A program made the position numbers and the translations under genes. The notes beneath the pieces are model-generated. The model saw nothing but the letters and a program-made list of their open reading frames with translations. It made no database searches and was not told the DNA's origin. A stretch of 64,000 bases of DNA from Candidatus Taenariivivens baikalensis (GTDB taxonomy: Bacteria > Omnitrophota > Omnitrophia > Omnitrophales > Aquincolibacteriaceae): contig SICL01000005.1 of assembly GCA_009691445.1 (NCBI GenBank), forward strand, positions 2,446 through 66,445, read 5' to 3'. Of the stretch, positions 1 through 64,000 are shown piece by piece. Position 1 is the first letter of the stretch; the number at the start of each line of letters is the position of its first letter.

Positions 1-724
1 TCGCCCGCTTCATGAGTGCGAAATCTTCCAAGTATTGATCAAAGACATTTTCGTGGCCGCCGATGCGCTGGTGGAGCTCAGCGCGCATTAAAATATACTG
101 GCCGTTGGCAAAAGACAGCCCGGAATCCGGAGAATTGATTTGATCCATCGGAAACCAAAGCCCCATAAATCCCATGATGCAAGGCTGCAGCACATTTTCT
201 AAAAAACCTCCGGTCAGGCATTTGGGCAGAAGAGTCAGGAAGGATAGCTTCCTGGACTCGGCGTGGGAAACCGCCGAAGAGATTGAGCTGGATTGGTGCC
301 GCGTATCCGCGTCCGTAAAAAGATACCAATCCCCTTGGGTCAGATTCATGGCGGAATGAATTGCAAAATTCTTGCCAGTCCAGCCGCTGGGTGTGGGAGA
401 GACGTTGACGTAGCGAATTCTGGCGCCAAAGGACTTCAGAATTTCTTCGGTGGTGTCTGTGGAGCTGTCATTGGCGACGATGATTTCATAATTTTGATAA
501 TCCTGGGCAAGAAGGGATGTCAGGCATTCTCTAATATTGCGTGCTTCGTTTTTAGCCGGGATGATGACTGAGACAAGGGACTGAGGGGCAGGCAGGGACC
601 GTAGGAGGGGATGGATAAAGGGGGCATTTTTAATGGTGGCCATTGCCCGATGGCTTCTCCAAGCCCAAACATAGGCGAGAAAGATAAGATACCAGATTCT
701 GATGTCGGATAAAAAAAAGGTCAT
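1..724 (-). CDS. Family 2 glycosyltransferase (partial). The C-terminus lies beyond the window start.
   Basis: Reverse-strand translation from the ATG at 724 reads MTFFLSDIRIWYLIFLAY...VSVIIPAKNEARNIRECLTSLLAQDYQNYEIIVANDSSTDTTEEIL...DWYLFTDADT...ANGQYILMRAELHQRIGGHE. Typical GT2 motifs are present (IIPAKNE, DxD-like DADT, ANGQ-ILxR). The ORF is absent from the ORF track because it has no stop inside the window. Confidence 0.6.
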   Translation of the reverse strand, partial: MTFFLSDIRIWYLIFLAYVWAWRSHRAMATIKNAPFIHPLLRSLPAPQSLVSVIIPAKNEARNIRECLTSLLAQDYQNYEIIVANDSSTDTTEEILKSFGARIRYVNVSPTPSGWTGKNFAIHSAMNLTQGDWYLFTDADTRHQSSSISSAVSHAESRKLSFLTLLPKCLTGGFLENVLQPCIMGFMGLWFPMDQINSPDSGLSFANGQYILMRAELHQRIGGHENVFDQYLEDFALMKRA

Positions 725-773
725 GAAACGGATCATAGCATGACATTTTTGAAACGGGTTTGATTTTTGGACA

Positions 774-804
774 TAAAAAAAACCCCTGTCCGTGAGGACA
801 GGGG
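774..804 (-). terminator. Rho-independent terminator downstream of csp.
   Basis: Stem CCCCTGTCC / GGACAGGGG (783-791 / 796-804) has an A-run on the plus strand at 774-782, which is the T-run on the minus strand. Confidence 0.6.
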
Positions 805-822
805 TCTTTTCAGCAAAAACAA

Positions 823-1029
823 TTAACGTGCTTTTACAACGTTAGCTGCTTGATCGCCTTTAGGTCCTTGAACGGTATCGAAGTTGACAATGTCACCTTC
901 GTTTAAGGATTTATATCCTTCGCCCGTAATTGCGGAATGATGAACAAACACATCCTTACCGCCGTTATCGGGAGCGATGAATCCAAATCCCTTTTCGTTA
1001 TTGAACCACTTAACTGTACCTTGTCCCAT
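823..1029 (-). CDS. Cold-shock protein, CspA family.
   Basis: [34 protein letters not shown]...[14 protein letters not shown] carries the RNP1/RNP2 cold-shock domain signature. The ORF-track start at 1080 adds 17 unlikely residues, so the internal Met is preferred. Confidence 0.85.
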
Positions 1030-1066
1030 AATCAGTTTATCCTTTCTCGTGAATCGACAGCCATAC

Positions 1067-1097
1067 AAAAAAAACCGCAAGCGCTTTATGCTTGCGG
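1067..1097 (-). terminator. Hairpin followed by a T-run (minus-strand sense).
   Basis: CCGCAAGC / GCTTGCGG stem with an adjacent A-run on the plus strand at 1067-1074. It lies downstream of the CarD-like gene. Confidence 0.45.
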
Positions 1098-1300
1098 TTA
1101 TCCAACTTCACTTATAAGAGCTTGGTCGTTCACATGCATTTTTAAAACTGCGAGGAGTATATAAACAATCTCTCCGGATGTCAACAACCTTTTTAGTTTT
1201 ATTTAAAGGTGAGCTTCCATGATGAGGCCAAAGTATATAACTGAAGACATTGAATCAAGCCTTCGAGGATACAATCGTCAGTGAAAAACGTTCCTAACGA

Positions 1301-1846
1301 CTAGGATTCGTGGGCGCTTTCTAAGGCTGAAAGAACGAGGGAATTGACCTTTAAAGTGCGTTCAAGACTCTTTCTTATCTTCTCTGCAGCTTCCTGAGCG
1401 GTAATCTCAAATACAAAGGCAAGCTCCCTAACCAGTCCTTTCGCGGAACGGTGCAAGGTCTGACGCTTTTTCTGCTCTTTAGCCTGCATCTCATCACGAG
1501 AACAGGAGAGGAGGGACTGAGCTAAGGCCCAAGTCTGATTTTTTTCAGCAAAGACATTGAGGGTGGTGGGTTCGGCTTTTAAAGGCGTTGCGGTGACCTG
1601 CGACCGGGTGAGGTATTCAAGGATGGCATTGGCCTCCTTCAGGGAGACGGGAGTGTGAAAACCCGAGGCATAAACATCATCAGCGCCAATGACGAAACGA
1701 AGCTTCATCTGGCTGAAGAGTTTCGGTACAAGAGCGTAACGAAGCTTCTCTTTACCGGCTTCTTTTTCTTTGATAATTTCCTTGATGCAACAGAGGCCGT
1801 GAACGGAATGATAAAGCAAATCGCCGACTGATAGGGTTTTTGTCAT
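1301..1846 (-). CDS. CarD/CdnL/TRCF-family RNAP-interacting transcription regulator.
   Basis: N-terminal KTLSVGDLLYHSVHGLCCIKEI resembles the CdnL N-terminal Tudor-like domain (xKxGDxVVYPxHGVGxI). Length is 181 aa. Confidence 0.55.
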   Translation of the reverse strand: MTKTLSVGDLLYHSVHGLCCIKEIIKEKEAGKEKLRYALVPKLFSQMKLRFVIGADDVYASGFHTPVSLKEANAILEYLTRSQVTATPLKAEPTTLNVFAEKNQTWALAQSLLSCSRDEMQAKEQKKRQTLHRSAKGLVRELAFVFEITAQEAAEKIRKSLERTLKVNSLVLSALESAHES

Positions 1847-2068
1847 GCGACAGTATATCCTATGCTGTGAGAAAAAGGGGACTTATTTAAGGGGTTAAGA
1901 AAATGATCATTCTGAGAGCTCTGCTCTGCCGTAGAGAAGCCCTGGCCGACTCATATTGCAGGCGTGCGGGACACGTGCAACCCTTTTTGGCGAAGAAGGA
2001 TCTCTCATTAATCAGATTCCTCGATTCTCTCCGCTCACTCGGGATGAGGCCTCAGTTGTCGGGATAAA

Positions 2069-3352
2069 TTAGCGAGGCCGCAGTTTTCTCAGGACGCCCT
2101 GGAGGGCTTTCTCAAATCCCGTCAGCTCCTCATTAATAGGAAGGTAGGGCATCAGGGGGAGGACCAAAAGAGAGAAAAACGCTGACATCAGAATAAGCAT
2201 TTTCAGGCCCACAAGGGGAAAAAGGAGACCGCCGAGCGCGCTTGAACCCATCAAGCCTAAATTATAAAACGACATGAGGAAGGCAAAAGTCGTGGCCCCG
2301 GCATCTTGGGGGCAAACCTTGGCGGAAAGATTGAGGAGTGCAAGGAAGATAACGGTATTGAGGACGCCAAAAACAAAATTCGAAAGAAGGGCTAATGCCT
2401 TTAAGGCATGCGGGTGCTGGAGAAGATTCGGCAGGAAATAAATACCGTTGAAAAGAATAGCCCCGATGCCTGCAAAGACTGCCCCGATCAGAAACTTTCG
2501 GATTGGAATCCGAAGAATGAATTTTCCAAAAAGAAGGCCTCCCAAAAGCGAGCCGACGCTTGTCACGGCTTGAAGAATTCCAAAAAAAGAGCCACTGAAT
2601 TTTAGTGTATCCACCGAGTAATAAAAAAAAGGGGAACCAAATGAAGGAGAAAAGTTCCAGAAGAAAAGGAAAAGTGAGATGATCCAGATTTCTTTATTGA
2701 GCAAAAGGTTTTTAACTTTAAAAGTCCGCTGAGGGATGGCGGGTTGCTTTTCTTCTTGAACCCAAAGAGTCGAGACGATGATTGTGATAAGCGGGAACAG
2801 GGCGGTGATAAGGAAAATTCGGTTGTAGGAAAGCAGCCCCTTGCGTGCCAGGTCCGAAACATAACCGCCTCCAACGGCGGTGATGATCATGGCGGCATAG
2901 ACTGAGCACCACTGGATGGATTGAAATTGTCCGGTCAGATTTGACGATTTACCCACATCGATCATGAGACCGTCGATAACGACATCTTGAAACGCATAAC
3001 CCAGATAAGCGATGGAAACGATTCCCAGCAAAATCGGAAAGGTCAAGGTGTGAATCATGGCAAGTCCGATCCAGCTAAACAGCGCTAACCCGGAGGTGAT
3101 CAGAAGATAGGGTTTTCTTTTGAATCCTCCGATAGGAAACGAGTCGGAGATGAAACCCCAGAAGGGTTTGACGACCCACGCTAAAAGAGTGAGGGCTTGA
3201 AAATAGGCTAATCCAGCGGCGCTTAAGTGCATTCGGTCTTTTAGAATAAAGTTGATCGAAAGGTTTGGCAGACCGGCTAGTCCGTTGAGGGAAAAAAAAT
3301 AAACGACGGCAAAGACGGCGGACAGACGAACGAATTTTTTATTCATGGCCAT
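2069..3352 (-). CDS. MFS transporter, folate-biopterin transporter (BT1) family.
   Basis: About 12 predicted TM helices. VVKPFWGFISDSFPIGGFKRKPYLL matches the BT1-family W-x-x-KP-x-W-G-x-x-S-D signature. Confidence 0.6.
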   Translation of the reverse strand: MAMNKKFVRLSAVFAVVYFFSLNGLAGLPNLSINFILKDRMHLSAAGLAYFQALTLLAWVVKPFWGFISDSFPIGGFKRKPYLLITSGLALFSWIGLAMIHTLTFPILLGIVSIAYLGYAFQDVVIDGLMIDVGKSSNLTGQFQSIQWCSVYAAMIITAVGGGYVSDLARKGLLSYNRIFLITALFPLITIIVSTLWVQEEKQPAIPQRTFKVKNLLLNKEIWIISLFLFFWNFSPSFGSPFFYYSVDTLKFSGSFFGILQAVTSVGSLLGGLLFGKFILRIPIRKFLIGAVFAGIGAILFNGIYFLPNLLQHPHALKALALLSNFVFGVLNTVIFLALLNLSAKVCPQDAGATTFAFLMSFYNLGLMGSSALGGLLFPLVGLKMLILMSAFFSLLVLPLMPYLPINEELTGFEKALQGVLRKLRPR

Positions 3353-3376
3353 CCGGAAAGAACAGGCGATAAGTTT

Positions 3377-3417
3377 AAAATAAAACAGGACACAGGCCGT
3401 TGATTACGGACCTGTGC
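3377..3417 (-). terminator. Imperfect hairpin plus T-run (minus-strand sense).
   Basis: CACAGGCCGT / ACGGACCTGTG stem with one bulge, followed on the minus strand by TTTTATTTT. It lies downstream of the 3444..3818 gene. Confidence 0.45.
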
Positions 3418-3443
3418 CCTATTTTGTTTTGACACGAGCTTTG

Positions 3444-3818
3444 TTAGTTAGACTTTTTTTCTGTAGATCCGCTTTCAGCAGCAACATTCGTGTTTGTCGA
3501 GGTGGTATCCAATGCTTCATCGGGCGCTTGAAGGTCAGGATCATATTCATCCGAAGGATTATACTCTTCCTGATCGTCTTGATCTTCGTCGTCCATGTCG
3601 TCATCTCCGTCCGTGATTTCGTCATCTGCGGCGGCGTATTTGTCCAGGTTCTCATCATATTCCATGTCAGACAGCTTAGGCGAGGCGTCCTTGTCTTCTG
3701 AAAGCTTTGCTCCATTATCTTTGCCCGGCTCTTCTCCGGCGTAGGAGAAAACAGGATGAATGCCCAAGGTTATCATTAAAAAAAGGATTCCGAGCAGCAG
3801 CCTCTGTAAAGTTCGCAT
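3444..3818 (-). CDS. Secreted, highly acidic low-complexity protein (hypothetical).
   Basis: Signal-peptide-like N-terminus (LLLGILFLMITLGIHPVFSYA) followed by a D/E-rich tail (DDEITDGDDDMDDEDQDDQEEY). Confidence 0.45.
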   Translation of the reverse strand: MRTLQRLLLGILFLMITLGIHPVFSYAGEEPGKDNGAKLSEDKDASPKLSDMEYDENLDKYAAADDEITDGDDDMDDEDQDDQEEYNPSDEYDPDLQAPDEALDTTSTNTNVAAESGSTEKKSN

Positions 3819-4049
3819 AAAAACACTCCTTTTAATTGGTGAGATAAGACATTTGGTAGGTCATTGTAATGGGTATGGGCTTTTGACTCAATATCGATTT
3901 TGAAGAAGACAAGTTGCGGAGAGACACCCGAACATGATTCTCTTTGACGTGTATCTCATTCGAGGTGACAATACCAAAACAATCAGGGCTGTGTTTGTTT
4001 TAATTTAAGACAGAAGAAAAATAACACCGGGGAAATAAAAATAAATTTC

Positions 4050-5057
4050 ATGCGAATTTTTTTTAAAAACTTTGCAATTATTTTCATTTCTTTGGGACTC
4101 GCAGGGCTTCCGGCCGAAGCCCTTTACCGCGCTTTCAAAGTAAATCTGTACAAGAGGGCTTGTTCCAAACCCACCACGGACGGTGATATTTACATGCTTC
4201 AGCCGGGGCAGGGATTTGTCTATTCTCTCCGACCTTTCTTGAATCGGGATCACGTCCGTGGCCGAAAGGAAACTCCGTGGTCGTTTACAACAAATTCACA
4301 CGGATTCCGTGGCCCTGAAATTGGCAGGAAACAGCAGGGTTCAGAGCGTCTTCTGATTCTGGGTGATTCCAATACTTTTGGATGGGCCGAGAGCTATAAA
4401 AAAACATTCCCCTATTTGCTTTCAAAAAAAACGGGAACGGGAGCGCTCATAGAAGTCATTAATGCCGGAATTCCGGGGTACAACACGGTGCAGGAGTTTT
4501 CTTTACTCCGTGAAATTCACGACAAGATTTTGCCGGACAAAGTGATTCTTGTTTTTTCCACGAATGATGCTGAGCCTCAGCACACAGTGCCTTCCGATCC
4601 GCATGAAATTTACCGGTTTGTCCCTTCCTGGCTTTGGGAAGACCTTAAGGAGGCTGTGAATCAAAACCTGCTTCCCGGGGACCCTTTGCCGGTCTATCAA
4701 TATCGGCATAGCGCGGATTATCTGGCCCAGTTTGAATTTAACAGACACAAGCGGGAAGAATGCCGCAAGGCGATGGATCAGATGGCTGCTTTTTGCCAAA
4801 GCCGTAAGATTCCTTTTTATGTTTTTATTCCGCCGGACTTTAATGAGACGATTGATGCTTCCTACCGTGCTGCCTCAATTCATAAACAGGTGAGCGAGTG
4901 GGGAAGGGATTCGGGATTCAAGGTGACGGATCTTTTACCGGAATTTCTGGGTCTTCAGCGCGAAGATCTCAGAGTTGCCGGCGATGGGCATCCCAATGCC
5001 AAAGCACATGAATTGATTGCGAATAGAATTCACGAGGTTTTACTCGCAGACAAGTGA
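4050..5057 (+). CDS. SGNH/GDSL-family hydrolase with a signal peptide.
   Basis: LLILGDSNTFGW is the GDS(N) block I. DGHPNAKAHELIA is the DxxH block V. An N-terminal hydrophobic leader is present. Confidence 0.7.
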   Translation: MRIFFKNFAIIFISLGLAGLPAEALYRAFKVNLYKRACSKPTTDGDIYMLQPGQGFVYSLRPFLNRDHVRGRKETPWSFTTNSHGFRGPEIGRKQQGSERLLILGDSNTFGWAESYKKTFPYLLSKKTGTGALIEVINAGIPGYNTVQEFSLLREIHDKILPDKVILVFSTNDAEPQHTVPSDPHEIYRFVPSWLWEDLKEAVNQNLLPGDPLPVYQYRHSADYLAQFEFNRHKREECRKAMDQMAAFCQSRKIPFYVFIPPDFNETIDASYRAASIHKQVSEWGRDSGFKVTDLLPEFLGLQREDLRVAGDGHPNAKAHELIANRIHEVLLADK

Positions 5058-5068
5058 TTAAAATAAAA

Positions 5069-5101
5069 ATTGCCAAGATCCGATGATCTTGGCAATTTTT
5101 A
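5069..5101 (+). terminator. Rho-independent terminator.
   Basis: Perfect 12-bp stem ATTGCCAAGATC / GATCTTGGCAAT followed by TTTTT, immediately after the SGNH stop. Confidence 0.8.
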
Positions 5102-5184
5102 TGGTCGGGGCGTCCGTTACTAAAGCTTTGGCGACCTGTCCGCCAACGAATTAATGGCGGACGATAACCAGTATGCAAAATTCA

Positions 5185-5259
5185 TCGGGGCGAAAGGATT
5201 TGAACCTTCGACCCCCTGCACCCCAAGCAGGTGCGCTAGCCAGGCTGCGCTACGCCCCG
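5185..5259 (-). tRNA. tRNA-Pro, anticodon GGG.
   Basis: Reverse complement folds as a cloverleaf. Acceptor CGGGGCG/CGCCCCG, D-stem GCGC/GCGC, anticodon stem CCTGC/GCAGG with loop TTGGGGT (anticodon GGG), T-arm GAAGG-TTCAAAT-CCTTT, discriminator A. CCA is not encoded. Confidence 0.85.
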
Positions 5260-5458
5260 ACGAATTTTGCGGACAACAACCTATCAATCAATTGATTTTA
5301 AGAGCCCAAAGTCTAACAAATTATTTTCTGATTGTCACTCCTGATTAAACACGGATCAAATTTGCTCTGTCCGCGCTTTACAAAATCCGGTGCTCCTGCT
5401 ACTCTTTCGCTTCCGAACTCACTGATATCGATTGTTAATCCTGTTGATCGAGAGTTGA

Positions 5459-5779
5459 ATGATGATGAATAAAAGCAGCCTTCTTACTGTTCTTGCGCGC
5501 CTTCAAGCTAAGCCTGGGAAAGAATCAGAGCTGAGGCAAGCCCTTTTAGGTTTAATCAATCCTACGCGTTTGGAACCGGGCTGTGTACGCTATGATCTTC
5601 ATGAGTCCAATGAGAAACCGGGACTTTTTTTCTTTTATGAAATCTGGAAAAGCTCGCAGGCTCTCGCTCAGCATTTTGAAACGCATCATCTTCGGGACAT
5701 GCAAAAAAAAGCGCCTGAACTTTTGTCGGAGCCGCTTGACCTCCAGTATCTTTCCATGATCAGCCCGGCAAAAGAATAA
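5459..5779 (+). CDS. Antibiotic-biosynthesis-monooxygenase (ABM) family protein.
   Basis: About 100 aa. The ferredoxin-like ABM pattern ...PGCVRYDLHESNEKPGLFFFYEIWKSSQALAQHFETHH... is present. Confidence 0.55.
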   Translation: MMMNKSSLLTVLARLQAKPGKESELRQALLGLINPTRLEPGCVRYDLHESNEKPGLFFFYEIWKSSQALAQHFETHHLRDMQKKAPELLSEPLDLQYLSMISPAKE

Positions 5780-5794
5780 AGGGAAAGACGGAGT

Positions 5795-5983
5795 ATGATT
5801 GAAGAAGATTATCCATTCCCGTGCCCGCATTGCGGAGTGGATCTTAGCACCCGGCTTGACAAGAGTGGCGGTTCGAAACAGAAGTTTGTCCAGGACTGCG
5901 AAGTGTGCTGCAGGCCGATTCAAATCGAGGTCTGGTTTAAAGGCGATGAGGTCATTTACTTTTCTGCCGAAGTTGGCGAATAG
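5795..5983 (+). CDS. Cysteine-rich CPXCG family small protein.
   Basis: CPHCG ... CEVCCRP motifs are characteristic of the CPXCG zinc-ribbon-like family. Confidence 0.5.
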   Translation: MIEEDYPFPCPHCGVDLSTRLDKSGGSKQKFVQDCEVCCRPIQIEVWFKGDEVIYFSAEVGE

Positions 5984-5992
5984 GATCAAATT

Positions 5993-6205
5993 ATGAACGA
6001 GATTCGTTTCACACTCACGACTGAATTCATTGAACTCTTTAAGCTTTTGAAAATCACCGGTCTTTGCGAAAGCGGCGGCTCGGCCAAATATGCGGTCTCC
6101 GAATCACTTGTCCAGGTGGACGGCAAGGTTGAGCTACGCAAAGCTTTCAAAGTGCGCACGGGCATGCGAATCGATTTTTCAGGGCAGTGCATCTTCGTGG
6201 ATTGA
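5993..6205 (+). CDS. S4-domain RNA-binding protein, YbcJ-like.
   Basis: 70 aa. GLCESGGSAKYAVSESLVQVDGKVELRKAFKVRTGMRI matches the YbcJ-type S4 fold. Confidence 0.6.
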   Translation: MNEIRFTLTTEFIELFKLLKITGLCESGGSAKYAVSESLVQVDGKVELRKAFKVRTGMRIDFSGQCIFVD

Positions 6206-6342
6206 TTTTTCTTTTTTTGACTCTTGACCCAAGATCGTTCATAATCCGGCCCGCCACTAAAGCATTGGCGGGCAGGTCCGCGTCCCTCGAATCTTCCAGG
6301 TTTGATGAAGCGTTCTAAATCATTCTATTTTAAGGAAACCAA

Positions 6343-8253
6343 ATGGCACTTATCAGTTTGCAGGATATTTCACTTGCGATGGGCGGACCGCTTCTTTTTG
6401 ATCAGATGAATCTCCAGCTGGAGCAGGGAGAGCGCGTAGCCCTGCTGGGCCGTAATGGCGTTGGCAAGACTACATTAATGAGAGTGATGTCCGGCCAGCT
6501 CAAAGTTGATTCTGGCGAAGTGGTGTATCAACGGGGAATCCGCGTCACGCATCTGGCGCAGGAAGTTCCGGCGGACATCACCGGCACGGTCTTTGATGTG
6601 GTGCTCTCGGGTCTTGGAGACCGCGTCAAACTTTTGAGCGATTATCATCACGTCAATCACCGCCTTCAAACCGAATACTCCGATCAGCTCATGCGGCAAC
6701 TGGGAGCTTTACATGAGGAAATGGATCATCACAATGCGTGGGAGACCAACAGTCAGGTTGAGGATGTGATTGCTCACATGAAGCTTGATCCGGAAAGCAA
6801 TTTCGAAGAATTGTCCGGAGGTCAAAAGAAACGTGCGCTTTTAGCCAAGGCACTGGTTCTGAAACCTGAAATCCTGCTTCTGGATGAACCGACCAATCAT
6901 CTGGATATTGATTCCATTGACTGGCTGGAAGGTTTTTTAAAGGAATATCCGGGCACGATTTTTTTTGTGACGCATGACCGCACGTTCATGACGCATCTGG
7001 CTACGAGAATCACGGAACTCGACCGCGGCAAACTTTTCAGCTGGACCTGCGATTATCCGACCTTTCTGGAACGCAAGCAGGCGGCTTTAGATGCCGAGGC
7101 TGTGGCGCGCGCGCTCTTTGATAAAAAACTGGCGCAGGAAGAAGTCTGGATCCGCCAGGGCATCAAGGCACGGCGTACGCGCAATCAGGGTCGCGTGGTG
7201 GCGCTTGAAAAACTGAGAATTCAAAAGAAAGAACAGCGCCAGTTGATGGGTAAAGTGAAGATGCAAGTCCAGGAGGCTGACCGTTCAGGCCAGCTTGTGA
7301 GCAAGGCCGAGCATCTCAGTCACGCGTACGGAGAGAAACGGCTGATCCGGAATTTCACCGGTGAGATTATGCGCGGGGACAAGATCGGCGTCATTGGGCC
7401 CAATGGAAGCGGAAAAACCACATTGCTCCGGATTCTTCTGGGAGAAATCCAGCCGCAAAAAGGAACCGTGCGTCTTGGCACCAATCTCCAGATTGCGTAT
7501 TACGATCAGCTGCGCGAACAACTGGATGAAAACAAATCCGTGATTGAAAATATCTGTGACGGTGGAGACACGGTCCTGGTTCAGGGAAAGCCGCGCAATG
7601 TCATCGGTTATCTCCAGGATTTTCTTTTTGCTCCGGAACGCGCCCGTACTCCGGTCAAGGTTTTGTCCGGCGGAGAACGTAACCGCCTTTTTCTCGCGCG
7701 GCTTTTTGCCAAGCCTTCGAATTTACTCGTAATGGATGAACCGACCAATGATCTGGATGTCGAAACACTGGAACTTCTGGAAGAACTGCTTATTGATTAT
7801 TCAGGGACACTGCTTTTGGTCAGTCATGATCGTTCGTTTCTCAATAATGTGGTGACGTCCACGATTGTTCTGGAGGGGGACGGCGCGGTCTATGAATATG
7901 CCGGCGGATATGATGATTGGCTCATGCAGCGTCGGGGAAAAAGTGAGATGATGAAGCTCCCGGAGACAACAGTGATCAAAAAAAAGCCGGAACCTCCCAA
8001 ACCTTCTTCCGCGGCAAAAACGGAAAAGTTTTCGCCTCAGGACCAGCGCGAACTAACAAAAATCCCCGGTGAGATTGAAAAACTTGAGGCAGAGCAGGTC
8101 AAACTTTACAGCGTGATGTCCGATCCCTCCTTTTATCAAAAAAACTCCACTGAAATGTCCCAAACTCAGTCCCAAGCCGATGCCCTCGCTCAAAAACTCA
8201 TGACTTTCTATCAGCGCTGGGAACACCTTGAAGCCCTGAAAAAACAGGGATGA
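6343..8253 (+). CDS. ABC-F family ATPase (two tandem ABC domains plus a C-terminal coiled-coil, Uup-like).
   Basis: Two Walker A sites (GRNGVGKTT, GPNGSGKTT), two LSGGQ/LSGGE signatures, two Walker B sites (LLLDEPTNHLD, LVMDEPTNDLD), a K/E-rich linker and a C-terminal coiled-coil. No membrane domain. Confidence 0.85.
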   Translation: MALISLQDISLAMGGPLLFDQMNLQLEQGERVALLGRNGVGKTTLMRVMSGQLKVDSGEVVYQRGIRVTHLAQEVPADITGTVFDVVLSGLGDRVKLLSDYHHVNHRLQTEYSDQLMRQLGALHEEMDHHNAWETNSQVEDVIAHMKLDPESNFEELSGGQKKRALLAKALVLKPEILLLDEPTNHLDIDSIDWLEGFLKEYPGTIFFVTHDRTFMTHLATRITELDRGKLFSWTCDYPTFLERKQAALDAEAVARALFDKKLAQEEVWIRQGIKARRTRNQGRVVALEKLRIQKKEQRQLMGKVKMQVQEADRSGQLVSKAEHLSHAYGEKRLIRNFTGEIMRGDKIGVIGPNGSGKTTLLRILLGEIQPQKGTVRLGTNLQIAYYDQLREQLDENKSVIENICDGGDTVLVQGKPRNVIGYLQDFLFAPERARTPVKVLSGGERNRLFLARLFAKPSNLLVMDEPTNDLDVETLELLEELLIDYSGTLLLVSHDRSFLNNVVTSTIVLEGDGAVYEYAGGYDDWLMQRRGKSEMMKLPETTVIKKKPEPPKPSSAAKTEKFSPQDQRELTKIPGEIEKLEAEQVKLYSVMSDPSFYQKNSTEMSQTQSQADALAQKLMTFYQRWEHLEALKKQG

Positions 8254-8301
8254 GGCGCGAGTTTGATGGGATTTAAGGTTTGAGTTTTTTAAAGTAATGG
8301 T

Positions 8302-8511
8302 TTGAAATCCTCACAGGTCATTCTCAGCACGTTTGTTGAATTCGAGATCAGAAAAGCCGCTAAGGCTTTTCCGGCCCTGATTTTGACGGGGCCGCGGCGT
8401 TCTGGGAAAACAACGCTGCTTCGCCGCGTCTTTCCCAAGGCTTCCTATTTCTTTTTTGAAGACCCTGATCTGGTTTCGCGCTTTCGCTCTGACCCGCTCG
8501 CAGTTTTTTAA
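8302..8511 (+). pseudogene. N-terminal remnant of an AAA_14/DUF4143-type ATPase.
   Basis: ALILTGPRRSGKTTLL is the P-loop at the very N-terminus of roughly 390-aa AAA_14 proteins. The ORF stops after 69 aa and no continuation is found in any frame before 8579. Confidence 0.4.
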
Positions 8512-8578
8512 AAAGGCGTTTAACTAAGAGCTTCTTTACTTTCATAAATGACAAAATGCCCTTATACTACCGCGCAAT

Positions 8579-10000
8579 ATGACTCCAACCTATTTACCGG
8601 ACCCGACTGAAGCGGAAGAAATATCTCTTGAGATGCCGAGAAGGCACAAAAAACATTTTCATGACGGGTTGCCCAAGGACACTGCCCTTGAACTCCCGAA
8701 TCCGTTTGACCTGAGCCATGAATTTCTCCGCTACTTTCAGGAGATTGAAGAAAAGGGGAATCATGTTTATGTTACGGGACGGGCGGGAACTGGGAAATCC
8801 ACATTCCTTAAATATTTCCGCCTGAACACCAAGAAAAAAATTGCGGTTGTCGCACCCACGGGCATTGCCGCCATTAATGTTTCGGGCCAGACCGTGCATT
8901 CTTTTTTCCGGCTTCCGCATCAATTCATCCAGAAGGATCAAATTAAGAAAGTTCCGGGCAGCCGCCGTATCTTTTCCGAGCTTGAGACGCTGATTATTGA
9001 TGAAGTCTCGATGATGCGTGCGGATTTGATGGACGCGGTGGATTACAGCCTGCGCCTCAACAAGGGAAAGATGAATCTGCCCTTCGGCGGCGTTCAAATT
9101 GTACTGATTGGAGATTTATTCCAGCTCCCTCCGATTATTGACAAGCTCTTGGCTCCGCACTACGGGGAGTTTTATGAAACACCGTATTTTTTCAGCGCCC
9201 ATATATTTAAGGAGGCCTCGTTTTCTCATCTCCATTTTGATAAAGTCTACCGTCAGAAGGATCCCATTTTTATGGATCTTTTGAATAAAATTCGGGATAA
9301 GACTTTCGAGCTGGAGGATCTTGCCGCCTTAAACGAGCGGGTGCTGCCGGCCTCGGAGATCGAGGACTGCGTGACATTGACGCCGACCAATGCGGCCGCT
9401 CAGACGATGAATGAGTCTCGGCTTTCTCGTCTTCGGGGATCCGAGCATTTTTATGAAGCCACCTTGACGGGTGCTTTTGACGCGGCGTCTTATCCCACGG
9501 AAACTTCCCTGCGTCTTAAAGTGGGTGCGCACGTACTGATGATCAAGAATGATCCGGAAAAAAGGTGGGTGAACGGGAGCACCGGGGAAGTTGTCTCTTT
9601 GGATGAACAGGCCATCCAGGTGAAGATTGGAGATCAGAAATACGATGTGGAGCCCGTGACCTGGGAAAAAATAAAATATAGTTTTGATGAGGAGACAGAA
9701 ACGATCCGTGAAGAAGTGGTTGGCAGTTTTGAGCAGTTCCCGATGAAACTGGCTTGGGCAATTACGATTCATAAAAGCCAGGGCCTGACCTTTGACCGTG
9801 TGGCAGTGGATCTAGGGCGAGGCGCGTTTACGCACGGCCAGGTTTATGTCGCGCTGAGCCGCTGCCGGTCGCTCGAAGGACTTATTTTAAAACGGCCGAT
9901 CCTGGCGCGGGATGTCATTTTCGATTCACGGATCAGTGATTGGCCGCTAAATGAAAAAAAAGAATCCCTCATCCTAAGGGCAGCGGAGGATCTATTCTGA
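8579..10000 (+). CDS. PIF1/RecD-family ATP-dependent DNA helicase.
   Basis: Walker A GRAGTGKST, motif II LIIDEVSM, C-terminal ITIHKSQGLTFDRVAVDL...QVYVALSRCRSLEGLIL, typical of Pif1/RecD/TraA SF1B helicases. Confidence 0.75.
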   Translation: MTPTYLPDPTEAEEISLEMPRRHKKHFHDGLPKDTALELPNPFDLSHEFLRYFQEIEEKGNHVYVTGRAGTGKSTFLKYFRLNTKKKIAVVAPTGIAAINVSGQTVHSFFRLPHQFIQKDQIKKVPGSRRIFSELETLIIDEVSMMRADLMDAVDYSLRLNKGKMNLPFGGVQIVLIGDLFQLPPIIDKLLAPHYGEFYETPYFFSAHIFKEASFSHLHFDKVYRQKDPIFMDLLNKIRDKTFELEDLAALNERVLPASEIEDCVTLTPTNAAAQTMNESRLSRLRGSEHFYEATLTGAFDAASYPTETSLRLKVGAHVLMIKNDPEKRWVNGSTGEVVSLDEQAIQVKIGDQKYDVEPVTWEKIKYSFDEETETIREEVVGSFEQFPMKLAWAITIHKSQGLTFDRVAVDLGRGAFTHGQVYVALSRCRSLEGLILKRPILARDVIFDSRISDWPLNEKKESLILRAAEDLF

Positions 10001-10068
10001 GATCATTCCCTTTGTCCAGGATGACCAGACTAGAAGTGGTTTCATAAGGCGTCACAACTCTATTATTT

Positions 10069-10150
10069 GTCATTGCGAGCAAAGCGAAGCAATCTCGGGT
10101 TACGCGCAGGGATTGCCGTATCTCCGCCAGGGCGAGGGACTCGCAATGAC
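10069..10150. repeat. Family-1 palindromic intergenic repeat unit (GTCATTGCGAG...CTCGCAATGAC).
   Basis: Termini are inverted repeats of each other. Internal modules CGAAGCAATCTCGGGTT / GGGATTGCCG / CTCCGCC are shared with at least 8 other loci in the window. Confidence 0.8.
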
Positions 10151-10200
10151 CGAAAAGGGCTTAAAAAACCGCTTCTAATGACAATTAAGATTGGAACTCT

Positions 10201-10974
10201 ATGAAAATAAAAAATGATTTGGTAGCGCTGGATATTGAAACCACAGGCGTTTGGGTGGAAAAAGATAAAATTATTGAATTAGCACTGATTAAATACCACC
10301 CCAACGGCGAGAAAGAGACCTTCCATAGAAGGATTAATCCCGGGATGCTGATTCCTGAGGTGGTGACGAAATTAACGGGAATTTCAGATCAAGATGTGAA
10401 AGACGCACCTTACTTTAAAGAGGTGACGCGGGGCATCCTTGATTTTATTGGTGATGCGGATCTGGCCGGATTTAATATTGAGCGTTTTGATCTCCCTTTG
10501 CTCGAACGAGAGTTTGCGGAGGCCGGGATTCATTTTGAATGGAAAGAGCGGAGGATTTACGACGCACAAAAAGTTTATCATCTGAATGAAAAAAGAGATT
10601 TAGCCGCTGCTTATCAATTCTACTGTCAGAAGGAACTTATCGGTGCGCATTCAGCTTTGGCGGACAGTGAAGCGGTTTATGAGATCCTGAAAAAGCAGAT
10701 CGTGAAATACGGAGAGGGAAGTGATGAGCTTTCGGTGCTGGAAAAATTTGAGTATGTGAACCACACGGATTTTTGTGATTCAGAGAAACGGTTTTGCTGG
10801 TGGAACGGCAAGGTGTATCCCGCGTTTGGCAAATACCGCCGGCAGCTTCCTCTTGATGAAATTGCAAAACGGGACGCGGGCTATCTCAAATGGCTTTTGA
10901 AATCCGACTTTAAGGATGATGCGAAGGAATTACTTCAAGCTGCTTTGGACGGAGAACTCCCTGCTCGGAAATAG
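10201..10974 (+). CDS. DEDDh 3-prime-5-prime exonuclease (DnaQ / DNA pol III epsilon-like) with a C-terminal extension.
   Basis: Exo I VALDIETTG, Exo II GFNIERFDLPLL, Exo III HSALADSEAVYEIL. About 90 additional C-terminal residues of unknown function. Confidence 0.75.
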   Translation: MKIKNDLVALDIETTGVWVEKDKIIELALIKYHPNGEKETFHRRINPGMLIPEVVTKLTGISDQDVKDAPYFKEVTRGILDFIGDADLAGFNIERFDLPLLEREFAEAGIHFEWKERRIYDAQKVYHLNEKRDLAAAYQFYCQKELIGAHSALADSEAVYEILKKQIVKYGEGSDELSVLEKFEYVNHTDFCDSEKRFCWWNGKVYPAFGKYRRQLPLDEIAKRDAGYLKWLLKSDFKDDAKELLQAALDGELPARK

Positions 10975-11023
10975 CTGATAAAGCACTTGATCCGTACCCG
11001 AATAATTCAAGGAAAATATTACC

Positions 11024-11278
11024 ATGTCGGACATCACTAAACCTATGATTAAGAAAAAAGAATTCGGTGTGCAGCCGCTTGATGAATGGATGACGCGCTT
11101 TGCGCTTTCCAATCATGACTTGGTGGGGGCTTCTACAGAACAGCTCACTCATAAAATGGTGAGTAAAGGGAGAAAAGGAAGGCGCCTGACATTGAATGCC
11201 CGCCACAAAATCTTAGCGGCGCTTAAAGTGTTAAAGCCAGATCAGCCCGTTACTCTCAAAGAATTATTTAACTATTAA
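11024..11278 (+). CDS. Hypothetical small protein.
   Basis: 84-aa ORF with a plausible start and no recognisable motif. Confidence 0.3.
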   Translation: MSDITKPMIKKKEFGVQPLDEWMTRFALSNHDLVGASTEQLTHKMVSKGRKGRRLTLNARHKILAALKVLKPDQPVTLKELFNY

Positions 11279-11301
11279 CGTGAGTTTCTCAAATATTGAC
11301 C

Positions 11302-11422
11302 GTCATTGCGGGTCCCGCGCATTGGCGGAGACGCCCCAATCTCCCAGTGAATAACCCGAGATTGCTTCCCCCTCTATCAATGAGTGCGAATGAGGGATTG
11401 CTTCACCGCGGTTCGCAATGAC
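11302..11422. repeat. Family-1 palindromic repeat unit.
   Basis: GTCATTGCGG...GTTCGCAATGAC with internal GGCGGAGACGC / CCGAGATTGCTTC modules. Confidence 0.75.
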
Positions 11423-11503
11423 GACAAAAGGTGGCGAGTTTTCTTCGCTGAGGCTTGTAAAAAAGGTTCTGTTCTGAGTTGTTAGTGACTGACTTAATGT
11501 GAA

Positions 11504-12118
11504 ATGATGAAAATAAGAACGGTTAGTTTATTTTTTTTACTGACAACTTTGATGTTGATGCAATCGGGTGAGATAAAAGCGATGAACGAATCTTATCAAA
11601 AAGCAACCTTTGCGGGTGGATGTTTCTGGGGGATGGAAAAATATTTTTCCCAATTGGGAGGCATTGTGGGGACACGAGTCGGTTACACGGGTGGGACGGT
11701 AAAAAATCCAAGCTATGAACAGGTTTGTCGGGGAACTACGGGCCATGCCGAGGCCCTGGAAGTGACGTTTAATCCACGGAAGATTCGTTACGAGGATCTG
11801 CTCGAGTTTTTCTTCCGCCATCATGACCCTACGACGTTGGATCGCCAGGGGCCGGACATGGGTACCCAATACCGCTCTGCTATTTTCACGTACTCTTCGG
11901 AGCAGGCAGCGCTGGCTGAAAAGGCCAAGAGCGCTTTGGACGCAGCGGGTATTTTTAAACATCCGATTGTGACGGAGATTCGTCCTGCCTCTGAATTTTA
12001 TTCTGCGGAAGAATATCACCAGAAATATCTTGAGAAAAATCCTCACGGCTACTGCTCTCTTCAGGTTCAGTCTAAGCGGATTGGCGAAATTCTTCACGGG
12101 TTGTGGGGCAAACCGTGA
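11504..12118 (+). CDS. msrA: Peptide-methionine (S)-S-oxide reductase MsrA with a signal peptide.
   Basis: ATFAGGCFWGMEKYF active-site motif and GYTGG...HAEALEV... are canonical MsrA. An N-terminal hydrophobic leader is present. Confidence 0.9.
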   Translation: MMKIRTVSLFFLLTTLMLMQSGEIKAMNESYQKATFAGGCFWGMEKYFSQLGGIVGTRVGYTGGTVKNPSYEQVCRGTTGHAEALEVTFNPRKIRYEDLLEFFFRHHDPTTLDRQGPDMGTQYRSAIFTYSSEQAALAEKAKSALDAAGIFKHPIVTEIRPASEFYSAEEYHQKYLEKNPHGYCSLQVQSKRIGEILHGLWGKP

Positions 12119-12882
12119 TGGGTCAAAAGCGTTCAACAGCTTTGGAAATCAAAGTCCGGGTGATCATCAGTTCCCTTGCGGTTGCGGCGATGGGGGTTGC
12201 GATTCTTCTGGCGGTGCTGTTTTCGGTGCCCTTTCCTTTGGTCCGGAAAGTATGGATTGAAGAGATGTGGGGTTACTACGGGCTCATGAACAGCATTTGT
12301 TTTTTCCTGATTGCCCGAGGGATGTGGCGGATGCATGCAAGCGCTCCTTTTGCCGGACTGGGTATTTTAATTCACGAGCAAATTCTCACCTGGCGTGGTT
12401 TTTCATATCTTCAAGCTCATTTGATGCTGAACTCCCAATCCGTTTTATTTGTGGGGTTGTCCTTTTTGATCACCGGAGGGCTTGGTTTCATTTTTATCCG
12501 GGCAATCTGCCACATTTTTGCTTACCGGCAATTTAAACATGGGCATGACAAATCCCACACAACGGGATCTCCCTCCCGTGATTTTGGCGGTGTGATTTTT
12601 TTTAGCGCCTTGCTCGTTCTCTCTTGGGTTGCGCATGATTCGGTGGGATCCATTATGCATTTTAAGGTAAACGTGGCATATTCGTGTCTTCGTATTTTGG
12701 GCGGGTTCCTTTTTTTTGCAACATTCCTGGCTATCGGTTATGAAGTGGATCTGTTCTTCAAACAGGGAAGATGGAATTCAGCCGCAACCCTTCGCCTCGT
12801 CGGATATGGATTAATGCTCGTTGTGGTTCAGTTTTTTATTTATAGTCACATGCCGATTGAGGCAGTGATTCTTACGTTTTAA
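12103..12882 (+). CDS. Hypothetical polytopic membrane protein.
   Basis: Several predicted TM helices. Overlaps the msrA stop by 16 nt. No recognisable motif. Confidence 0.4.
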   Translation: MGQTVMGQKRSTALEIKVRVIISSLAVAAMGVAILLAVLFSVPFPLVRKVWIEEMWGYYGLMNSICFFLIARGMWRMHASAPFAGLGILIHEQILTWRGFSYLQAHLMLNSQSVLFVGLSFLITGGLGFIFIRAICHIFAYRQFKHGHDKSHTTGSPSRDFGGVIFFSALLVLSWVAHDSVGSIMHFKVNVAYSCLRILGGFLFFATFLAIGYEVDLFFKQGRWNSAATLRLVGYGLMLVVVQFFIYSHMPIEAVILTF

Positions 12883-12904
12883 TTGAAAGAAGGAAGACAT
12901 TTCA

Positions 12905-13318
12905 GTGGTTTCATTTCCGCTCTCTCCTCAAAAACAAAGTGCGCTTGAAAAAGCCATGGAACGCTTAGGCGTCCGGGAATCTGATCTGGAAGAAAGTTTT
13001 GTGCGCTCGGGAGGCCCGGGCGGACAAAACGTGAACAAAGTTTCAACGTGTGTGGTCTTAAAACATCGGCCCACCGGGCTTATGGTCAAATGCCAAAAAG
13101 ACCGTTCCCAGGTTATGAATCGGTATTATGCGAGGCAGATGCTGGTTCAAAAGTTTGATGCCCAGCTGCGCGGCCGCGAGAGCGATGAGGCAAAGAGGAT
13201 TTCGAAAATCAGGCGTCAAAAACGCAAGCGGTCCAAACGTGCCAAAGATAAGATGCTCCAAGGCAAGGCGTATCGGGGCGAAAAAAAACAGCTTCGGGGA
13301 AAAATTTTCCCTGAATAA
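12905..13318 (+). CDS. arfB: Alternative ribosome-rescue factor ArfB (peptidyl-tRNA hydrolase, GGQ domain).
   Basis: [17 protein letters not shown] motif plus a basic C-terminal tail ([16 protein letters not shown]), as in ArfB/YaeJ. Confidence 0.8.
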
Positions 13319-13395
13319 ACCTGCTCGGAGTGGTAGAATGCCCCCAATGCATTCCTGTTCTCCCTCCAAGATTTAAAAAACAAGAAAGGATCGTC

Positions 13396-13677
13396 ATGGC
13401 AAAGGCAAAAGCGCGTCATATCCTCGTGAAGGATGAGAAAGCCTGTATTAATTTGAAGCAGCAGATCGAAACCGGTTCTGATTTTTCGGAACTTGCCAAG
13501 AAGCATTCGCTTTGTCCGTCCGGGCAAAAGGGCGGGGACTTAGGCGAATTCTTCCGCGGTCAAATGGTCAAAGAGTTTGACGACATTGTTTTCTCCCAGG
13601 AAGTAGGGAAGACGCACGGCCCGGTCAAAACGCAGTTTGGTTACCATTTGATTTTGATCGACAGCCGCAAAGATTAA
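13396..13677 (+). CDS. Parvulin-type peptidyl-prolyl cis-trans isomerase (PpiC-like).
   Basis: [14 protein letters not shown]...[34 protein letters not shown]...[23 protein letters not shown] lies 6 nt upstream of the ATG at 13396. The ORF-track start at 13330 is rejected. Confidence 0.75.
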
Positions 13678-13680
13678 ATG

Positions 13681-13803
13681 ACCAAGAAACAAGATACAAG
13701 AAACAAAGAATGACCAAGTGTTCAAGAGACAAGAAACAAACGTTTGGAGTTTGTTCTTTGCCTTTTGATCATTTGTTTGGACACTTGTTTCTTGTATCTT
13801 GGT
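13681..13803. repeat. Family-2 palindromic intergenic repeat (ACCAAGAAACAAG...CTTGTTTCTTGGT).
   Basis: Left half ACCAAGAAACAAGATACAAGAAACAAAG. Right half TTTGTTTGGACACTTGTTTCTTGTATCTTGGT. Three more copies at 44554, 49908 and 50979. Confidence 0.75.
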
Positions 13804-13813
13804 AATTTGATTT

Positions 13814-14386
13814 ATGATTTTGGCTTTTAACAAACCGTACGGAGTGCTCTCCCAGTTTAATCCTCAAGTGGCGGGACAGCGGACGCTGGACGAATTTAAA
13901 TTTCCAAAAAATGTTTATCCCATCGGCCGGCTGGATATGGACAGTGAAGGGCTTTTGCTTTTGAGTGATGAAGGCCAGTGGAGCGATCTGCTTCTTCATC
14001 CGCGTCATGGCCATGAGAGAACTTATCATGTCCAGGTGGAGGGGGAAATCGAAGAAGCCGCGCTTATCGAACTCAGAAAAGGCGTGGCCATTCAGGACTG
14101 GAAAACAAGACCGTGTCAGGTCAGCCGCCTTTCCAGCGTGAATTATTCGGAGCGAAATCCGCCGATCCGGTTTCGTAAGTCTATTCCGACAAGCTGGATG
14201 GAACTGAAATTAATCGAAGGCAAGAACCGTCAGGTGAGACGCATGACGGCGGCTGTGGGATTCCCGACTCTGCGCTTGATTCGTGTGGCCTCCGGTAGTT
14301 TGAAGCTGGGAGACCTTGAGCCGGGAACATGGTGTGCTTTAAGTACAGAGCAAATCCGCATGTTGCTTCAAAAACCCAGAAAGTAA
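13814..14386 (+). CDS. rluE: 23S rRNA pseudouridine synthase RluE (RsuA family).
   Basis: ILAFNKPYGVLSQF, catalytic GRLDMDSEGLLLL, C-terminal NPPIRFRKSIPTSWMELKLIEGKNRQVRRMTAAVGFPTLRLIRV matches E. coli RluE closely. Confidence 0.8.
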   Translation: MILAFNKPYGVLSQFNPQVAGQRTLDEFKFPKNVYPIGRLDMDSEGLLLLSDEGQWSDLLLHPRHGHERTYHVQVEGEIEEAALIELRKGVAIQDWKTRPCQVSRLSSVNYSERNPPIRFRKSIPTSWMELKLIEGKNRQVRRMTAAVGFPTLRLIRVASGSLKLGDLEPGTWCALSTEQIRMLLQKPRK

Positions 14387-14400
14387 ACGACCAATTATTT

Positions 14401-15429
14401 ATGAGAAATTTTGACAGCCGCGATAATCACCGTCACTCCAATCATCGTCCTGATCCTCGGCGTTCGGGCTACTCGAACCGTCCCAATTCTCAAAGACCTC
14501 CGTACGGCAGAGGATCTTCACGCCCTCCTCACGGATCCTCTCATCACGCGGGTTCACGGAATATCGATGAAACGGAATCCCGTTTTTATGAAGGGACTGT
14601 GATTGATCCTTCCCCGCGTATTCGCCTTGAGGATGGTTCCAGTGAACTTACGATGCGCGCCATGGATCTGATTTGTCCGATCGGGATGGGACAGAGAGGA
14701 CTGATTGTGGCGCCTCCGGGTTCGGGCAAGACCACATTCCTCAAACATATTTGTCAGGCCGTGGCTAAGAGTCACCCGGAAATGAAACTCTACTGTTTGC
14801 TCATTGATGAAAGACCGGAGGAAGTAACCGATTTCAAGCGCAGTGTGACCGCGGAAGTGCGCGCGTCCTCGTCCGATCAAACTTATGAGCATCATATTCA
14901 GACCGCCAATGATTTGATGCGCCAGGCCTTTCGCGAAGTTTCAGCCGGAGCCAATGTGATGGTGGTAATTGATTCCCTGACGCGTCTTTCCCGGGTTCAT
15001 AATGCGGACCGCTCCAGCGGAAGAACGATGTCTGGCGGCGTCGATGCACGTGCGCTTGAAGTGCCGCGCCGTATTTTCGGGTCAGCACGTAAGATTGAAA
15101 ACGGCGGATCACTTTCAATCCTTGCCACTATTCTCGTTGAGACGGGCAGCCGGATGGATGATGTGATCTTTGAAGAATTTAAAGGAACGGGTAATATGGA
15201 AATTTATTTGTCTCGAGAAATTTCAAGCCGCCGCATTTTTCCGGCCATTGATATTTCAAAAAGCGGGACGCGTAAAGAAGCCCTTCTTTTTGAACCTAAA
15301 GAATACCAACAGGTAAGTGTCTTGCGGCGTGCTCTTGCGGAGTGCGGCAAGGTGGAGGCGGTTACGGCTTTGATTGCCCAGCTTGAAAAGCATCCCACCA
15401 ATCAGGAGCTCCTCGCGGGTTTTGATTAG
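14401..15429 (+). CDS. rho: Transcription termination factor Rho homologue. It lacks the canonical N-terminal RNA-binding domain and has an R/S/P/H-rich 60-aa N-terminus instead.
   Basis: The C-terminal 280 aa align with Rho: [26 protein letters not shown] (P-loop), [82 protein letters not shown]. The start is fixed at 14401 because rluE occupies the upstream sequence. Confidence 0.8.
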
Positions 15430-15481
15430 CTTGTAAGCGCCTAGAAAAGAGGGCACAGGCAACCTATCCGGTTGTAAACCT

Positions 15482-15555
15482 GTCATTGCGAGTCATTCGC
15501 TTGTCATTCTGAGCGAAGCGAAGAATCTCAGGATAAACTCCGCGAAGCAATCTCT
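15482..15555. repeat. Family-1 repeat, degenerate copy.
   Basis: GTCATTGCGAGTCATTCGCTTGTCATTCTGAGCGAAGCGAAGAATCTCAGGATAAACTCCGCGAAGCAATCTC. The CTCAGGATAAACTCCGCGA module recurs at 46950. Confidence 0.7.
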
Positions 15556-15564
15556 GTCTCTTTT

Positions 15565-16821
15565 TTATTCCCGCTCAAGCGTTTCCCGATTAAACCGCAA
15601 GCGACGTAATTCAGGCGCAAGTAAAGTCGTCAAAGCCACAATACCGAGCGTTACGACTCCGCCTGCGGCGACGCAGGGAACTGTCCCGATCCAGGCCGCC
15701 ACCATCCCGCTTTCAAAGGTGCCGAGTTCATTGGAAGCGCAGATAAAGATCCAGCTCGCCGCCGCAATTCTTCCGCGTAAGTCATCGGGTGAGAGAAGCC
15801 GGACCATCGAGCGGCGGATAATCATGCTGACTCCGTCAAAAACTCCGCTAAAAAATAAAGCCGTTATTGAGAGCCAGAAATTTTTTGAAAAGGCAAACAG
15901 GAGAAAGCTGATTCCAAATCCAAACACAGTTAGAAGCAGATTGCGGCCGGCCTTGGCAATCGGAGGATGACGCGTGGCAGTGAGGGAGATGATCAGAGCA
16001 CCGAGCGAGGGTGCTGCGTTCAGCAGTCCCAGGCCTTTAGCGCCGACGTGAAGAATATCTTCTGCGTAAATGGGCAGGAGCGCGATGGCGCCTCCAAAAA
16101 GGACGGCAAATAAGTCGAGACTCAAAGCGGCCAGAAGCGGCTGGTTTTTGAAAACAAATTTCCATCCCGCGACAATGCTTTTCATCAGGGGCTCTTTTTT
16201 TTGGGGATGGGTTTGGGGTTTGGGGGTGATCAAAGCGGTGCAGATCCAGGCAAGTACAAAACAGGCGCTGATAAAAATATAGGAATTCGCCGCTCCCCAC
16301 GCATCAAAAATAAAACCGATGAGGGCCGGGCCCAGGACTGAACAGCTGATCCAGGTACTGCTGATCCACGAGGCACCGCTGACGGTCAAAGGTTTCGGGA
16401 TCACCTGGGCTTCAAACGCAGTGCTGGCAGGATCCGCAAATCCACGGGCAACTCCAGCGAGGAAAACCACGGCATAAAGTCCGAGGAGTGAGCTTTGATG
16501 AGTTTGCCAGGAGAGACAGGCCAAGGCAATGCCGCAAACACACGAGGCAGCGCGAGTGATCAAAAGAATTTTTCGGCGGTTGTAATGATCGGCGACGTAA
16601 CCGCCGAATAAAACGAGTGAAATCGCAGGAATGGCTTCTACCAATCCCAGCCAGCCGATCATCATAGGGTTGTGCGTGATTTTGTAGACCTGAAAACCAA
16701 TCACGACATTGAGCGCGCGGCTTGCAAGCGAAAAAAAACCCACCGACCCAATAAAAAAACGGACATCTGGTATTTTTAGAGCTTCGTGAAAAGGTCGTTT
16801 TCCCGGCGGAAGTGTTTCCAT
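15565..16821 (-). CDS. MFS transporter.
   Basis: 418 aa, roughly 12 TM helices, with an MFS-like loop motif between TM2 and TM3 (GGYVADHYNRRK). Confidence 0.7.
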   Translation of the reverse strand: METLPPGKRPFHEALKIPDVRFFIGSVGFFSLASRALNVVIGFQVYKITHNPMMIGWLGLVEAIPAISLVLFGGYVADHYNRRKILLITRAASCVCGIALACLSWQTHQSSLLGLYAVVFLAGVARGFADPASTAFEAQVIPKPLTVSGASWISSTWISCSVLGPALIGFIFDAWGAANSYIFISACFVLAWICTALITPKPQTHPQKKEPLMKSIVAGWKFVFKNQPLLAALSLDLFAVLFGGAIALLPIYAEDILHVGAKGLGLLNAAPSLGALIISLTATRHPPIAKAGRNLLLTVFGFGISFLLFAFSKNFWLSITALFFSGVFDGVSMIIRRSMVRLLSPDDLRGRIAAASWIFICASNELGTFESGMVAAWIGTVPCVAAGGVVTLGIVALTTLLAPELRRLRFNRETLERE

Positions 16822-16851
16822 AAGCGGCTTATCTGCTTTCTGGTGCCGTAA

Positions 16852-17178
16852 TCATGACTGTTCCGGCTTCGAGAGATCCAGAGGCGCGGTTTTTGTTGCT
16901 ACTGGTTCCTCGGTGGATTCTGAACTTTTATCCGCGGATGATTCTTCGGGAATAGCGACCGGGGAGCTTGCCTTGGTTTCTGTTCCGGTCACATAGGTCC
17001 CCGGGAAGAAGACGTCGTCGGTATCAGTCTTTTTCCCAGTTACCACGAGGGGAGTCGTGCAGTGCTTAACGCTGTTGTCCCAGGCTTGTCCATCCGGGCA
17101 AGGATGGTCATTCGCCCAGGCTTGTCCCGGCAATCCTATTGCCGTGAGGACTAAAAATACTGCCATGATTTTTTTCAC
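16852..17178 (-). CDS. Small secreted protein. It is adjacent to the copper ATPase and may bind metal.
   Basis: Signal peptide MKKIMAVFLVLTAIGLPGQAWA. Mature part has HPCPDGQAWDNSVKHC and an acidic S/T/E-rich tail. Confidence 0.4.
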   Translation of the reverse strand: MKKIMAVFLVLTAIGLPGQAWANDHPCPDGQAWDNSVKHCTTPLVVTGKKTDTDDVFFPGTYVTGTETKASSPVAIPEESSADKSSESTEEPVATKTAPLDLSKPEQS

Positions 17179-17261
17179 AAGGCCCTCCTGATTGAGTTTT
17201 ATTCACTCGGAAGTTCGAATTATAATCCCATCAACTGCTTTCTGCTACGTGAGATTACCGT

Positions 17262-19550
<2,289 letters not shown>

Positions 19551-19586
19551 ATCGATTAATCCGCGTTATGTTATAATCCGTGTCCT

Positions 19587-19805
19587 ATGGAAACCCGAGC
19601 ACGAAGTTTTGCCAAAGCATTAAGCTGGCGTTTTCTGGCTACTTTTATTACTGCATTCATTGTCTGGGGTTTGACGGGTGAAGCCAAGTTCGGGCTGACG
19701 GTCGGGCTCATTGATACCAGCGTCAAACTTTTCATCTACTTTATTCACGAACGGGTTTGGCTGCGTATTTCCTTTGGAAAAAAGAAACAGGATTTCGAGA
19801 TTTAA
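19587..19805 (+). CDS. DUF2061-family small membrane protein.
   Basis: RSFAKALSWRFLATFITAFIVWGLTGE...IYFIHERVWLRI matches the DUF2061 consensus. Confidence 0.55.
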   Translation: METRARSFAKALSWRFLATFITAFIVWGLTGEAKFGLTVGLIDTSVKLFIYFIHERVWLRISFGKKKQDFEI

Positions 19806-19826
19806 GAAGTCTGGGAAGGCTGCGAC

Positions 19827-20312
19827 TTGCTTGAAATTTATGTCGACGCAGATGCGTGTCCGGTGAAACAGGAAGTGATTCGAGTCGCGAAGCGGCATTT
19901 CTTGAACGTGACGTTTGTTTCGAATTCACCGATGCGAATTCCAGATTCGGAAGGAACGAAGCAGGTGGTGGTGGAAAGCCGTCAGCTGGATGCGGTGGAT
20001 GACTGGATTGCGGAGCATGTTTCCAAGGATGATATTGTGATTACCGCCGATATTCCATTGGCTTATCGCGGTGTCAAGGCGGGCGCTCAGGCGCTGAGTC
20101 CTTCCGGGGAAATTTTCACCGAAGATAATATTGGCCAGCTTCTGGCAGTGCGGGATCTTATGTCTTCCCTCCGTGACACAGGCACCGTAATGGGAGGCGG
20201 CCCTCCACCGTTTCAAAAACAAGATCGTTCCCGATTCCTTCACAGTCTTGACCAAATCATTCAGAATCTCAAAAGGCGTCAGCTCCTTAAGCCGGGAGAC
20301 AGTGGGCAGTAA
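19827..20312 (+). CDS. YaiI/YqgE (UPF0178, DUF188) family protein.
   Basis: N-terminal MLEIYVDADACPVKQEVIRVAKRH is the UPF0178 signature. Confidence 0.7.
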   Translation: MLEIYVDADACPVKQEVIRVAKRHFLNVTFVSNSPMRIPDSEGTKQVVVESRQLDAVDDWIAEHVSKDDIVITADIPLAYRGVKAGAQALSPSGEIFTEDNIGQLLAVRDLMSSLRDTGTVMGGGPPPFQKQDRSRFLHSLDQIIQNLKRRQLLKPGDSGQ

Positions 20313-20393
20313 AAGGAGTAAGCACAGAAGCGTTGAGACTAGCAGGTTATTTTTAATCTAGATAAAGTTGGGATTGACCGCTATCATATTCGC

Positions 20394-21638
20394 GTGAAAG
20401 CAGCCCAAACCGGTACGCACTCAGCGCTTAAAAGTTATTCCTTCTCTCTTTTCCTGATGGGATCGATTATTTTCGGCGCCGTAGCCGGACTTTTTCTTAA
20501 AGAACGCGCCGTGATTTTAAAACCGCTCGGCGATATTTTTCTTAACCTTCTATTCACTTCTGTCGTGCCGCTTGTTTTTTTCTCAATTGCTTCTTCGGTA
20601 GCTTCCATTTCCGATCTGGGAAAGCTGGGCCGGATTCTCGGCTGGATGCTTTTCTTTTTTACTCTGACCGGGCTCATTAGCTCTTCATTAATGCTTGCAG
20701 TCATTAAGGCATTTCCTCCCGCAGCCAGTCATCTCACGGGACTTGCTGTCCCCGCAGTTTCAGCAGGCCAGGACACAGGATCCAAAATTGTAAGCGCGCT
20801 CACGACTGCGGACTTTGTGGAACTCCTCAGCAAGAAAAATATGCTGGCCCTGATTATCTTTGCGCTTCTCACGGGTCTCGCTTCTTCTCTAACGGGATCT
20901 CGCGGCCGCGCCTTTTCGGAATTTCTCGCCTCGGCCAGTGAGGTGATGACGAAGTTGATCTCTTTGATTATGCTTTATGCTCCGATTGGCCTTGCCGCGT
21001 ATTTTGCGTATCTTTCCGGAGTTTTCGGTCCTCAGCTGATGGGATCTTATCTGCATGCCATCCTGATTTATTATCCGGTCGCGATCCTCTATTTTTTCGC
21101 GAGCAACAGTGCGTATTCTTTTTTCGCGGGAGGGGCGATCGGGATGAAAAAATTCTGGTCGAATATTTCATTGCCCACACTTACCGCGCTTGGAACGGGA
21201 AGCAGTCTTGCGACCATTCCCTCAAACATCAAAGCCGCAGATGAGATCGGTATCCCGCATGAGATCAGCCGTGTGGTGATTCCTATTGGTGCCACGATTC
21301 ATATGGACGGTACCTGCATCTCCGCGATTTTAAAAATCTCCGTGCTTTTCAGTTTGTACGGCATGCATTTCTCGGGGATTGGAACTTATGTTACTGCACT
21401 GGGCGTTGCTCTCCTGAGTGGGATGGTCATGACCGGGATTCCGGGCGGGGGATTTCTGGGAGAACTTTTGATCGTGACGCTTTACGGGTTTCCTCCCGAG
21501 GCGCTTCCAATTATCTCGATGATCGGGACTTTAGTGGATCCGCCGGCAACGATGGTCAATGCGGTGGGAAGCAATGTGGTGAGTATGATGGTGGCGCGGA
21601 TGAGCTCCGGACCGAAGTGGATGGAGAACTCAAAATAG
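20394..21638 (+). CDS. Dicarboxylate/amino-acid:cation symporter (DAACS, GltP family).
   Basis: About 10 TM segments and re-entrant loop motifs (GTGSSLATIPSNIKAA, IPIGATIHMDGTCI) typical of the GltP/GltT family. The start may be an internal Met. Confidence 0.75.
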   Translation: MKAAQTGTHSALKSYSFSLFLMGSIIFGAVAGLFLKERAVILKPLGDIFLNLLFTSVVPLVFFSIASSVASISDLGKLGRILGWMLFFFTLTGLISSSLMLAVIKAFPPAASHLTGLAVPAVSAGQDTGSKIVSALTTADFVELLSKKNMLALIIFALLTGLASSLTGSRGRAFSEFLASASEVMTKLISLIMLYAPIGLAAYFAYLSGVFGPQLMGSYLHAILIYYPVAILYFFASNSAYSFFAGGAIGMKKFWSNISLPTLTALGTGSSLATIPSNIKAADEIGIPHEISRVVIPIGATIHMDGTCISAILKISVLFSLYGMHFSGIGTYVTALGVALLSGMVMTGIPGGGFLGELLIVTLYGFPPEALPIISMIGTLVDPPATMVNAVGSNVVSMMVARMSSGPKWMENSK

Positions 21639-21679
21639 CATCAAAGCTTTCAGGCCTTTCTGTCGAAAACTGATTAACC

Positions 21680-22957
21680 ATGAAAAAAATCGCAGTCGTG
21701 AATGGTATCCGCACCCCTTTTATCAAGGCGTGGACACTTTTTGAAAAAATGCCCGCCCAAAAGCTGGGTGCTCTTTGTGTGACGGAGCTCCTTCAGCGTA
21801 CCGAGATTGATCCCAAAAAAATTGATGAAGTCATCATCGGATGCGTGGGCCAGCCCATTGACGCGGCCAATGTTGCGCGCGTGATCAGTCTTTATGCCGG
21901 AATTCCCAAGGATAAGCGGGCCTACACCGTGAATCGTAATTGCGCCTCCGGCTTTGAGTCCGTAACTAGTGCCATTGAAAAAATCAGCATTGGCCAGGAT
22001 GAAATCGTGATCGCGGGCGGTGCTGAGTCCATGTCGAATGCGCCGCTGGTTTATAATGCGCAAGCCACGGCCTTATTTCTCAAACTTCAGCGCGCCAAAA
22101 CTTTGGGCCAGCGCCTCCAGATCATGCTTCAATTTCGCCCCAAGCATTTTGCCCCGGTGTCTGCTCTTCAGTGTGCTCTGACCGATCCAGTTTGCGGTCT
22201 GAATATGGGACAGACCGCGGAAGTGATTGCCAAAAAATTTGCCATTCCCCGCGAAAAGCAAGATGCCTTTGCGTTGGAAAGCCACAAACGCGTGGCGGCG
22301 GCGCGTGAGCGTTTGCGCGAAGAAATGATGACGGTTTTTATTCCTCCCGATTACGAAAAATTTGTTCAGGATGACAATGGCGTTCGTGAAGGCCAGAGTA
22401 TGGAAATGCTGGCTAAACTTAAACCGGCTTTTGATCGGTTCAGCGGATCTGTGACCGCTGGAAATTCCTCCCAGCTTACAGACGGGGCCTGTGCGCTTCT
22501 ATTAATGGAGGAGGGTAAGGCTAAGTCTCTCGGTTATGAAATTCTTGGAACCATCCGTGCGTACGATTATGTGGGTCTTGAACCCAGCGAAATGGGGCTT
22601 GGTCCCGCGTATGCGATCGAAAGTGTTCTGAGGAAATCCGGGCTGGGGCTCAAGGATATCCAGCTTTTTGAAATGAATGAAGCTTTTGCGGTTCAAGTGC
22701 TTGCGTGCGTAGAAGCGCTCGGCTCTAAAAAATTTGCGGAACAAAATTTTCCGTCGCGCCAGATTGTGGGCGAGATTGATCCTGCGCTTTTGAATGTGAA
22801 CGGTGGCGGCATTGCGCTTGGGCATCCCGTAGGTGTGAGCGGTTCGCGGCTGATCCTGACTTGTCTGAAAGAAATGAAACGGCGCAATCTGCACCGCGGT
22901 CTTGTCTCGCTTTGCATCGGCGGCGGGCAGGGCGGAGCGGTAATCCTAGAAAGGTGA
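21680..22957 (+). CDS. fadI: Acetyl-CoA C-acyltransferase (3-ketoacyl-CoA thiolase, FadI/FadA-like).
   Basis: Active-site Cys region VNRNCASGFESV and C-terminal CIGGGQGGAVILER thiolase signature. Confidence 0.85.
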   Translation: MKKIAVVNGIRTPFIKAWTLFEKMPAQKLGALCVTELLQRTEIDPKKIDEVIIGCVGQPIDAANVARVISLYAGIPKDKRAYTVNRNCASGFESVTSAIEKISIGQDEIVIAGGAESMSNAPLVYNAQATALFLKLQRAKTLGQRLQIMLQFRPKHFAPVSALQCALTDPVCGLNMGQTAEVIAKKFAIPREKQDAFALESHKRVAAARERLREEMMTVFIPPDYEKFVQDDNGVREGQSMEMLAKLKPAFDRFSGSVTAGNSSQLTDGACALLLMEEGKAKSLGYEILGTIRAYDYVGLEPSEMGLGPAYAIESVLRKSGLGLKDIQLFEMNEAFAVQVLACVEALGSKKFAEQNFPSRQIVGEIDPALLNVNGGGIALGHPVGVSGSRLILTCLKEMKRRNLHRGLVSLCIGGGQGGAVILER

Positions 22958-23099
22958 CATCGAAGATGTCATCCCCGAATGATTCAGTTGGTGATCTAAA
23001 AAACAGCCTGGATTCCCGATATCCGTCGAAGGACGCATCCGCGGTGCTCTCTGGCGAAAAAGATTTCGGGAATGACAAATTGTAGTAAGAAGTTTAAAT

Positions 23100-25220
23100 A
23101 TGGAAACCCTGATGAGCACAGCCTGGCAATTAAAAATTGAAGACGGAATCGGGCAGCTGGTTTTTGACCATCCCGGTAGTGAAGTCAATATCCTCACCTC
23201 CGAGAATCTGCGAACGCTCAAAGAAGCCCTCGTTGAAATCCACAAACGAAATGATCTGAAAGCCCTGCTTTTCACCAGCGCCAAGAACCGGATCTTCATC
23301 GCCGGCGCGGACATCAACGAAATCAATAAAATTTCCACGAAGGACGAAGCCTTCCGCGCAGCCGAAGCGGGAAAAGAAGTTTTTCAGTTGATTGAAGACC
23401 TGAAAATCCCGACCGTAGCTGTGATTAACGGGGCCTGTCTTGGCGGAGGCTACGAGCTGGCTCTTTCCTGCCGCTACCGCGTGGCTGCATTTTCCGACAA
23501 GGTGAAGATCGGGCTTCCGGAAGTGAACCTTGGAATTCTTCCCGGATTTGGAGGAAGCATCCGCTTGCCGCGCTTGGTGGGACTTCTTAAAGCGCTTCCT
23601 TTGATTCTTGCCGGGCAAGTCGTTTCAGCAGAGTCTGCACTAAAAAATGGAATGGTTGACCGTTTATTTTTTGAGAAGACGCTTGTCACGGACGCAATCC
23701 GATTTATCCAGGGAATTCTATCGCGCGGGCCGGAAAAGAAACGTAAGAAAGATTTGATGACGAAGATTCTGGAAGACACTCCGTTGGGCCGTAATTTTGT
23801 GTTCACGCAGGCGCGTAAGGATGTTCTAAAAAAAACCAAGGGCGTTTATCCCGCACCACTTGAGATTATTGAACTGATCCGCAAAACTTACGGGATGAAA
23901 TCCAAAGAAGCCTTCCGGCTTGAGAGTGAACATTTTTCGCATCTGGGAACCACGGAAATTTCCAAGAATCTGATCCGGCTTTTCTTTTTAAGCGAGAAGT
24001 ACAAGAAACTGCGCTGGACGGAGGCGGACATTGCCTCCGATAGTGTGGAAAAATGCGGCGTGATCGGGGCGGGCGTGATGGGCGGAGGGATTGCCCAGCT
24101 TGTGAGTAATCGCAGCATTCCGGTTCGTGTCAAAGATCTCAACGAAAAGGCGATTTCTGGTGCGCTCAAAGAAGCGAGTAAGATCTACAAAGATGCTTTG
24201 AAACGCCGGAAAATCAAAAAACATGAAATGGAATTAAAGATGGGCCTTATTTCTGCGGGGCTGACGAGTGCGGGTCTCAAGCGCTGCAATATCATCATCG
24301 AAGCGGTGGTTGAAGATCTTGGCATCAAACAGAAAGTTTTCCGCGAACTCAGTGAGGCTGCCTCTCAAGACGTCATTCTCGCGTCCAACACGTCGTCGCT
24401 TTCCGTGACTAAAATGGCGGAAGTCTGTAAGTTTCCGGAACGTGTGGTGGGTCTCCATTTTTTTAATCCTGTAAACCGGATGCCTCTTGTGGAAGTGATT
24501 CGTGCGGCCAAGACTTCGGACGAAATCGTGGAACGTACCGTTCAATTTTCCCGTCGATTAGGGAAAACCGTGATCGTGACGGCGGATAAAGCAGGATTTT
24601 TAGTGAATCGTCTTTTGCTTCCTTATCTAAATGAAGCCGCTTATTTGATGCAGGAGGGAATGTCTCCGGAGCGGCTCGATGCGATTGCGGAAAAGTTTGG
24701 GATGCCGATGGGTCCGATTGAGCTTGTGGATCAGGTCGGAATTGATGTCGGCTATAAAGTGGCGCATGTGCTTGAAGATGCGTTCGGAGCGCGGATGAAA
24801 GTGGCGAAAATTCTGGAAGACGTGAAACAAAAGGGACTTCTCGGAAAAAAATCAGGCAAAGGATTTTATCTTTACCAAGGGAAAAAGAAAACGTTGAATC
24901 CTGAGATCAAAACTGTCGGAGGTTCGCGGGTTTCCGACGAAGATGCCCTGAAGCGGATGATCTACATTATGATCAATGAAGCCGCGCGCTGCCTCGAAGA
25001 AAAGGTGATCGATAGTGCCGCAACCGTGGATATCGGGATGGTGATGGGAACTGGGTTTCCTCCTTTCCGCGCGGGATTGCTTGCTTATGCGGATTGTGTT
25101 GGCTCGGGGAATATCCTTCGCGACCTTGAACGTTTCGCAAAAGAAGTCAATGCTGATCGTTTTGAACCCAGCGCCTACCTTCGGATTCTCGCACAAAAAA
25201 ATGGAAAGTTTTATTCCTAA
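23100..25220 (+). CDS. fadJ: Fatty-acid oxidation complex alpha subunit (enoyl-CoA hydratase / 3-hydroxyacyl-CoA dehydrogenase, FadJ/FadB-like).
   Basis: N-terminal crotonase fold (FIAGADINE, GACLGGGYELALSC). Central NAD-binding GVIGAGVMGGGIA. 3HCDH C-terminal domain. Follows the thiolase directly. Confidence 0.9.
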   Translation: METLMSTAWQLKIEDGIGQLVFDHPGSEVNILTSENLRTLKEALVEIHKRNDLKALLFTSAKNRIFIAGADINEINKISTKDEAFRAAEAGKEVFQLIEDLKIPTVAVINGACLGGGYELALSCRYRVAAFSDKVKIGLPEVNLGILPGFGGSIRLPRLVGLLKALPLILAGQVVSAESALKNGMVDRLFFEKTLVTDAIRFIQGILSRGPEKKRKKDLMTKILEDTPLGRNFVFTQARKDVLKKTKGVYPAPLEIIELIRKTYGMKSKEAFRLESEHFSHLGTTEISKNLIRLFFLSEKYKKLRWTEADIASDSVEKCGVIGAGVMGGGIAQLVSNRSIPVRVKDLNEKAISGALKEASKIYKDALKRRKIKKHEMELKMGLISAGLTSAGLKRCNIIIEAVVEDLGIKQKVFRELSEAASQDVILASNTSSLSVTKMAEVCKFPERVVGLHFFNPVNRMPLVEVIRAAKTSDEIVERTVQFSRRLGKTVIVTADKAGFLVNRLLLPYLNEAAYLMQEGMSPERLDAIAEKFGMPMGPIELVDQVGIDVGYKVAHVLEDAFGARMKVAKILEDVKQKGLLGKKSGKGFYLYQGKKKTLNPEIKTVGGSRVSDEDALKRMIYIMINEAARCLEEKVIDSAATVDIGMVMGTGFPPFRAGLLAYADCVGSGNILRDLERFAKEVNADRFEPSAYLRILAQKNGKFYS

Positions 25221-25241
25221 CTTTTGGTATTTTGTAAGATC

Positions 25242-25374
25242 AGGGACGGTTCTTAATAACTTGTTTAAGGCCAATAAGTTATGAAAGGCTCGTCCCTTTT
25301 TGGTTTAAAAATCAAAAAAGGGACGGTTCTGTCCTATCCTCATATGAATCATAGAGTTACTGAGAACCGTCCCT
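25242..25374. repeat. Family-3 hairpin repeat (AGGGACGGTTCT...AGAACCGTCCCT), compound copy.
   Basis: Nested inverted repeats of GGGACGG(TTC) between the fadJ stop and the 25381 start. Confidence 0.75.
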
Positions 25375-25380
25375 GATTTT

Positions 25381-26193
25381 ATGCTGACACTGGATCAACT
25401 GCTGCAAAAACTCTGGATGGACTACTCGTCGATGAATCAGCAGGCCGGAGCTATTCACCGCGCGCTTGAAAAACGCGGAGAGAAAGTGGTCAATGATCAT
25501 TTGGCCTTCCGAACCCTGAACCTTTCCAAGGTTGGAATCGACGTTTTGGCGGAGCCCTTTTTAAAATTCGGCTACAAGGACGCCAGTGGTAAAGGATATT
25601 TCTTCAAAGAGAAAAAACTCTTCGCTCGCCACTACGAACATTCTGATTCAAATCAACCCAAAGTCTTTATCAGCGAACTTCTCGTGGAGGAATTTTCTCC
25701 AACTCTTCAAAAAACCGTGAAAGATATGATCGACCAGGTTCCAGACAAGCTGACGCAAACCGAAGACTTCCTGATTTCAGGATTCGCGTGGAAGCCCGTG
25801 AGCTGGCAGGTCTACCAGGATCTTCTCAAAGAGAGCGAATACGCGGCTTGGGTGGCAGCCTTCGGATTTCGTGTCAATCATTTTACGGTGTCTTACAATG
25901 CGCTCACCAGTTTCAAGGATTTTCCTGATCTCAACGGGTTCGTTAAAGGTGCTGGATTTTCTTTGAATGCAGCCGGAGGGGAGATCAAAGGATCTAAAGA
26001 TGTTTATCTCGAGCAGTCGTCCACGCTCGCGCATCCGGTGGAGGTTCAGTTCTCAGACCGTAAGGCTGTCATTCCGGCCTGCTATTATGAATTTGCGCGT
26101 CGGTATCCGATGCCGAACGGAAAATTATTTCAGGCATTCCTTCCCGACTCCGCAGACAAAATTTTCGAGAGCACGAATTTTCGTACAATATAG
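25381..26193 (+). CDS. DUF1338-family protein (HglS/YdcJ-like putative 2-oxoadipate dioxygenase/decarboxylase).
   Basis: VNDHLAFRTLN and a C-terminal ACYYEFARR block resemble the DUF1338 metal-binding motifs. The assignment is tentative. Confidence 0.45.
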   Translation: MLTLDQLLQKLWMDYSSMNQQAGAIHRALEKRGEKVVNDHLAFRTLNLSKVGIDVLAEPFLKFGYKDASGKGYFFKEKKLFARHYEHSDSNQPKVFISELLVEEFSPTLQKTVKDMIDQVPDKLTQTEDFLISGFAWKPVSWQVYQDLLKESEYAAWVAAFGFRVNHFTVSYNALTSFKDFPDLNGFVKGAGFSLNAAGGEIKGSKDVYLEQSSTLAHPVEVQFSDRKAVIPACYYEFARRYPMPNGKLFQAFLPDSADKIFESTNFRTI

Positions 26194-26289
26194 GGACAGC
26201 GCTCATCGACTCATGCGTATTTGTCAAATTTTGTTAAAAGTAATCAACGAATATGATTCAATACGACGGCTTCAATGAGACCTGTCCCT
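26192..26289. repeat. Family-3 hairpin variant (GGGACAG-CGCTCAT ... ATGAGAC-CTGTCCC).
   Basis: Imperfect inverted repeat. The right arm contains the ATG of the CYTH gene. Confidence 0.55.
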
Positions 26290-26799
26290 GGCTCCTACGA
26301 AATCGAACAAAAATACCGGATCAAAAATCCAAAAGTAATTCGTGCGGCCCTCAAAAAACTGGGAGCCCGGAAAATCGCTTCCGGATTTGAGAGTAATGAG
26401 CTTCTCGACCGGAAAGGGGAGCTGCGGAGAAAAAAATCTGTGCTCCGTCTTCGCCAGTACGGAAAGTCCACGATTCTGACGTTTAAAGGCCCGCGCCTGA
26501 AGGTGAAAGGATCCTACAAGAAGCGCGTCGAGATTGAAACGGACGTGGAAGGTGTGAGCGCCAAGGGGATTCTTGAAGCGCTGGGCTACAAAACTTTTTT
26601 CCATTATTCCAAAACCCGTGAGCAATATAGCTACTCTTCGTGCTCCATCGTTCTCGATCATCTTTCCAAACTGGGATGGTTCCTTGAGATCGAAGGTTCT
26701 CCGTCTAGAATTGGCCGTATTGCCAAGCAACTTAAGTTTCAAAAATCAGACGAAGAGCCTCTCTCCTATCCGCAATTGTTGAGTGTCGAGATTAATTAG
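26275..26799 (+). CDS. CYTH-domain protein (CyaB-type class IV adenylate cyclase or triphosphate-tunnel metalloenzyme).
   Basis: N-terminal YEIEQKYRI is the CYTH ExExK signature. About 170 aa with alternating K/E strands (LRLRQYG...LTFKGP...KRVEIET). The first 5 codons (MRPVP) are encoded by a repeat arm. Confidence 0.65.
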   Translation: MRPVPGSYEIEQKYRIKNPKVIRAALKKLGARKIASGFESNELLDRKGELRRKKSVLRLRQYGKSTILTFKGPRLKVKGSYKKRVEIETDVEGVSAKGILEALGYKTFFHYSKTREQYSYSSCSIVLDHLSKLGWFLEIEGSPSRIGRIAKQLKFQKSDEEPLSYPQLLSVEIN

Positions 26800-26981
26800 A
26801 TTCTCCCCATTTTTTTTCTTCAGCCTCTTAGGTCCGCATTTCGTAGGTAGAAAGAAACAAATTTGTAGATATTTTTTATAATAACGATTAATTAATATTA
26901 AAATAGTCATATTATCGCCAAAACGGGCGAAAAATAAAAAAAAACAGGTTGGCATGTTAATTGTAGTAATAGGTTTATCTT

Positions 26982-29900
26982 ATGAGAAACCGAAGGGTAG
27001 AATTACTGACGCATTTTGGGAGCATTGGTTCAAGCCTAAAACAGGGTGCTTTTTCATGTCCGGATAATAAACGCATTAAAAAAGAATTTAAAACCAGTAC
27101 CCGCTTATCTTTTCCAAAGTTTTCTCTCCATCGGTTGACCTATGATATCTCCAAGCCCCGTCCCTCACTAAAATTCCTGTCCTTCGTCCTGCTTTTGACA
27201 TTCTCCATTCAGGCCTTCGGCTGGGCGGAGACCGGACAAGTCTTCCCGGGATCGATTCGAATGCATCCGGTGGAAAATATTTTTCCGGAAGTGACGCAAG
27301 CGCCGAGCTCTTTTTTTATCCCGCCGTCCTTCGGAGAAATAAAAAAATCATTCACAGGATCCCGGGAAGAAAAAATTATCCTGATCCAGGACGCTCATGT
27401 TCATGAAGAGGCGCAGAGGAATATCGCACAAATGCTAAATTTTCTTTCCCGGGAGAAGAGGCTTCACCAGATTTATGTTGAAGGGGCTGAAGGTGTGATC
27501 GATATGACGCCTTATTCCTTTTTCCCTGATCTGAAGATCCGCCAGGAAACGGCGGATTATTTCCTCACAAAAGGAAGGCTCACTGGGGCGGAATACGCCG
27601 CCATCGTTACCACACCGGTATTATCCCTTTATGGTATTGAAAACCGCCAGGTCTATGAAAATCACCGGAAGGTTTATTTGGAAGGAATTGAAATCCAGAA
27701 AAAAAATCAGGCAATTCTGGAACCGCTTGGGAAGGCCCTTAAAGAAATGGCCCGTTTTGCCATGTCGCCGGAAGTCATGGAGTTTTACCGCAAGACAGGG
27801 TTTTTAGAACCCCAAGAAAAGGACTGGAATCTTTACTTTGACGAATTGCTTCGACAAGCTGGATTTCTGGGAATTGCTATTGATTCGGATTCGCAGATGA
27901 AAACCATGGAACGCCTTTCGGCACTTGGAAAAGAGATTGATTTGAAAAATCCGGATGCGGATCTTAAAAAGTTTCCTGAAACTGAAAAAACCCGGCAAGG
28001 CAGGCTTCAATACCAGGAATATCTCCGGCTTTCCAAGAAAATTTCCGGGGATTTTTTTACGGAAGCCTACGGACTTGAAAAAAAAATTAAGAGGATGCTT
28101 TTAAAGACTCCGGAGGAAAAACGGCTGAATGATTTTTTGGAAGTGGTGGAAATTTACAGAAAATTTTTTGATTTTTCCCTAACGACTCAGGAAGTGGAAT
28201 GGTTTTATTCCCGTCGTTTGAAATGGGACATGAAAGCCCTGCGTGATTTCTTGACGCCTCTGCTGAAGCGTTATCACTTCACCTACGAACTTCCTTTGTC
28301 TCTGGAGTCCATGGATCAGGATCTGTTGCGGATAGAAAAATTCTACCTTTTAGCTTTGGACCGTGATCGTATTCTGATTCAAAATGCTATTGGACACATG
28401 AAGACGACGGGCCTTAAACAAAGTGCGGTTATCACCGGTGGTTTTCATACGCCCGGGATTGAAAAATTTCTCCGGGAACAGGGCTATTCTTATGTTGTGG
28501 TGAGTCCCCGCATGACTTCCATCCCAGATGTTAAAAAGCAAGAAGCTCTCTACCGGCAAGCCGTTCTAGGACGTCCTTTGCTTGTAGAGAAAATTCTTGT
28601 TTCCCTGGATCTGTCGCGCCAAGCGCCGATGAAGGATTTGCAGTATCAAATGACGCCATGGCTGATGACACCCAATCCAAAATTTTCTTATCCATTTATC
28701 TGGCTTGAGACGGTAAGAGGTATTTTTAAATCAGGAAATCCAGACGTATTGTTTCATCGCCTTAAGATTGCGGCGGACAAGCTTCCTCCTGGTTCCAGAA
28801 AAGAGGCAGATGCGGTTTATCATGAGTTAGAAGGGGGCGTTCTTCAATCTTCAGAATCCGGAATGCAATATTATTGGAGAAAGATGTCGCAAGGAATTTT
28901 TTTGCGGCTTACAGCGGGCAGTAACAAAAAAATACCGAACCGCTCAAGAGGGGGGAAAAGCGGCAAAGAAATTTTCCCCCTGATTGATTTTGGTCATGAC
29001 TGGTTGGAAGGCGATCAAGTTGATTCCGATCTGGTCTCTAATGAAGTTGTGAGGATTCTATCCTCCGATTTGCCGTCACGAATCCCGTTGTTGATGGGAC
29101 GAAGCAGTGATTCATTCCAAAAACGTTCCGAAGTGCGAAGTCCATCCGTGACTTCAGCTCTCAAGCGCGGTACGAGGACGACCGCCGATTTAAATCTCCA
29201 GTTAGACGATTTGTGGAAGCCCATGGATGCTGAATTAGAAAAAGCGACTGGTGTTTCCTTAGACCGGCGTGCTTCGGGGGAGACTTTGTCGGGAGCTGCG
29301 GTCGGTGAAGATTATCTGGATAAAGCCTATGTCGTTGCTTTTTTGTGGGGACTAGGCTGGACGACACTTTCGCTGTTCCACATTTTTCCAGTCACCTTTA
29401 TTTCAGGGGTCCTGTTTTTTTGGGCCTTTACACTTGGAAACTTTCTTTTTAAGATTTTTGCCCATGAATGGGTGCATGCTTTTTTTGCCCGAGTATTTGG
29501 CGCTAAAGAAGCCTTAACGATTAAAAATTTAACCGGAAATCTCGGATGGGATTTTCTAGGGGGAATGGTCCTGTTTCCCTTGCTTCGGTATCCCCGGGTT
29601 AATGTGCCGTCGATTCAAGGGACTCTGCGCGAAACCTTTGCACTGAAAGTGGCCTTTCCGGTCCATCTGATGGCAGTTGCAGCGCTCTACTTACACCGCG
29701 GAGAAGTTTTGGATTGGCTTACTCCCTTAGTCAGCGGCATTACTTCGGATCCTTTCCTTCTTTCCTGGCTCCTTTTTAGTTTTATCGGAGGCGGGATCTT
29801 ATCGGTCGCCGAAGGGTTTTACTCTGATTATTTAAACAAAAAACGAGAATCGGGCGAGCTTGCCTGCGGAGTCTCCTCGGTGATCACGATTCTTCGTCCG

Positions 29901-32900
29901 GACGGAGAGGCCCTGCGCATTCATTTTGATTACGGCTATGACAAAACAGATTTCGAAATCTTTATGGAAGGGGCGGAGAATCAATCGCGTCATCAAAAAG
30001 GAATTCACGACGGACGTTTGGGAGACACCATTGAGTTTCGCCGTAAGCGATTAAGAAAAATCCTGAGTGAAGTTGCTCCTGACATTGAAGTGCCCGAGCG
30101 GCTTTTTGACAATTACTTCCGGATTGTGGACAAAGTTCGCGACCGGGGAGACCAGGCGAGCGGGGAAGTCTCCATGGTCACGGCCGGAGGAGGAAGGGTT
30201 ATTTTTGAAGTCACCGGACACGGACGCTTTTTAAGCGCGGGAACCATGAGTCAAGAAAACGCTCAGCTTCATCAATGGTCTCCCACTGAAGAAATTAATT
30301 ATGTGGGCGTGAACCAGGGCAAGTATGAAGTGCTAAGGCGCAACCGGGCCCTTTATGTTCCGCATAACGGCGACGGCAATGTGTTTAAGGTTTCGGGCCG
30401 GTGGCTGGGAACAGGGCTCGTAAGAACGCTTCTCTTTAATGTTTTTCATATGAAGCATCCCGCGAGCTCGGATACTCCGATAGTTGCGGGATTTATGGAA
30501 TATTTTTTGACCCAGGGGAGTCTGAAGTTTTCCGCGCGGTTTGCGTTTGCAGAAACCATGACAGAGCTGCCCGCGTCTTCCCCGGAATCAATTAAGGGAT
30601 GGTTCAAGGACAAATGGGCGAGATTTAAAGAGCGCCGGGGTTGGTACAATTTTAGCCGTTCGATTTATCCTTCTCCCGAACAGTTGAGCGTGTGGGAAAG
30701 AGAAGCGTTTTTGCCGGCTTTCCGGAGATTTGCCTCTTCCGGCGGACAAGCCCCTTCCGGTTTTTATCTGTCGTCCATGTCTCCCGCAGATCGTCGAACC
30801 TTAGCGGATTTATTTGAGCGTGAGATCCTGAAAAAAGCGGACTTGTTTGTTCAGCCGGTTTTTTTCGATCCAGCTAAGCGAAAGTTGTTTTTAGAAACCA
30901 TGGTCAATGCTTTTTGCGACCAGGATTTTGAGCAGGCAAGTTTGATGGCGAAAAAAAGAATGAAAGGGACTTTTGGGGTGCGGCCTGTTTATTCCCTTGA
31001 GCCGGGGACGATGATCGCGATTTCGGACAGCCAGGGAATGTTTTTTGGCATTAATCCGGGTGAGACCTCACAGCAGGGTCCTGAAGTTTACGCAGCTTCC
31101 GAACCAGCGGCGTTTAAGGAACGTTTCGAGGTCAACGGACGTTTGCAGCAGCTCCCTTACCGGATTGGCCTTAATTCGACACGAGGCGATGTGGTGATCA
31201 TGAAGTTTGAAAATAATCCTCTTCGCAAACCGACGGAACCTGCCCTGGGAGTTTATGGATACGCGACCAATGAAAAGAGTGACCAGCATCCCCTGGGCCG
31301 GCCCTTAACGGACCGGGAGCTTTATGAAATGACGGCTTTGATTCCCGGCAATCCGATGCTGAGTGTTCCGGAGCCCAAAAAAGACGGCAAGGCCACAGTC
31401 GCCCATGATCTTGAGAAAATTTCGGGGGTTGTGGCCAGGATTGACGCGGATTGGCAGCAAAACGATGCGCTACCGGTTTTGGAGCAGAGTTTCAACCGTC
31501 AAAGCGGTTTTGAGTTTCTGCGTCTGCTCATGGTGCTTGAAGCGTTTAAAAGGCTCCAGGCAGCAACGGGACGTCTGCTTTCCGATCCTAAAGACCGCGC
31601 TCGGATTCAGAAAAAGTTTTTCGCCTTGATCACTCTTTTTTATTTTGGCAATACTTCGGGGCAGAGGATCACTCAGAGTGCATTTCAAACCCGGTATCTT
31701 AAAATTTTCAATTTTGAGCTTCAACAGATTTTGGGACCTTCCGCCGCACCCGCGTACAACCGGTTCGAGGATTTAAAAGGCCTGGATGATCTACTCCCAG
31801 GCACTAAAGAAGTGGACATCTTGATTCCGGCCGTCCATATCAGTCTTGTAAGCGCCGTTAAAATCAAGGCGCGTCTTGAAAAGTGTTTTCCGATTCTCAA
31901 TATCCAGCTTCCGGATGCTAATCATCTTTTGGAATCTTTGAAACAGAAAGTGATTTATCAAGGCGACCGGAAGGTCGTGGTGAAAGACAAGAATGAAGTG
32001 GAGTACATCATTACCGCGGATACGATCAGCATTCACGATTCCATTTCCGGAATGACCTTTCCAACTTATAAAACTTCAGAACCAATGGAAGTCCTTTTGA
32101 ATGCGTTAAATCAGAATCAGGGGACACCCTTTTTGGGCCAGAGAGTTTGGGGATTCGCCGGAGAGCATGACACCTTGATGGCGGAAAGTGCCTTAGGGCA
32201 GGGTTTTTATAAAAACGCTCCGTTTAAACGTCATACCTTCAGCACGTTGAGCGGACCGGGAGAAGCGGAACCTGCGACCGTGACTTCCATCTCTCAGGAT
32301 CATACGCTGACCCGCCTCAGCGAATTTTTGGTCACTCAAATGCAGCGGGCTTACGGCACGGAGGTCCGGCCTTTTGGGACGCTGGTGGATCAAGATATTT
32401 TACAAACAACCAATGAATTTATCCGTGAATCTCAGGAAAAGCATCTTCCGGAAATAACAAATAAAAACGGGTCGGTGGCCCGGCAGTTTTATCAAGTCGG
32501 AAAAGGACTGCTCTGGTATCTGCTGGAAAATCCGATCGGGACGCTTGCGGCTATTTTAATTTTTGCTGTGGCGATGAGCTTTGGAATCTCCATTGCGCCC
32601 TCGGCCACCATCATTGATCCGCTGATGCAGGTTTTTCCAGCATTGCGGGAAATCTCGTGGGTGATGAAATTGATCGGCCTTTTCTTTAATGTCACCTTTG
32701 TGCCAGGCTTGGGATATGTGATCGGACGTGTGATTGGAAAAGCGATGGGGAGATATCCGACTTCTCTGCGTTTCGGAGGAACGAAAATTTTTATCGCTTC
32801 CGATTTTCATGAAAGCTCTTCATTTCGCATTGAGCAGTTTGTCATGAAGCTTTGGTCCAAGGCCTGGGGATTTATGGATGTTAATACCTTTTTTGGAGAT

Positions 32901-35021
32901 AACACGAGCAGTTCTGCGCATAATCATACGGCCCGTGGTCCGCATAAAAATGCCTTTATTTTGATGATGGGTCCTGAAAGCGGGCTTGTGACCTACGACG
33001 GCCACGACGGAGCAAAAAATATGTCGAAAGGCCAAGCGGGAGGGAATCAGAGCAAGTCGCGGGGAGTCGGCCCCGTCTTTTTGTGGGTGGCAAGGCAGAA
33101 TGCCGAAGGAAGTCTGACGCCCGGCCTTCAAGATCCATATGCCTCGACTTATTTGCGCAAAGGTCAAACTCGCCAGCCCAAAGCGGTTTATCAGCTCGTC
33201 CTGCCGGCGTTCAGCCGTCCTGTGAACCTGCCGGAAACGACGATTCAAAAATTTACTGCTCAAATCACGGAACGGCTCGGCCTTGACGCGCCGCGGCAGG
33301 CACTATTGACGCAAAGACTTCGTGACTGGAGGACGCTTTACTTGAGTCAATATCAATACAATGTGCCGCAGATGATTCTGGATATCGCCACTGAACTTAA
33401 AATTACGCATGAAACTAAGCTTGTTTTTTTTCAGAAAACCCTGCGGACTTTTCACGGGAAGATAGAAATCCTGGAAGAGTTTTTTGAAAATAGCGTGAGC
33501 GCGATTGAGCGGGAAGTGGCGGCTTATGCGTTGATGCATCAAATAACCGAATGGGCAAGCTTGGGCGGACGACTTTGGAATTTCAATGAAACCCATTCTC
33601 GCCTCAAACGGGCCTCCACGGCCGGTCCAGTGGACGGAGAAGCGGTCACTCAGTTGATTGCCAATATCCGACGAGAATTTGAAATTTTAACGGATAATGC
33701 CCACCTTCATGTTCCGCTTACGCAAGTGGAAAAGGCGGAACTACCCTTTCATATTATTGATCCGGTTCGATTAAAAGCTCCGGTTCCGGAAGAAGTCAGT
33801 TCGATGGTCACCGTGCAAAATTCGAGAAAAAAAGCTAATCAATTACTTAGACAGCTCCATGATCAAGTCCCAACTCGTTATGACGTTTTGGTCAGCGCCG
33901 TCAAAAAATTCATTTTAACGGAAGAGGGGAACATTGAGAGAGTATTTAACCGGCTGGGAGATTCTCTGATCAATGGGGATACGATGGTGGTTGATTCACG
34001 CCTAAAAAATGATATCGCCCGTTTTCAGACAATGACTCGATTATCCAGTTATTCCCAAAACAAGCTTGTTCAAGAGTTGATGGCGGTAGTCCCGGGATAT
34101 CTCGATGCACTTTTCGTTCATTTTTCAACGCATCACCATGATGCGTTGCGTGTCTCTTTCGATCTGAAACCAGTTTTAAATCGTCCGGCTCCGGCTGATT
34201 CCGGAGAGCAACCTGCCCAAAGTTATATGGCACCGCCACCCAAAAAAATCCGCAAGACTCCCTCCTCGGGAGCTCGCCGGAAAAAGGCGGAAAGGGTTTC
34301 TGGGACAGCGAAATCCCGAACAATTCTAAAACCAGTGATTGCGGGCGGGAAAACTCACACGGAAGTAGCGAAGGGGAACGCGGATAGCCGCTCTGAACTT
34401 CGTCTGACAAGCGAGTTATCTCAAGCGGTTGACGTTCGATCGCAAATAGAGTTTGAAACCGCTCCGGTTATCCGTGAGATGCGCCTGCGCGCAAGCAAGA
34501 TCGAGCGGATGCTTCAGACCTGGGGACAAAATCCAAAAGTACTGGCGAAGCTTGGAATTTCGCGGACGGTGCCTGGCGTTGGGTATTACTTCCTGGACTT
34601 CAGCCAGCAATCAGGAATCGGGACGATTGAGAACTTGCTTCGTTTCCGCAATCCGGAAGTCAAAGCCGTGGTTTTTGCCGGTGCTGCCGAACGTTCTGAA
34701 TTAAGAAAAACATTTTCTCGTCAAGTTCAGGCCGAAGCGCTTCTTCTTCCGGAAGCCAGTATCGAAACATTTCTCGGAGAAAAAATGTCCGAGCTAGGAT
34801 TCGGCTCGGATCAAGTGATCCAGGTTCAGGGACTGCACGCGGACCGTCTTGATGAAGAGCAGATCAGGGCCTTGCGTGGAAGTCTTACGCTTGCGCTGGG
34901 GCGGATTGTGATTGACTCTGAACGTTCCGTCCACGGTGCGGGAAGAGAAGTTTCCTTCAAGAATATTCTGGATGCCGTGAATCAGGCGGCTTATCAGGCG
35001 GTCGTTCGTCAATCCGCGTAA
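26982..35021 (+). CDS. Giant 2,679-aa polytopic membrane protein of unknown function (TraB/GumN-like motif pair, HExxH-containing TM cluster, G/R-rich low-complexity segment).
   Basis: An uninterrupted 8,040-nt ORF in a roughly 50% GC background cannot arise by chance. It has an N-terminal hydrophobic segment (LKFLSFVLLLTFSIQAFGWA), a 5-helix TM cluster around 29320-29830 containing FAHEWVHAFFARVFG, and a second TM cluster around 32500-32740. No Walker, kinase or other canonical motif was found. Confidence 0.6.
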   Translation: MRNRRVELLTHFGSIGSSLKQGAFSCPDNKRIKKEFKTSTRLSFPKFSLHRLTYDISKPRPSLKFLSFVLLLTFSIQAFGWAETGQVFPGSIRMHPVENIFPEVTQAPSSFFIPPSFGEIKKSFTGSREEKIILIQDAHVHEEAQRNIAQMLNFLSREKRLHQIYVEGAEGVIDMTPYSFFPDLKIRQETADYFLTKGRLTGAEYAAIVTTPVLSLYGIENRQVYENHRKVYLEGIEIQKKNQAILEPLGKALKEMARFAMSPEVMEFYRKTGFLEPQEKDWNLYFDELLRQAGFLGIAIDSDSQMKTMERLSALGKEIDLKNPDADLKKFPETEKTRQGRLQYQEYLRLSKKISGDFFTEAYGLEKKIKRMLLKTPEEKRLNDFLEVVEIYRKFFDFSLTTQEVEWFYSRRLKWDMKALRDFLTPLLKRYHFTYELPLSLESMDQDLLRIEKFYLLALDRDRILIQNAIGHMKTTGLKQSAVITGGFHTPGIEKFLREQGYSYVVVSPRMTSIPDVKKQEALYRQAVLGRPLLVEKILVSLDLSRQAPMKDLQYQMTPWLMTPNPKFSYPFIWLETVRGIFKSGNPDVLFHRLKIAADKLPPGSRKEADAVYHELEGGVLQSSESGMQYYWRKMSQGIFLRLTAGSNKKIPNRSRGGKSGKEIFPLIDFGHDWLEGDQVDSDLVSNEVVRILSSDLPSRIPLLMGRSSDSFQKRSEVRSPSVTSALKRGTRTTADLNLQLDDLWKPMDAELEKATGVSLDRRASGETLSGAAVGEDYLDKAYVVAFLWGLGWTTLSLFHIFPVTFISGVLFFWAFTLGNFLFKIFAHEWVHAFFARVFGAKEALTIKNLTGNLGWDFLGGMVLFPLLRYPRVNVPSIQGTLRETFALKVAFPVHLMAVAALYLHRGEVLDWLTPLVSGITSDPFLLSWLLFSFIGGGILSVAEGFYSDYLNKKRESGELACGVSSVITILRPDGEALRIHFDYGYDKTDFEIFMEGAENQSRHQKGIHDGRLGDTIEFRRKRLRKILSEVAPDIEVPERLFDNYFRIVDKVRDRGDQASGEVSMVTAGGGRVIFEVTGHGRFLSAGTMSQENAQLHQWSPTEEINYVGVNQGKYEVLRRNRALYVPHNGDGNVFKVSGRWLGTGLVRTLLFNVFHMKHPASSDTPIVAGFMEYFLTQGSLKFSARFAFAETMTELPASSPESIKGWFKDKWARFKERRGWYNFSRSIYPSPEQLSVWEREAFLPAFRRFASSGGQAPSGFYLSSMSPADRRTLADLFEREILKKADLFVQPVFFDPAKRKLFLETMVNAFCDQDFEQASLMAKKRMKGTFGVRPVYSLEPGTMIAISDSQGMFFGINPGETSQQGPEVYAASEPAAFKERFEVNGRLQQLPYRIGLNSTRGDVVIMKFENNPLRKPTEPALGVYGYATNEKSDQHPLGRPLTDRELYEMTALIPGNPMLSVPEPKKDGKATVAHDLEKISGVVARIDADWQQNDALPVLEQSFNRQSGFEFLRLLMVLEAFKRLQAATGRLLSDPKDRARIQKKFFALITLFYFGNTSGQRITQSAFQTRYLKIFNFELQQILGPSAAPAYNRFEDLKGLDDLLPGTKEVDILIPAVHISLVSAVKIKARLEKCFPILNIQLPDANHLLESLKQKVIYQGDRKVVVKDKNEVEYIITADTISIHDSISGMTFPTYKTSEPMEVLLNALNQNQGTPFLGQRVWGFAGEHDTLMAESALGQGFYKNAPFKRHTFSTLSGPGEAEPATVTSISQDHTLTRLSEFLVTQMQRAYGTEVRPFGTLVDQDILQTTNEFIRESQEKHLPEITNKNGSVARQFYQVGKGLLWYLLENPIGTLAAILIFAVAMSFGISIAPSATIIDPLMQVFPALREISWVMKLIGLFFNVTFVPGLGYVIGRVIGKAMGRYPTSLRFGGTKIFIASDFHESSSFRIEQFVMKLWSKAWGFMDVNTFFGDNTSSSAHNHTARGPHKNAFILMMGPESGLVTYDGHDGAKNMSKGQAGGNQSKSRGVGPVFLWVARQNAEGSLTPGLQDPYASTYLRKGQTRQPKAVYQLVLPAFSRPVNLPETTIQKFTAQITERLGLDAPRQALLTQRLRDWRTLYLSQYQYNVPQMILDIATELKITHETKLVFFQKTLRTFHGKIEILEEFFENSVSAIEREVAAYALMHQITEWASLGGRLWNFNETHSRLKRASTAGPVDGEAVTQLIANIRREFEILTDNAHLHVPLTQVEKAELPFHIIDPVRLKAPVPEEVSSMVTVQNSRKKANQLLRQLHDQVPTRYDVLVSAVKKFILTEEGNIERVFNRLGDSLINGDTMVVDSRLKNDIARFQTMTRLSSYSQNKLVQELMAVVPGYLDALFVHFSTHHHDALRVSFDLKPVLNRPAPADSGEQPAQSYMAPPPKKIRKTPSSGARRKKAERVSGTAKSRTILKPVIAGGKTHTEVAKGNADSRSELRLTSELSQAVDVRSQIEFETAPVIREMRLRASKIERMLQTWGQNPKVLAKLGISRTVPGVGYYFLDFSQQSGIGTIENLLRFRNPEVKAVVFAGAAERSELRKTFSRQVQAEALLLPEASIETFLGEKMSELGFGSDQVIQVQGLHADRLDEEQIRALRGSLTLALGRIVIDSERSVHGAGREVSFKNILDAVNQAAYQAVVRQSA

Positions 35022-35022
35022 A

Positions 35023-35119
35023 AGCGAGGGAAGAGAGAAGAGGGAAGAAGGAAGTAAAAATTCCCGTTTCTATTTTTTTTCTCTTCCCTCTTCTCTCTTC
35101 TCTCTTCCTTCTTCCCTCT
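35023..35119 (+). repeat. Polypurine/polypyrimidine mirror repeat ((GA)-rich 35026-35054, T8, (CT)-rich 35081-35119). Candidate long hairpin terminator or H-DNA-forming tract.
   Basis: GAGGGAAGAGAGAAGAGGGAAGAAGGAAG ... TTTTTTTT CTCTTCCCTCTTCTCTCTTCTCTCTTCCTTCTTCCCTCT. The arms are largely reverse-complementary. It sits immediately after the giant ORF stop. Confidence 0.5.
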
Positions 35120-35139
35120 GACTGTAATACACTACACCG

Positions 35140-36321
35140 ATGAAAAGCAAAAAACTCCCGCCCAATATTTTTATCTTTGGGCTTGTCAGTCTCCTGTCCG
35201 ATGTCTCAAGCGATATGATGTATCCGCTTCTTCCTCTTTTTCTTGTCCATTATCTCGGTGCGAAACAAGGTTTCCTTGGCTTTATTGAAGGATCGGCTGA
35301 TTCCGCCGCTGCGTTTTTAATGCTTTTCTCCGGCATGATGTCAGACCGGATGCGGGACCGCAGCCGCCTGGTGTTTGCAGGCTACAGCCTTTCGGGATTA
35401 TCCAAATGTTTTATGTCGACGGCGGTTTATCCCTGGACGGTTTTTTTTGTTCGAGCCTTCGACCGTTTGGGAAAGGGGATTCGCAGTTCACCGCGCGATG
35501 CCTTGATTGCGGATTCGGTGGACCCTTCGATGCGCGGGAAGGCTTACGGTCTGCAGCGCTCCATGGATCATATTGGTGCCGTGGTAGGGCCGCTTACGGC
35601 GACCTTGCTCTTGACCTTTTGGACCAAAGATTTGCGTACCATTTTTGCGATTGCAGCTTTCCCCGGGATTTTTGCAGTCCTGTTGATTATCTGGAAGGTC
35701 CGCGAAGTGATCCCTGACCGTGTTTTTTCCAAACGACCTCTAAAAATTCAGCTTCCTCACGGCAGATTACGGATTTATCTCGTGATCTTGTTTCTTTTCC
35801 TTTTAAGTTGCTCGACGGACGCGTTCTTACTCTTACGTGCCAGTCATGTTGGAATACCGAATTCCTTGCTTCCGATATTGTGGATGGTGCTTAACCTCGT
35901 GAAAGCGATCTCGACCATGCCGCTTGGAATGCTTTCCGATAGGTTGGGCCGGCGGCGCATGATTTTGACAGGTTGGATTATTTACACGCTTGTTTATCTG
36001 GGGTTTGGATTTGCAAATCAGCCTTGGCAGATTTGGGTGCTTTTTATGATCTATGGACTCTTCTTTGGATTTACCGAAGGGACCGAGCGGGCAATTCTTG
36101 TCGATTATGCTGGAGAAAATGAGCGCGGCCAGGCTTTTGGCTGGTATTATTTCGTGATGGGCATGGCAGCACTTCCCGCGAGTCTGATTTTTGGAGCCCT
36201 TTGGGAAATCTTCGGATCCGCGAATGCATTTTTTATCAGTTCAGGGATTTCTGCATCCGCCGCGGTCCTCCTTTATCTTTTCTTGAAATTCGTTCCGTCA
36301 ATTAAAAGAGCTGAAATCTAA
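35140..36321 (+). CDS. MFS transporter.
   Basis: 393 aa, 12 predicted TMs, with the MFS motif-A-like GKGIRSSPRDALIADSV between TM2 and TM3. Confidence 0.7.
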   Translation: MKSKKLPPNIFIFGLVSLLSDVSSDMMYPLLPLFLVHYLGAKQGFLGFIEGSADSAAAFLMLFSGMMSDRMRDRSRLVFAGYSLSGLSKCFMSTAVYPWTVFFVRAFDRLGKGIRSSPRDALIADSVDPSMRGKAYGLQRSMDHIGAVVGPLTATLLLTFWTKDLRTIFAIAAFPGIFAVLLIIWKVREVIPDRVFSKRPLKIQLPHGRLRIYLVILFLFLLSCSTDAFLLLRASHVGIPNSLLPILWMVLNLVKAISTMPLGMLSDRLGRRRMILTGWIIYTLVYLGFGFANQPWQIWVLFMIYGLFFGFTEGTERAILVDYAGENERGQAFGWYYFVMGMAALPASLIFGALWEIFGSANAFFISSGISASAAVLLYLFLKFVPSIKRAEI

Positions 36322-36351
36322 AATCGCAAATCTAAAATCGAAACATTTCCG

Positions 36352-36573
36352 ATGGCCGCACAAAAAATCGAAGGCCGGATCCGCGAGGCCCGTGGTGGCG
36401 AACTTAATCTATCCAACTTTGGAAAGCGCTTCCAGGGCGAAGGAACCTACTGGAACCAAATCCAGTCTACCTTCGGAGTGCACCTGAAAAAACTGGGTCT
36501 GAATGAAGATCTCCCCAAACTTTCCCGCCCTCCCTTTAAACGCCCCACCGCCCAAATGGAACTCGCGCTCTGA
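36352..36573 (+). CDS. Hypothetical small protein.
   Basis: 73-aa ORF with no motif. A tandem 13-mer AAATCTAAAATCG occurs twice just upstream (36317-36345). Confidence 0.25.
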   Translation: MAAQKIEGRIREARGGELNLSNFGKRFQGEGTYWNQIQSTFGVHLKKLGLNEDLPKLSRPPFKRPTAQMELAL

Positions 36574-36659
36574 GGGTAAAGCCTATTTACTTCGTCCATT
36601 GACAGGCATGTCCAAAACGTATACACTTCTTTACAACTGTATACACTTTGGACATACCC

Positions 36660-37262
36660 ATGAAAACCAAGAAAGAAGAATTGATAGCGGAATTTAAGCG
36701 TCACAAGGGAATCCTGCGCTTCTCAGCCATGCTCAAGTCCGGATTCCACCGCCTTGAGATCAAATCGCTTATTGAGTCGGGAGAAGTCGAAAAAATTGGC
36801 CGGGGAATTTACCGCCTTAAAAACGGTCCAAGCCTTTCTAACCCTGACCTTGTTACCGTCGCACTCCAAGCCCCGAAAGGGGTGATATGCCTTATTTCCG
36901 CCCTCAGTTACCACCATGCCACGGATGAAGTGCCGCACAGCATTTATGTGGCGATACCGCGAGGAGTTCGCGCAACCAAGATTGATTACCCGCCAGTGCA
37001 ATACTTTCGCTATGACCCAACGGTTTGGAAGAATGGGATTGAAACGCATACCATAGACGGACATCCAGTTAAAATCTACAGCCTTGCAAAGACCGTTGCC
37101 GACTGTTTCAAATATCGCAACAAGATCGGCCTCGACGTGGCCCTCCAAGCCCTGAAACTTGCTGTAACCGAAAAGAAAACTAAACCAACCGAAATCATGC
37201 GCTTCGCCATAATATGCCGCGTGGATAAAGTCATCAGACCTTATGTGGAGTCTCTCCTTTGA
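36660..37262 (+). CDS. Type IV toxin-antitoxin AbiEi-family antitoxin / transcriptional regulator.
   Basis: N-terminal winged-helix GILRFSAMLKSG...IEKIGRGIYRL plus a C-terminal domain typical of AbiEi. ATG at 36660. The track start at 36648 is TTG. Direct repeat GTATACACT x2 at 36620-36649, immediately upstream. Confidence 0.7.
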   Translation: MKTKKEELIAEFKRHKGILRFSAMLKSGFHRLEIKSLIESGEVEKIGRGIYRLKNGPSLSNPDLVTVALQAPKGVICLISALSYHHATDEVPHSIYVAIPRGVRATKIDYPPVQYFRYDPTVWKNGIETHTIDGHPVKIYSLAKTVADCFKYRNKIGLDVALQALKLAVTEKKTKPTEIMRFAIICRVDKVIRPYVESLL

Positions 37263-38179
37263 AGCCCGACATTAAAAATATCGAAGCGTCCGTCAAGGGA
37301 CGCCTCCAGAACAAGGCTAAAGAAACAAACCGTCCTTACTCGGAAGTCCTCCAGTATTACGGAATGGAACGGTTTCTTTACCGTTTCTCGCAGTCCGATT
37401 ATGCCGGGCAATTCATTCTCAAAGGTGCGTTGATGTTCACCGTGTGGGACGTTCCCGCGCGAAGGACAACGGTGGATATTGATTTTCTAGGCCGTATTGA
37501 TAACAAAGTTGAAAGTATCGAAGGCGTCATTCGCGATGTCTGCAAGATAAAAGTACCGGCTGACGGACTTGTTTTTGACGCTAAGACTGTGAAGAGTAAA
37601 CGAATCAAGGAAGATGCTGATTATGAGGGCGTGCGCGTCAATTTTTTCGGCTTTCTCGAAAAATCAAAAATCCCAATCCAGATCGATGTCGGCTTCGGCG
37701 ATGTGATAACTCCCAAGGCTTCAACGATTGACTACCCAACGATTCTGAATTTTCCGGCACCGCGCCTTGAGGGTTACACTTTTGAAAGTGTTGTGGCCGA
37801 GAAATTTGAAGCCATGATCAAGTTGGGCCTCCTTAATAGCCGCATGAAAGACTTTTATGACATTTGGCTGATGACCCGGCAAATGAACTTTGAGGGAAAA
37901 AAGCTGGCCGCCGCAATCAAGGCAACCTTCAAGAATCGGGAAACACCGCTTCCTGCGAACGTTCCGCTTTTCGCCGAAGAAATTTACGACGAGAAATCAA
38001 ACAACGAAGCCATGTGGAAAGCCTTTCTGCGCAAGAAGCAAATCAAAACCGCACCCGATAGCCTTGCTGAGGTTGCCCGAGGCATCGAGGTTTTTCTTTC
38101 GGAACCCGTGAAGGCTATCACAACCGGCAAGGAATCATCAAAGACGTGGCACGCGCCGGGGCCGTGGGTTAGAACCTGA
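37259..38179 (+). CDS. AbiEii/AbiGii-family nucleotidyltransferase toxin (DUF1814).
   Basis: 306 aa. Overlaps the AbiEi stop by 4 nt. GFGD...IDVGFGDVITP NTase-like motifs and a DUF1814-type C-terminus. Confidence 0.75.
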   Translation: MKPDIKNIEASVKGRLQNKAKETNRPYSEVLQYYGMERFLYRFSQSDYAGQFILKGALMFTVWDVPARRTTVDIDFLGRIDNKVESIEGVIRDVCKIKVPADGLVFDAKTVKSKRIKEDADYEGVRVNFFGFLEKSKIPIQIDVGFGDVITPKASTIDYPTILNFPAPRLEGYTFESVVAEKFEAMIKLGLLNSRMKDFYDIWLMTRQMNFEGKKLAAAIKATFKNRETPLPANVPLFAEEIYDEKSNNEAMWKAFLRKKQIKTAPDSLAEVARGIEVFLSEPVKAITTGKESSKTWHAPGPWVRT

Positions 38180-38475
38180 TTTGGTAGACCAATTCAGTTC
38201 AACCGTTTTAGGAGACTCTTGATTCCAAGCTTTTTTGCTGATAAATGCTCCAAAAGGCTACCATGAAAATTGAAAGTTAAAGTTTCGATTTTTATCGTAT
38301 TTGGAATTGTTTGCTGAACGATTTAAAGATCGTTTTGAACAAATAAAAAAAGACTTCGGAATGTGAACGAATCACCGGACGCCGTCAGGGGAGGGTAGAA
38401 TCAGGCCCAAGGCATAAGCTCATTGAAAGCATTTCACCATTTTTTTAGATCTAATCCCGCAAAGGGAGAGCTACT

Positions 38476-38856
38476 ATGACGCTTACGAAAAATCCACCCG
38501 CACGCATAGGAACGGTACCGGCTGCAGCGAATGCGAGTTATCAAAGGCTTGTCAAAGAGATTGGCGGGCTTTATGAGAATGCGCGCAGGGCACTGGTTCA
38601 ATCTTACTGGCAAATCGAAAAACGGATTGTTGAGGTTGAGCAGGCGGGGGCGGTTAAAGCGGCTTACGGGTCCGGACTCCTCCCAAAACTTTCCCGGAAC
38701 CTTTCCCAACAATACGGTGCGGGATTTTCGATTGAGAATCTGTACAGAACCAAATGTCTTTATCGAACAAAAGGTACCAGGTCACATTATCTAATCTGGT
38801 ACCTTTTGCTTTTGGGGAAGGGTAAGACGAATGAACCTCTAATCTCTGATTCTTAA
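38476..38856 (+). pseudogene. N-terminal fragment of a DUF1016 (YhcG-like PDDEXK nuclease) gene.
   Basis: YENARRALVQSYWQIEKRIVEVEQAGAVKAAYGSGLLPKLSRNLSQQYGAGFSIENLYR matches the conserved DUF1016 N-terminal region. After about 95 aa it degenerates and stops at 126 aa. Full-length proteins are about 340 aa. Confidence 0.5.
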
Positions 38857-39002
38857 GTGGTGCACTTGACGTTTGAAGACGGGTTCCTTGTTGAACTCGG
38901 GCTTCCGAACCAACGATCTTTTTCTAGTATTAACTAGCATACTGGTTTTTTTCAAAAACTTATAGAAACCCAGGCTCATCTTTTCTATAATTTCTCCCCT
39001 AG

Positions 39003-39044
39003 ACGCGGCGGACGCGTAGTCATACGTTTCCGCCGCGTTTTTTT
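39003..39044 (+). terminator. Strong rho-independent terminator.
   Basis: Perfect 10-bp GC-rich stem ACGCGGCGGA / TCCGCCGCGT followed by TTTTTTT. A TATAAT box sits at 38986-38991 just upstream. Confidence 0.7.
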
Positions 39045-39118
39045 GTTTTAACACCCTGAAAGGATCATAGTTGAGTTTGACAATGTGTGATTTATAAACT
39101 ACACTTAGTGAGGCTGAA

Positions 39119-39454
39119 GTGGGCGAAGAAATTTATCAGCTGGTTTATTATGAAGATCCCGGTGGAAAGAAGCCCTACCGCGAATGGTTTGAAGCTTTAA
39201 GAGATGTCAAAGCTCAGGCGGTCATTGATGCGCGTTTGGGACGTCTGCGTTTAGGGAATTTCGGAAAATGCGAGCCGGTTGGCCACGGAGTTTACGAATT
39301 GAAGATTTATTACGGCCCCGGCTACCGGGTTTATTTTTCGAGAGCCGGAAATCAGATTCTTCTTCTTTTATGCGGAGGAGACAAATCACGCCAATCCGAA
39401 GATATTCATAAGGCTCAAACGCACTGGCTGCAGTATAAAGGACCGAGATCATGA
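39119..39454 (+). CDS. RelE/ParE-superfamily toxin (HigB-like addiction-module killer protein).
   Basis: 111 aa. The start is GTG. It matches the killer-protein family (YYEDPGGKKPYREWF...RLGNFGKCEPVGHGVYELKIYYGPGYRVYF). Overlaps the downstream antidote by 4 nt. Confidence 0.75.
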   Translation: MGEEIYQLVYYEDPGGKKPYREWFEALRDVKAQAVIDARLGRLRLGNFGKCEPVGHGVYELKIYYGPGYRVYFSRAGNQILLLLCGGDKSRQSEDIHKAQTHWLQYKGPRS

Positions 39455-39768
39455 AAGAAAAAAAGAATGGAAACTACAAACAAGATTTGATGAAGCGCCT
39501 GCAAAACGCAGAATTTGCTGAAACCTATTTAAACGCGGCTTTTGAAGACGAAGATAAACATGTCTTTTTACTTGCGCTCCGGGATGTGACGGAGGCTCGG
39601 GGCGGAATGGGAAGGATTGCGCGGCTTACCGACATTAGCCGCGAGCATATTTACCGGATGCTTTCAGAAAAAGGAAATCCGGAGCTGGAAACTCTCAAGA
39701 AATTGCTGAGTGCCTTGAATCTCAAGATTTCGATTTCCACAAAAGACCAGGATCGTAAAGCGGCTTAA
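39451..39768 (+). CDS. HigA-like addiction-module antidote protein (HTH).
   Basis: 105 aa. AETYLNAAFEDED...LLALRDVTEARGGMGRIARLTDISREHIYRMLSEKGNPELETLKKLLSALNL is the antidote-protein family signature. Confidence 0.75.
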   Translation: MKEKKNGNYKQDLMKRLQNAEFAETYLNAAFEDEDKHVFLLALRDVTEARGGMGRIARLTDISREHIYRMLSEKGNPELETLKKLLSALNLKISISTKDQDRKAA

Positions 39769-39801
39769 ACGAATAAATGGAACTAGCCTTTTCGAAGGGA
39801 A

Positions 39802-40017
39802 GTGTGGTTTAATAGATTTATGAAGGAATTCCTGGTTGGACTTTTAATGCTGTTCGTGTTTTCGGTCTTGTCGCTGCTTGGATTTCTGCTGGTGCCTTTA
39901 CTCCTTGTGCTGGGCCTGTTCCTGCGATTGATCTTGTCCTTTATCCTGATTCTTTTCGCGGTTTGGCTCATCGGCAAGGCCACGCTGATGTCGATCGAAA
40001 TCATGAGAAATAAATAG
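39802..40017 (+). CDS. Small hydrophobic protein (two TM helices) immediately upstream of cstA.
   Basis: 71 aa with two long hydrophobic stretches. It ends 17 nt before the cstA start. Confidence 0.3.
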   Translation: MWFNRFMKEFLVGLLMLFVFSVLSLLGFLLVPLLLVLGLFLRLILSFILILFAVWLIGKATLMSIEIMRNK

Positions 40018-40034
40018 GGCTCTAAGCCGCTTTT

Positions 40035-41837
40035 ATGCCGGCACTTCCTCTGGTTATTTTTACCCTTTGCGCGTTTGTCATCGGCTACCGCTATTACAGC
40101 GCCTTTCTTGCCGCCAAAGTCTTTGTCCTCGACGCCGGGCGCGTGACACCGGCCCACACTCACCGCGATAATCAAAACTATTATCCGATGTCAAAATGGG
40201 TCCTCTTCGGTCATCACTTTGCCGCGATTTCTGGCGCGGGTCCGCTCATTGGTCCGGTGCTTGCCGCGCAATTTGGTTATCTTCCCGGACTTCTCTGGAT
40301 TGTGATCGGCGTGGTGCTCGGGGGTGCGGTGCAGGATTTTGTGATCCTTGTTGCATCGACCCGGCGGGAAGGAAAATCCCTGGCAGAAATTGCCAAAGCC
40401 GAGATCGGTCCCGTAGCCGGAATTGCCTGCGCTATTGCGATTGTGTTCATTGTGATCGTGGCCCTTGCCGGGCTTGGGTTTGTGCTTGTGAACGCGCTGG
40501 CGGAAAGTTCCTGGGGCGTGTTTACGATTGCGGCCAGTATTCCGATTGCCATGCTGATGGGCCTCTACGTCTTTGCCTGGAATCAGGGGAGCCATAAAGC
40601 CACCAAGCAAGCCACCGTCGTGGGAGTGATCCTTCTTTTTCTGGCCGTGGTTTTGGGAAAATGGGTTCCGGAAATTCCCTGGCTGAATTCTATTTTTCTT
40701 TTAGACCGCCAGAAAATTATTATTGCGATCGCGGTTTACGGATTTTTCGCTTCGGTCCTTCCAGTCTGGCTGCTGCTTGCGCCGCGCGATTACCTCAGCT
40801 CTTATATGAAGCTCGGAACCATTTTTGTATTGATTGCAGGCATTATCTTTGTCAATCCAACGCTTCATTTTCCGGCACTGACTCCGTTTATCCACGGTGG
40901 CGGCCCGATTGTTCCCGGCAAAGTCTGGCCGTTTTGTTTTATCACGATCATGTGCGGCGCGGTTTCCGGATTTCACGCCCTCGTTTCTTCGGGAACAACT
41001 CCCAAAATGATTTCGAGTGAATGTCACGCGCGTTCAATCGGATACGGCTGTATGCTGCTTGAAGCCTTGGTGGCCGTGGTTTGTCTTGTGGCCGCGTCGT
41101 CAATGCACCCGGGAGATTATTACGCGATCAATGTTTCGCCGGAAACTTACTCGCATCTGGTTCAAACACTTGGGATTCATCCGGTCAATCTGGATTGGCT
41201 GACGAAAGAAGTGGGAGAGAAAAGTTTGGTCGGAAGAACCGGCGGTGCCGTGTCACTCGCAGTGGGAATGGCCCAGATTTTCAGTGCGCTTCCTTTTTTG
41301 AGCGGCTTTATGAAATACTGGTATCACTTCGCGATTATGTTCGAGGCGCTTTTTATTCTGACCACGATTGATGCCGGAACGCGCATTGCCCGTTTTATCC
41401 TTCAGGAACTTCTCGGAAATGTTTACGCGCCTTTTAAGCGTCCCGACTGGATACCCGGCAATCTCCTGGCCAGCTTTCTTGTGGTTTTCGGATGGGCGTA
41501 TCTGATCTGGAACGCGAGCATCAGTACGATCTGGCCGATGTTCGGAATCGCCAATCAGCTTTTGGCCGCCATTGCTCTTGCGATCGGAAGCGTGATTTTA
41601 GTTCAGATGAAGAAGGGGAGATATATCTGGGTCACGCTTGTTCCCATGATTTTCGTGACAGTCACCACGTTCGCGGCCGCTTATCAGATGATCGCTCATC
41701 ATTACTGGCCCAAAACCGCAACGCCCTTGATCATTTCCTTGAATATCGCGCTTATCATCATTATAAGCGTTTGCACCGTGATCATTTTCATCAGTGCCTT
41801 CCAAAAATGCCGGGGAGCCAGGGACAGGTCTCATTGA
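40035..41837 (+). CDS. cstA: Carbon starvation protein A (peptide/pyruvate transporter, CstA family).
   Basis: 600 aa polytopic. N-terminus [39 protein letters not shown] is diagnostic for CstA. Confidence 0.9.
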
Positions 41838-41916
41838 AGCCGTGGTATTTGATGAAGCGATTAAATCTGTTCAACAAAATTAGGTAAGTACAAATTTCTC
41901 AATGAGACCTGTCCCT
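41820..41916. repeat. Family-3 hairpin (AGGGACAGGTCTCATTG ... CAATGAGACCTGTCCCT).
   Basis: Perfect 17-nt inverted repeat. The left arm contains the cstA stop codon (TGA 41835-41837). The right arm contains the ATG of ORF 41902. Confidence 0.75.
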
Positions 41917-42150
41917 GACTGCCACTGCAAAACCACTCAAATGCTTTCTAATGAGGCAGCCGTTGAGATGGCGGAAAAACAGCTCATCAAGATCAAGGAT
42001 TTTCCAGACGCGTGGAAAATGCTGTATCAATGTTCCGCCTGTCTTCAATATTGGGAGCTTTCCTATCCCGCAGCAGGGGATGTGTGCTGCGTGGAGCCTG
42101 AGCTTTGCAAGTTAAGCCTTGAAACTGCCAAAGCGGACTACCATCTTTAA
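41902..42150 (+). CDS. Small Cys-rich hypothetical protein.
   Basis: 82 aa with CHC...CSAC...CC...C. The first codons (MRPVPD) come from the repeat arm. The real start may be the internal Met (MLSNEAAV). Confidence 0.3.
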   Translation: MRPVPDCHCKTTQMLSNEAAVEMAEKQLIKIKDFPDAWKMLYQCSACLQYWELSYPAAGDVCCVEPELCKLSLETAKADYHL

Positions 42151-42172
42151 AGTTCGTTGCACATTTATTGTT

Positions 42173-42365
42173 GTCATTGCGAGCGACCGTAGGGAGCTCC
42201 GCCGAAGGACGGATCAGTCCTCTGGCTGAGAAGCAATCTCGGGTCTATGCTCCGGGATTGCCGCGCCCGCCTGCCGGCGAGGCAGGTCTCCGCCAAGGCG
42301 CGGGACTCGTCCGCCGAAGGACGGATCCGTCCTCTGGCGGACAATGACAAACCCAACGCAATGAC
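42173..42365. repeat. Family-1 compound repeat (two units sharing a CCGCCGAAGGACGGATCCGTCCTCTGGCGG palindrome).
   Basis: GTCATTGCGAGCGACC...GAAGCAATCTCGGGT...GGGATTGCCGCGCCCGCCTGCCGGCGAGGCAGGTCTCCGCC...GGACAATGACAA...GCAATGAC. Confidence 0.8.
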
Positions 42366-42429
42366 ACACTTACTATTTTTTAAAAAATCCTCAAAATTTT
42401 GAATATTCCGTTGAAGTTGTGAATTTTTT

Positions 42430-42915
42430 TTGTCGATGACTAAACGAAAACGGAGTGACAGAGGAATGCGGCGAACGATTTCATTGATCTTGATTCTTTT
42501 CTTGGGCTGGATCGGCTATCTTTTTGCGGGCCGGGATGAAGGAATGGCTCCTGCCGATGGTTTTTTTCTCCCCAAAGGGAGTGCCGAAGACGGGCGCAAG
42601 GCCTTTAACCACTTAAAGTGCAGTGCCTGCCACTGGGCAGCCAATGATATGCAGGTTCCCGATCCTATCACCGCCAAAGCCGGTCCTATGCTGGGGCCGA
42701 AACAGGCGGCTTATGCCCCGGGCTGGATTGCCAACTCGATTGTTTCTCCCTCGCATACCATTGCCCGCAATTCCGAGCCGGGCAAGACCGAGGGGGGAGA
42801 GCTTTCGCGCATGCCTGATTTTTCTCAAACCATGACCGTCCGCGAACTGATTGACCTTATTGCTTATATTCAGTCCCTGAAACAAGCTCAGCCTGCTAAA
42901 GTCCCGCCTCAATAA
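42430..42915 (+). CDS. Membrane-anchored c-type cytochrome (class I).
   Basis: N-terminal TM anchor, haem-binding CSACH, and a distal Met region (ELSRMPDF). Confidence 0.7.
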   Translation: MSMTKRKRSDRGMRRTISLILILFLGWIGYLFAGRDEGMAPADGFFLPKGSAEDGRKAFNHLKCSACHWAANDMQVPDPITAKAGPMLGPKQAAYAPGWIANSIVSPSHTIARNSEPGKTEGGELSRMPDFSQTMTVRELIDLIAYIQSLKQAQPAKVPPQ

Positions 42916-42917
42916 CA

Positions 42918-42955
42918 CAGACCCATCACTCAACCTAAATTAAGCGATGGGTCTG
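42918..42955 (+). terminator. Hairpin after the cytochrome gene, with no T-run.
   Basis: 10-bp stem CAGACCCATC / GATGGGTCTG with an 18-nt loop. Confidence 0.3.
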
Positions 42956-43195
42956 CGTAATCAATAAGGTTGGATCAATTCAATTTCATTTTTTTATCGT
43001 CGGTTTCCCATTTTTATCGTAATTCACGGTCTGTGTGAGAATATTGTTGATGAGGGTCTCACGCGTGCTCAATTGACCACCGGGGCCACTATATTCCTCA
43101 AGCTAAGAAGACTTGACCGGCACGATTGGTTTCGATATTATTCCACGCATAAAGTCTGTTCCAATACCTCACCCCAATGAATGGAGTTCTGACTC

Positions 43196-43678
43196 ATGAA
43201 GCGTGATAGCAACCGTGCCTGCTTTGCTCTTTTTTTTGGATTTTTCCTTTTGGGCGCCGTTCGCCTTTACGCCGCTCCGCCTCCTTTTCAATCTGGGATG
43301 CCTCCGATTAAGGAATCCAGGGCTTATAAGACATTTTTAATGCGTCCTTATTCGGAACTTTCAAAAATTGTTTTTCTCACGGACCGTTTTAAGGAGGCAA
43401 AGATCAAGGTGATCTATGACGGCCTCCATTTTGAGCCGGAATTTGCCGTGCGCATTGCTAAGTGGTTTCTTTCCCAGCATTACCGGAAGGAGAGCGCTAA
43501 GGAATGGATTATGGTGTACTGTAACCAATCGCTTTTTGAACACCAGCTGATCTGGGCGATGGATAAAAAAGGAGACTTCAAGCTTTCCCGTGAGGTTTTG
43601 ATGACGGAACTTAAAGCGCTTGAAGAAACCTGTGAGCAGGACTTGAACTGCAAAGGGAAAAAGAAGCCGAGTGCCTAG
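43196..43678 (+). CDS. Secreted hypothetical protein.
   Basis: Signal peptide (ACFALFFGFFLLGAVRLYAA). 160 aa. No confident family assignment. Confidence 0.45.
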   Translation: MKRDSNRACFALFFGFFLLGAVRLYAAPPPFQSGMPPIKESRAYKTFLMRPYSELSKIVFLTDRFKEAKIKVIYDGLHFEPEFAVRIAKWFLSQHYRKESAKEWIMVYCNQSLFEHQLIWAMDKKGDFKLSREVLMTELKALEETCEQDLNCKGKKKPSA

Positions 43679-43702
43679 TACCAGTTTCATCTATCATTTT
43701 CG

Positions 43703-43784
43703 GTCATTGCGAGTCCCGCACCCTGGCGGAGACGCGGCAATCGCTGGGTGTAACCCGAGATTGATTCGCTTTGCTCACAATGAC
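43703..43784. repeat. Family-1 repeat unit.
   Basis: GTCATTGCGAGTCCCGCACCCTGGCGGAGACGCGGCAATCGCTGGGTGTAACCCGAGATTGATTCGCTTTGCTCACAATGAC. Confidence 0.75.
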
Positions 43785-43800
43785 AAATAAACGAGTTGTG

Positions 43801-44547
43801 ATGACTTATGAAACCACTTCCAGTCGGCATCGTTTTCGATTTTTTTCCTGCCTCATGACACTTGCGATAGTTACTTCTGGTTGTCAAACCAAAGTGGATC
43901 CTGCTCCGAACGCGGGATTCATCAACGGGGCGCTCCTCTCCCAAGCCTCGGATCTTCCGTTTCAAAAAGTCTGGAGAAAAAAAGGTGTCAATTTCAGGAG
44001 CTATAAAGAAATTTTCATTTCTCCCGTGAACACCGAGTTCCTCCTTAAAATGAGTTTATGGGAGGAAACCGGAAGGGGAGCAAGGATCAGGCAGGATATC
44101 GGAGAACTTGCCGAGTATGCGCATGATCGTCTTGAGAAGGCGTTCAGGGAAGATGCGAGATACCGGTTTTCAGTGGTGGATACTCCTTCTTCGAAGTCTC
44201 TGGTGCTTGAACTTGCGATTGTCGAGCTGGTTCCTTCAAAAGCCGCGTTGAATGTGGCGGGATTAATTCCTCTCACCGCGATTCCTGCCAGTATTCTGGG
44301 GCTGAGTGCGCGAAGCACGGTGGCTTTTGAGGCCCGGGTGAGGGATGGATATTCCGGAGAAATCCTTGGGCTTTTTGCGGACCGGGTGGGGGCTAAAATT
44401 TCCATTTTTAATGTGAAGAATTATTCGTGGTATAGTCACGCCGAGAGTATTCTTGCGGAGTGGGCTGCGCAATTCGTCGAGGTGCTGGGTAAGGATCGGG
44501 AGACCGTTGTGAAGGGTTCCGGATGGTTTGAGTTGAAACCTTGGTAA
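43801..44547 (+). CDS. DUF3313-type lipoprotein (hypothetical).
   Basis: Lipobox LAIVTSGC after an Arg-rich leader. The C-terminal region resembles DUF3313. The track start at 43771 lies inside the repeat, so the ATG at 43801 is preferred. Confidence 0.5.
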   Translation: MTYETTSSRHRFRFFSCLMTLAIVTSGCQTKVDPAPNAGFINGALLSQASDLPFQKVWRKKGVNFRSYKEIFISPVNTEFLLKMSLWEETGRGARIRQDIGELAEYAHDRLEKAFREDARYRFSVVDTPSSKSLVLELAIVELVPSKAALNVAGLIPLTAIPASILGLSARSTVAFEARVRDGYSGEILGLFADRVGAKISIFNVKNYSWYSHAESILAEWAAQFVEVLGKDRETVVKGSGWFELKPW

Positions 44548-44553
44548 CAAATT

Positions 44554-44659
44554 AATAACCAAGATACAAGAAACAAGTGTCCAAACGGTTTGTCGTTTGC
44601 AGTTTATTTTTTGTAGATTTGGTTATTCTTTGGTTCTTGTAACTTGTTTCTTGGTTATT
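44554..44659. repeat. Family-2 palindromic repeat.
   Basis: AATAACCAAGATACAAGAAACAAG ... CTTGTTTCTTGGTTATT. Confidence 0.75.
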
Positions 44660-44671
44660 TAGGAATTGTAT

Positions 44672-45262
44672 ATGAAAATTGTTTGTCTTGATCTTGAAGG
44701 TGTACTGGTTCCGGAAATATGGATTGAGGTTTCCAAGCGCTTCCGCCTTGAATCTCTGCGTCTGACGACCCGCGATATGCCGGACTATGACAAGCTGATG
44801 AAGTACCGCCTGAACATCCTGCGCAAAGAAAAGATCCGTCTCAAAGATATCCAGAAAGTCATTGCTGGAATCCAGCCTTTGGCCGGAGCCAAAAAATTTC
44901 TGGATGAGCTTCGGGCAAAAAGTTCGGTCATGATTCTTTCGGATACTTATTATGAGTTCGCCGGACCCTTAATGCGCAAGCTCGGCCAGCCGAGTTTGTT
45001 TTGCAACTGGCTTGAGACGGACAAGGCGGGTTATATTTCTAATTATATTTTGCGGCAAAAGGACGGTAAGACCAAGGCGGTCAAGGCGCTTCAGAGTCTG
45101 CACTTCAAGGTTTATGCGAGCGGCGATTCTTACAATGATCTTGGGATGCTTCAGGCTGCCGACCGGGGAGTTTTGTTTAATCCACCGGAATCGATTGTGA
45201 AAAAGTTCCCTAAAATTCCCGTCACGAAAAATTACCGGGACTTGCTTAAGAAGCTCTCCTAA
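44672..45262 (+). CDS. thrH: Phosphoserine phosphatase / homoserine phosphotransferase ThrH (HAD family).
   Basis: MKIVCLDLEGVLVPEIWI...TTRDMPDYDKLMKYRL...SDTYYEF...AGDSYNDLGML is near-colinear with Pseudomonas ThrH. ATG at 44672. Confidence 0.85.
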   Translation: MKIVCLDLEGVLVPEIWIEVSKRFRLESLRLTTRDMPDYDKLMKYRLNILRKEKIRLKDIQKVIAGIQPLAGAKKFLDELRAKSSVMILSDTYYEFAGPLMRKLGQPSLFCNWLETDKAGYISNYILRQKDGKTKAVKALQSLHFKVYASGDSYNDLGMLQAADRGVLFNPPESIVKKFPKIPVTKNYRDLLKKLS

Positions 45263-45267
45263 CGCTT

Positions 45268-45517
45268 GTCATTGCGGACCTTTGCTGTCATTGAGGTCCT
45301 TTGGCTGTCATTGCGAGGAGCGATTTTTGCGACGAAGCAATCTCGGTTTGTGCACCGGGATTGCCGCGTCTCCGCCCAAGCGCGGGACTCGCAATGACAA
45401 AAAAAAACTACGCTATTACGAGCCCTTTCCCTTGGTGTCATTGCGAGCGGAGCGAAGCAATCTCGGGTTATGCTCCGGTTTGCCACGTCTCCGCCAAAGC
45501 GCGGGACTCGTAATGAC
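45268..45517. repeat. Family-1 repeat, tandem array of about 3 units.
   Basis: GTCATTGCGG..GTCATTGAGG..GTCATTGCGAGGAGCG...CTCGCAATGAC...GTCATTGCGAGCGGAGCGAAGCAATCTCGGGTTATGCTCCGGTTTGCCACGTCTCCGCC...CTCGTAATGAC. Confidence 0.8.
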
Positions 45518-45521
45518 GGAT

Positions 45522-46802
45522 TTAAGCCTTCTTAAACTGCTCCGCCTCCGTCGATCCCTTCATACTAAACGTCGATGATTGCCCGCCCGTGGCGATTTGA
45601 GTCACGGCATCAAAATAGCCGGTTCCCACAAATTCCTGATGCTTCACGGCTTCATAGCCCAGCTTTTCTGCGGCAAATTCCTCTTCCTGCAGTTCGGAAT
45701 AGGCGGCCATTCCTTTGGTTTTGTAATCCTTGGCCAGCATAAACATACTGTAATTGAGCACGTGAAATCCGGATAAAGTCACGAACTGGAATTTGTATCC
45801 CATCTTTCCCAGCTGTTCCTGAAACGTTTCGATGGATTTCTCGTCCAGATTCGATTTCCAGTTAAAGGACGGCGAGCAGTTATAGGCAAGAAGTTTTCCT
45901 GGGAATTTTTTATGGATGGCTTCCGCGAAAGTTTTGGCCTGTTGCAGATTGGGTTTGGAAGTTTCAAACCAGAGCAGATCCGCGTAAGGTGCGTACGCAA
46001 GTCCGCGGCTGATGGCTTGATCCAGTCCGGCTTTGACCTGATAAAATCCTTCATGCGTCCGGGTTCCATAGATAAAGGGCTGATCATAAGGATCCACGTC
46101 GCTGGTCAGAAGGGAAGCGCTGTCCGCATCCGTACGTGCGATCAACATTGTATCGACGCCGCAGACATCCGCGGCTAAACGCGCTGCAATTAACTTGGTG
46201 ATAAATTCCTGGGTCGGAACCAAAACTTTTCCTCCAAGATGCCCGCATTTTTTCACCGAGGCTAGCTGATCTTCAAAGTGAACGCCCGAGGCTCCTTCTT
46301 CGATCATCATCTTCATGATTTCAAACGCGTGAAGCGGTCCACCGAATCCGGCTTCGGCATCGGCCACAAGCGGCGCAAGCCAGTGAATGCTGTGGTCATC
46401 CTTGAGATGATGGATCTGATCTGTGCGCATCAGGGAATTATTGATCCGCTTGATCAGATAGGGGACGCTGTCGGACGGATAAAGACTTTGATCCGGATAC
46501 ATGCGCAGGGAATTATTCATGTCGGCCGCAACCTGCCAGCCGCTGACATAAATGGCTTTGAGTCCGGCCTTGACCTGCTGAATGGCTTGATTGCCCGTGA
46601 CCGCGCTTAGAACATGAACATAGGACTCATCATTCAGGAGCTGCCAGAGACGTTTGGCGCCGGCTTTGGCAATGGAGTATTCCCGGTGAATGGTGCCGCG
46701 AAGACGAAACACGTCCTCCGGTTTATAGGTACGCGTCACGCCTTTCCAGCGCGCCGAAGTTTTCCATTCCTGTCCAAGCTTTACGGTTTCGTTTAGATCC
46801 AT
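45522..46802 (-). CDS. aceA: Isocitrate lyase.
   Basis: Active-site KKCGHLGGK, plus [11 protein letters not shown] and ARTDA. 426 aa. Confidence 0.92.
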
Positions 46803-46827
46803 AAAATCTCCTTTTGAATTTTAGGCT

Positions 46828-47049
46828 GTCATTGCCCGCCAGAGGACGGATCCGTCCTTCGGCGGACGAGTCCCGCGCTTTGGCGGAGACGCGGCAATCT
46901 GACACGAAGTGTCATCCTGAACGAAGTGAAGGATCTCAGGATAAACTCCGCGACGGATCTCATTCCGAGATTCTTCACTTCGTTCAGAATGACAAAAAAC
47001 GTCAGATTGCTTCCTGCCTACCGGCAGGCAGGCGCTCCGCTCGCAATGA
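46828..47049. repeat. Family-1 compound repeat between aceB and aceA.
   Basis: GTCATTGCCCGCCAGAGGACGGATCCGTCCTTCGGCGG...GGCGGAGACGCGGCAATCT...CTCAGGATAAACTCCGCGA...GGCAGGCAGGCGCTCCGCTCGCAATGAC. Confidence 0.8.
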
Positions 47050-47058
47050 CAATGATTG

Positions 47059-48636
47059 TTAATCCAGATAATCGTAAGCAATGAGGGTTAAAAATTCTGG
47101 AAATTCTTTTTTCGTACTCATCGTTTCAAAAAGCTGGGAAGCGCGGGGGAACTGGCCCTTGTCAAAAACTTCTGGCCCGACAAGTGTCCGGATTTTTTCC
47201 AGCTCTTCCTGAATTAATTTCTTCAGAAGTTCCGGCGTAATTTCAAGCCATTCCCGGGTGACCGATTTGTGATGAATCCATTGCCAGACCTGGGAGCGTG
47301 AAATTTCAGCGGTCGCCGCGTCTTCCATCAGATTGTAAATGGGAACGCATCCCACGCCGCGCAGCCACGCTTCCAAATAAAGAATGCCGATATTCACATT
47401 CAATCGCAACCCTTTGTCCGTGACCGAACCTTCCGGCATCCGCAGGAGATCCTTGGCCGTGATTCGCACATCTTCCCGCAGGACATTCAGCTGATTTGCG
47501 GCAGGCATATGCTCGTCAAAGATTTCTTTAGCGATCGGAATCAAACCGGGATGAGCAACCCAGGTTCCGTCGTGACCGGCTTTCACTTCGCGGAGTTTGT
47601 CCGCCCCGACTTTTTCCATAGCCGCTTTGTTGGCGGCCGGATCAGATTTGATGGGGATCTGCGCGGCCATGCCTCCCATCGCGTGAATTCCGCGGCGATG
47701 GCAGGTCTGGATCAAAAGCTCCACATAAGCTTTGAGAAACGCATTGTCCATCGTGACCTCGGCGCGGTCGGGAAGGACAAAATTTTTATGATTCCGGAAT
47801 TTTTTGATGAAGCTGAAAATATAATCCCAGCGTCCGCAATTGAGTCCGGCCGAGTGATCGCGTAGTTCGTAAAGGATCTCATCCATCTCAAAGGCCGCAA
47901 GAATTGTTTCAATCAGGACCGTGGCGCGAATCGTTCCCGTTGGAATCCCAAGTTCAGTTTGAGAAAAATTAAACACATCATTCCAGAGCCGGGCCTCAAG
48001 ATGGCTTTCCATTTTCGGGAGATAAAAGTAAGGACCTGTACCTTGACTGATCAGTGTTTTGGCATTGTGGAAAAAGAAAAGCCCAAAATCAAAAAGCGAA
48101 GCGGAGATAGGATGTCCGTCGACAAGCAGATGTTTCTCCGATAAATGCCAGCCCCGGGGCCGCACCATCAAAGTAGCGATTTTTGGATTCAGGGCGTAGT
48201 GCTTTCCTTCCGGCGAATTAAAATCAATTTTCCGGTGAACGGCATTGCGTAAATTAATCTGCCCCTCCAGATTATTTTTCCAGGTCGGGGCATTCGAGTC
48301 TTCAAAGTCAGCCATAAAGACACAGGCACCGGAATTGAGGGCATTGACGATCATTTTTCGGTCCACCGGCCCGGTGATTTCAATGCGCCGGTCTTGAAGG
48401 TCATCAGGAATGGGCGCCACTTTCCAGCTGTCCTTACGGATCTTTTGTGTTTCCGGAAGAAAATCTGGAAGCTTTCCCTGATCAAGCTCCGCTTGACGAG
48501 TCTCGCGGTTCTTGAGAAGTGTCTGCCGCGTGGGTTCGAATTGCCGGGCAAGTTTGAGGAGAAAGGCAAGCGATGAGGGCGTCAGGATTTCCTGATGTTG
48601 AAAATTTAAGGAGTCGCGGACTTCAATATCTGTCAT
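47059..48636 (-). CDS. aceB: Malate synthase A.
   Basis: 525 aa. ...[11 protein letters not shown]... and [12 protein letters not shown] are catalytic-region motifs of malate synthase A. Confidence 0.92.
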
Positions 48637-48665
48637 TTTGAAACCTTTCTTATGTATAGGGTTGA

Positions 48666-48688
48666 CCTTATTTACGATCTAAATAAGG
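48666..48688. promoter_or_regulatory. Perfect 9-5-9 palindrome (CCTTATTTA-CGATC-TAAATAAGG) in the divergent aceB / liv promoter region. Candidate operator.
   Basis: It sits 30 nt upstream of the aceB start codon and 25 nt upstream of the livJ-like ATG, next to a TTGACC hexamer at 48662. Confidence 0.35.
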
Positions 48689-48713
48689 GTTTTATTGATT
48701 TTTATTTCATATC

Positions 48714-49895
48714 ATGAAAAAATACGCCCGCCAGCCAACCAACGAAGGAGCTTTCGTGAAACGGATTCATTTTGTCCTGATCGGTTCAGTCCTCGCGCTT
48801 TCATTCACCGGATGCACTCAGAATACTTCCCAGTCCAACGTCATTAAAATCGGATGCTCGGCTCCTTTAACCGGAGACCAGGCCCAGATCGGGATTGATA
48901 CCTGCCGCGGCGCGCAACTTGCCGTGGACCAGGCCAATCAAAAGGGAGAAGTCCTTCCAGGAAAAACTCTCGAGCTTTTGGAGCTGGATGATCAGCACAA
49001 TCCTGCCCAGGCGGTGAACGTCGCCAAAAAATACGTGTCTGATCCGGATGTGATTGCGGTAGTCGGCCATTTCAACTCCAGCTGCACCAAGCCGGCCTCA
49101 GCTATCTATAATGAAGGCGGGATGGTTCAGATCACTCCGGCCTCGACGAACCCCGAACTTTCCAAGCAAGGGTTCAAGACGTTTTTTCGAGCCGCTGCTA
49201 CGGATGATGTTCAAGGACCTGCAGCCGCCAAGTATGTTGCCTCCAAGCTCGGCGTGAAGCGTCTTTTTATCATTGATGATAAGACAACCTACGGAAAAGG
49301 TCTGGCGGATGAGTTTGAAAAGGAAGCGCGAAAACAATCGATCGAGATTCTTGGCCATGAGGGCATCACGCAAGGAGATAAAGATTTCACTCCGCTTCTG
49401 ACGAAGATTAAGCCGATGGATCCCGAACTGATTTATTTTGGCGGGATTTATCCGGAAGGTTCGCTTTTGATCCGGCAGGCGCGTGGGCTGAACATCACTT
49501 CCAAGTTTATGGGAGGGGACGGACTTGCGACGCCCATTTTTATTGAACTCGCTTCCAAAGAAATTGCGGAAGGCACTTATGCGAGCATGGTTGGAGGGGA
49601 TATGAGAAAGATTCCGAGTGCGGCGCAATTTATCAAGGATTACGAAGCCAAGTATGGAAGCATGGGGCAATGGTCGGCTTATGGTTTTGATTCCGCGAAC
49701 GTGGTGATTGAAGCGATCCGCAAGGCCGGTCAAAATAATCGCGAAGCGGTGCTTAAGGCCATGCGCGAAATACCCGTATTTAAGGGAGTGACCGGGGAAA
49801 TCATCTTTGATGAAAAAGGTGATAACAAGAATCAGTTTATTGGTGTCTTTAAAGTTGAAAACGGCGAGCTTACCTACGTGGGACCCGCAGCATAA
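48714..49895 (+). CDS. livJ: Branched-chain amino-acid ABC transporter substrate-binding protein (LivJ/LivK family, lipoprotein).
   Basis: Type-I periplasmic-binding fold motifs (IKIGCSAPLTGDQAQIG, VVGHFNSS, ITPASTNPELS). Lipobox LSFTGC. Confidence 0.8.
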   Translation: MKKYARQPTNEGAFVKRIHFVLIGSVLALSFTGCTQNTSQSNVIKIGCSAPLTGDQAQIGIDTCRGAQLAVDQANQKGEVLPGKTLELLELDDQHNPAQAVNVAKKYVSDPDVIAVVGHFNSSCTKPASAIYNEGGMVQITPASTNPELSKQGFKTFFRAAATDDVQGPAAAKYVASKLGVKRLFIIDDKTTYGKGLADEFEKEARKQSIEILGHEGITQGDKDFTPLLTKIKPMDPELIYFGGIYPEGSLLIRQARGLNITSKFMGGDGLATPIFIELASKEIAEGTYASMVGGDMRKIPSAAQFIKDYEAKYGSMGQWSAYGFDSANVVIEAIRKAGQNNREAVLKAMREIPVFKGVTGEIIFDEKGDNKNQFIGVFKVENGELTYVGPAA

Positions 49896-49907
49896 GACAT
49901 TGCAGCG

Positions 49908-50034
49908 AAATAACCAAGAAACAAGATACAATCACCAAGTAATGACCAAGTGTCCAAGAAACAAGAAACAAATGTTTAGGCCGTGTTCTTTGCTTTTTAG
50001 TCATTTGTTTGGCAACTTGTACCTTGTCTCTTGG
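49908..50034. repeat. Family-2 palindromic repeat.
   Basis: AAATAACCAAGAAACAAGATACAATCACCAAG ... CTTGTACCTTGTCTCTTGG. Confidence 0.75.
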
Positions 50035-50060
50035 AATTTTGAAGAGCATTCAGGTAATCA

Positions 50061-50978
50061 ATGACGCCTCTTGATGTTTTTTTGCAGCAGATCGTCAACG
50101 GTCTTACGATTGGAATGATCTACGCGCTGATTGCCCTGGGCTACACGATTGTTTACGGCATTGCGCAGCTGATCAATTTTGCCCACGGTGAAATTTTTAT
50201 GGTGGGCGCCTACTTTGGACTTCTGGCGTATACGCTTATTCAATTGCTTCCTGTCGGGTCCGTTGGATTTTTGTTTATCCTTCCCCTGATTTTTCTTTTT
50301 GTGATGACGCTCACCGCGCTGCTTGGAGTGATCGTCGAGCGTTTTGCCTACCGGCCTTTGCGGGAGGCGCCGCGCCTTGCTCCGCTGATTACGGCCATCG
50401 GTGTTTCGTTTCTGCTTCAAAATGCCGTGATGATTCTTTTTGGCCCCGCGGATAAACGTTTCCCCAGTCTTATCGAAATCCACAAACTTTCTTTTCATCA
50501 TGTGACGATCACCAATCTTCAAATCATGATTACGGGTTTTTCTCTGATCCTGATGCTCGTGCTGCACACCTTCATTAAATACACGCGAATGGGAAAGGCG
50601 ATGCGGGCCCTGGCCGATGACCGTGAGGCGGCCTGTCTGATGGGAATTAATGTGAATCAAATTATCTCCATTGCTTTCCTGATCGGCTCAGCGCTGGCCG
50701 GAGCCGGAGGCATCATGTTCGGGATGTACTACAACACGATTAATTTTCATGACGGTTATCTCGCGGGATTGAAAGCTTTTTCCGCGGCCGTGCTGGGAGG
50801 AATCGGGAATATTCCTGGAGCGATGGTTGGCGGAGTGTTGCTCGGTATTCTCGAAGGAATGGGTGCCGGTTACATTTCTTCGGAGTGGAAAAACGTATTC
50901 GCTTTTTTCATCTTGATCCTTATTTTGCTTTTTCGTCCGCACGGGCTTTTGGGATCACGAGTGGTTAAAAAAGTTTGA
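50061..50978 (+). CDS. livH: Branched-chain amino-acid ABC transporter permease LivH.
   Basis: N-terminal LQQIVNGLTIGMIYALIALGYTIVYG and about 8 TMs typical of the LivH family. Confidence 0.85.
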   Translation: MTPLDVFLQQIVNGLTIGMIYALIALGYTIVYGIAQLINFAHGEIFMVGAYFGLLAYTLIQLLPVGSVGFLFILPLIFLFVMTLTALLGVIVERFAYRPLREAPRLAPLITAIGVSFLLQNAVMILFGPADKRFPSLIEIHKLSFHHVTITNLQIMITGFSLILMLVLHTFIKYTRMGKAMRALADDREAACLMGINVNQIISIAFLIGSALAGAGGIMFGMYYNTINFHDGYLAGLKAFSAAVLGGIGNIPGAMVGGVLLGILEGMGAGYISSEWKNVFAFFILILILLFRPHGLLGSRVVKKV

Positions 50979-51084
50979 AATAACCAAGAAACAAGATCTA
51001 AGATACAAATAATAACCAAGTGGCAATAACCAAAAAGAATTTGTTTTTTGTCTCTTGGTCATTATTTGGACACTTGTGTCTTGG
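50979..51084. repeat. Family-2 palindromic repeat.
   Basis: AATAACCAAGAAACAAGATCTAAGATACAAATAATAACCAAG ... CTTGGTCATTATTTGGACACTTGTGTCTTGG. Confidence 0.75.
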
Positions 51085-51100
51085 AACTTTAAAAAATAGT

Positions 51101-52093
51101 ATGAAAAAATTACTAACATTTTCACGATTTAAGAATCTGGCAATCCTGCTAGTTTTTTTTATTTTCCCGCTGATTGACCGAAGTCCTTATCACATTGATG
51201 TGATGGTTTCGGCGGGTGTGTTTATAATCCTCGCCCTGGGGTTGAACGTGATTGTGGGATATGCGGGCATTCTTAATCTTGGATACGCGGCTCTCTTTGC
51301 CTGCGGGGCTTATTTATATGCGATTTCAAACATTCACTTTCATATTCCGTTCTGGACCGGACTTTTCATCAGCGGTTTTGGAACCGCTCTTTTTGGAATG
51401 CTGCTCGCCTTTCCAGCGCTTCGGCTTTCCGGAGATTATCTGGCGATCGTAACTTTAGGAGCTGGAGAGATTGTCCGCATTATCCTCAACAACGTGGATC
51501 AAGTCACCGGCGGTCCGAATGGACTCTTGGGAATCGATCATCCAACCTTTTTCGGATTACGTTTTGGCGTTAAATCCGGGCCTTATTACTATTTAATTTT
51601 TGTCATGGTCATCCTGCTCGTTTTTTTTCTGAAGCGTCTTGAATCTTCACGACTCGGACGCGCCTGGACGGCCATGCGTGAAGATGAACTGGCTGCTTCC
51701 AGCATGGGCGTGAATCTGATGTGGGCAAAACTCACGGCGTTCGGCATCGGCGGATTCATTGCAGGAATCGCCGGCTGTGTGTTTGCCTCAAAACAGGGAA
51801 GTATTTCACCGGATAGTTTTGATTTCGTGGTCTCCGTGATGGTGCTTGCGATGGTGGTGCTGGGAGGTTTAGGTACGATTCGCGGCGCAATCACCGGCGC
51901 CCTCATCTTAAGTCTTCTTCCGGAATTTTTGCGCGGGTTTGAAATGTACCGGATGCTCTTTTTTGGTCTTGCCATGATTCTGATGATGCTTTTTCGTCCG
52001 CAGGGGATTTTCGGAGAAGTCCGTTACAAGACCCGGTTCTCTTCGGGAAAAAAGGGACGGTTCTCATTGACGCCAGAAGCAAGGAAACAATAA
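51101..52093 (+). CDS. livM: Branched-chain amino-acid ABC transporter permease LivM.
   Basis: Polytopic LivM-type permease. ATG at 51101 is preferred over the track start at 51020, which lies inside the repeat. The last 14 codons are encoded by the family-3 hairpin arm. Confidence 0.85.
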   Translation: MKKLLTFSRFKNLAILLVFFIFPLIDRSPYHIDVMVSAGVFIILALGLNVIVGYAGILNLGYAALFACGAYLYAISNIHFHIPFWTGLFISGFGTALFGMLLAFPALRLSGDYLAIVTLGAGEIVRIILNNVDQVTGGPNGLLGIDHPTFFGLRFGVKSGPYYYLIFVMVILLVFFLKRLESSRLGRAWTAMREDELAASSMGVNLMWAKLTAFGIGGFIAGIAGCVFASKQGSISPDSFDFVVSVMVLAMVVLGGLGTIRGAITGALILSLLPEFLRGFEMYRMLFFGLAMILMMLFRPQGIFGEVRYKTRFSSGKKGRFSLTPEARKQ

Positions 52094-52149
52094 TTTGAAT
52101 TATTTAAATCATTTGATCATCGCAACAAAATTTGCTGAGAACCGTCCCT
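52054..52149. repeat. Family-3 hairpin repeat (GGGACGGTTCTCATTGA ... TGAGAACCGTCCCTG), about 96 nt.
   Basis: About 90% identical to the copy at 52941-53036. The left arm overlaps the livM 3-prime end. Confidence 0.8.
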
Positions 52150-52156
52150 GGCGCGT

Positions 52157-52957
52157 ATGAAAATCGAACAGCTTTCTGAACTTGAAATTTTAAGCGTGGA
52201 CCGCCTGAGCAAACATTTCGGCGGCGTTTCTGCTCTCGAAGACATCAGCTTCGCGGTTCCCCAGGGAAAAATCGTGAGCGTGATCGGCCCCAATGGCGCT
52301 GGCAAGACCACGCTCTTTAATTGTATTACCGGACTTTATACACCGGACGAAGGATCGCTTTTTTTTGGCGATGCCCAGATGCTCCTGAACGGACTTCCGT
52401 GTTATGAAATCGCGTCCAAGGGAATCTCTCGCACCTTTCAGACCATCCGCTTATTCAAACAAATGACCGCGCTTGAAAATGTGATGGTGGGAGCTCATTC
52501 CAAAACACGCGGCGGAGTTTTGAGCGCTCTTTTCCGGCCGCGCTGGGTTTCGGTCGGTGAAAAAAAACTGGAACGGCAGGCACAGCGTCTGCTTTCTTTT
52601 TTCGGACTCGCCTCCAAATCGCAGGAACTTGCGCAGAATCTTTCTTACGGACATCAGCGTAAACTGGAAATTGCGCGGGCCCTGGCCTCCGAACCCAAGC
52701 TGCTGCTTTTGGATGAGCCGGCCGCGGGAATGAATCCTCGGGAAAAGGACGAGCTGCTGGGTTATATTCGTGCGATCCGTGAGCGGGGAATCACGATTAT
52801 TTTAATCGAGCATGATATGAAAGTCGTGATGCCGATCTCGGATTATATTGTGGTGCTGGATTACGGAAAAAAAATTGCGGAAGGCATTCCTAAAGAAATT
52901 CAGAATAATCCGCGCGTCATTGAAGCGTACCTCGGCAAAGGGGACGGTTCTCATTGA
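52157..52957 (+). CDS. livG: Branched-chain amino-acid ABC transporter ATP-binding protein LivG.
   Basis: Walker A GPNGAGKTT, signature LSYGHQRKLEIARAL, Walker B LLLDEPAAGMNP. The stop codon lies inside the hairpin arm (...GKGDGSH*). Confidence 0.9.
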   Translation: MKIEQLSELEILSVDRLSKHFGGVSALEDISFAVPQGKIVSVIGPNGAGKTTLFNCITGLYTPDEGSLFFGDAQMLLNGLPCYEIASKGISRTFQTIRLFKQMTALENVMVGAHSKTRGGVLSALFRPRWVSVGEKKLERQAQRLLSFFGLASKSQELAQNLSYGHQRKLEIARALASEPKLLLLDEPAAGMNPREKDELLGYIRAIRERGITIILIEHDMKVVMPISDYIVVLDYGKKIAEGIPKEIQNNPRVIEAYLGKGDGSH

Positions 52958-53036
52958 GGCTGGCGGCAAGGAAATATTAATTTGAATCATTTAAATTATT
53001 TGATCATCGCAACAAAATTCTATGAGAACCGTCCCT
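52941..53036. repeat. Family-3 hairpin repeat, about 96 nt.
   Basis: GGGACGGTTCTCATTGAGGCTGGCGGCAAGGAAATATTAATTTGAATCATTTAAATTATTTGATCATCGCAACAAAATTCTATGAGAACCGTCCCTG. Confidence 0.8.
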
Positions 53037-53047
53037 GATGAGGCTGT

Positions 53048-53755
53048 ATGCTTGAAGTTGCAAATTTACATTCGGGTTACGGAAAGATTGAAATCCTCAA
53101 GGGGCTCAAGATCCGGGTTCCTGAGGGAAAGATTGTTTCTTTAATTGGATCTAACGGCGCGGGTAAGACCACCTTGCTGATGACGATTTCGGGGATTGTT
53201 CCTGCCTGGAAAGGCTCCATTAAATTTTCAGGGAAGGCCATTGAGACGATGCCTGCGGATCAGATTGTCCGTCAAGGTGTGGTTCAAGTGCCCGAAGGCC
53301 GGAGGATTTTCTCCCGTCTTACCGTGGAAGAAAATCTGGATCTTGGCGCTTACACAAGGCCCCGTGATCCTGAAATCAAAAGAGACAAAGAGGAGATGTT
53401 TGCCCTTTTCCCGATTTTGTACGCGCGTACAAAATCTTTGGCCGGGAACCTGAGCGGCGGCGAGCAGCAGATGCTGGCTATGGCCCGTGCGCTGATGGCG
53501 CGTCCCAAGCTTCTATTGTTGGATGAACCCAGCCTTGGACTTGCTCCCAAGATGATTGAAACGATCTTTCAGCTGATCCGTAAAGTAAATCAGAAGGGAA
53601 TCACGATCCTTCTGGTGGAACAGAATGCCTGGAAGGCGCTTGGAATTGCGGACTACGGCTACGTGATCGAGAGCGGGAAAAATCAGATTGAAGGCACGGG
53701 GCAGGAACTTCTTTCAAATCCCCAGATCAAACACTCCTATCTTGGGGAATCGTAA
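53048..53755 (+). CDS. livF: Branched-chain amino-acid ABC transporter ATP-binding protein LivF.
   Basis: Walker A GSNGAGKTT, signature LSGGEQQMLAMARAL, Walker B LLLDEPSLGLAP. Confidence 0.9.
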   Translation: MLEVANLHSGYGKIEILKGLKIRVPEGKIVSLIGSNGAGKTTLLMTISGIVPAWKGSIKFSGKAIETMPADQIVRQGVVQVPEGRRIFSRLTVEENLDLGAYTRPRDPEIKRDKEEMFALFPILYARTKSLAGNLSGGEQQMLAMARALMARPKLLLLDEPSLGLAPKMIETIFQLIRKVNQKGITILLVEQNAWKALGIADYGYVIESGKNQIEGTGQELLSNPQIKHSYLGES

Positions 53756-53783
53756 CTCGAAGCGGATTCATAAGTGCTTTTCG

Positions 53784-53930
53784 GTCATTGCGAGCTGCAG
53801 CGAAGCAATCTGACGATTTAGGTCATTGCGAGGAGAGAAGCGACGAAGCAATCTCGGGTTGTGGCTTGAGATTGCCACGCCCGCCTGCCGGCGAGGCAGG
53901 TCTCCGCCAGAGCGCGGGACTCGCAATGAC
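53784..53930. repeat. Family-1 compound repeat.
   Basis: GTCATTGCGAGCTGCAGCGAAGCAATCTGACGATTTAGGTCATTGCGAGGAGAGAAGCGACGAAGCAATCTCGGGTT...CCGCCTGCCGGCGAGGCAGGTCTCCGCC...CTCGCAATGAC. Confidence 0.8.
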
Positions 53931-54085
53931 CGAAAAGTACTTCTGTAAAAAGCAGTCATTCCTCTTTTTTTTTAAGGAACTTCAGGAAATTCCCTAACCT
54001 AACGATACTCATCGTAATAATGACTTTCCAGTTTGACGATAACATACATAAAAACCCCCGCTTTTATAGAGACTAGAGGAAAATT

Positions 54086-56575
54086 ATGCATCTGCTTTCG
54101 GGTTTGTTTGTAGGGAAAGAAAGAAAAAAATTTTTAAATCAATTCCTCATTTTCGGTGCATTTTTTGTCAGTTCAGGTTCTGTTTGGGCCAATGAAGGGG
54201 CTCTGAAGATTCCTGATCTGCATGAAGGACGCTTCAATTTTTTTGGGGGACTCACCGGCTATCAGATTCTTCTTTACGGCGCCGCGGTTATCCTTGGAAC
54301 GGTGGGTCTGTCGCTTTATCAATTTATAAAGATCAAGGCGCTTCCCGCTCACCGATCCATGCTCGATGTCGCTGAAACGATCTTTCAAACCTGCAAAACC
54401 TATTTGAAGCAACAGGTGAAATTTCTTTCCATCCTGTTCGCCATTATTGCCTGTGCGATGGCCTATTATTTTGTGGGGCTCCAGCACGAATCCCTGACGA
54501 CTTTGGGTCTTGTGCTCTTTTTTTCCGTCGTCGGTATGGCGGGATCAACTTTGGTTGCCTTTTACGGTATCCGCATCAACACTTATGCGAATGCCCGGAC
54601 TGCTTTTGCATCTCTGCGCGGTGTCCCTTGGGATGTCGTCAATATTCCGCTTCGTGCGGGGATGTCGGTTGGTCTTTTCCTTATTTCTATTGAACTTGTG
54701 ATGATGGTAGGGATTTTGCTTTTTGTCCCGCGAGAAATCGTCGGCTACTGCTTCCTCGGTTTTGCGATCGGTGAATCGCTCGCGGCGAGTGCTCTTCGTA
54801 TCGCCGGAGGAATCTTTACGAAGATCGCCGATATTGGTTCCGATCTCATGAAAATTGTCTTCCAGGTCAAAGAAGATGATCCTCGCAATCCGGGCGTCAT
54901 TGCTGACTGCGCGGGGGATAATGCCGGCGACTCAGTTGGACCTACCGCTGACGGTTTTGAGACTTATGGCGTCACGGGTGTTGCGCTGATTTCGTTTATC
55001 ACACTGGCAGTGAAAGAGCCGGCGCTTCAAGCAAAACTGATCGTCTGGATTTTTGCGATGCGATTCCTGATGGATTTCATGTCGGGATGTTCCTACTTTA
55101 TCAACTCGGTCATCTCTGAACGCAAGTACAAACATTTGAAAGAGTTTGATTTTGAAGAACCGCTTACGCGCCTGATTCAAATTGCAACCGCGCTGTGCAT
55201 TACGACTTCTTTCGGCATGTCTTATTTGCTTGTCGGTGACCTTCCTGACGCATCACTCTGGTGGAAGTTAGCTTCGATCATTGCGTGCGGGACTCTCGCC
55301 GCTTTCCTCATTCCCGAGTTCACCAAAATTTTCACCTCGTCGCATTCGATGCATGTCCATGAAATTGTGACGGCTTCACGCGAGGGCGGGGCTTCGCTGA
55401 CAATCCTTTCGGGTCTTGTCGCAGGTTACTTCTCAGCATTCTGGAAAGGAATCCTGATCGCGGGTCTTATGTTCGCGGCGTATTTGCTCTCGGGACTGGG
55501 ACTTCAGGAAATTATGCCTCATGCCTCCGTTTTCGCTTTTGGACTTGTGGCTTACGGCTTTCTTTGTATGGGACCTGTGAATATTGCGGTGGATTCTTAC
55601 GGACCTGTTACAGACAATGCTCAATCGATTTTTGAATTGGCTCAGACCGAGTCGATTCCCGGAATCGAGAAAGAAATTGAAAAAGATTTTGGATTCAAGC
55701 CCGACTTCAAAAAGGGAAAGCATTATCTTGAAGCCAATGACTCAGCGGGTAATACCTTCAAGGCCACGGCCAAACCCGTATTGATCGGTACGGCTGTTGC
55801 TGGAGCAACGACGATGATTTTTTCAATCATCCTTCTCTTGCAGGGACACCTTCAGGCCGGGGCTGTTGCCGCTGCGGCAGGTGGAATCGTTCCCGGAAAT
55901 ATCGGAGAACTTCTGCTTTATGAAAAACTTTCGCTCACGGCTGCTCCGGTCTTACTGGGACTCCTTTGCGGTGGGGCAGTCATTTATTGGTTCTGCGGTG
56001 CTTCGATTCAAGCTGTGACCACGGGGGCCTATTCTGCCGTCGAATACATTAAGAAAAATATGAATCTCGCGAAGAAGGAGGCACAGCGTGAGGACTCCAT
56101 CATGGTCGTCAAGATCTGCACAGAATACGCGCAGAAGGGCATGTGGAATATCTTCCTGGGTCTTCTTGCTTTCACGCTTGCCTTTGCGCTCTTCGATCCT
56201 TATTTCTTCATTGCTTACCTGATGGCCATTGCCGTCTTCGGACTTTTTCAAGCGATGTATATGGCGAATGCAGGCGGAGCTTGGGATAATGCGAAAAAAC
56301 TCGTTGAAGTCGATCTTGGAGAAAGAAATACTCCTCTTCATGCCGCGACCGTTGTTGGCGATACAGTCGGTGATCCTTTTAAAGATACGACCTCAGTGTC
56401 TCTCAATCCGATTATCAAATTCTCCACACTCTTCGGCCTTCTCGCCGTTGAGATTGCGATCAAGATGCCTCCTTCAACCACGCGGGTCATCGGTGCTGTA
56501 CTCTTCGTAATCGCTTTATTTTTCGTCTGGAAGTCTTTTTACGGAATGCGAATTCCCATAAAGCCCAAATCTTAA
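54086..56575 (+). CDS. hppA: Membrane-bound proton- or sodium-translocating pyrophosphatase.
   Basis: GVIADCAGDNAGDSVGPTADGFETYG and DNAGGAWDNAKK / VGDTVGDPFKDT motifs are diagnostic for H+-PPase. 829 aa with about 16 TMs. The true start may be an internal Met. Confidence 0.9.
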   Translation: MHLLSGLFVGKERKKFLNQFLIFGAFFVSSGSVWANEGALKIPDLHEGRFNFFGGLTGYQILLYGAAVILGTVGLSLYQFIKIKALPAHRSMLDVAETIFQTCKTYLKQQVKFLSILFAIIACAMAYYFVGLQHESLTTLGLVLFFSVVGMAGSTLVAFYGIRINTYANARTAFASLRGVPWDVVNIPLRAGMSVGLFLISIELVMMVGILLFVPREIVGYCFLGFAIGESLAASALRIAGGIFTKIADIGSDLMKIVFQVKEDDPRNPGVIADCAGDNAGDSVGPTADGFETYGVTGVALISFITLAVKEPALQAKLIVWIFAMRFLMDFMSGCSYFINSVISERKYKHLKEFDFEEPLTRLIQIATALCITTSFGMSYLLVGDLPDASLWWKLASIIACGTLAAFLIPEFTKIFTSSHSMHVHEIVTASREGGASLTILSGLVAGYFSAFWKGILIAGLMFAAYLLSGLGLQEIMPHASVFAFGLVAYGFLCMGPVNIAVDSYGPVTDNAQSIFELAQTESIPGIEKEIEKDFGFKPDFKKGKHYLEANDSAGNTFKATAKPVLIGTAVAGATTMIFSIILLLQGHLQAGAVAAAAGGIVPGNIGELLLYEKLSLTAAPVLLGLLCGGAVIYWFCGASIQAVTTGAYSAVEYIKKNMNLAKKEAQREDSIMVVKICTEYAQKGMWNIFLGLLAFTLAFALFDPYFFIAYLMAIAVFGLFQAMYMANAGGAWDNAKKLVEVDLGERNTPLHAATVVGDTVGDPFKDTTSVSLNPIIKFSTLFGLLAVEIAIKMPPSTTRVIGAVLFVIALFFVWKSFYGMRIPIKPKS

Positions 56576-56608
56576 GAGATTTTGTAGCGCGCTTAAGAGT
56601 GATTGTCT

Positions 56609-56767
56609 GTCATTAAGAGTCCCGCACTTTGGCCAAGACGCGTGAGGTAGTCACTGCAGGAGGCCCGCAGGACGACGCGGCAATATCAAGCGCACCCCCC
56701 GAGTTTGCTACGCCCTGTGGAGCTCGTAATGACGGGTGTGGGATTGCTTTGCTTCGCTCGCAATGAC
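56609..56767. repeat. Family-1 repeat, divergent copy.
   Basis: GTCATTAAGAGTCCCGCACTTTGGCCAAGACGCG...GCTCGTAATGACGGG...GCTTTGCTTCGCTCGCAATGAC. Confidence 0.7.
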
Positions 56768-56837
56768 AGATTCAGTTAATAATTTCATTCCCATTTCGTC
56801 TCTCCAGGGTTATACTTCCGTCGTGCTGAATACAAAA

Positions 56838-57485
56838 ATGCCCACTAAAAAAAATCCGCTTCCGATCGATCCCCGAGCTTGGAAAGGCGCCGCGATTATC
56901 TTGGGTGCTGCCCTTTTGAGTACTTATTTTTTTCAGGAACTGTCATTGATTGTCTGGGTCTTGCTTTTCTGTCATCTTGCTTTTTTTCGCGAGCCATCCT
57001 TCAAACTGCCCGCAGGGGAAGTGCTTTCTTCTCCGTCTTATGGACAAGTGTCGGATATTGAAAAAGTATTTGAAGACCGATTTCTCCATGAAGAGGCCTA
57101 CAGGATCGGAATTTTTATGTCGGTGCTTGTTCCTCACATAACCCTTTCTCCTATGCGGGGAAAAATTGGTTATCTTGAGCATGTTCCCGGAAAATTTCTT
57201 CATGCGATGAGCCAGCAAGCTCCCTTAAAAAATGAATGCAATTGGATTGGGATTGAAGACGCCGGAACTCGCGTGATGGTCCGCCAGATCACGGGGGCCA
57301 TTGCCCGACGCATTTTTTGGGACGTGGAGATAGGGTCCGAGGTTGAGGCCGGTGAAAAATTGGGTGTGATTTGTTACGGATCCAGAGTAGAATGCTACCT
57401 GCCGGCGAGGCTTTTTAAGCCTGCAGTGAAGGTCGGAGATAATATTAAAGCGGGTTCAACGGTAATTGGAGATCGATTGTTGTGA
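56838..57485 (+). CDS. psd: Phosphatidylserine decarboxylase-family protein (archaeal-type short Psd proenzyme).
   Basis: About 215 aa. C-terminal GEKLGVICYGSRVECYLP resembles the Psd self-cleavage (G-S) region. Sits directly upstream of pssA. The track start at 56736 is inside the repeat, so the ATG at 56838 is preferred. Confidence 0.65.
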   Translation: MPTKKNPLPIDPRAWKGAAIILGAALLSTYFFQELSLIVWVLLFCHLAFFREPSFKLPAGEVLSSPSYGQVSDIEKVFEDRFLHEEAYRIGIFMSVLVPHITLSPMRGKIGYLEHVPGKFLHAMSQQAPLKNECNWIGIEDAGTRVMVRQITGAIARRIFWDVEIGSEVEAGEKLGVICYGSRVECYLPARLFKPAVKVGDNIKAGSTVIGDRLL

Positions 57486-58213
57486 ATCTTTCCTGTATTC
57501 CTAATGGCATTAGCATGATGAATCTCTTCATGGGTGTTTTTTCGATTATCCGAATCGGAGAAGGACGTTTTGACGAAGCTCTTTGGCTTATTGTTCTCGC
57601 ATTGATCTGTGATTCCCTGGATGGAAATGTTGCCCGGATTTTCAAGACATCGAGTGAGTTAGGTAAAGAGCTCGACTCTTTGGGTGATATCGTTTCATTT
57701 GTGGTTGCTCCCGCGCTTCTTATTCTGCGAAGCTGGCCCTATCCTTTAACGCTGTGGATGTATGCGATCGTTTTCTTTTATCTTGGCGCAGGAGCTTACC
57801 GTTTAGCGCGCTACAATATTAATACTTCGCCCACCATTCAGGGCTACTTCAGTGGGCTTCCCACTCCGGCGACAGCCATTATTATTGTGACGACAAGTAT
57901 GGGGATAGAAAAGGCGGGAATGGCAAATAATCTTCCGATGACCATCGCCTATTTTAGCTGGATTGCACTTTTGGGATTCTTGATGATCAGTCACGTTTCA
58001 TATCCTAAGATTACAGTGGTTCGGTTTCAAGAATGGAAATGGCTTTTTGTGATTGGTCTGGTATTTTTTGTCGCGGCCTACAAGACCTTAAGTCTTGAAT
58101 TTGCAGTGGCTGTTCCGTTTATCCTATTTGTTCTTTTCGGATTTTTCTCCTCCCTCGTTTCGGTTCCTGCCGCAGATGACGATGCATCGCTGAAAGTTAT
58201 CGAAGAAGTCTAA
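57482..58213 (+). CDS. pssA: CDP-diacylglycerol--serine O-phosphatidyltransferase (CDP-alcohol phosphatidyltransferase family).
   Basis: DSLDGNVARIFKTSSELGKELDSLGDIVSF carries the D-x2-DG-x2-AR...G-x3-D-x3-D motif. The start overlaps the psd stop by 4 nt. Confidence 0.8.
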   Translation: MNLSCIPNGISMMNLFMGVFSIIRIGEGRFDEALWLIVLALICDSLDGNVARIFKTSSELGKELDSLGDIVSFVVAPALLILRSWPYPLTLWMYAIVFFYLGAGAYRLARYNINTSPTIQGYFSGLPTPATAIIIVTTSMGIEKAGMANNLPMTIAYFSWIALLGFLMISHVSYPKITVVRFQEWKWLFVIGLVFFVAAYKTLSLEFAVAVPFILFVLFGFFSSLVSVPAADDDASLKVIEEV

Positions 58214-58836
58214 TGGCCGCTGAGTTTTACTGCTTCGTCATCGGAGCCTTTACTGGATTTGTCGGTTGCCTTGTGAGCTGGCAGCTGAATCTAGTTGTGA
58301 TGCACCGGGGTCTTGAGCGCGGAAGGCACGATGCCTTTTTTGTTGGGTTGGGGGCCGTATCTGCGGATATCGTTTTTCTCGGAGGCGCCTTTACAGGTCT
58401 CTATTCTTTGACAGGCCACCCGGAGTGGTGGATCCATCTTAAATGGGTCAGCATTCTCATGCTTCTGTCGGTTGCTGCGCGCACTTATTTCCGCAAAAAA
58501 ACCATTATTTCTGCCAACCCGGTTAAAAAGAAGAATCCCGCCAGAAATTTTCTGCTTGGTTTTATTCTTGTTATCTCAAATCCGCTTCTTTTTATTTTGT
58601 GGGTCGGTATTCTATCTTTTCTGGTGGCCCATTTTCCGGACGCTCAAATTTTGGACCATCAATGGATTTTTCTCACTTCATTCTACGCGGGGTCTTCTGC
58701 CTGGTTCGCGATTCTGGCCGGAGTGATTTTGCATCATGCCCGGAAATGGGATGATGAAAAGCTTCACGCCCTTTCGCGGATTTTTTCCGTGGGGCTTGTG
58801 ATCGGAGCGCTGATCCTTATTTGGGCAAAATTCTGA
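58213..58836 (+). CDS. LysE/RhtB-family amino-acid exporter.
   Basis: 207 aa with 6 TMs in LysE-type topology. ATG overlaps the pssA stop. Confidence 0.55.
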   Translation: MAAEFYCFVIGAFTGFVGCLVSWQLNLVVMHRGLERGRHDAFFVGLGAVSADIVFLGGAFTGLYSLTGHPEWWIHLKWVSILMLLSVAARTYFRKKTIISANPVKKKNPARNFLLGFILVISNPLLFILWVGILSFLVAHFPDAQILDHQWIFLTSFYAGSSAWFAILAGVILHHARKWDDEKLHALSRIFSVGLVIGALILIWAKF

Positions 58837-58910
58837 AAGCTTTCAAAAACCCCTCGACAGCCCCCCCTTCCCAAGGATACAATCCTAATAAGACTTAATC
58901 TGAACTGGAG

Positions 58911-59666
58911 TTGTTGATGCTGAATGCCTTTGTGGTGGTGCTGCGGGAAGGCTTCGAGGCTTTCCTGATTGTGGCTGTCACCATTGCTTATATCAAAAAA
59001 ATGGAGCAAAGATGGCTATTACCCGCTGTTTATTGGGGAATTGCGTTCTCGGTTGCCGCCAGTGGCTGTCTGGGCTGGGCGCTTTTACAGGGCGCTAATC
59101 AATCTTTGTGGGAAGGCGTTATCGGGATCGTTGCATCGATTTTGGTCACCTCACTTATTTTTCATATGTGGTGGCATGGTCCAAAAATGAAAAGTAACAT
59201 GGAGTCAAAGCTCAACAAAATTTCTTCTTGGAATTCGAAGGCAGCTATTCTTGCGGGTGTTTTTTTATTTACGCTTTTGATGATCAGCCGGGAAGGGATG
59301 GAAACGGCGCTGATCCTGATCCAGATTCATGAACCAAACATTGTTGCGGGAATCCTGCTTGGCATTTTAGCAGCTGGGGGATTTAGTTGGATGTGGGCTC
59401 GTTTTGGTCATCGAATCAACCTTAAAATATTTTTTCAAGTGACGGGTATTTTTCTTCTTCTTTTTGTCGGACAGATCCTCATTTACTCCCTGCATGAACT
59501 CTCGGAAGCAGGAGTCCTTCCCAACAGTCAGGCTTTTCATCTCGCGACCGAGCCGTTTTCTCCCACGGGAATCTACGGGAAGTGGTTTTCAGCGGTGACA
59601 CTTGCAGTTTGCGGCGGCTGGCTGGTGTGGGCCTGGATGAAAGAAGCGGTAAGTAGTAAGCGGTAA
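58911..59666 (+). CDS. efeU: FTR1-family high-affinity iron permease (EfeU-like).
   Basis: Two RExxE motifs in TM1 and TM4 (LREGFEA, SREGMET). 7 TMs. Confidence 0.75.
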   Translation: MLMLNAFVVVLREGFEAFLIVAVTIAYIKKMEQRWLLPAVYWGIAFSVAASGCLGWALLQGANQSLWEGVIGIVASILVTSLIFHMWWHGPKMKSNMESKLNKISSWNSKAAILAGVFLFTLLMISREGMETALILIQIHEPNIVAGILLGILAAGGFSWMWARFGHRINLKIFFQVTGIFLLLFVGQILIYSLHELSEAGVLPNSQAFHLATEPFSPTGIYGKWFSAVTLAVCGGWLVWAWMKEAVSSKR

Positions 59667-59700
59667 GCTAGGAAAACGGCTTTATTTTTTCTTACCGCTT
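59658..59700. terminator. Bidirectional hairpin terminator between the convergent efeU and osmC genes.
   Basis: 10-bp stem AAGCGGTAAG / CTTACCGCTT with TTTATTTTTT in the loop or flank. Confidence 0.55.
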
Positions 59701-59722
59701 AACGCTTGCGACTTAAAACTCT

Positions 59723-60133
59723 CTAGTCCGGATAATCAAAACTCACCGGAATCTGGATATCCGGATGAAGACTTTGATGCACAGGGCAGGTGAGGGCGGC
59801 GCGCTCCAGAAGCTTCCGCTGGCTTTCGGCAATTCCCTTCGGCATTTGAAACCTTACGGTCAGCTTCCCGATTCTTCGTACCGGCTCCTGGATCATTTCC
59901 TTGATCACTTCCACTTTGGTACCCTGCAGAGAAATCAAATGCCTCTTCGCCACAATTCCCATAATGGTCATCATGCACGATCCTAAGGCAGAGGCCACAA
60001 GGTCGGTGGGGGAAAAGGACTCGCCTTTTCCCCCATTATCCTTGGGAGCGTCTGTGACGATTCGGGTCCCGGAAGGACGATGCGTTTGGGTGCAGTGAAG
60101 GTCACCATCGTAGGTAATATCAATATGAACCAT
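59723..60133 (-). CDS. OsmC/Ohr-family peroxiredoxin-like protein.
   Basis: 136 aa. ASALGSCMMTIMG and ALTCPVHQSL carry the two conserved Cys of the OsmC family. Confidence 0.8.
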   Translation of the reverse strand: MVHIDITYDGDLHCTQTHRPSGTRIVTDAPKDNGGKGESFSPTDLVASALGSCMMTIMGIVAKRHLISLQGTKVEVIKEMIQEPVRRIGKLTVRFQMPKGIAESQRKLLERAALTCPVHQSLHPDIQIPVSFDYPD

Positions 60134-60228
60134 AAGTGCATTTTACACAAAAAGGCTCATTGAAAGTAGCCTTCTTTCAAGGTATACTTAGTATGAAAGT
60201 AGGAAATAGTAGGAAAATAGGAGGAAAT

Positions 60229-60468
60229 ATGATAACGCGAATGAGAGAAAAAGGTCAAGTGACCATCCCGGCCAATATTCGAGAATCGCTTCATTTATCG
60301 AAGGATTCGATTTTATGCGTGACACGAATTGGCAATGGGATTTTAATTACTTCTAAGCCTTCAGCGGTGGAGGCTTTTGCGAACAAGTTTTCAAAAGCGG
60401 CGGATGAAAAAGGGATCACTTTGGAAGCTCTGCTTAAAGATTTAAGAAAAATTCGTCACGAAAAATAA
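60229..60468 (+). CDS. AbrB/MazE/SpoVT-family antitoxin (VapB-like).
   Basis: MITRMREKGQVTIPANIRESLHL swapped-hairpin motif. RBS AGGAGGA lies 6 nt upstream of the ATG at 60229. Confidence 0.6.
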   Translation: MITRMREKGQVTIPANIRESLHLSKDSILCVTRIGNGILITSKPSAVEAFANKFSKAADEKGITLEALLKDLRKIRHEK

Positions 60469-60920
60469 TGAATATTCAGTATCGGATTTTTTTTGATACC
60501 AGTGTTTACATTGCAGGCGTTCATTCGCTGGGCGGCGCCGCAAGAGAACTATTAAATTTAGCCGAAGCTGAAACGATTCGTATGGTAGTTTCCGAGGAGA
60601 TTATCACAGAAATAGACAGAGTGATGGCAGGAAAGTTTCCTGAGCTGCTTCAGGAAAGCCGTAGATTGTGGAAAGATCTTAAACCGGAAGTGATTCCCAA
60701 TCCCCGAGCCGATCAGGTTAAACCCTTTCTTGAAAAACTGCCCAAAGCAGATGCTTCTATTCTTTGTTCGGCTTTTCTCGCTAAAGTATCCATGTTTGTG
60801 ACCTGGAACACACGGGATTTCATGGCTCATGGTGTTGCGCCGCTTGTCGATTTTCCCATTGTTGTGCCCGGAGACGCTCTCAAGCTTTTCAGAAAATGGA
60901 TCGAACCCTTTCTGGATTAA
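60468..60920 (+). CDS. PIN-domain toxin (VapC-like).
   Basis: N-terminal FFDTSVYIAG (first conserved Asp), an internal acidic residue (VVSEEIITE), and TWNTRDF near the C-terminus. The start overlaps the antitoxin stop. Confidence 0.65.
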   Translation: MNIQYRIFFDTSVYIAGVHSLGGAARELLNLAEAETIRMVVSEEIITEIDRVMAGKFPELLQESRRLWKDLKPEVIPNPRADQVKPFLEKLPKADASILCSAFLAKVSMFVTWNTRDFMAHGVAPLVDFPIVVPGDALKLFRKWIEPFLD

Positions 60921-61155
60921 TATCTTCCCAGGAGACCACCCGTATGAATTCCGTCAAAAAGCATTTCGCAAAATGACTCACTTCATAACATTCACTAACA
61001 ATCCCGCCTAGAAACGTGCTTAATCGAAGAAGAGCCGCCTTGCGTTTACATTAAACAGTGCGCCTGATCCATGTTAAAGAAATCCGCTTCACCTCTTGTA
61101 ATTTTCCAGAGGGAAGGGTAGAATTTTCTTCAAATTCACTCCTGGAGAAAGACGC

Positions 61156-64000
61156 ATGAACCTATCCGCATTAAAGCAAAAGACTCTTTTTAAAAAATCT
61201 GTTTTTGGATTCATGGCTTTTATTTTTGCATTCACTCAGCTTGTCGCTAGCCCAGCTGTGTTGTTCGCAGAATCAAATCCGCTCGCATCAAATATCCCAT
61301 CGACAATCCCATCGATTCCAGCTTTAAACGCAATTCCTCCATCGCCTTCAAAACCTGCGATAAAAGCCCTGGCGGAGGATTCACTTGCTTCCCTTCAGCC
61401 TCAAGTCTTAAATCGTATCCCGGAAAGAAAAAATGATGTTCGGAAATCAACCCCACCGGCCAAAACCGTTACGGCGCAGTATCAAATTAATATTGGCTCC
61501 GGAGCGACTGTGAAATTATTTAATAACGGAAGCTATGAATTTACACATGAGGGAAGAACTTATCAAAGTTCGCTAACAGGGGTGATAGATAATCGACTGA
61601 AAGTAAATTTTGATAAGGATGGCAAAATCTCATCAATCGATACCTTGACGCGGGGAGAGGTTCTTAATACCCGGGCTTTTACCGAAATGAAAGACAGAAA
61701 GGTCTTGATCACAAGTATTGAGCATTATTCGTTTGGAGTGCTTTTTGCAAGAACAGTTATTTCCAGCTCCGAGAATTCAATTCGCTGGACAACTTATCAT
61801 CTGGATCAAACGATTGATCACGATTCAAAAACAATTTTGGGTGAATCGGACCTTTCCGGATTTTCTATCGTTCTATCAACTTATGATATTTATCCTTTGA
61901 TCAATTCCTATTTTGCGAACATCGTTTATGATCCTCAAGGAAACCTTGTCGATATTTATCATCACCCCTCATCCAACCTCAATACCTACGTTATATTAAG
62001 AGCGGGGGAATTAGATTTTAAGGAAGTTGATTTACTTGCATCAAAAAATCGTACAACTTTCGGTTTGAGATCGTTGCTTAAAGACGACAAGCTCGTCTTA
62101 AGCTGGCCCTCTTCGCAGAAGCTCGTGATTCAAGATCAAGATGTCACTGCGTCGATTTCCAACGGTAGAATTATTTTTACCGGAAATAACTTTTCTTACG
62201 CGTCAGAAATCGATAACTCCGGAAATATTTTTGTCATTGTCCCTCAATCAGATGGCATGAGAAGAATCTACGATATTAAAATCGACGATGAAGGAAAGGT
62301 GAGTTTGGTGCTTCGAACCTTAGAAGCCCCTATCGCAGAGTATTCGGTTCTGAGTCTAAATCTAAAATTATATAAAGATGGAAGTTACTCATTTATTGTC
62401 GGAAATTCTATATTTCAAAGTGACAAAGATGGCTGGATTACACTGAGGGCTGGAGCAGGGGGAAGCAGTGATAAATGGAAACTCGCTTTTACTGATGGAA
62501 AGTTGATTAAAATCGAAACCCTAAAGGGAATGATCTACGGATTTGAAACGGTTGGAAGTCGGGCAAGAGCAATAAAGATTTCGGGTAACAGCTTTTATCC
62601 GGAACTGATTAATTATGACCAAAAATTTTATAAAAAAAAGGACAATGCTTCGGAGGGGTACTATCAGGTTTACTATTATTTCCCCGAAGGAATTGATTTA
62701 GAAAAATATTTTTATTTTCTTTCAGATTCTTTTACTTTGGCTTTCGATTCGACCTCAGAGTTCAAGCCTTCCGCCAAGCTTTGGTATGATGACCAAGGAT
62801 CTCCGATCCGTCATGAGATTTATGAAGAAAAAAATTCTTATGCGCTTCTTCAAGCTGGAACCATTGATATTACTGAACAGCGTTTGGCTACGATGAAAGA
62901 ACGAACCGTGAAAAACGTTCAAGCTCTTTTGAAGGATGATAAGTTTATAAAAATCGGTCAATCGGTAAAGATTGAAGGCCAGACTTTCTCCGTCAAGTCT
63001 ATCTTTCGAGGACGAATTGAATTTTTGTTGTCATACGATTTTTCCGACGGTTCCTTTAAAAGTACGATTGATTCGCAAGGTAATATTCTTTTTCCTATTC
63101 CTCAAAGCAACGGATCCAAAAATGTTTATATTGTCCATGTTGACGCGCAGGGTGAGATCACTCTTGAATTTCAGAAAAATGTGGCCCTTATTGCTGAGTA
63201 TGAGGTTCTTTCTCCAAAAAGCCGTGTGAGACTATACCAGGATGGGAGTTATGCTGATTTCTACTATAATTCGTTTGGACCTGCCGGGCGCATCGGACAT
63301 AATTCAGATAGCGATCCTCAGGGCTTTCTTGATGGCGGATGGAAGATGGAATTTGTAGATAATCAATTAAAAACTCTGACCATCCATGAACCATTTTTTA
63401 CAAAATCCATAACTACCTGTGAGTTTGAGACGATTGGATCAACTGCACGGATTACTTCTTTTAAATATGAGTCTGACCCTCATAGGGTGATCTATCAATT
63501 TGATTATGCAAAAAAGATCTGGCGAATCTCAGGTTCTGAGGGACTCGGAGTGTCGTATTATATGAATGGATATGACTTTGCCTCATTTGGTTCAATAGGA
63601 GACCGGATAGTTTTTAATGATTTTGCGGGGTTTTATCCCCATGTGGTTTTTTATTGGAACAATGATGCTGTGATTCATGCTCGTGTTAATGGCGGTAGGG
63701 ACGGACAAGACGACGATTATGATATTTTGGTTAAAGGGACACCGGACATTCGTCCTGACCAATTGGAAATGATCCCGCCGGATCAGCGTACACTTGAAAA
63801 TTTTAAAAAGCTCTTGTCGGATGATCTTCTGGTGAAAACTTATCAACCGAAATTTTTTCTCGAAGGAAAATTTATTCAAGTTTCGGGAGCCAGTAGCAAC
63901 AGTATTTTTGTTGGAAACATTGGAACTGACACGGATGCTCAAGGGAATATTACGCTGACCGTCCCTCAAGCAGATGGATCTAAACATATTTATGACGTCA
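61156..64000 (+). CDS. Large secreted repeat protein (at least 948 aa). It continues beyond the window end.
   Basis: Open frame from the ATG at 61156 (RBS GGAGAAAG) to the window edge. Signal peptide FGFMAFIFAFTQLVASPAVLFA. Three copies of a roughly 287-aa unit are marked by D-x-Q/S-GNI-x-PQSDG-x-IYD...D-x-GE/K-I/V-SL. It is absent from the ORF track because there is no stop in the window. Confidence 0.6.
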   Translation, partial: MNLSALKQKTLFKKSVFGFMAFIFAFTQLVASPAVLFAESNPLASNIPSTIPSIPALNAIPPSPSKPAIKALAEDSLASLQPQVLNRIPERKNDVRKSTPPAKTVTAQYQINIGSGATVKLFNNGSYEFTHEGRTYQSSLTGVIDNRLKVNFDKDGKISSIDTLTRGEVLNTRAFTEMKDRKVLITSIEHYSFGVLFARTVISSSENSIRWTTYHLDQTIDHDSKTILGESDLSGFSIVLSTYDIYPLINSYFANIVYDPQGNLVDIYHHPSSNLNTYVILRAGELDFKEVDLLASKNRTTFGLRSLLKDDKLVLSWPSSQKLVIQDQDVTASISNGRIIFTGNNFSYASEIDNSGNIFVIVPQSDGMRRIYDIKIDDEGKVSLVLRTLEAPIAEYSVLSLNLKLYKDGSYSFIVGNSIFQSDKDGWITLRAGAGGSSDKWKLAFTDGKLIKIETLKGMIYGFETVGSRARAIKISGNSFYPELINYDQKFYKKKDNASEGYYQVYYYFPEGIDLEKYFYFLSDSFTLAFDSTSEFKPSAKLWYDDQGSPIRHEIYEEKNSYALLQAGTIDITEQRLATMKERTVKNVQALLKDDKFIKIGQSVKIEGQTFSVKSIFRGRIEFLLSYDFSDGSFKSTIDSQGNILFPIPQSNGSKNVYIVHVDAQGEITLEFQKNVALIAEYEVLSPKSRVRLYQDGSYADFYYNSFGPAGRIGHNSDSDPQGFLDGGWKMEFVDNQLKTLTIHEPFFTKSITTCEFETIGSTARITSFKYESDPHRVIYQFDYAKKIWRISGSEGLGVSYYMNGYDFASFGSIGDRIVFNDFAGFYPHVVFYWNNDAVIHARVNGGRDGQDDDYDILVKGTPDIRPDQLEMIPPDQRTLENFKKLLSDDLLVKTYQPKFFLEGKFIQVSGASSNSIFVGNIGTDTDAQGNITLTVPQADGSKHIYDV

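Follow-up and report, generated by a model that had tools for sequence, protein, structure and literature searches.

The open reading frame at positions 26982 to 35021 of the window (the whole 64,000-nucleotide stretch of Candidatus Taenariivivens baikalensis DNA analyzed here) encodes one polypeptide made of two independently widespread modules and a lineage-specific tail. The first module is a signal-peptide-led, TIKI-like head, and the second is a membrane GlmS-like cassette, in short a GlmS-like enzyme built into the membrane. The order within the cassette is a four-helix membrane domain with an HExxH motif and a later Asp, a Cys-Gly pair, a class-II (Ntn) glutamine amidotransferase domain, a SIS domain, a hairpin and further conserved domains. 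Our best reading of the protein, with a probability of about 0.6, is a membrane-tethered glutamine amidotransferase precursor that would be activated by cleavage before Cys962. The features of the locus are as follows.

26800..26981, + strand: AT-rich upstream spacer, 28.6% GC (composition; sigma-70-like match)
26982..35021, + strand: complete ORF, 2,679 aa plus stop codon (single ATG-to-stop frame; homologues)
27165..27233, + strand: N-terminal hydrophobic helix, aa ~62-84, behind a K/R-rich tail (sequence; hydropathy scan)
27306..28616, + strand: N-terminal module or head, aa ~109-545 (AF2 model; fold matches; alignment)
28617..29321, + strand: charged, Ser-rich, poorly conserved linker, aa 546-780, no fold detected (alignment; AF2)
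29322..29834, + strand: predicted four-helix membrane domain, aa 781-951, M50/site-2-protease-like (AF2 helices; family alignment; Peptidase_M50 matches)
29865..29870, + strand: Cys962-Gly963, predicted Ntn nucleophile (hhalign to GlmS Cys1; family conservation)
29865..31481, + strand: class-II (Ntn) glutamine amidotransferase domain, aa 962-~1500, with large helical insertions
31794..32486, + strand: SIS (phosphosugar-binding) domain, aa ~1605-1835
32508..32744, + strand: two-helix membrane hairpin, aa ~1843-1921, present in most homologues (hydropathy scan; AF2)
32745..33761, + strand: post-hairpin region, aa 1922-2260 (family-wide conservation)
33762..35018, + strand: lineage-specific, mainly helical C-terminal tail, aa 2261-2679 (alignments; hydropathy)

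The initial annotation had taken this frame for a real and very large gene, and its integrity is well supported. With the base composition of the ORF itself, 2,679 codons without a stop would arise by chance with a probability of ~1e-62. The GC content (47.9%) is even throughout, a repeat scan of the ORF found no tandem repeats, and neither paralogues nor internal duplications were found within the window. The product is 100% identical to the NCBI record ‘MAG: hypothetical protein EXS63_02735 [Candidatus Omnitrophica bacterium]’. Orthologues of 2,667-2,722 aa from other assemblies align with it colinearly from end to end, and such colinear orthologues of near-equal length come from at least four other independent assemblies or data sources. 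Because of the identical record and these end-to-end orthologues, the splitting of the ORF by a frameshift or a chimeric join, which the initial annotation had named as grounds for giving up the gene, was excluded. The probability that the ORF is an assembly chimera or a frameshift-fused product is thus practically negligible: only its unusual length and its MAG origin speak for such an artifact, whereas the uniform GC content, the improbability of the stop-free frame and, decisively, the orthologues speak against it.

The AT-rich upstream spacer that had been attributed to the gene is indeed its own, with 28.6% GC versus 47.9% in the ORF. It contains one sigma-70-like match at 26875-26904 and is probably the promoter region of the gene; the orthologues likewise have gaps of ~380 nt upstream. 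The preceding gene (26275-26799) encodes a CYTH-domain protein, as had been noted (Pfam E 2.3e-14), but it is an incidental neighbor that is absent beside the orthologues. Since the orthologue neighborhoods differ, we rejected a functional link to the CYTH gene or a conserved operon.

Scans of the 2,679-aa protein against Pfam, NCBIfam and PADLOC gave no match, and neither the protein nor a full-length profile of 7 sequences had a meaningful match when searched against PDB sequences. As described in the initial annotation, the gene is that of a polytopic membrane protein, one beyond the reach of standard HMM libraries. The claim that there is no canonical domain architecture holds for direct sequence searches, but it overlooked a GlmS-type module. 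The assignment of domains rests on predicted structures and family profiles, the query alone scoring nothing in Pfam, NCBIfam or PDB; with these approaches, three known folds were shown as predicted models. The homology to GlmS is partial and remote, so that no confident full-length homology to a characterized family was found. Nor is the protein poorly conserved, as had been stated, since both main modules belong to large families.

The central third of the protein is a divergent but clear GlmS-type module, consisting of a class-II glutamine amidotransferase domain and a SIS domain. In the predicted structure, the amidotransferase domain has the four-layer fold of Ntn glutaminases, and all 33 Foldseek matches with E <= 1e-3 were GlmS or GFAT. 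A 147-sequence family profile aligned colinearly with E. coli GlmS, a sequence of confirmed identity, in hhalign (E 6.8e-5), with identical residues at GlmS C1, H71, R73, N98, G99, D123, S347, S349 and T352, whereas a 6-sequence profile gave just a 45-column local match with a probability of 5%. The amidotransferase domain retains R1055-G1056, H1080, R1082, N1129-G1130 and D1164, which covers the catalytic set (Cys1, Arg26, Arg73, Asn98-Gly99 and Asp123 in E. coli GlmS numbering), as well as a family-wide conserved S1373-E1374. C962, R1082, N1129-G1130 and D1164 were assigned by hhalign and R1055-G1056 by motif only; the ‘RGxQxxG’ motif of the query corresponds to GlmS R26-G27, which hhalign places at Q1005-K1006 because of an insertion specific to the query. 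The phosphate loop of the SIS domain has the expected Ser-x-Ser-x-x-Thr pattern (S1687, S1689, G1690, T1692). Across the homologues, 125-151 of 153 sequences keep the residues of the catalytic columns, and 86-90 of 94 keep the N-terminal motifs. All seven stand-alone homologues examined match GlmS models, and no others, in NCBIfam (E 1e-5 to 8e-7). They score far below the family cut-off, with 13-28 bits versus 381-418 for TIGR01135 / NF001484, and the query has no match. By these sequence scores, the query protein is not a GlmS orthologue. Identity to GlmS is only 10-21%, insertions of 100-190 aa interrupt the amidotransferase domain, and a membrane hairpin follows the first SIS subdomain.

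A further difference from GlmS is the place of the nucleophile, which in the precursor is residue 962 and comes after a membrane domain. The ‘CG’ pair is found in 90 of the 94 homologues with enough upstream sequence, and in 78 of them a membrane helix lies no more than 80 residues upstream of it. Some homologues begin with ‘MCGN’, the canonical route to an exposed Cys1, and in the AF2 model of the query a beta-strand begins at aa 963. As Cys962 is internal, the amidotransferase domain would be inactive unless cleaved, and we infer a maturation cleavage between Ala961 and Cys962. Ntn amidotransferases made with a propeptide are exemplified by Bacillus subtilis PurF. The query resembles them in that its predicted catalytic Cys is not residue 1 and the upstream sequence would have to come off; in contrast to them, its ‘propeptide’ would comprise 961 residues and hold a hydrolase-like head and a protease-like membrane domain.

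The cassette formed by the membrane domain and the GlmS-like module is represented by at least 1,336 sequence clusters at E <= 1e-3. It occurs without the head in ‘hypothetical proteins’ of ~1,240 aa from Cyanobacteria, including Nostoc, Scytonema, Chroococcidiopsis, Pleurocapsa, Phormidium and others. In this branch the protease Glu is lost, whereas the amidotransferase residues are kept. A gene for a Ser/Thr kinase with a periplasmic binding domain lies directly upstream of one cyanobacterial homologue. A search of the literature found no description of a transmembrane amidotransferase/SIS protein.

Downstream of the SIS domain, the initial annotation had placed a second cluster of three to four helices (~32500-32740). 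A membrane segment is present there, but hydropathy and the AF2 model both indicate a two-helix hairpin. The post-hairpin region contains two blocks conserved family-wide (aa ~1922-2050 and ~2160-2260), in which a second SIS subdomain was suspected by eye; this proposal was not supported, as hhalign against GlmS and against the family profile of the first SIS subdomain gave E values of 0.2-0.8 and an NCBIfam scan of six post-hairpin segments found nothing. In GlmS, the second SIS subdomain carries the isomerase residues K485, E488 and H504, and the C-terminal lid carries Lys603; neither this subdomain nor the lid was detected in the query. GlcN6P-synthase chemistry is therefore not supported. 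The C-terminal tail is common to close orthologues only and includes, at aa ~2416-2436, the basic patch PPPKKIRKTPSSGARRKKAER that the initial annotation had pointed out.

The undetectable second SIS subdomain and isomerase residues would also fit a sensor or pseudo-enzyme. In this reading, glutamine and/or a sugar phosphate would be ligands of the GlmS-like module without being turned over, regulated intramembrane proteolysis by the site-2-protease-like domain would set part of the protein free or inactivate it, and the protein as a whole would be a nutrient-sensing signaling device. SIS domains are often ligand sensors in RpiR/MurR/NanR regulators, which are present among the structural matches, site-2 proteases such as RseP are classic signaling proteases, and the kinase encoded upstream of one cyanobacterial homologue would suit such a role. 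Yet all residues for glutamine hydrolysis are kept in ~150 homologues, which would be surprising if the module did no more than bind its ligands, some homologues have the Met-Cys-Gly start of active enzymes, and the cyanobacterial branch has lost the protease Glu while keeping the amidotransferase residues. We consequently regard the sensor as quite unlikely.

The membrane domain upstream of Cys962 had been described as a five-helix cluster (29320-29830) with HEWVH inside a helix. The membrane cluster was recovered, although AF2 gives four long helices and additional short ones, and the motif H828-E-W-V-H832 (nt 29463-29477) lies, as reported, within a predicted membrane helix (aa 804-838). 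The HExxH is invariant in 14 aligned sequences, and a nearly invariant Asp949 (‘SD’) stands at the end of the last helix, 13 residues before Cys962. Peptidase_M50 (PF02163) matches 5 of 14 homologues (best E 3.3e-5), the query itself being sub-threshold, and a PDB profile search matched only RseP-type site-2 proteases, with E values of 0.2-1.7. These weak similarities in sequence suggest an M50/site-2-protease-like domain. It shares with site-2 proteases (M50, e.g. RseP) the HExxH in a membrane helix, and its conserved Asp in a later membrane helix may correspond to their third metal ligand. It differs from them in that all of its matches fall below the family thresholds, PDZ domains are absent, ‘SD’ replaces the M50 Asp motif ‘LDG’, protease-like domain and putative substrate are joined in cis, and the motif reads HGxxH in the cyanobacterial branch. 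The soluble HExxH at aa ~790-840 of PGM/PMM-bearing relatives was considered and set aside as part of a different domain from the membrane HEWVH helix.

In the amidotransferase precursor that we favor, the chain would be cut between Ala961 and Cys962, either autocatalytically, in the manner of other Ntn enzymes, or by the site-2-protease-like domain next to it. The second route could not be the general rule, because HExxH occurs upstream of Cys-Gly in only 63 of 94 homologues and the cyanobacterial cassettes have H-G-x-x-H in place of H-E-x-x-H with an internal Cys-Gly as well. The freed N-terminal Cys962 would then hydrolyze glutamine, with R1082 and D1164 holding the substrate and N1129-G1130 forming the oxyanion hole, and the SIS domain would hold, at the surface of the membrane, a phosphorylated sugar-like acceptor that receives the ammonia.

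The membrane topology predicted for the query is not self-consistent. A signal-peptide-like N-terminus implies that the head is outside, and the even number of helices in the membrane domain (four) would leave the amidotransferase on the same side; in contrast, the charge distribution and the geometry of site-2 proteases argue for an amidotransferase in the cytoplasm. The hydrophobic helix at aa ~62-84 looks, from its sequence, like a Sec signal peptide or a signal anchor. The segment reads ‘AFG|WA’ in the query and ‘AHA|FE’ in orthologues, and a hydrophobic segment occurs within the first 90 aa in 73 of the 120 proteins listed, including the query.

Near the N-terminus, the initial annotation had recognized a TraB/GumN/Tiki-like motif pair, which proved genuine: the head has fold matches to this superfamily and a family-invariant catalytic motif of the TIKI type. 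In the AF2 model (pLDDT 82.9), it has the alpha/beta core of the TIKI/TraB/ChaN/erythromycin-esterase superfamily, with the characteristic parallel beta-sheet, split by a ~250-aa all-helical insertion; beyond model residue 452, the linker is modeled with pLDDT < 50. The predicted fold matches ChaN, HopBA1, EreA-like proteins, a TraB family protein, EreC and RRSP. Invariant positions are D137, H139, Q145, E167, G168, G218, E220, Y225, R461, G486, G487, H489 and P509, of which D137-x-H139, E167 (+28), R461 and H489 (+28) are invariant in 63 sequences. Their spacing matches that of the catalytic-type residues of RRSP, namely E3900-x-H3902, E3930 (+28), R4001 and H4030 (+29) (PMC6254334). The head thus contains the acid-x-His, Glu, Arg and His elements of the 2His/2Glu (+Arg) motif, the first acid being Asp instead of Glu. 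Pfam models of the TIKI/TraB superfamily did not match the query, and the best score was that of one orthologue to Cofac_haem_bdg (E 0.19). As the head keeps the His/Asp(Glu)/Glu/Arg/His set of the superfamily, it is probably an active hydrolase, either a peptidase or an esterase. Members of this superfamily usually have an extracytoplasmic location; the head is unusual among them in its first acid, the helical bundle in mid-fold and its constant N-terminal position in very long multi-enzyme proteins.

Among the matches listed, 119 other homologues share only aa ~60-560 with the query, always at the N-terminus, and then continue with varied enzyme domains. In GTDB species representatives we found 227 head loci, several genomes having two or more copies. 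Within the best 80 of these 227 loci, every named record belongs to Omnitrophota, and the others are labeled ‘uncultured bacterium’. Overall, the same head opens hundreds of multi-enzyme proteins of 1.5-4.7 kaa in Omnitrophota and in a few Chlamydiota and Auribacterota. No papers connecting Omnitrophota with TraB were found in the literature search.

This distribution bears on the possibility of an exported polyprotein, in which the signal peptide exports the whole chain and the head, comparable to the cysteine protease domain of MARTX toxins, acts as a maturation protease that cuts the linkers, so that the freed enzyme modules work in the periplasm, at the surface of the cell, or inside a host or prey. 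In favor of this, the head invariably occupies the N-terminus, behind a signal-peptide-like segment, and has a protease-type active site, and RRSP, an endopeptidase with the TIKI fold, is itself a MARTX effector. Many relatives with no other membrane helix carry kinase, PGM/PMM, sigma-70, CsrA, SecA or radical-SAM domains. Export and cutting would also fit the literature on Omnitrophota, which are thought to be host-dependent or predatory, most of whose giant proteins have a predicted signal peptide or membrane targeting, and for which N-terminal peptidases have been proposed to cut the giant proteins (PMC10066038; bioRxiv 10.1101/2023.11.21.568195; bioRxiv 10.64898/2026.06.07.730766). However, with six further membrane helices the query protein is not releasable as a whole, and cleavage sites in the linker are not evident. 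Moreover, the cassette occurs without the head, and with a self-consistent cytoplasmic topology, in free-living Cyanobacteria, and glutamine-dependent sugar-phosphate chemistry is implausible outside the cytoplasm. We therefore judge the exported polyprotein to be unlikely.

The query resembles the multi-enzyme membrane proteins reported from the same phylum in its signal-peptide and membrane targeting and in its chain of normally cytoplasmic enzyme domains, sugar-phosphate enzymes being prominent among them (bioRxiv 10.64898/2026.06.07.730766; bioRxiv 10.1101/2023.11.21.568195; PMC10066038). The catalogued giants are defined by a length of at least 10,000 aa or an ORF > 20 kb, whereas the query has 2,679 aa and, together with its relatives, falls in the range of 1.5-4.7 kaa. 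The N-terminal regions of the giant proteins are described in these papers as generally without identifiable domains, and neither the shared TIKI-like head nor the GlmS-like cassette is described there (bioRxiv 10.64898/2026.06.07.730766; bioRxiv 10.1101/2023.11.21.568195; PMC10066038). A function as surface adhesin or coat protein, commonly suggested for the giant ORFs of Omnitrophota, draws on general statements in the literature (PMC10066038); it is very improbable for the query, which is far under the ‘giant’ class of the cited papers, has no adhesion-type domains, repeats or beta-rich arrays according to Pfam, repeat and duplication searches, and contains only enzyme folds among those recognized.

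With this analysis, a 2,679-aa protein that resisted annotation is divided into three testable parts, and two large families come to light. One of them, the GlmS-like membrane cassette, is without a Pfam or NCBIfam model for all its size. Omnitrophota are not growable, whereas the presence of the cassette in culturable Cyanobacteria (Nostoc, Scytonema, Chroococcidiopsis) makes its function, cleavage and substrate genetically accessible. The TIKI-like head is the first shared feature that can be mutated in the hundreds of very long multi-enzyme proteins from Omnitrophota and their relatives, and it provides a handle on the processing, location and purpose of such long proteins, which are questions of the recent literature. 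An Ntn nucleophile buried behind a protease-like membrane domain, if true, would be a new mode of control for this enzyme class. A more far-reaching proposal combines two ideas, and the combination is rather unlikely. In the first, the head would be a shared maturation or anchoring protease of Omnitrophota/PVC polyproteins, which would account for the way in which the cell deals with these very long chains of housekeeping-type enzymes once they have been exported. In the second, the cassette would be a self-activating zymogen, in which a cis-fused intramembrane protease of the site-2 type unmasks the N-terminal nucleophile of a GlmS-like amidotransferase; we know of no description so far in which an intramembrane protease and an Ntn enzyme are combined in this way. 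If true, the zymogen would tie amino-sugar chemistry, or some other amidation, to insertion into the membrane or to a membrane signal.

The giant open reading frame, which the initial annotation took for a real and very large gene, is a single ORF; given the ORF's own base composition, so many codons without a stop would arise by chance with a probability of about 1e-62.

26982-35021, + strand: giant ORF, 2,679 codons from ATG to stop

Its translation is identical to the database record 'MAG: hypothetical protein EXS63_02735 [Candidatus Omnitrophica bacterium]'. Four proteins from other assemblies (2,667-2,722 aa, 25-29% identity) align with it over the full length and two further proteins align partially, and two of these orthologues were seen as single genes on their own contigs. 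Based on the length statistics, the identical record and these orthologues, we conclude that this is a real gene and no chimera. Tandem repeats and internal duplications were not found inside the ORF, nor was a paralogue found elsewhere in the 64-kb window. The GC content of the ORF is 47.9%, versus 28.6% in the 182-nt upstream spacer. A (GAGGGAA)x4 tandem repeat (35026-35054) begins five bases past the stop codon, before an MFS transporter gene. The neighbours are ordinary chromosomal genes, among them an upstream gene for a CYTH-domain protein that is not kept at the orthologue loci examined. Both of those loci (L082, 5854-6618 and 15461-16432; L083/L084, 15203-16168 and 16956-18908) carry a gene of the histone-deacetylase family immediately downstream and, close by, a Peptidase_M48 gene; neither is present beside the giant ORF of the window.

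Pfam, NCBIfam and PADLOC gave no match for the protein, permissive thresholds included, and PDB sequence searches returned nothing with either the protein or the orthologue profile. The earlier description of a protein with no canonical domain thus holds for standard annotation, but not beyond it, as a GlmS-like module was found. By sequence and fold comparison, the middle third of the protein is a remote GlmS homologue with a predicted intact glutaminase site and phosphate loop, and several lines of evidence lead to this assignment. The orthologue alignment keeps motifs that read as GlmS ('CCGNYG', 'RGEQAGG', 'GHSRYGTSS..PH', 'THNGDFD', 'GDTPK', 'WASEAAALK', 'SQSGQTFPT', 'AEPSTVA'). All seven homologues tested against NCBIfam match only the two GlmS models; the matches are local, and most have E values between 1e-5 and 8e-7, with 0.003 for a single partial protein. 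In a Foldseek comparison of the AlphaFold2 model, GlmS and human GFAT-1 account for all 33 matches at E <= 1e-3, and PurF and SIS proteins come next. E. coli GlmS and a profile of 147 family sequences align colinearly (hhalign, E 6.8e-5; reference sequence verified against 4amv and 1jxa). In this alignment GlmS C1, H71, R73, N98, G99 and D123 correspond to identical C962, H1080, R1082, N1129, G1130 and D1164, and S347, S349 and T352 to identical S1687, S1689 and T1692; the aligned columns are kept in 125-151 of 153 homologues. We rejected the possibility that the protein is a GlmS orthologue, since the NCBIfam scores of the homologues lie far under the cut-offs and the homology is remote.

Of the 1,336 cluster representatives that an exhaustive profile search with the GlmS-like region identified at E <= 1e-3, 368 reach E <= 1e-30 and many are 650-1,700 aa long. 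Pfam at E <= 0.01 found nothing in any of the ten shorter homologues first scanned; longer homologues have weak matches at the expected places (GATase_6 0.006, GATase_2 0.07, SIS 0.011).

Ahead of the GlmS-like module lies a membrane domain, covered by a second AlphaFold2 model (aa 780-1960, 47 homologues, pLDDT 77.7, pTM 0.73). Its predicted helices are:

aa 781-797: first helix, low confidence
aa 804-838: second helix
aa 882-904: third helix
aa 924-951: fourth helix

The HEWVH sequence (aa 828-832) sits in the second helix. Among 14 aligned family members the HExxH is invariant, and D949 ('SD'), located where the last helix ends and 13 residues ahead of an invariant Cys-Gly, is nearly so. 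Pfam Peptidase_M50 matches five of these 14 members (best E 3.3e-5) and M50B two. The only three PDB sequences matched by the membrane-domain profile are all RseP-type site-2 proteases (E 0.2-1.7). With moderate confidence, at a sub-threshold level, we assign aa 781-951 to a site-2-protease-like domain.

The catalytic Cys of class-II amidotransferases must be residue 1 of the mature chain; the predicted nucleophile of the query protein is residue 962. We surveyed 94 homologues, each with at least 200 residues upstream. Cys-Gly is present in 90 and the RGxQxxG motif in 86, while a membrane helix within 80 residues upstream of Cys-Gly was found in 78 and an HExxH within 260 residues in 63. The canonical arrangement is seen in four other homologues, which start with 'MCGN...' and have hardly any sequence upstream. 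In the AlphaFold2 model a beta-strand starts at residue 963. The precursor would be cut before Cys962, and the adjoining protease-like domain is an obvious candidate for making this cut. The cyanobacterial branch has H-G-x-x-H, yet keeps the internal Cys-Gly, which makes Ntn-type self-cleavage no less likely as the general mechanism than a cut by the membrane domain. We hold the reading of the protein as a glutamine amidotransferase zymogen with moderate confidence, and any assignment of its activating protease, acceptor substrate, sidedness or head role with low confidence.

Past the SIS domain, the following features were predicted:

aa ~1843-1921: two-helix membrane hairpin
aa ~1922-2050 and aa ~2160-2260: conserved blocks past the hairpin, family-wide

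Judged by eye, the first block looks like the second SIS subdomain in GlmS; neither hhalign (E 0.2-0.8) nor NCBIfam supports this, and the GlmS isomerase residues were not located in the query. The last ~420 residues are common only to the closest orthologues.

The N-terminal head recurs in many other proteins. A database search with the query found 261 relatives, and all 119 other relatives among the matches listed have only query aa ~60-560 in common, always as the N-terminal segment of proteins of 1.5-4.7 kaa. The domains past the head are very varied, including PGM/PMM, protein kinase, PP2C, class-II amidotransferase, aldolase, FBPase, transaldolase, PEP-utilising, radical SAM, GGDEF, sigma-70, CsrA and SecA. 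The named sources are mainly Omnitrophota, with a few Chlamydiota and Auribacterota. Scanning a single genome for each species identified 227 head loci; among the best 80, every named record belongs to Omnitrophota, and the others bear no label but 'uncultured bacterium'. At least two copies are present in several genomes; on contig CAZEFF010000004.1 two head genes (L038, 45453-48955; L048, 51520-54833) share a strand, with ~2.5 kb between them.

The head was modelled confidently by AlphaFold2 (aa ~109-545, 32-sequence alignment, pLDDT 82.9, pTM 0.78) as a small alpha/beta core broken by a ~250-residue helical insertion. Invariant in 63 diverse members are D137, H139, Q145, E167, G168, G218, E220, Y225, R461, G486, G487, H489 and P509. 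Active members described in the RRSP structure paper carry a 2His/2Glu motif plus Arg (E3900-x-H3902, E3930, R4001, H4030; PMC6254334). The head has D137-x-H139 with E167 at +28, as in RRSP, and R461 with H489 at +28, compared with +29 in RRSP. The TIKI/TraB clue noticed earlier near the N-terminus is therefore correct, and the head probably retains hydrolase activity. In a set of relatives combining head and PGM/PMM (P0033-P0053), a conserved soluble HExxH, 'ARHE(L/E)xH(I/L)', lies at aa ~780-840, ~250 residues past the head, with 'HPGRGG' ahead of it. This could be a small metallopeptidase-like domain of its own; equivalence with the membrane HEWVH domain was rejected, the two being different domains.

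Before the head, a K/R-rich tail leads into a hydrophobic helix that resembles a Sec signal peptide or anchor; such an N-terminus would put the head outside the cytoplasm. With four membrane-domain helices, the GlmS-like module would then be outside too. A cytoplasmic location of this module is favoured by the charge distribution (six K/R in the loop past the HExxH helix, 'KKR' past the last one), by the geometry of site-2 proteases and by the head-less cyanobacterial proteins, whose topology is self-consistent. Helix parity is uncertain owing to the low confidence of the first predicted helix. No further membrane helix is present in many head-bearing relatives, although their domains include ones that need the cytoplasm; the location issue was also raised for much longer Omnitrophota proteins (bioRxiv 10.1101/2023.11.21.568195; bioRxiv 10.64898/2026.06.07.730766).

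Elsewhere in the window, an AbiEi antitoxin and AbiEii nucleotidyltransferase toxin pair (36648-38179; type IV toxin-antitoxin) lies downstream of the giant ORF, at a distance of two genes. A second toxin-antitoxin pair is possibly formed at 39119-39768 by a small Gp49/HigB-like ORF (Pfam E 7e-4) and the overlapping 105-aa ORF that comes after it. Adjoining isocitrate lyase and malate synthase genes (45522-48636, - strand) form a glyoxylate shunt, which together with a thiolase/FadB-like pair (21680-25220) suggests fatty-acid or acetate use in this Omnitrophota MAG; according to recent literature, metabolism in this phylum is reduced. GC falls to 0.39-0.42 at 60001-64000, versus ~0.48 in the rest of the window, and this segment could represent foreign DNA or DNA rich in intergenic sequence.

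Recent studies describe Omnitrophota proteins of 10,000 aa or more as 'multi-enzyme metabolic clusters' in which sugar-phosphate enzymes are abundant; most have membrane or signal-peptide targeting, and their N-terminal regions are generally without identifiable domains (bioRxiv 10.64898/2026.06.07.730766; bioRxiv 10.1101/2023.11.21.568195; PMC10066038). The query protein is a small relative of the same phenomenon. Our search of the accessible literature found no account of the common TIKI-like head or the membrane GlmS-like cassette, an absence that is not proof of novelty. Altogether, the observation in the initial annotation was confirmed and its interpretation supported only in part. The domain architecture is assigned with high confidence, and a GlmS-type amidotransferase with a site-2-protease-like domain and a TIKI-fold hydrolase is a new combination of known kinds.

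The cassette also exists without the head, as membrane domain, amidotransferase, SIS, hairpin and conserved blocks, in ~1,240-aa 'hypothetical proteins' of many cyanobacteria (named sources: Nostoc, Scytonema, Chroococcidiopsis, Phormidium, Pleurocapsa, Waterburya, Acaryochloris). The one head-less neighbourhood examined showed nothing diagnostic; at this Pleurocapsa sp. locus (L001, 1467-7580) a Ser/Thr kinase fused to a periplasmic ligand-binding domain is encoded 25 nt upstream and a 294-aa protein without Pfam matches downstream. Two cyanobacterial homologues of ~1,590 aa (P0359, P0381) have an extra region matching many WD40/beta-propeller-type Pfam families. The presence of the cassette in culturable cyanobacteria makes concrete experiments possible.
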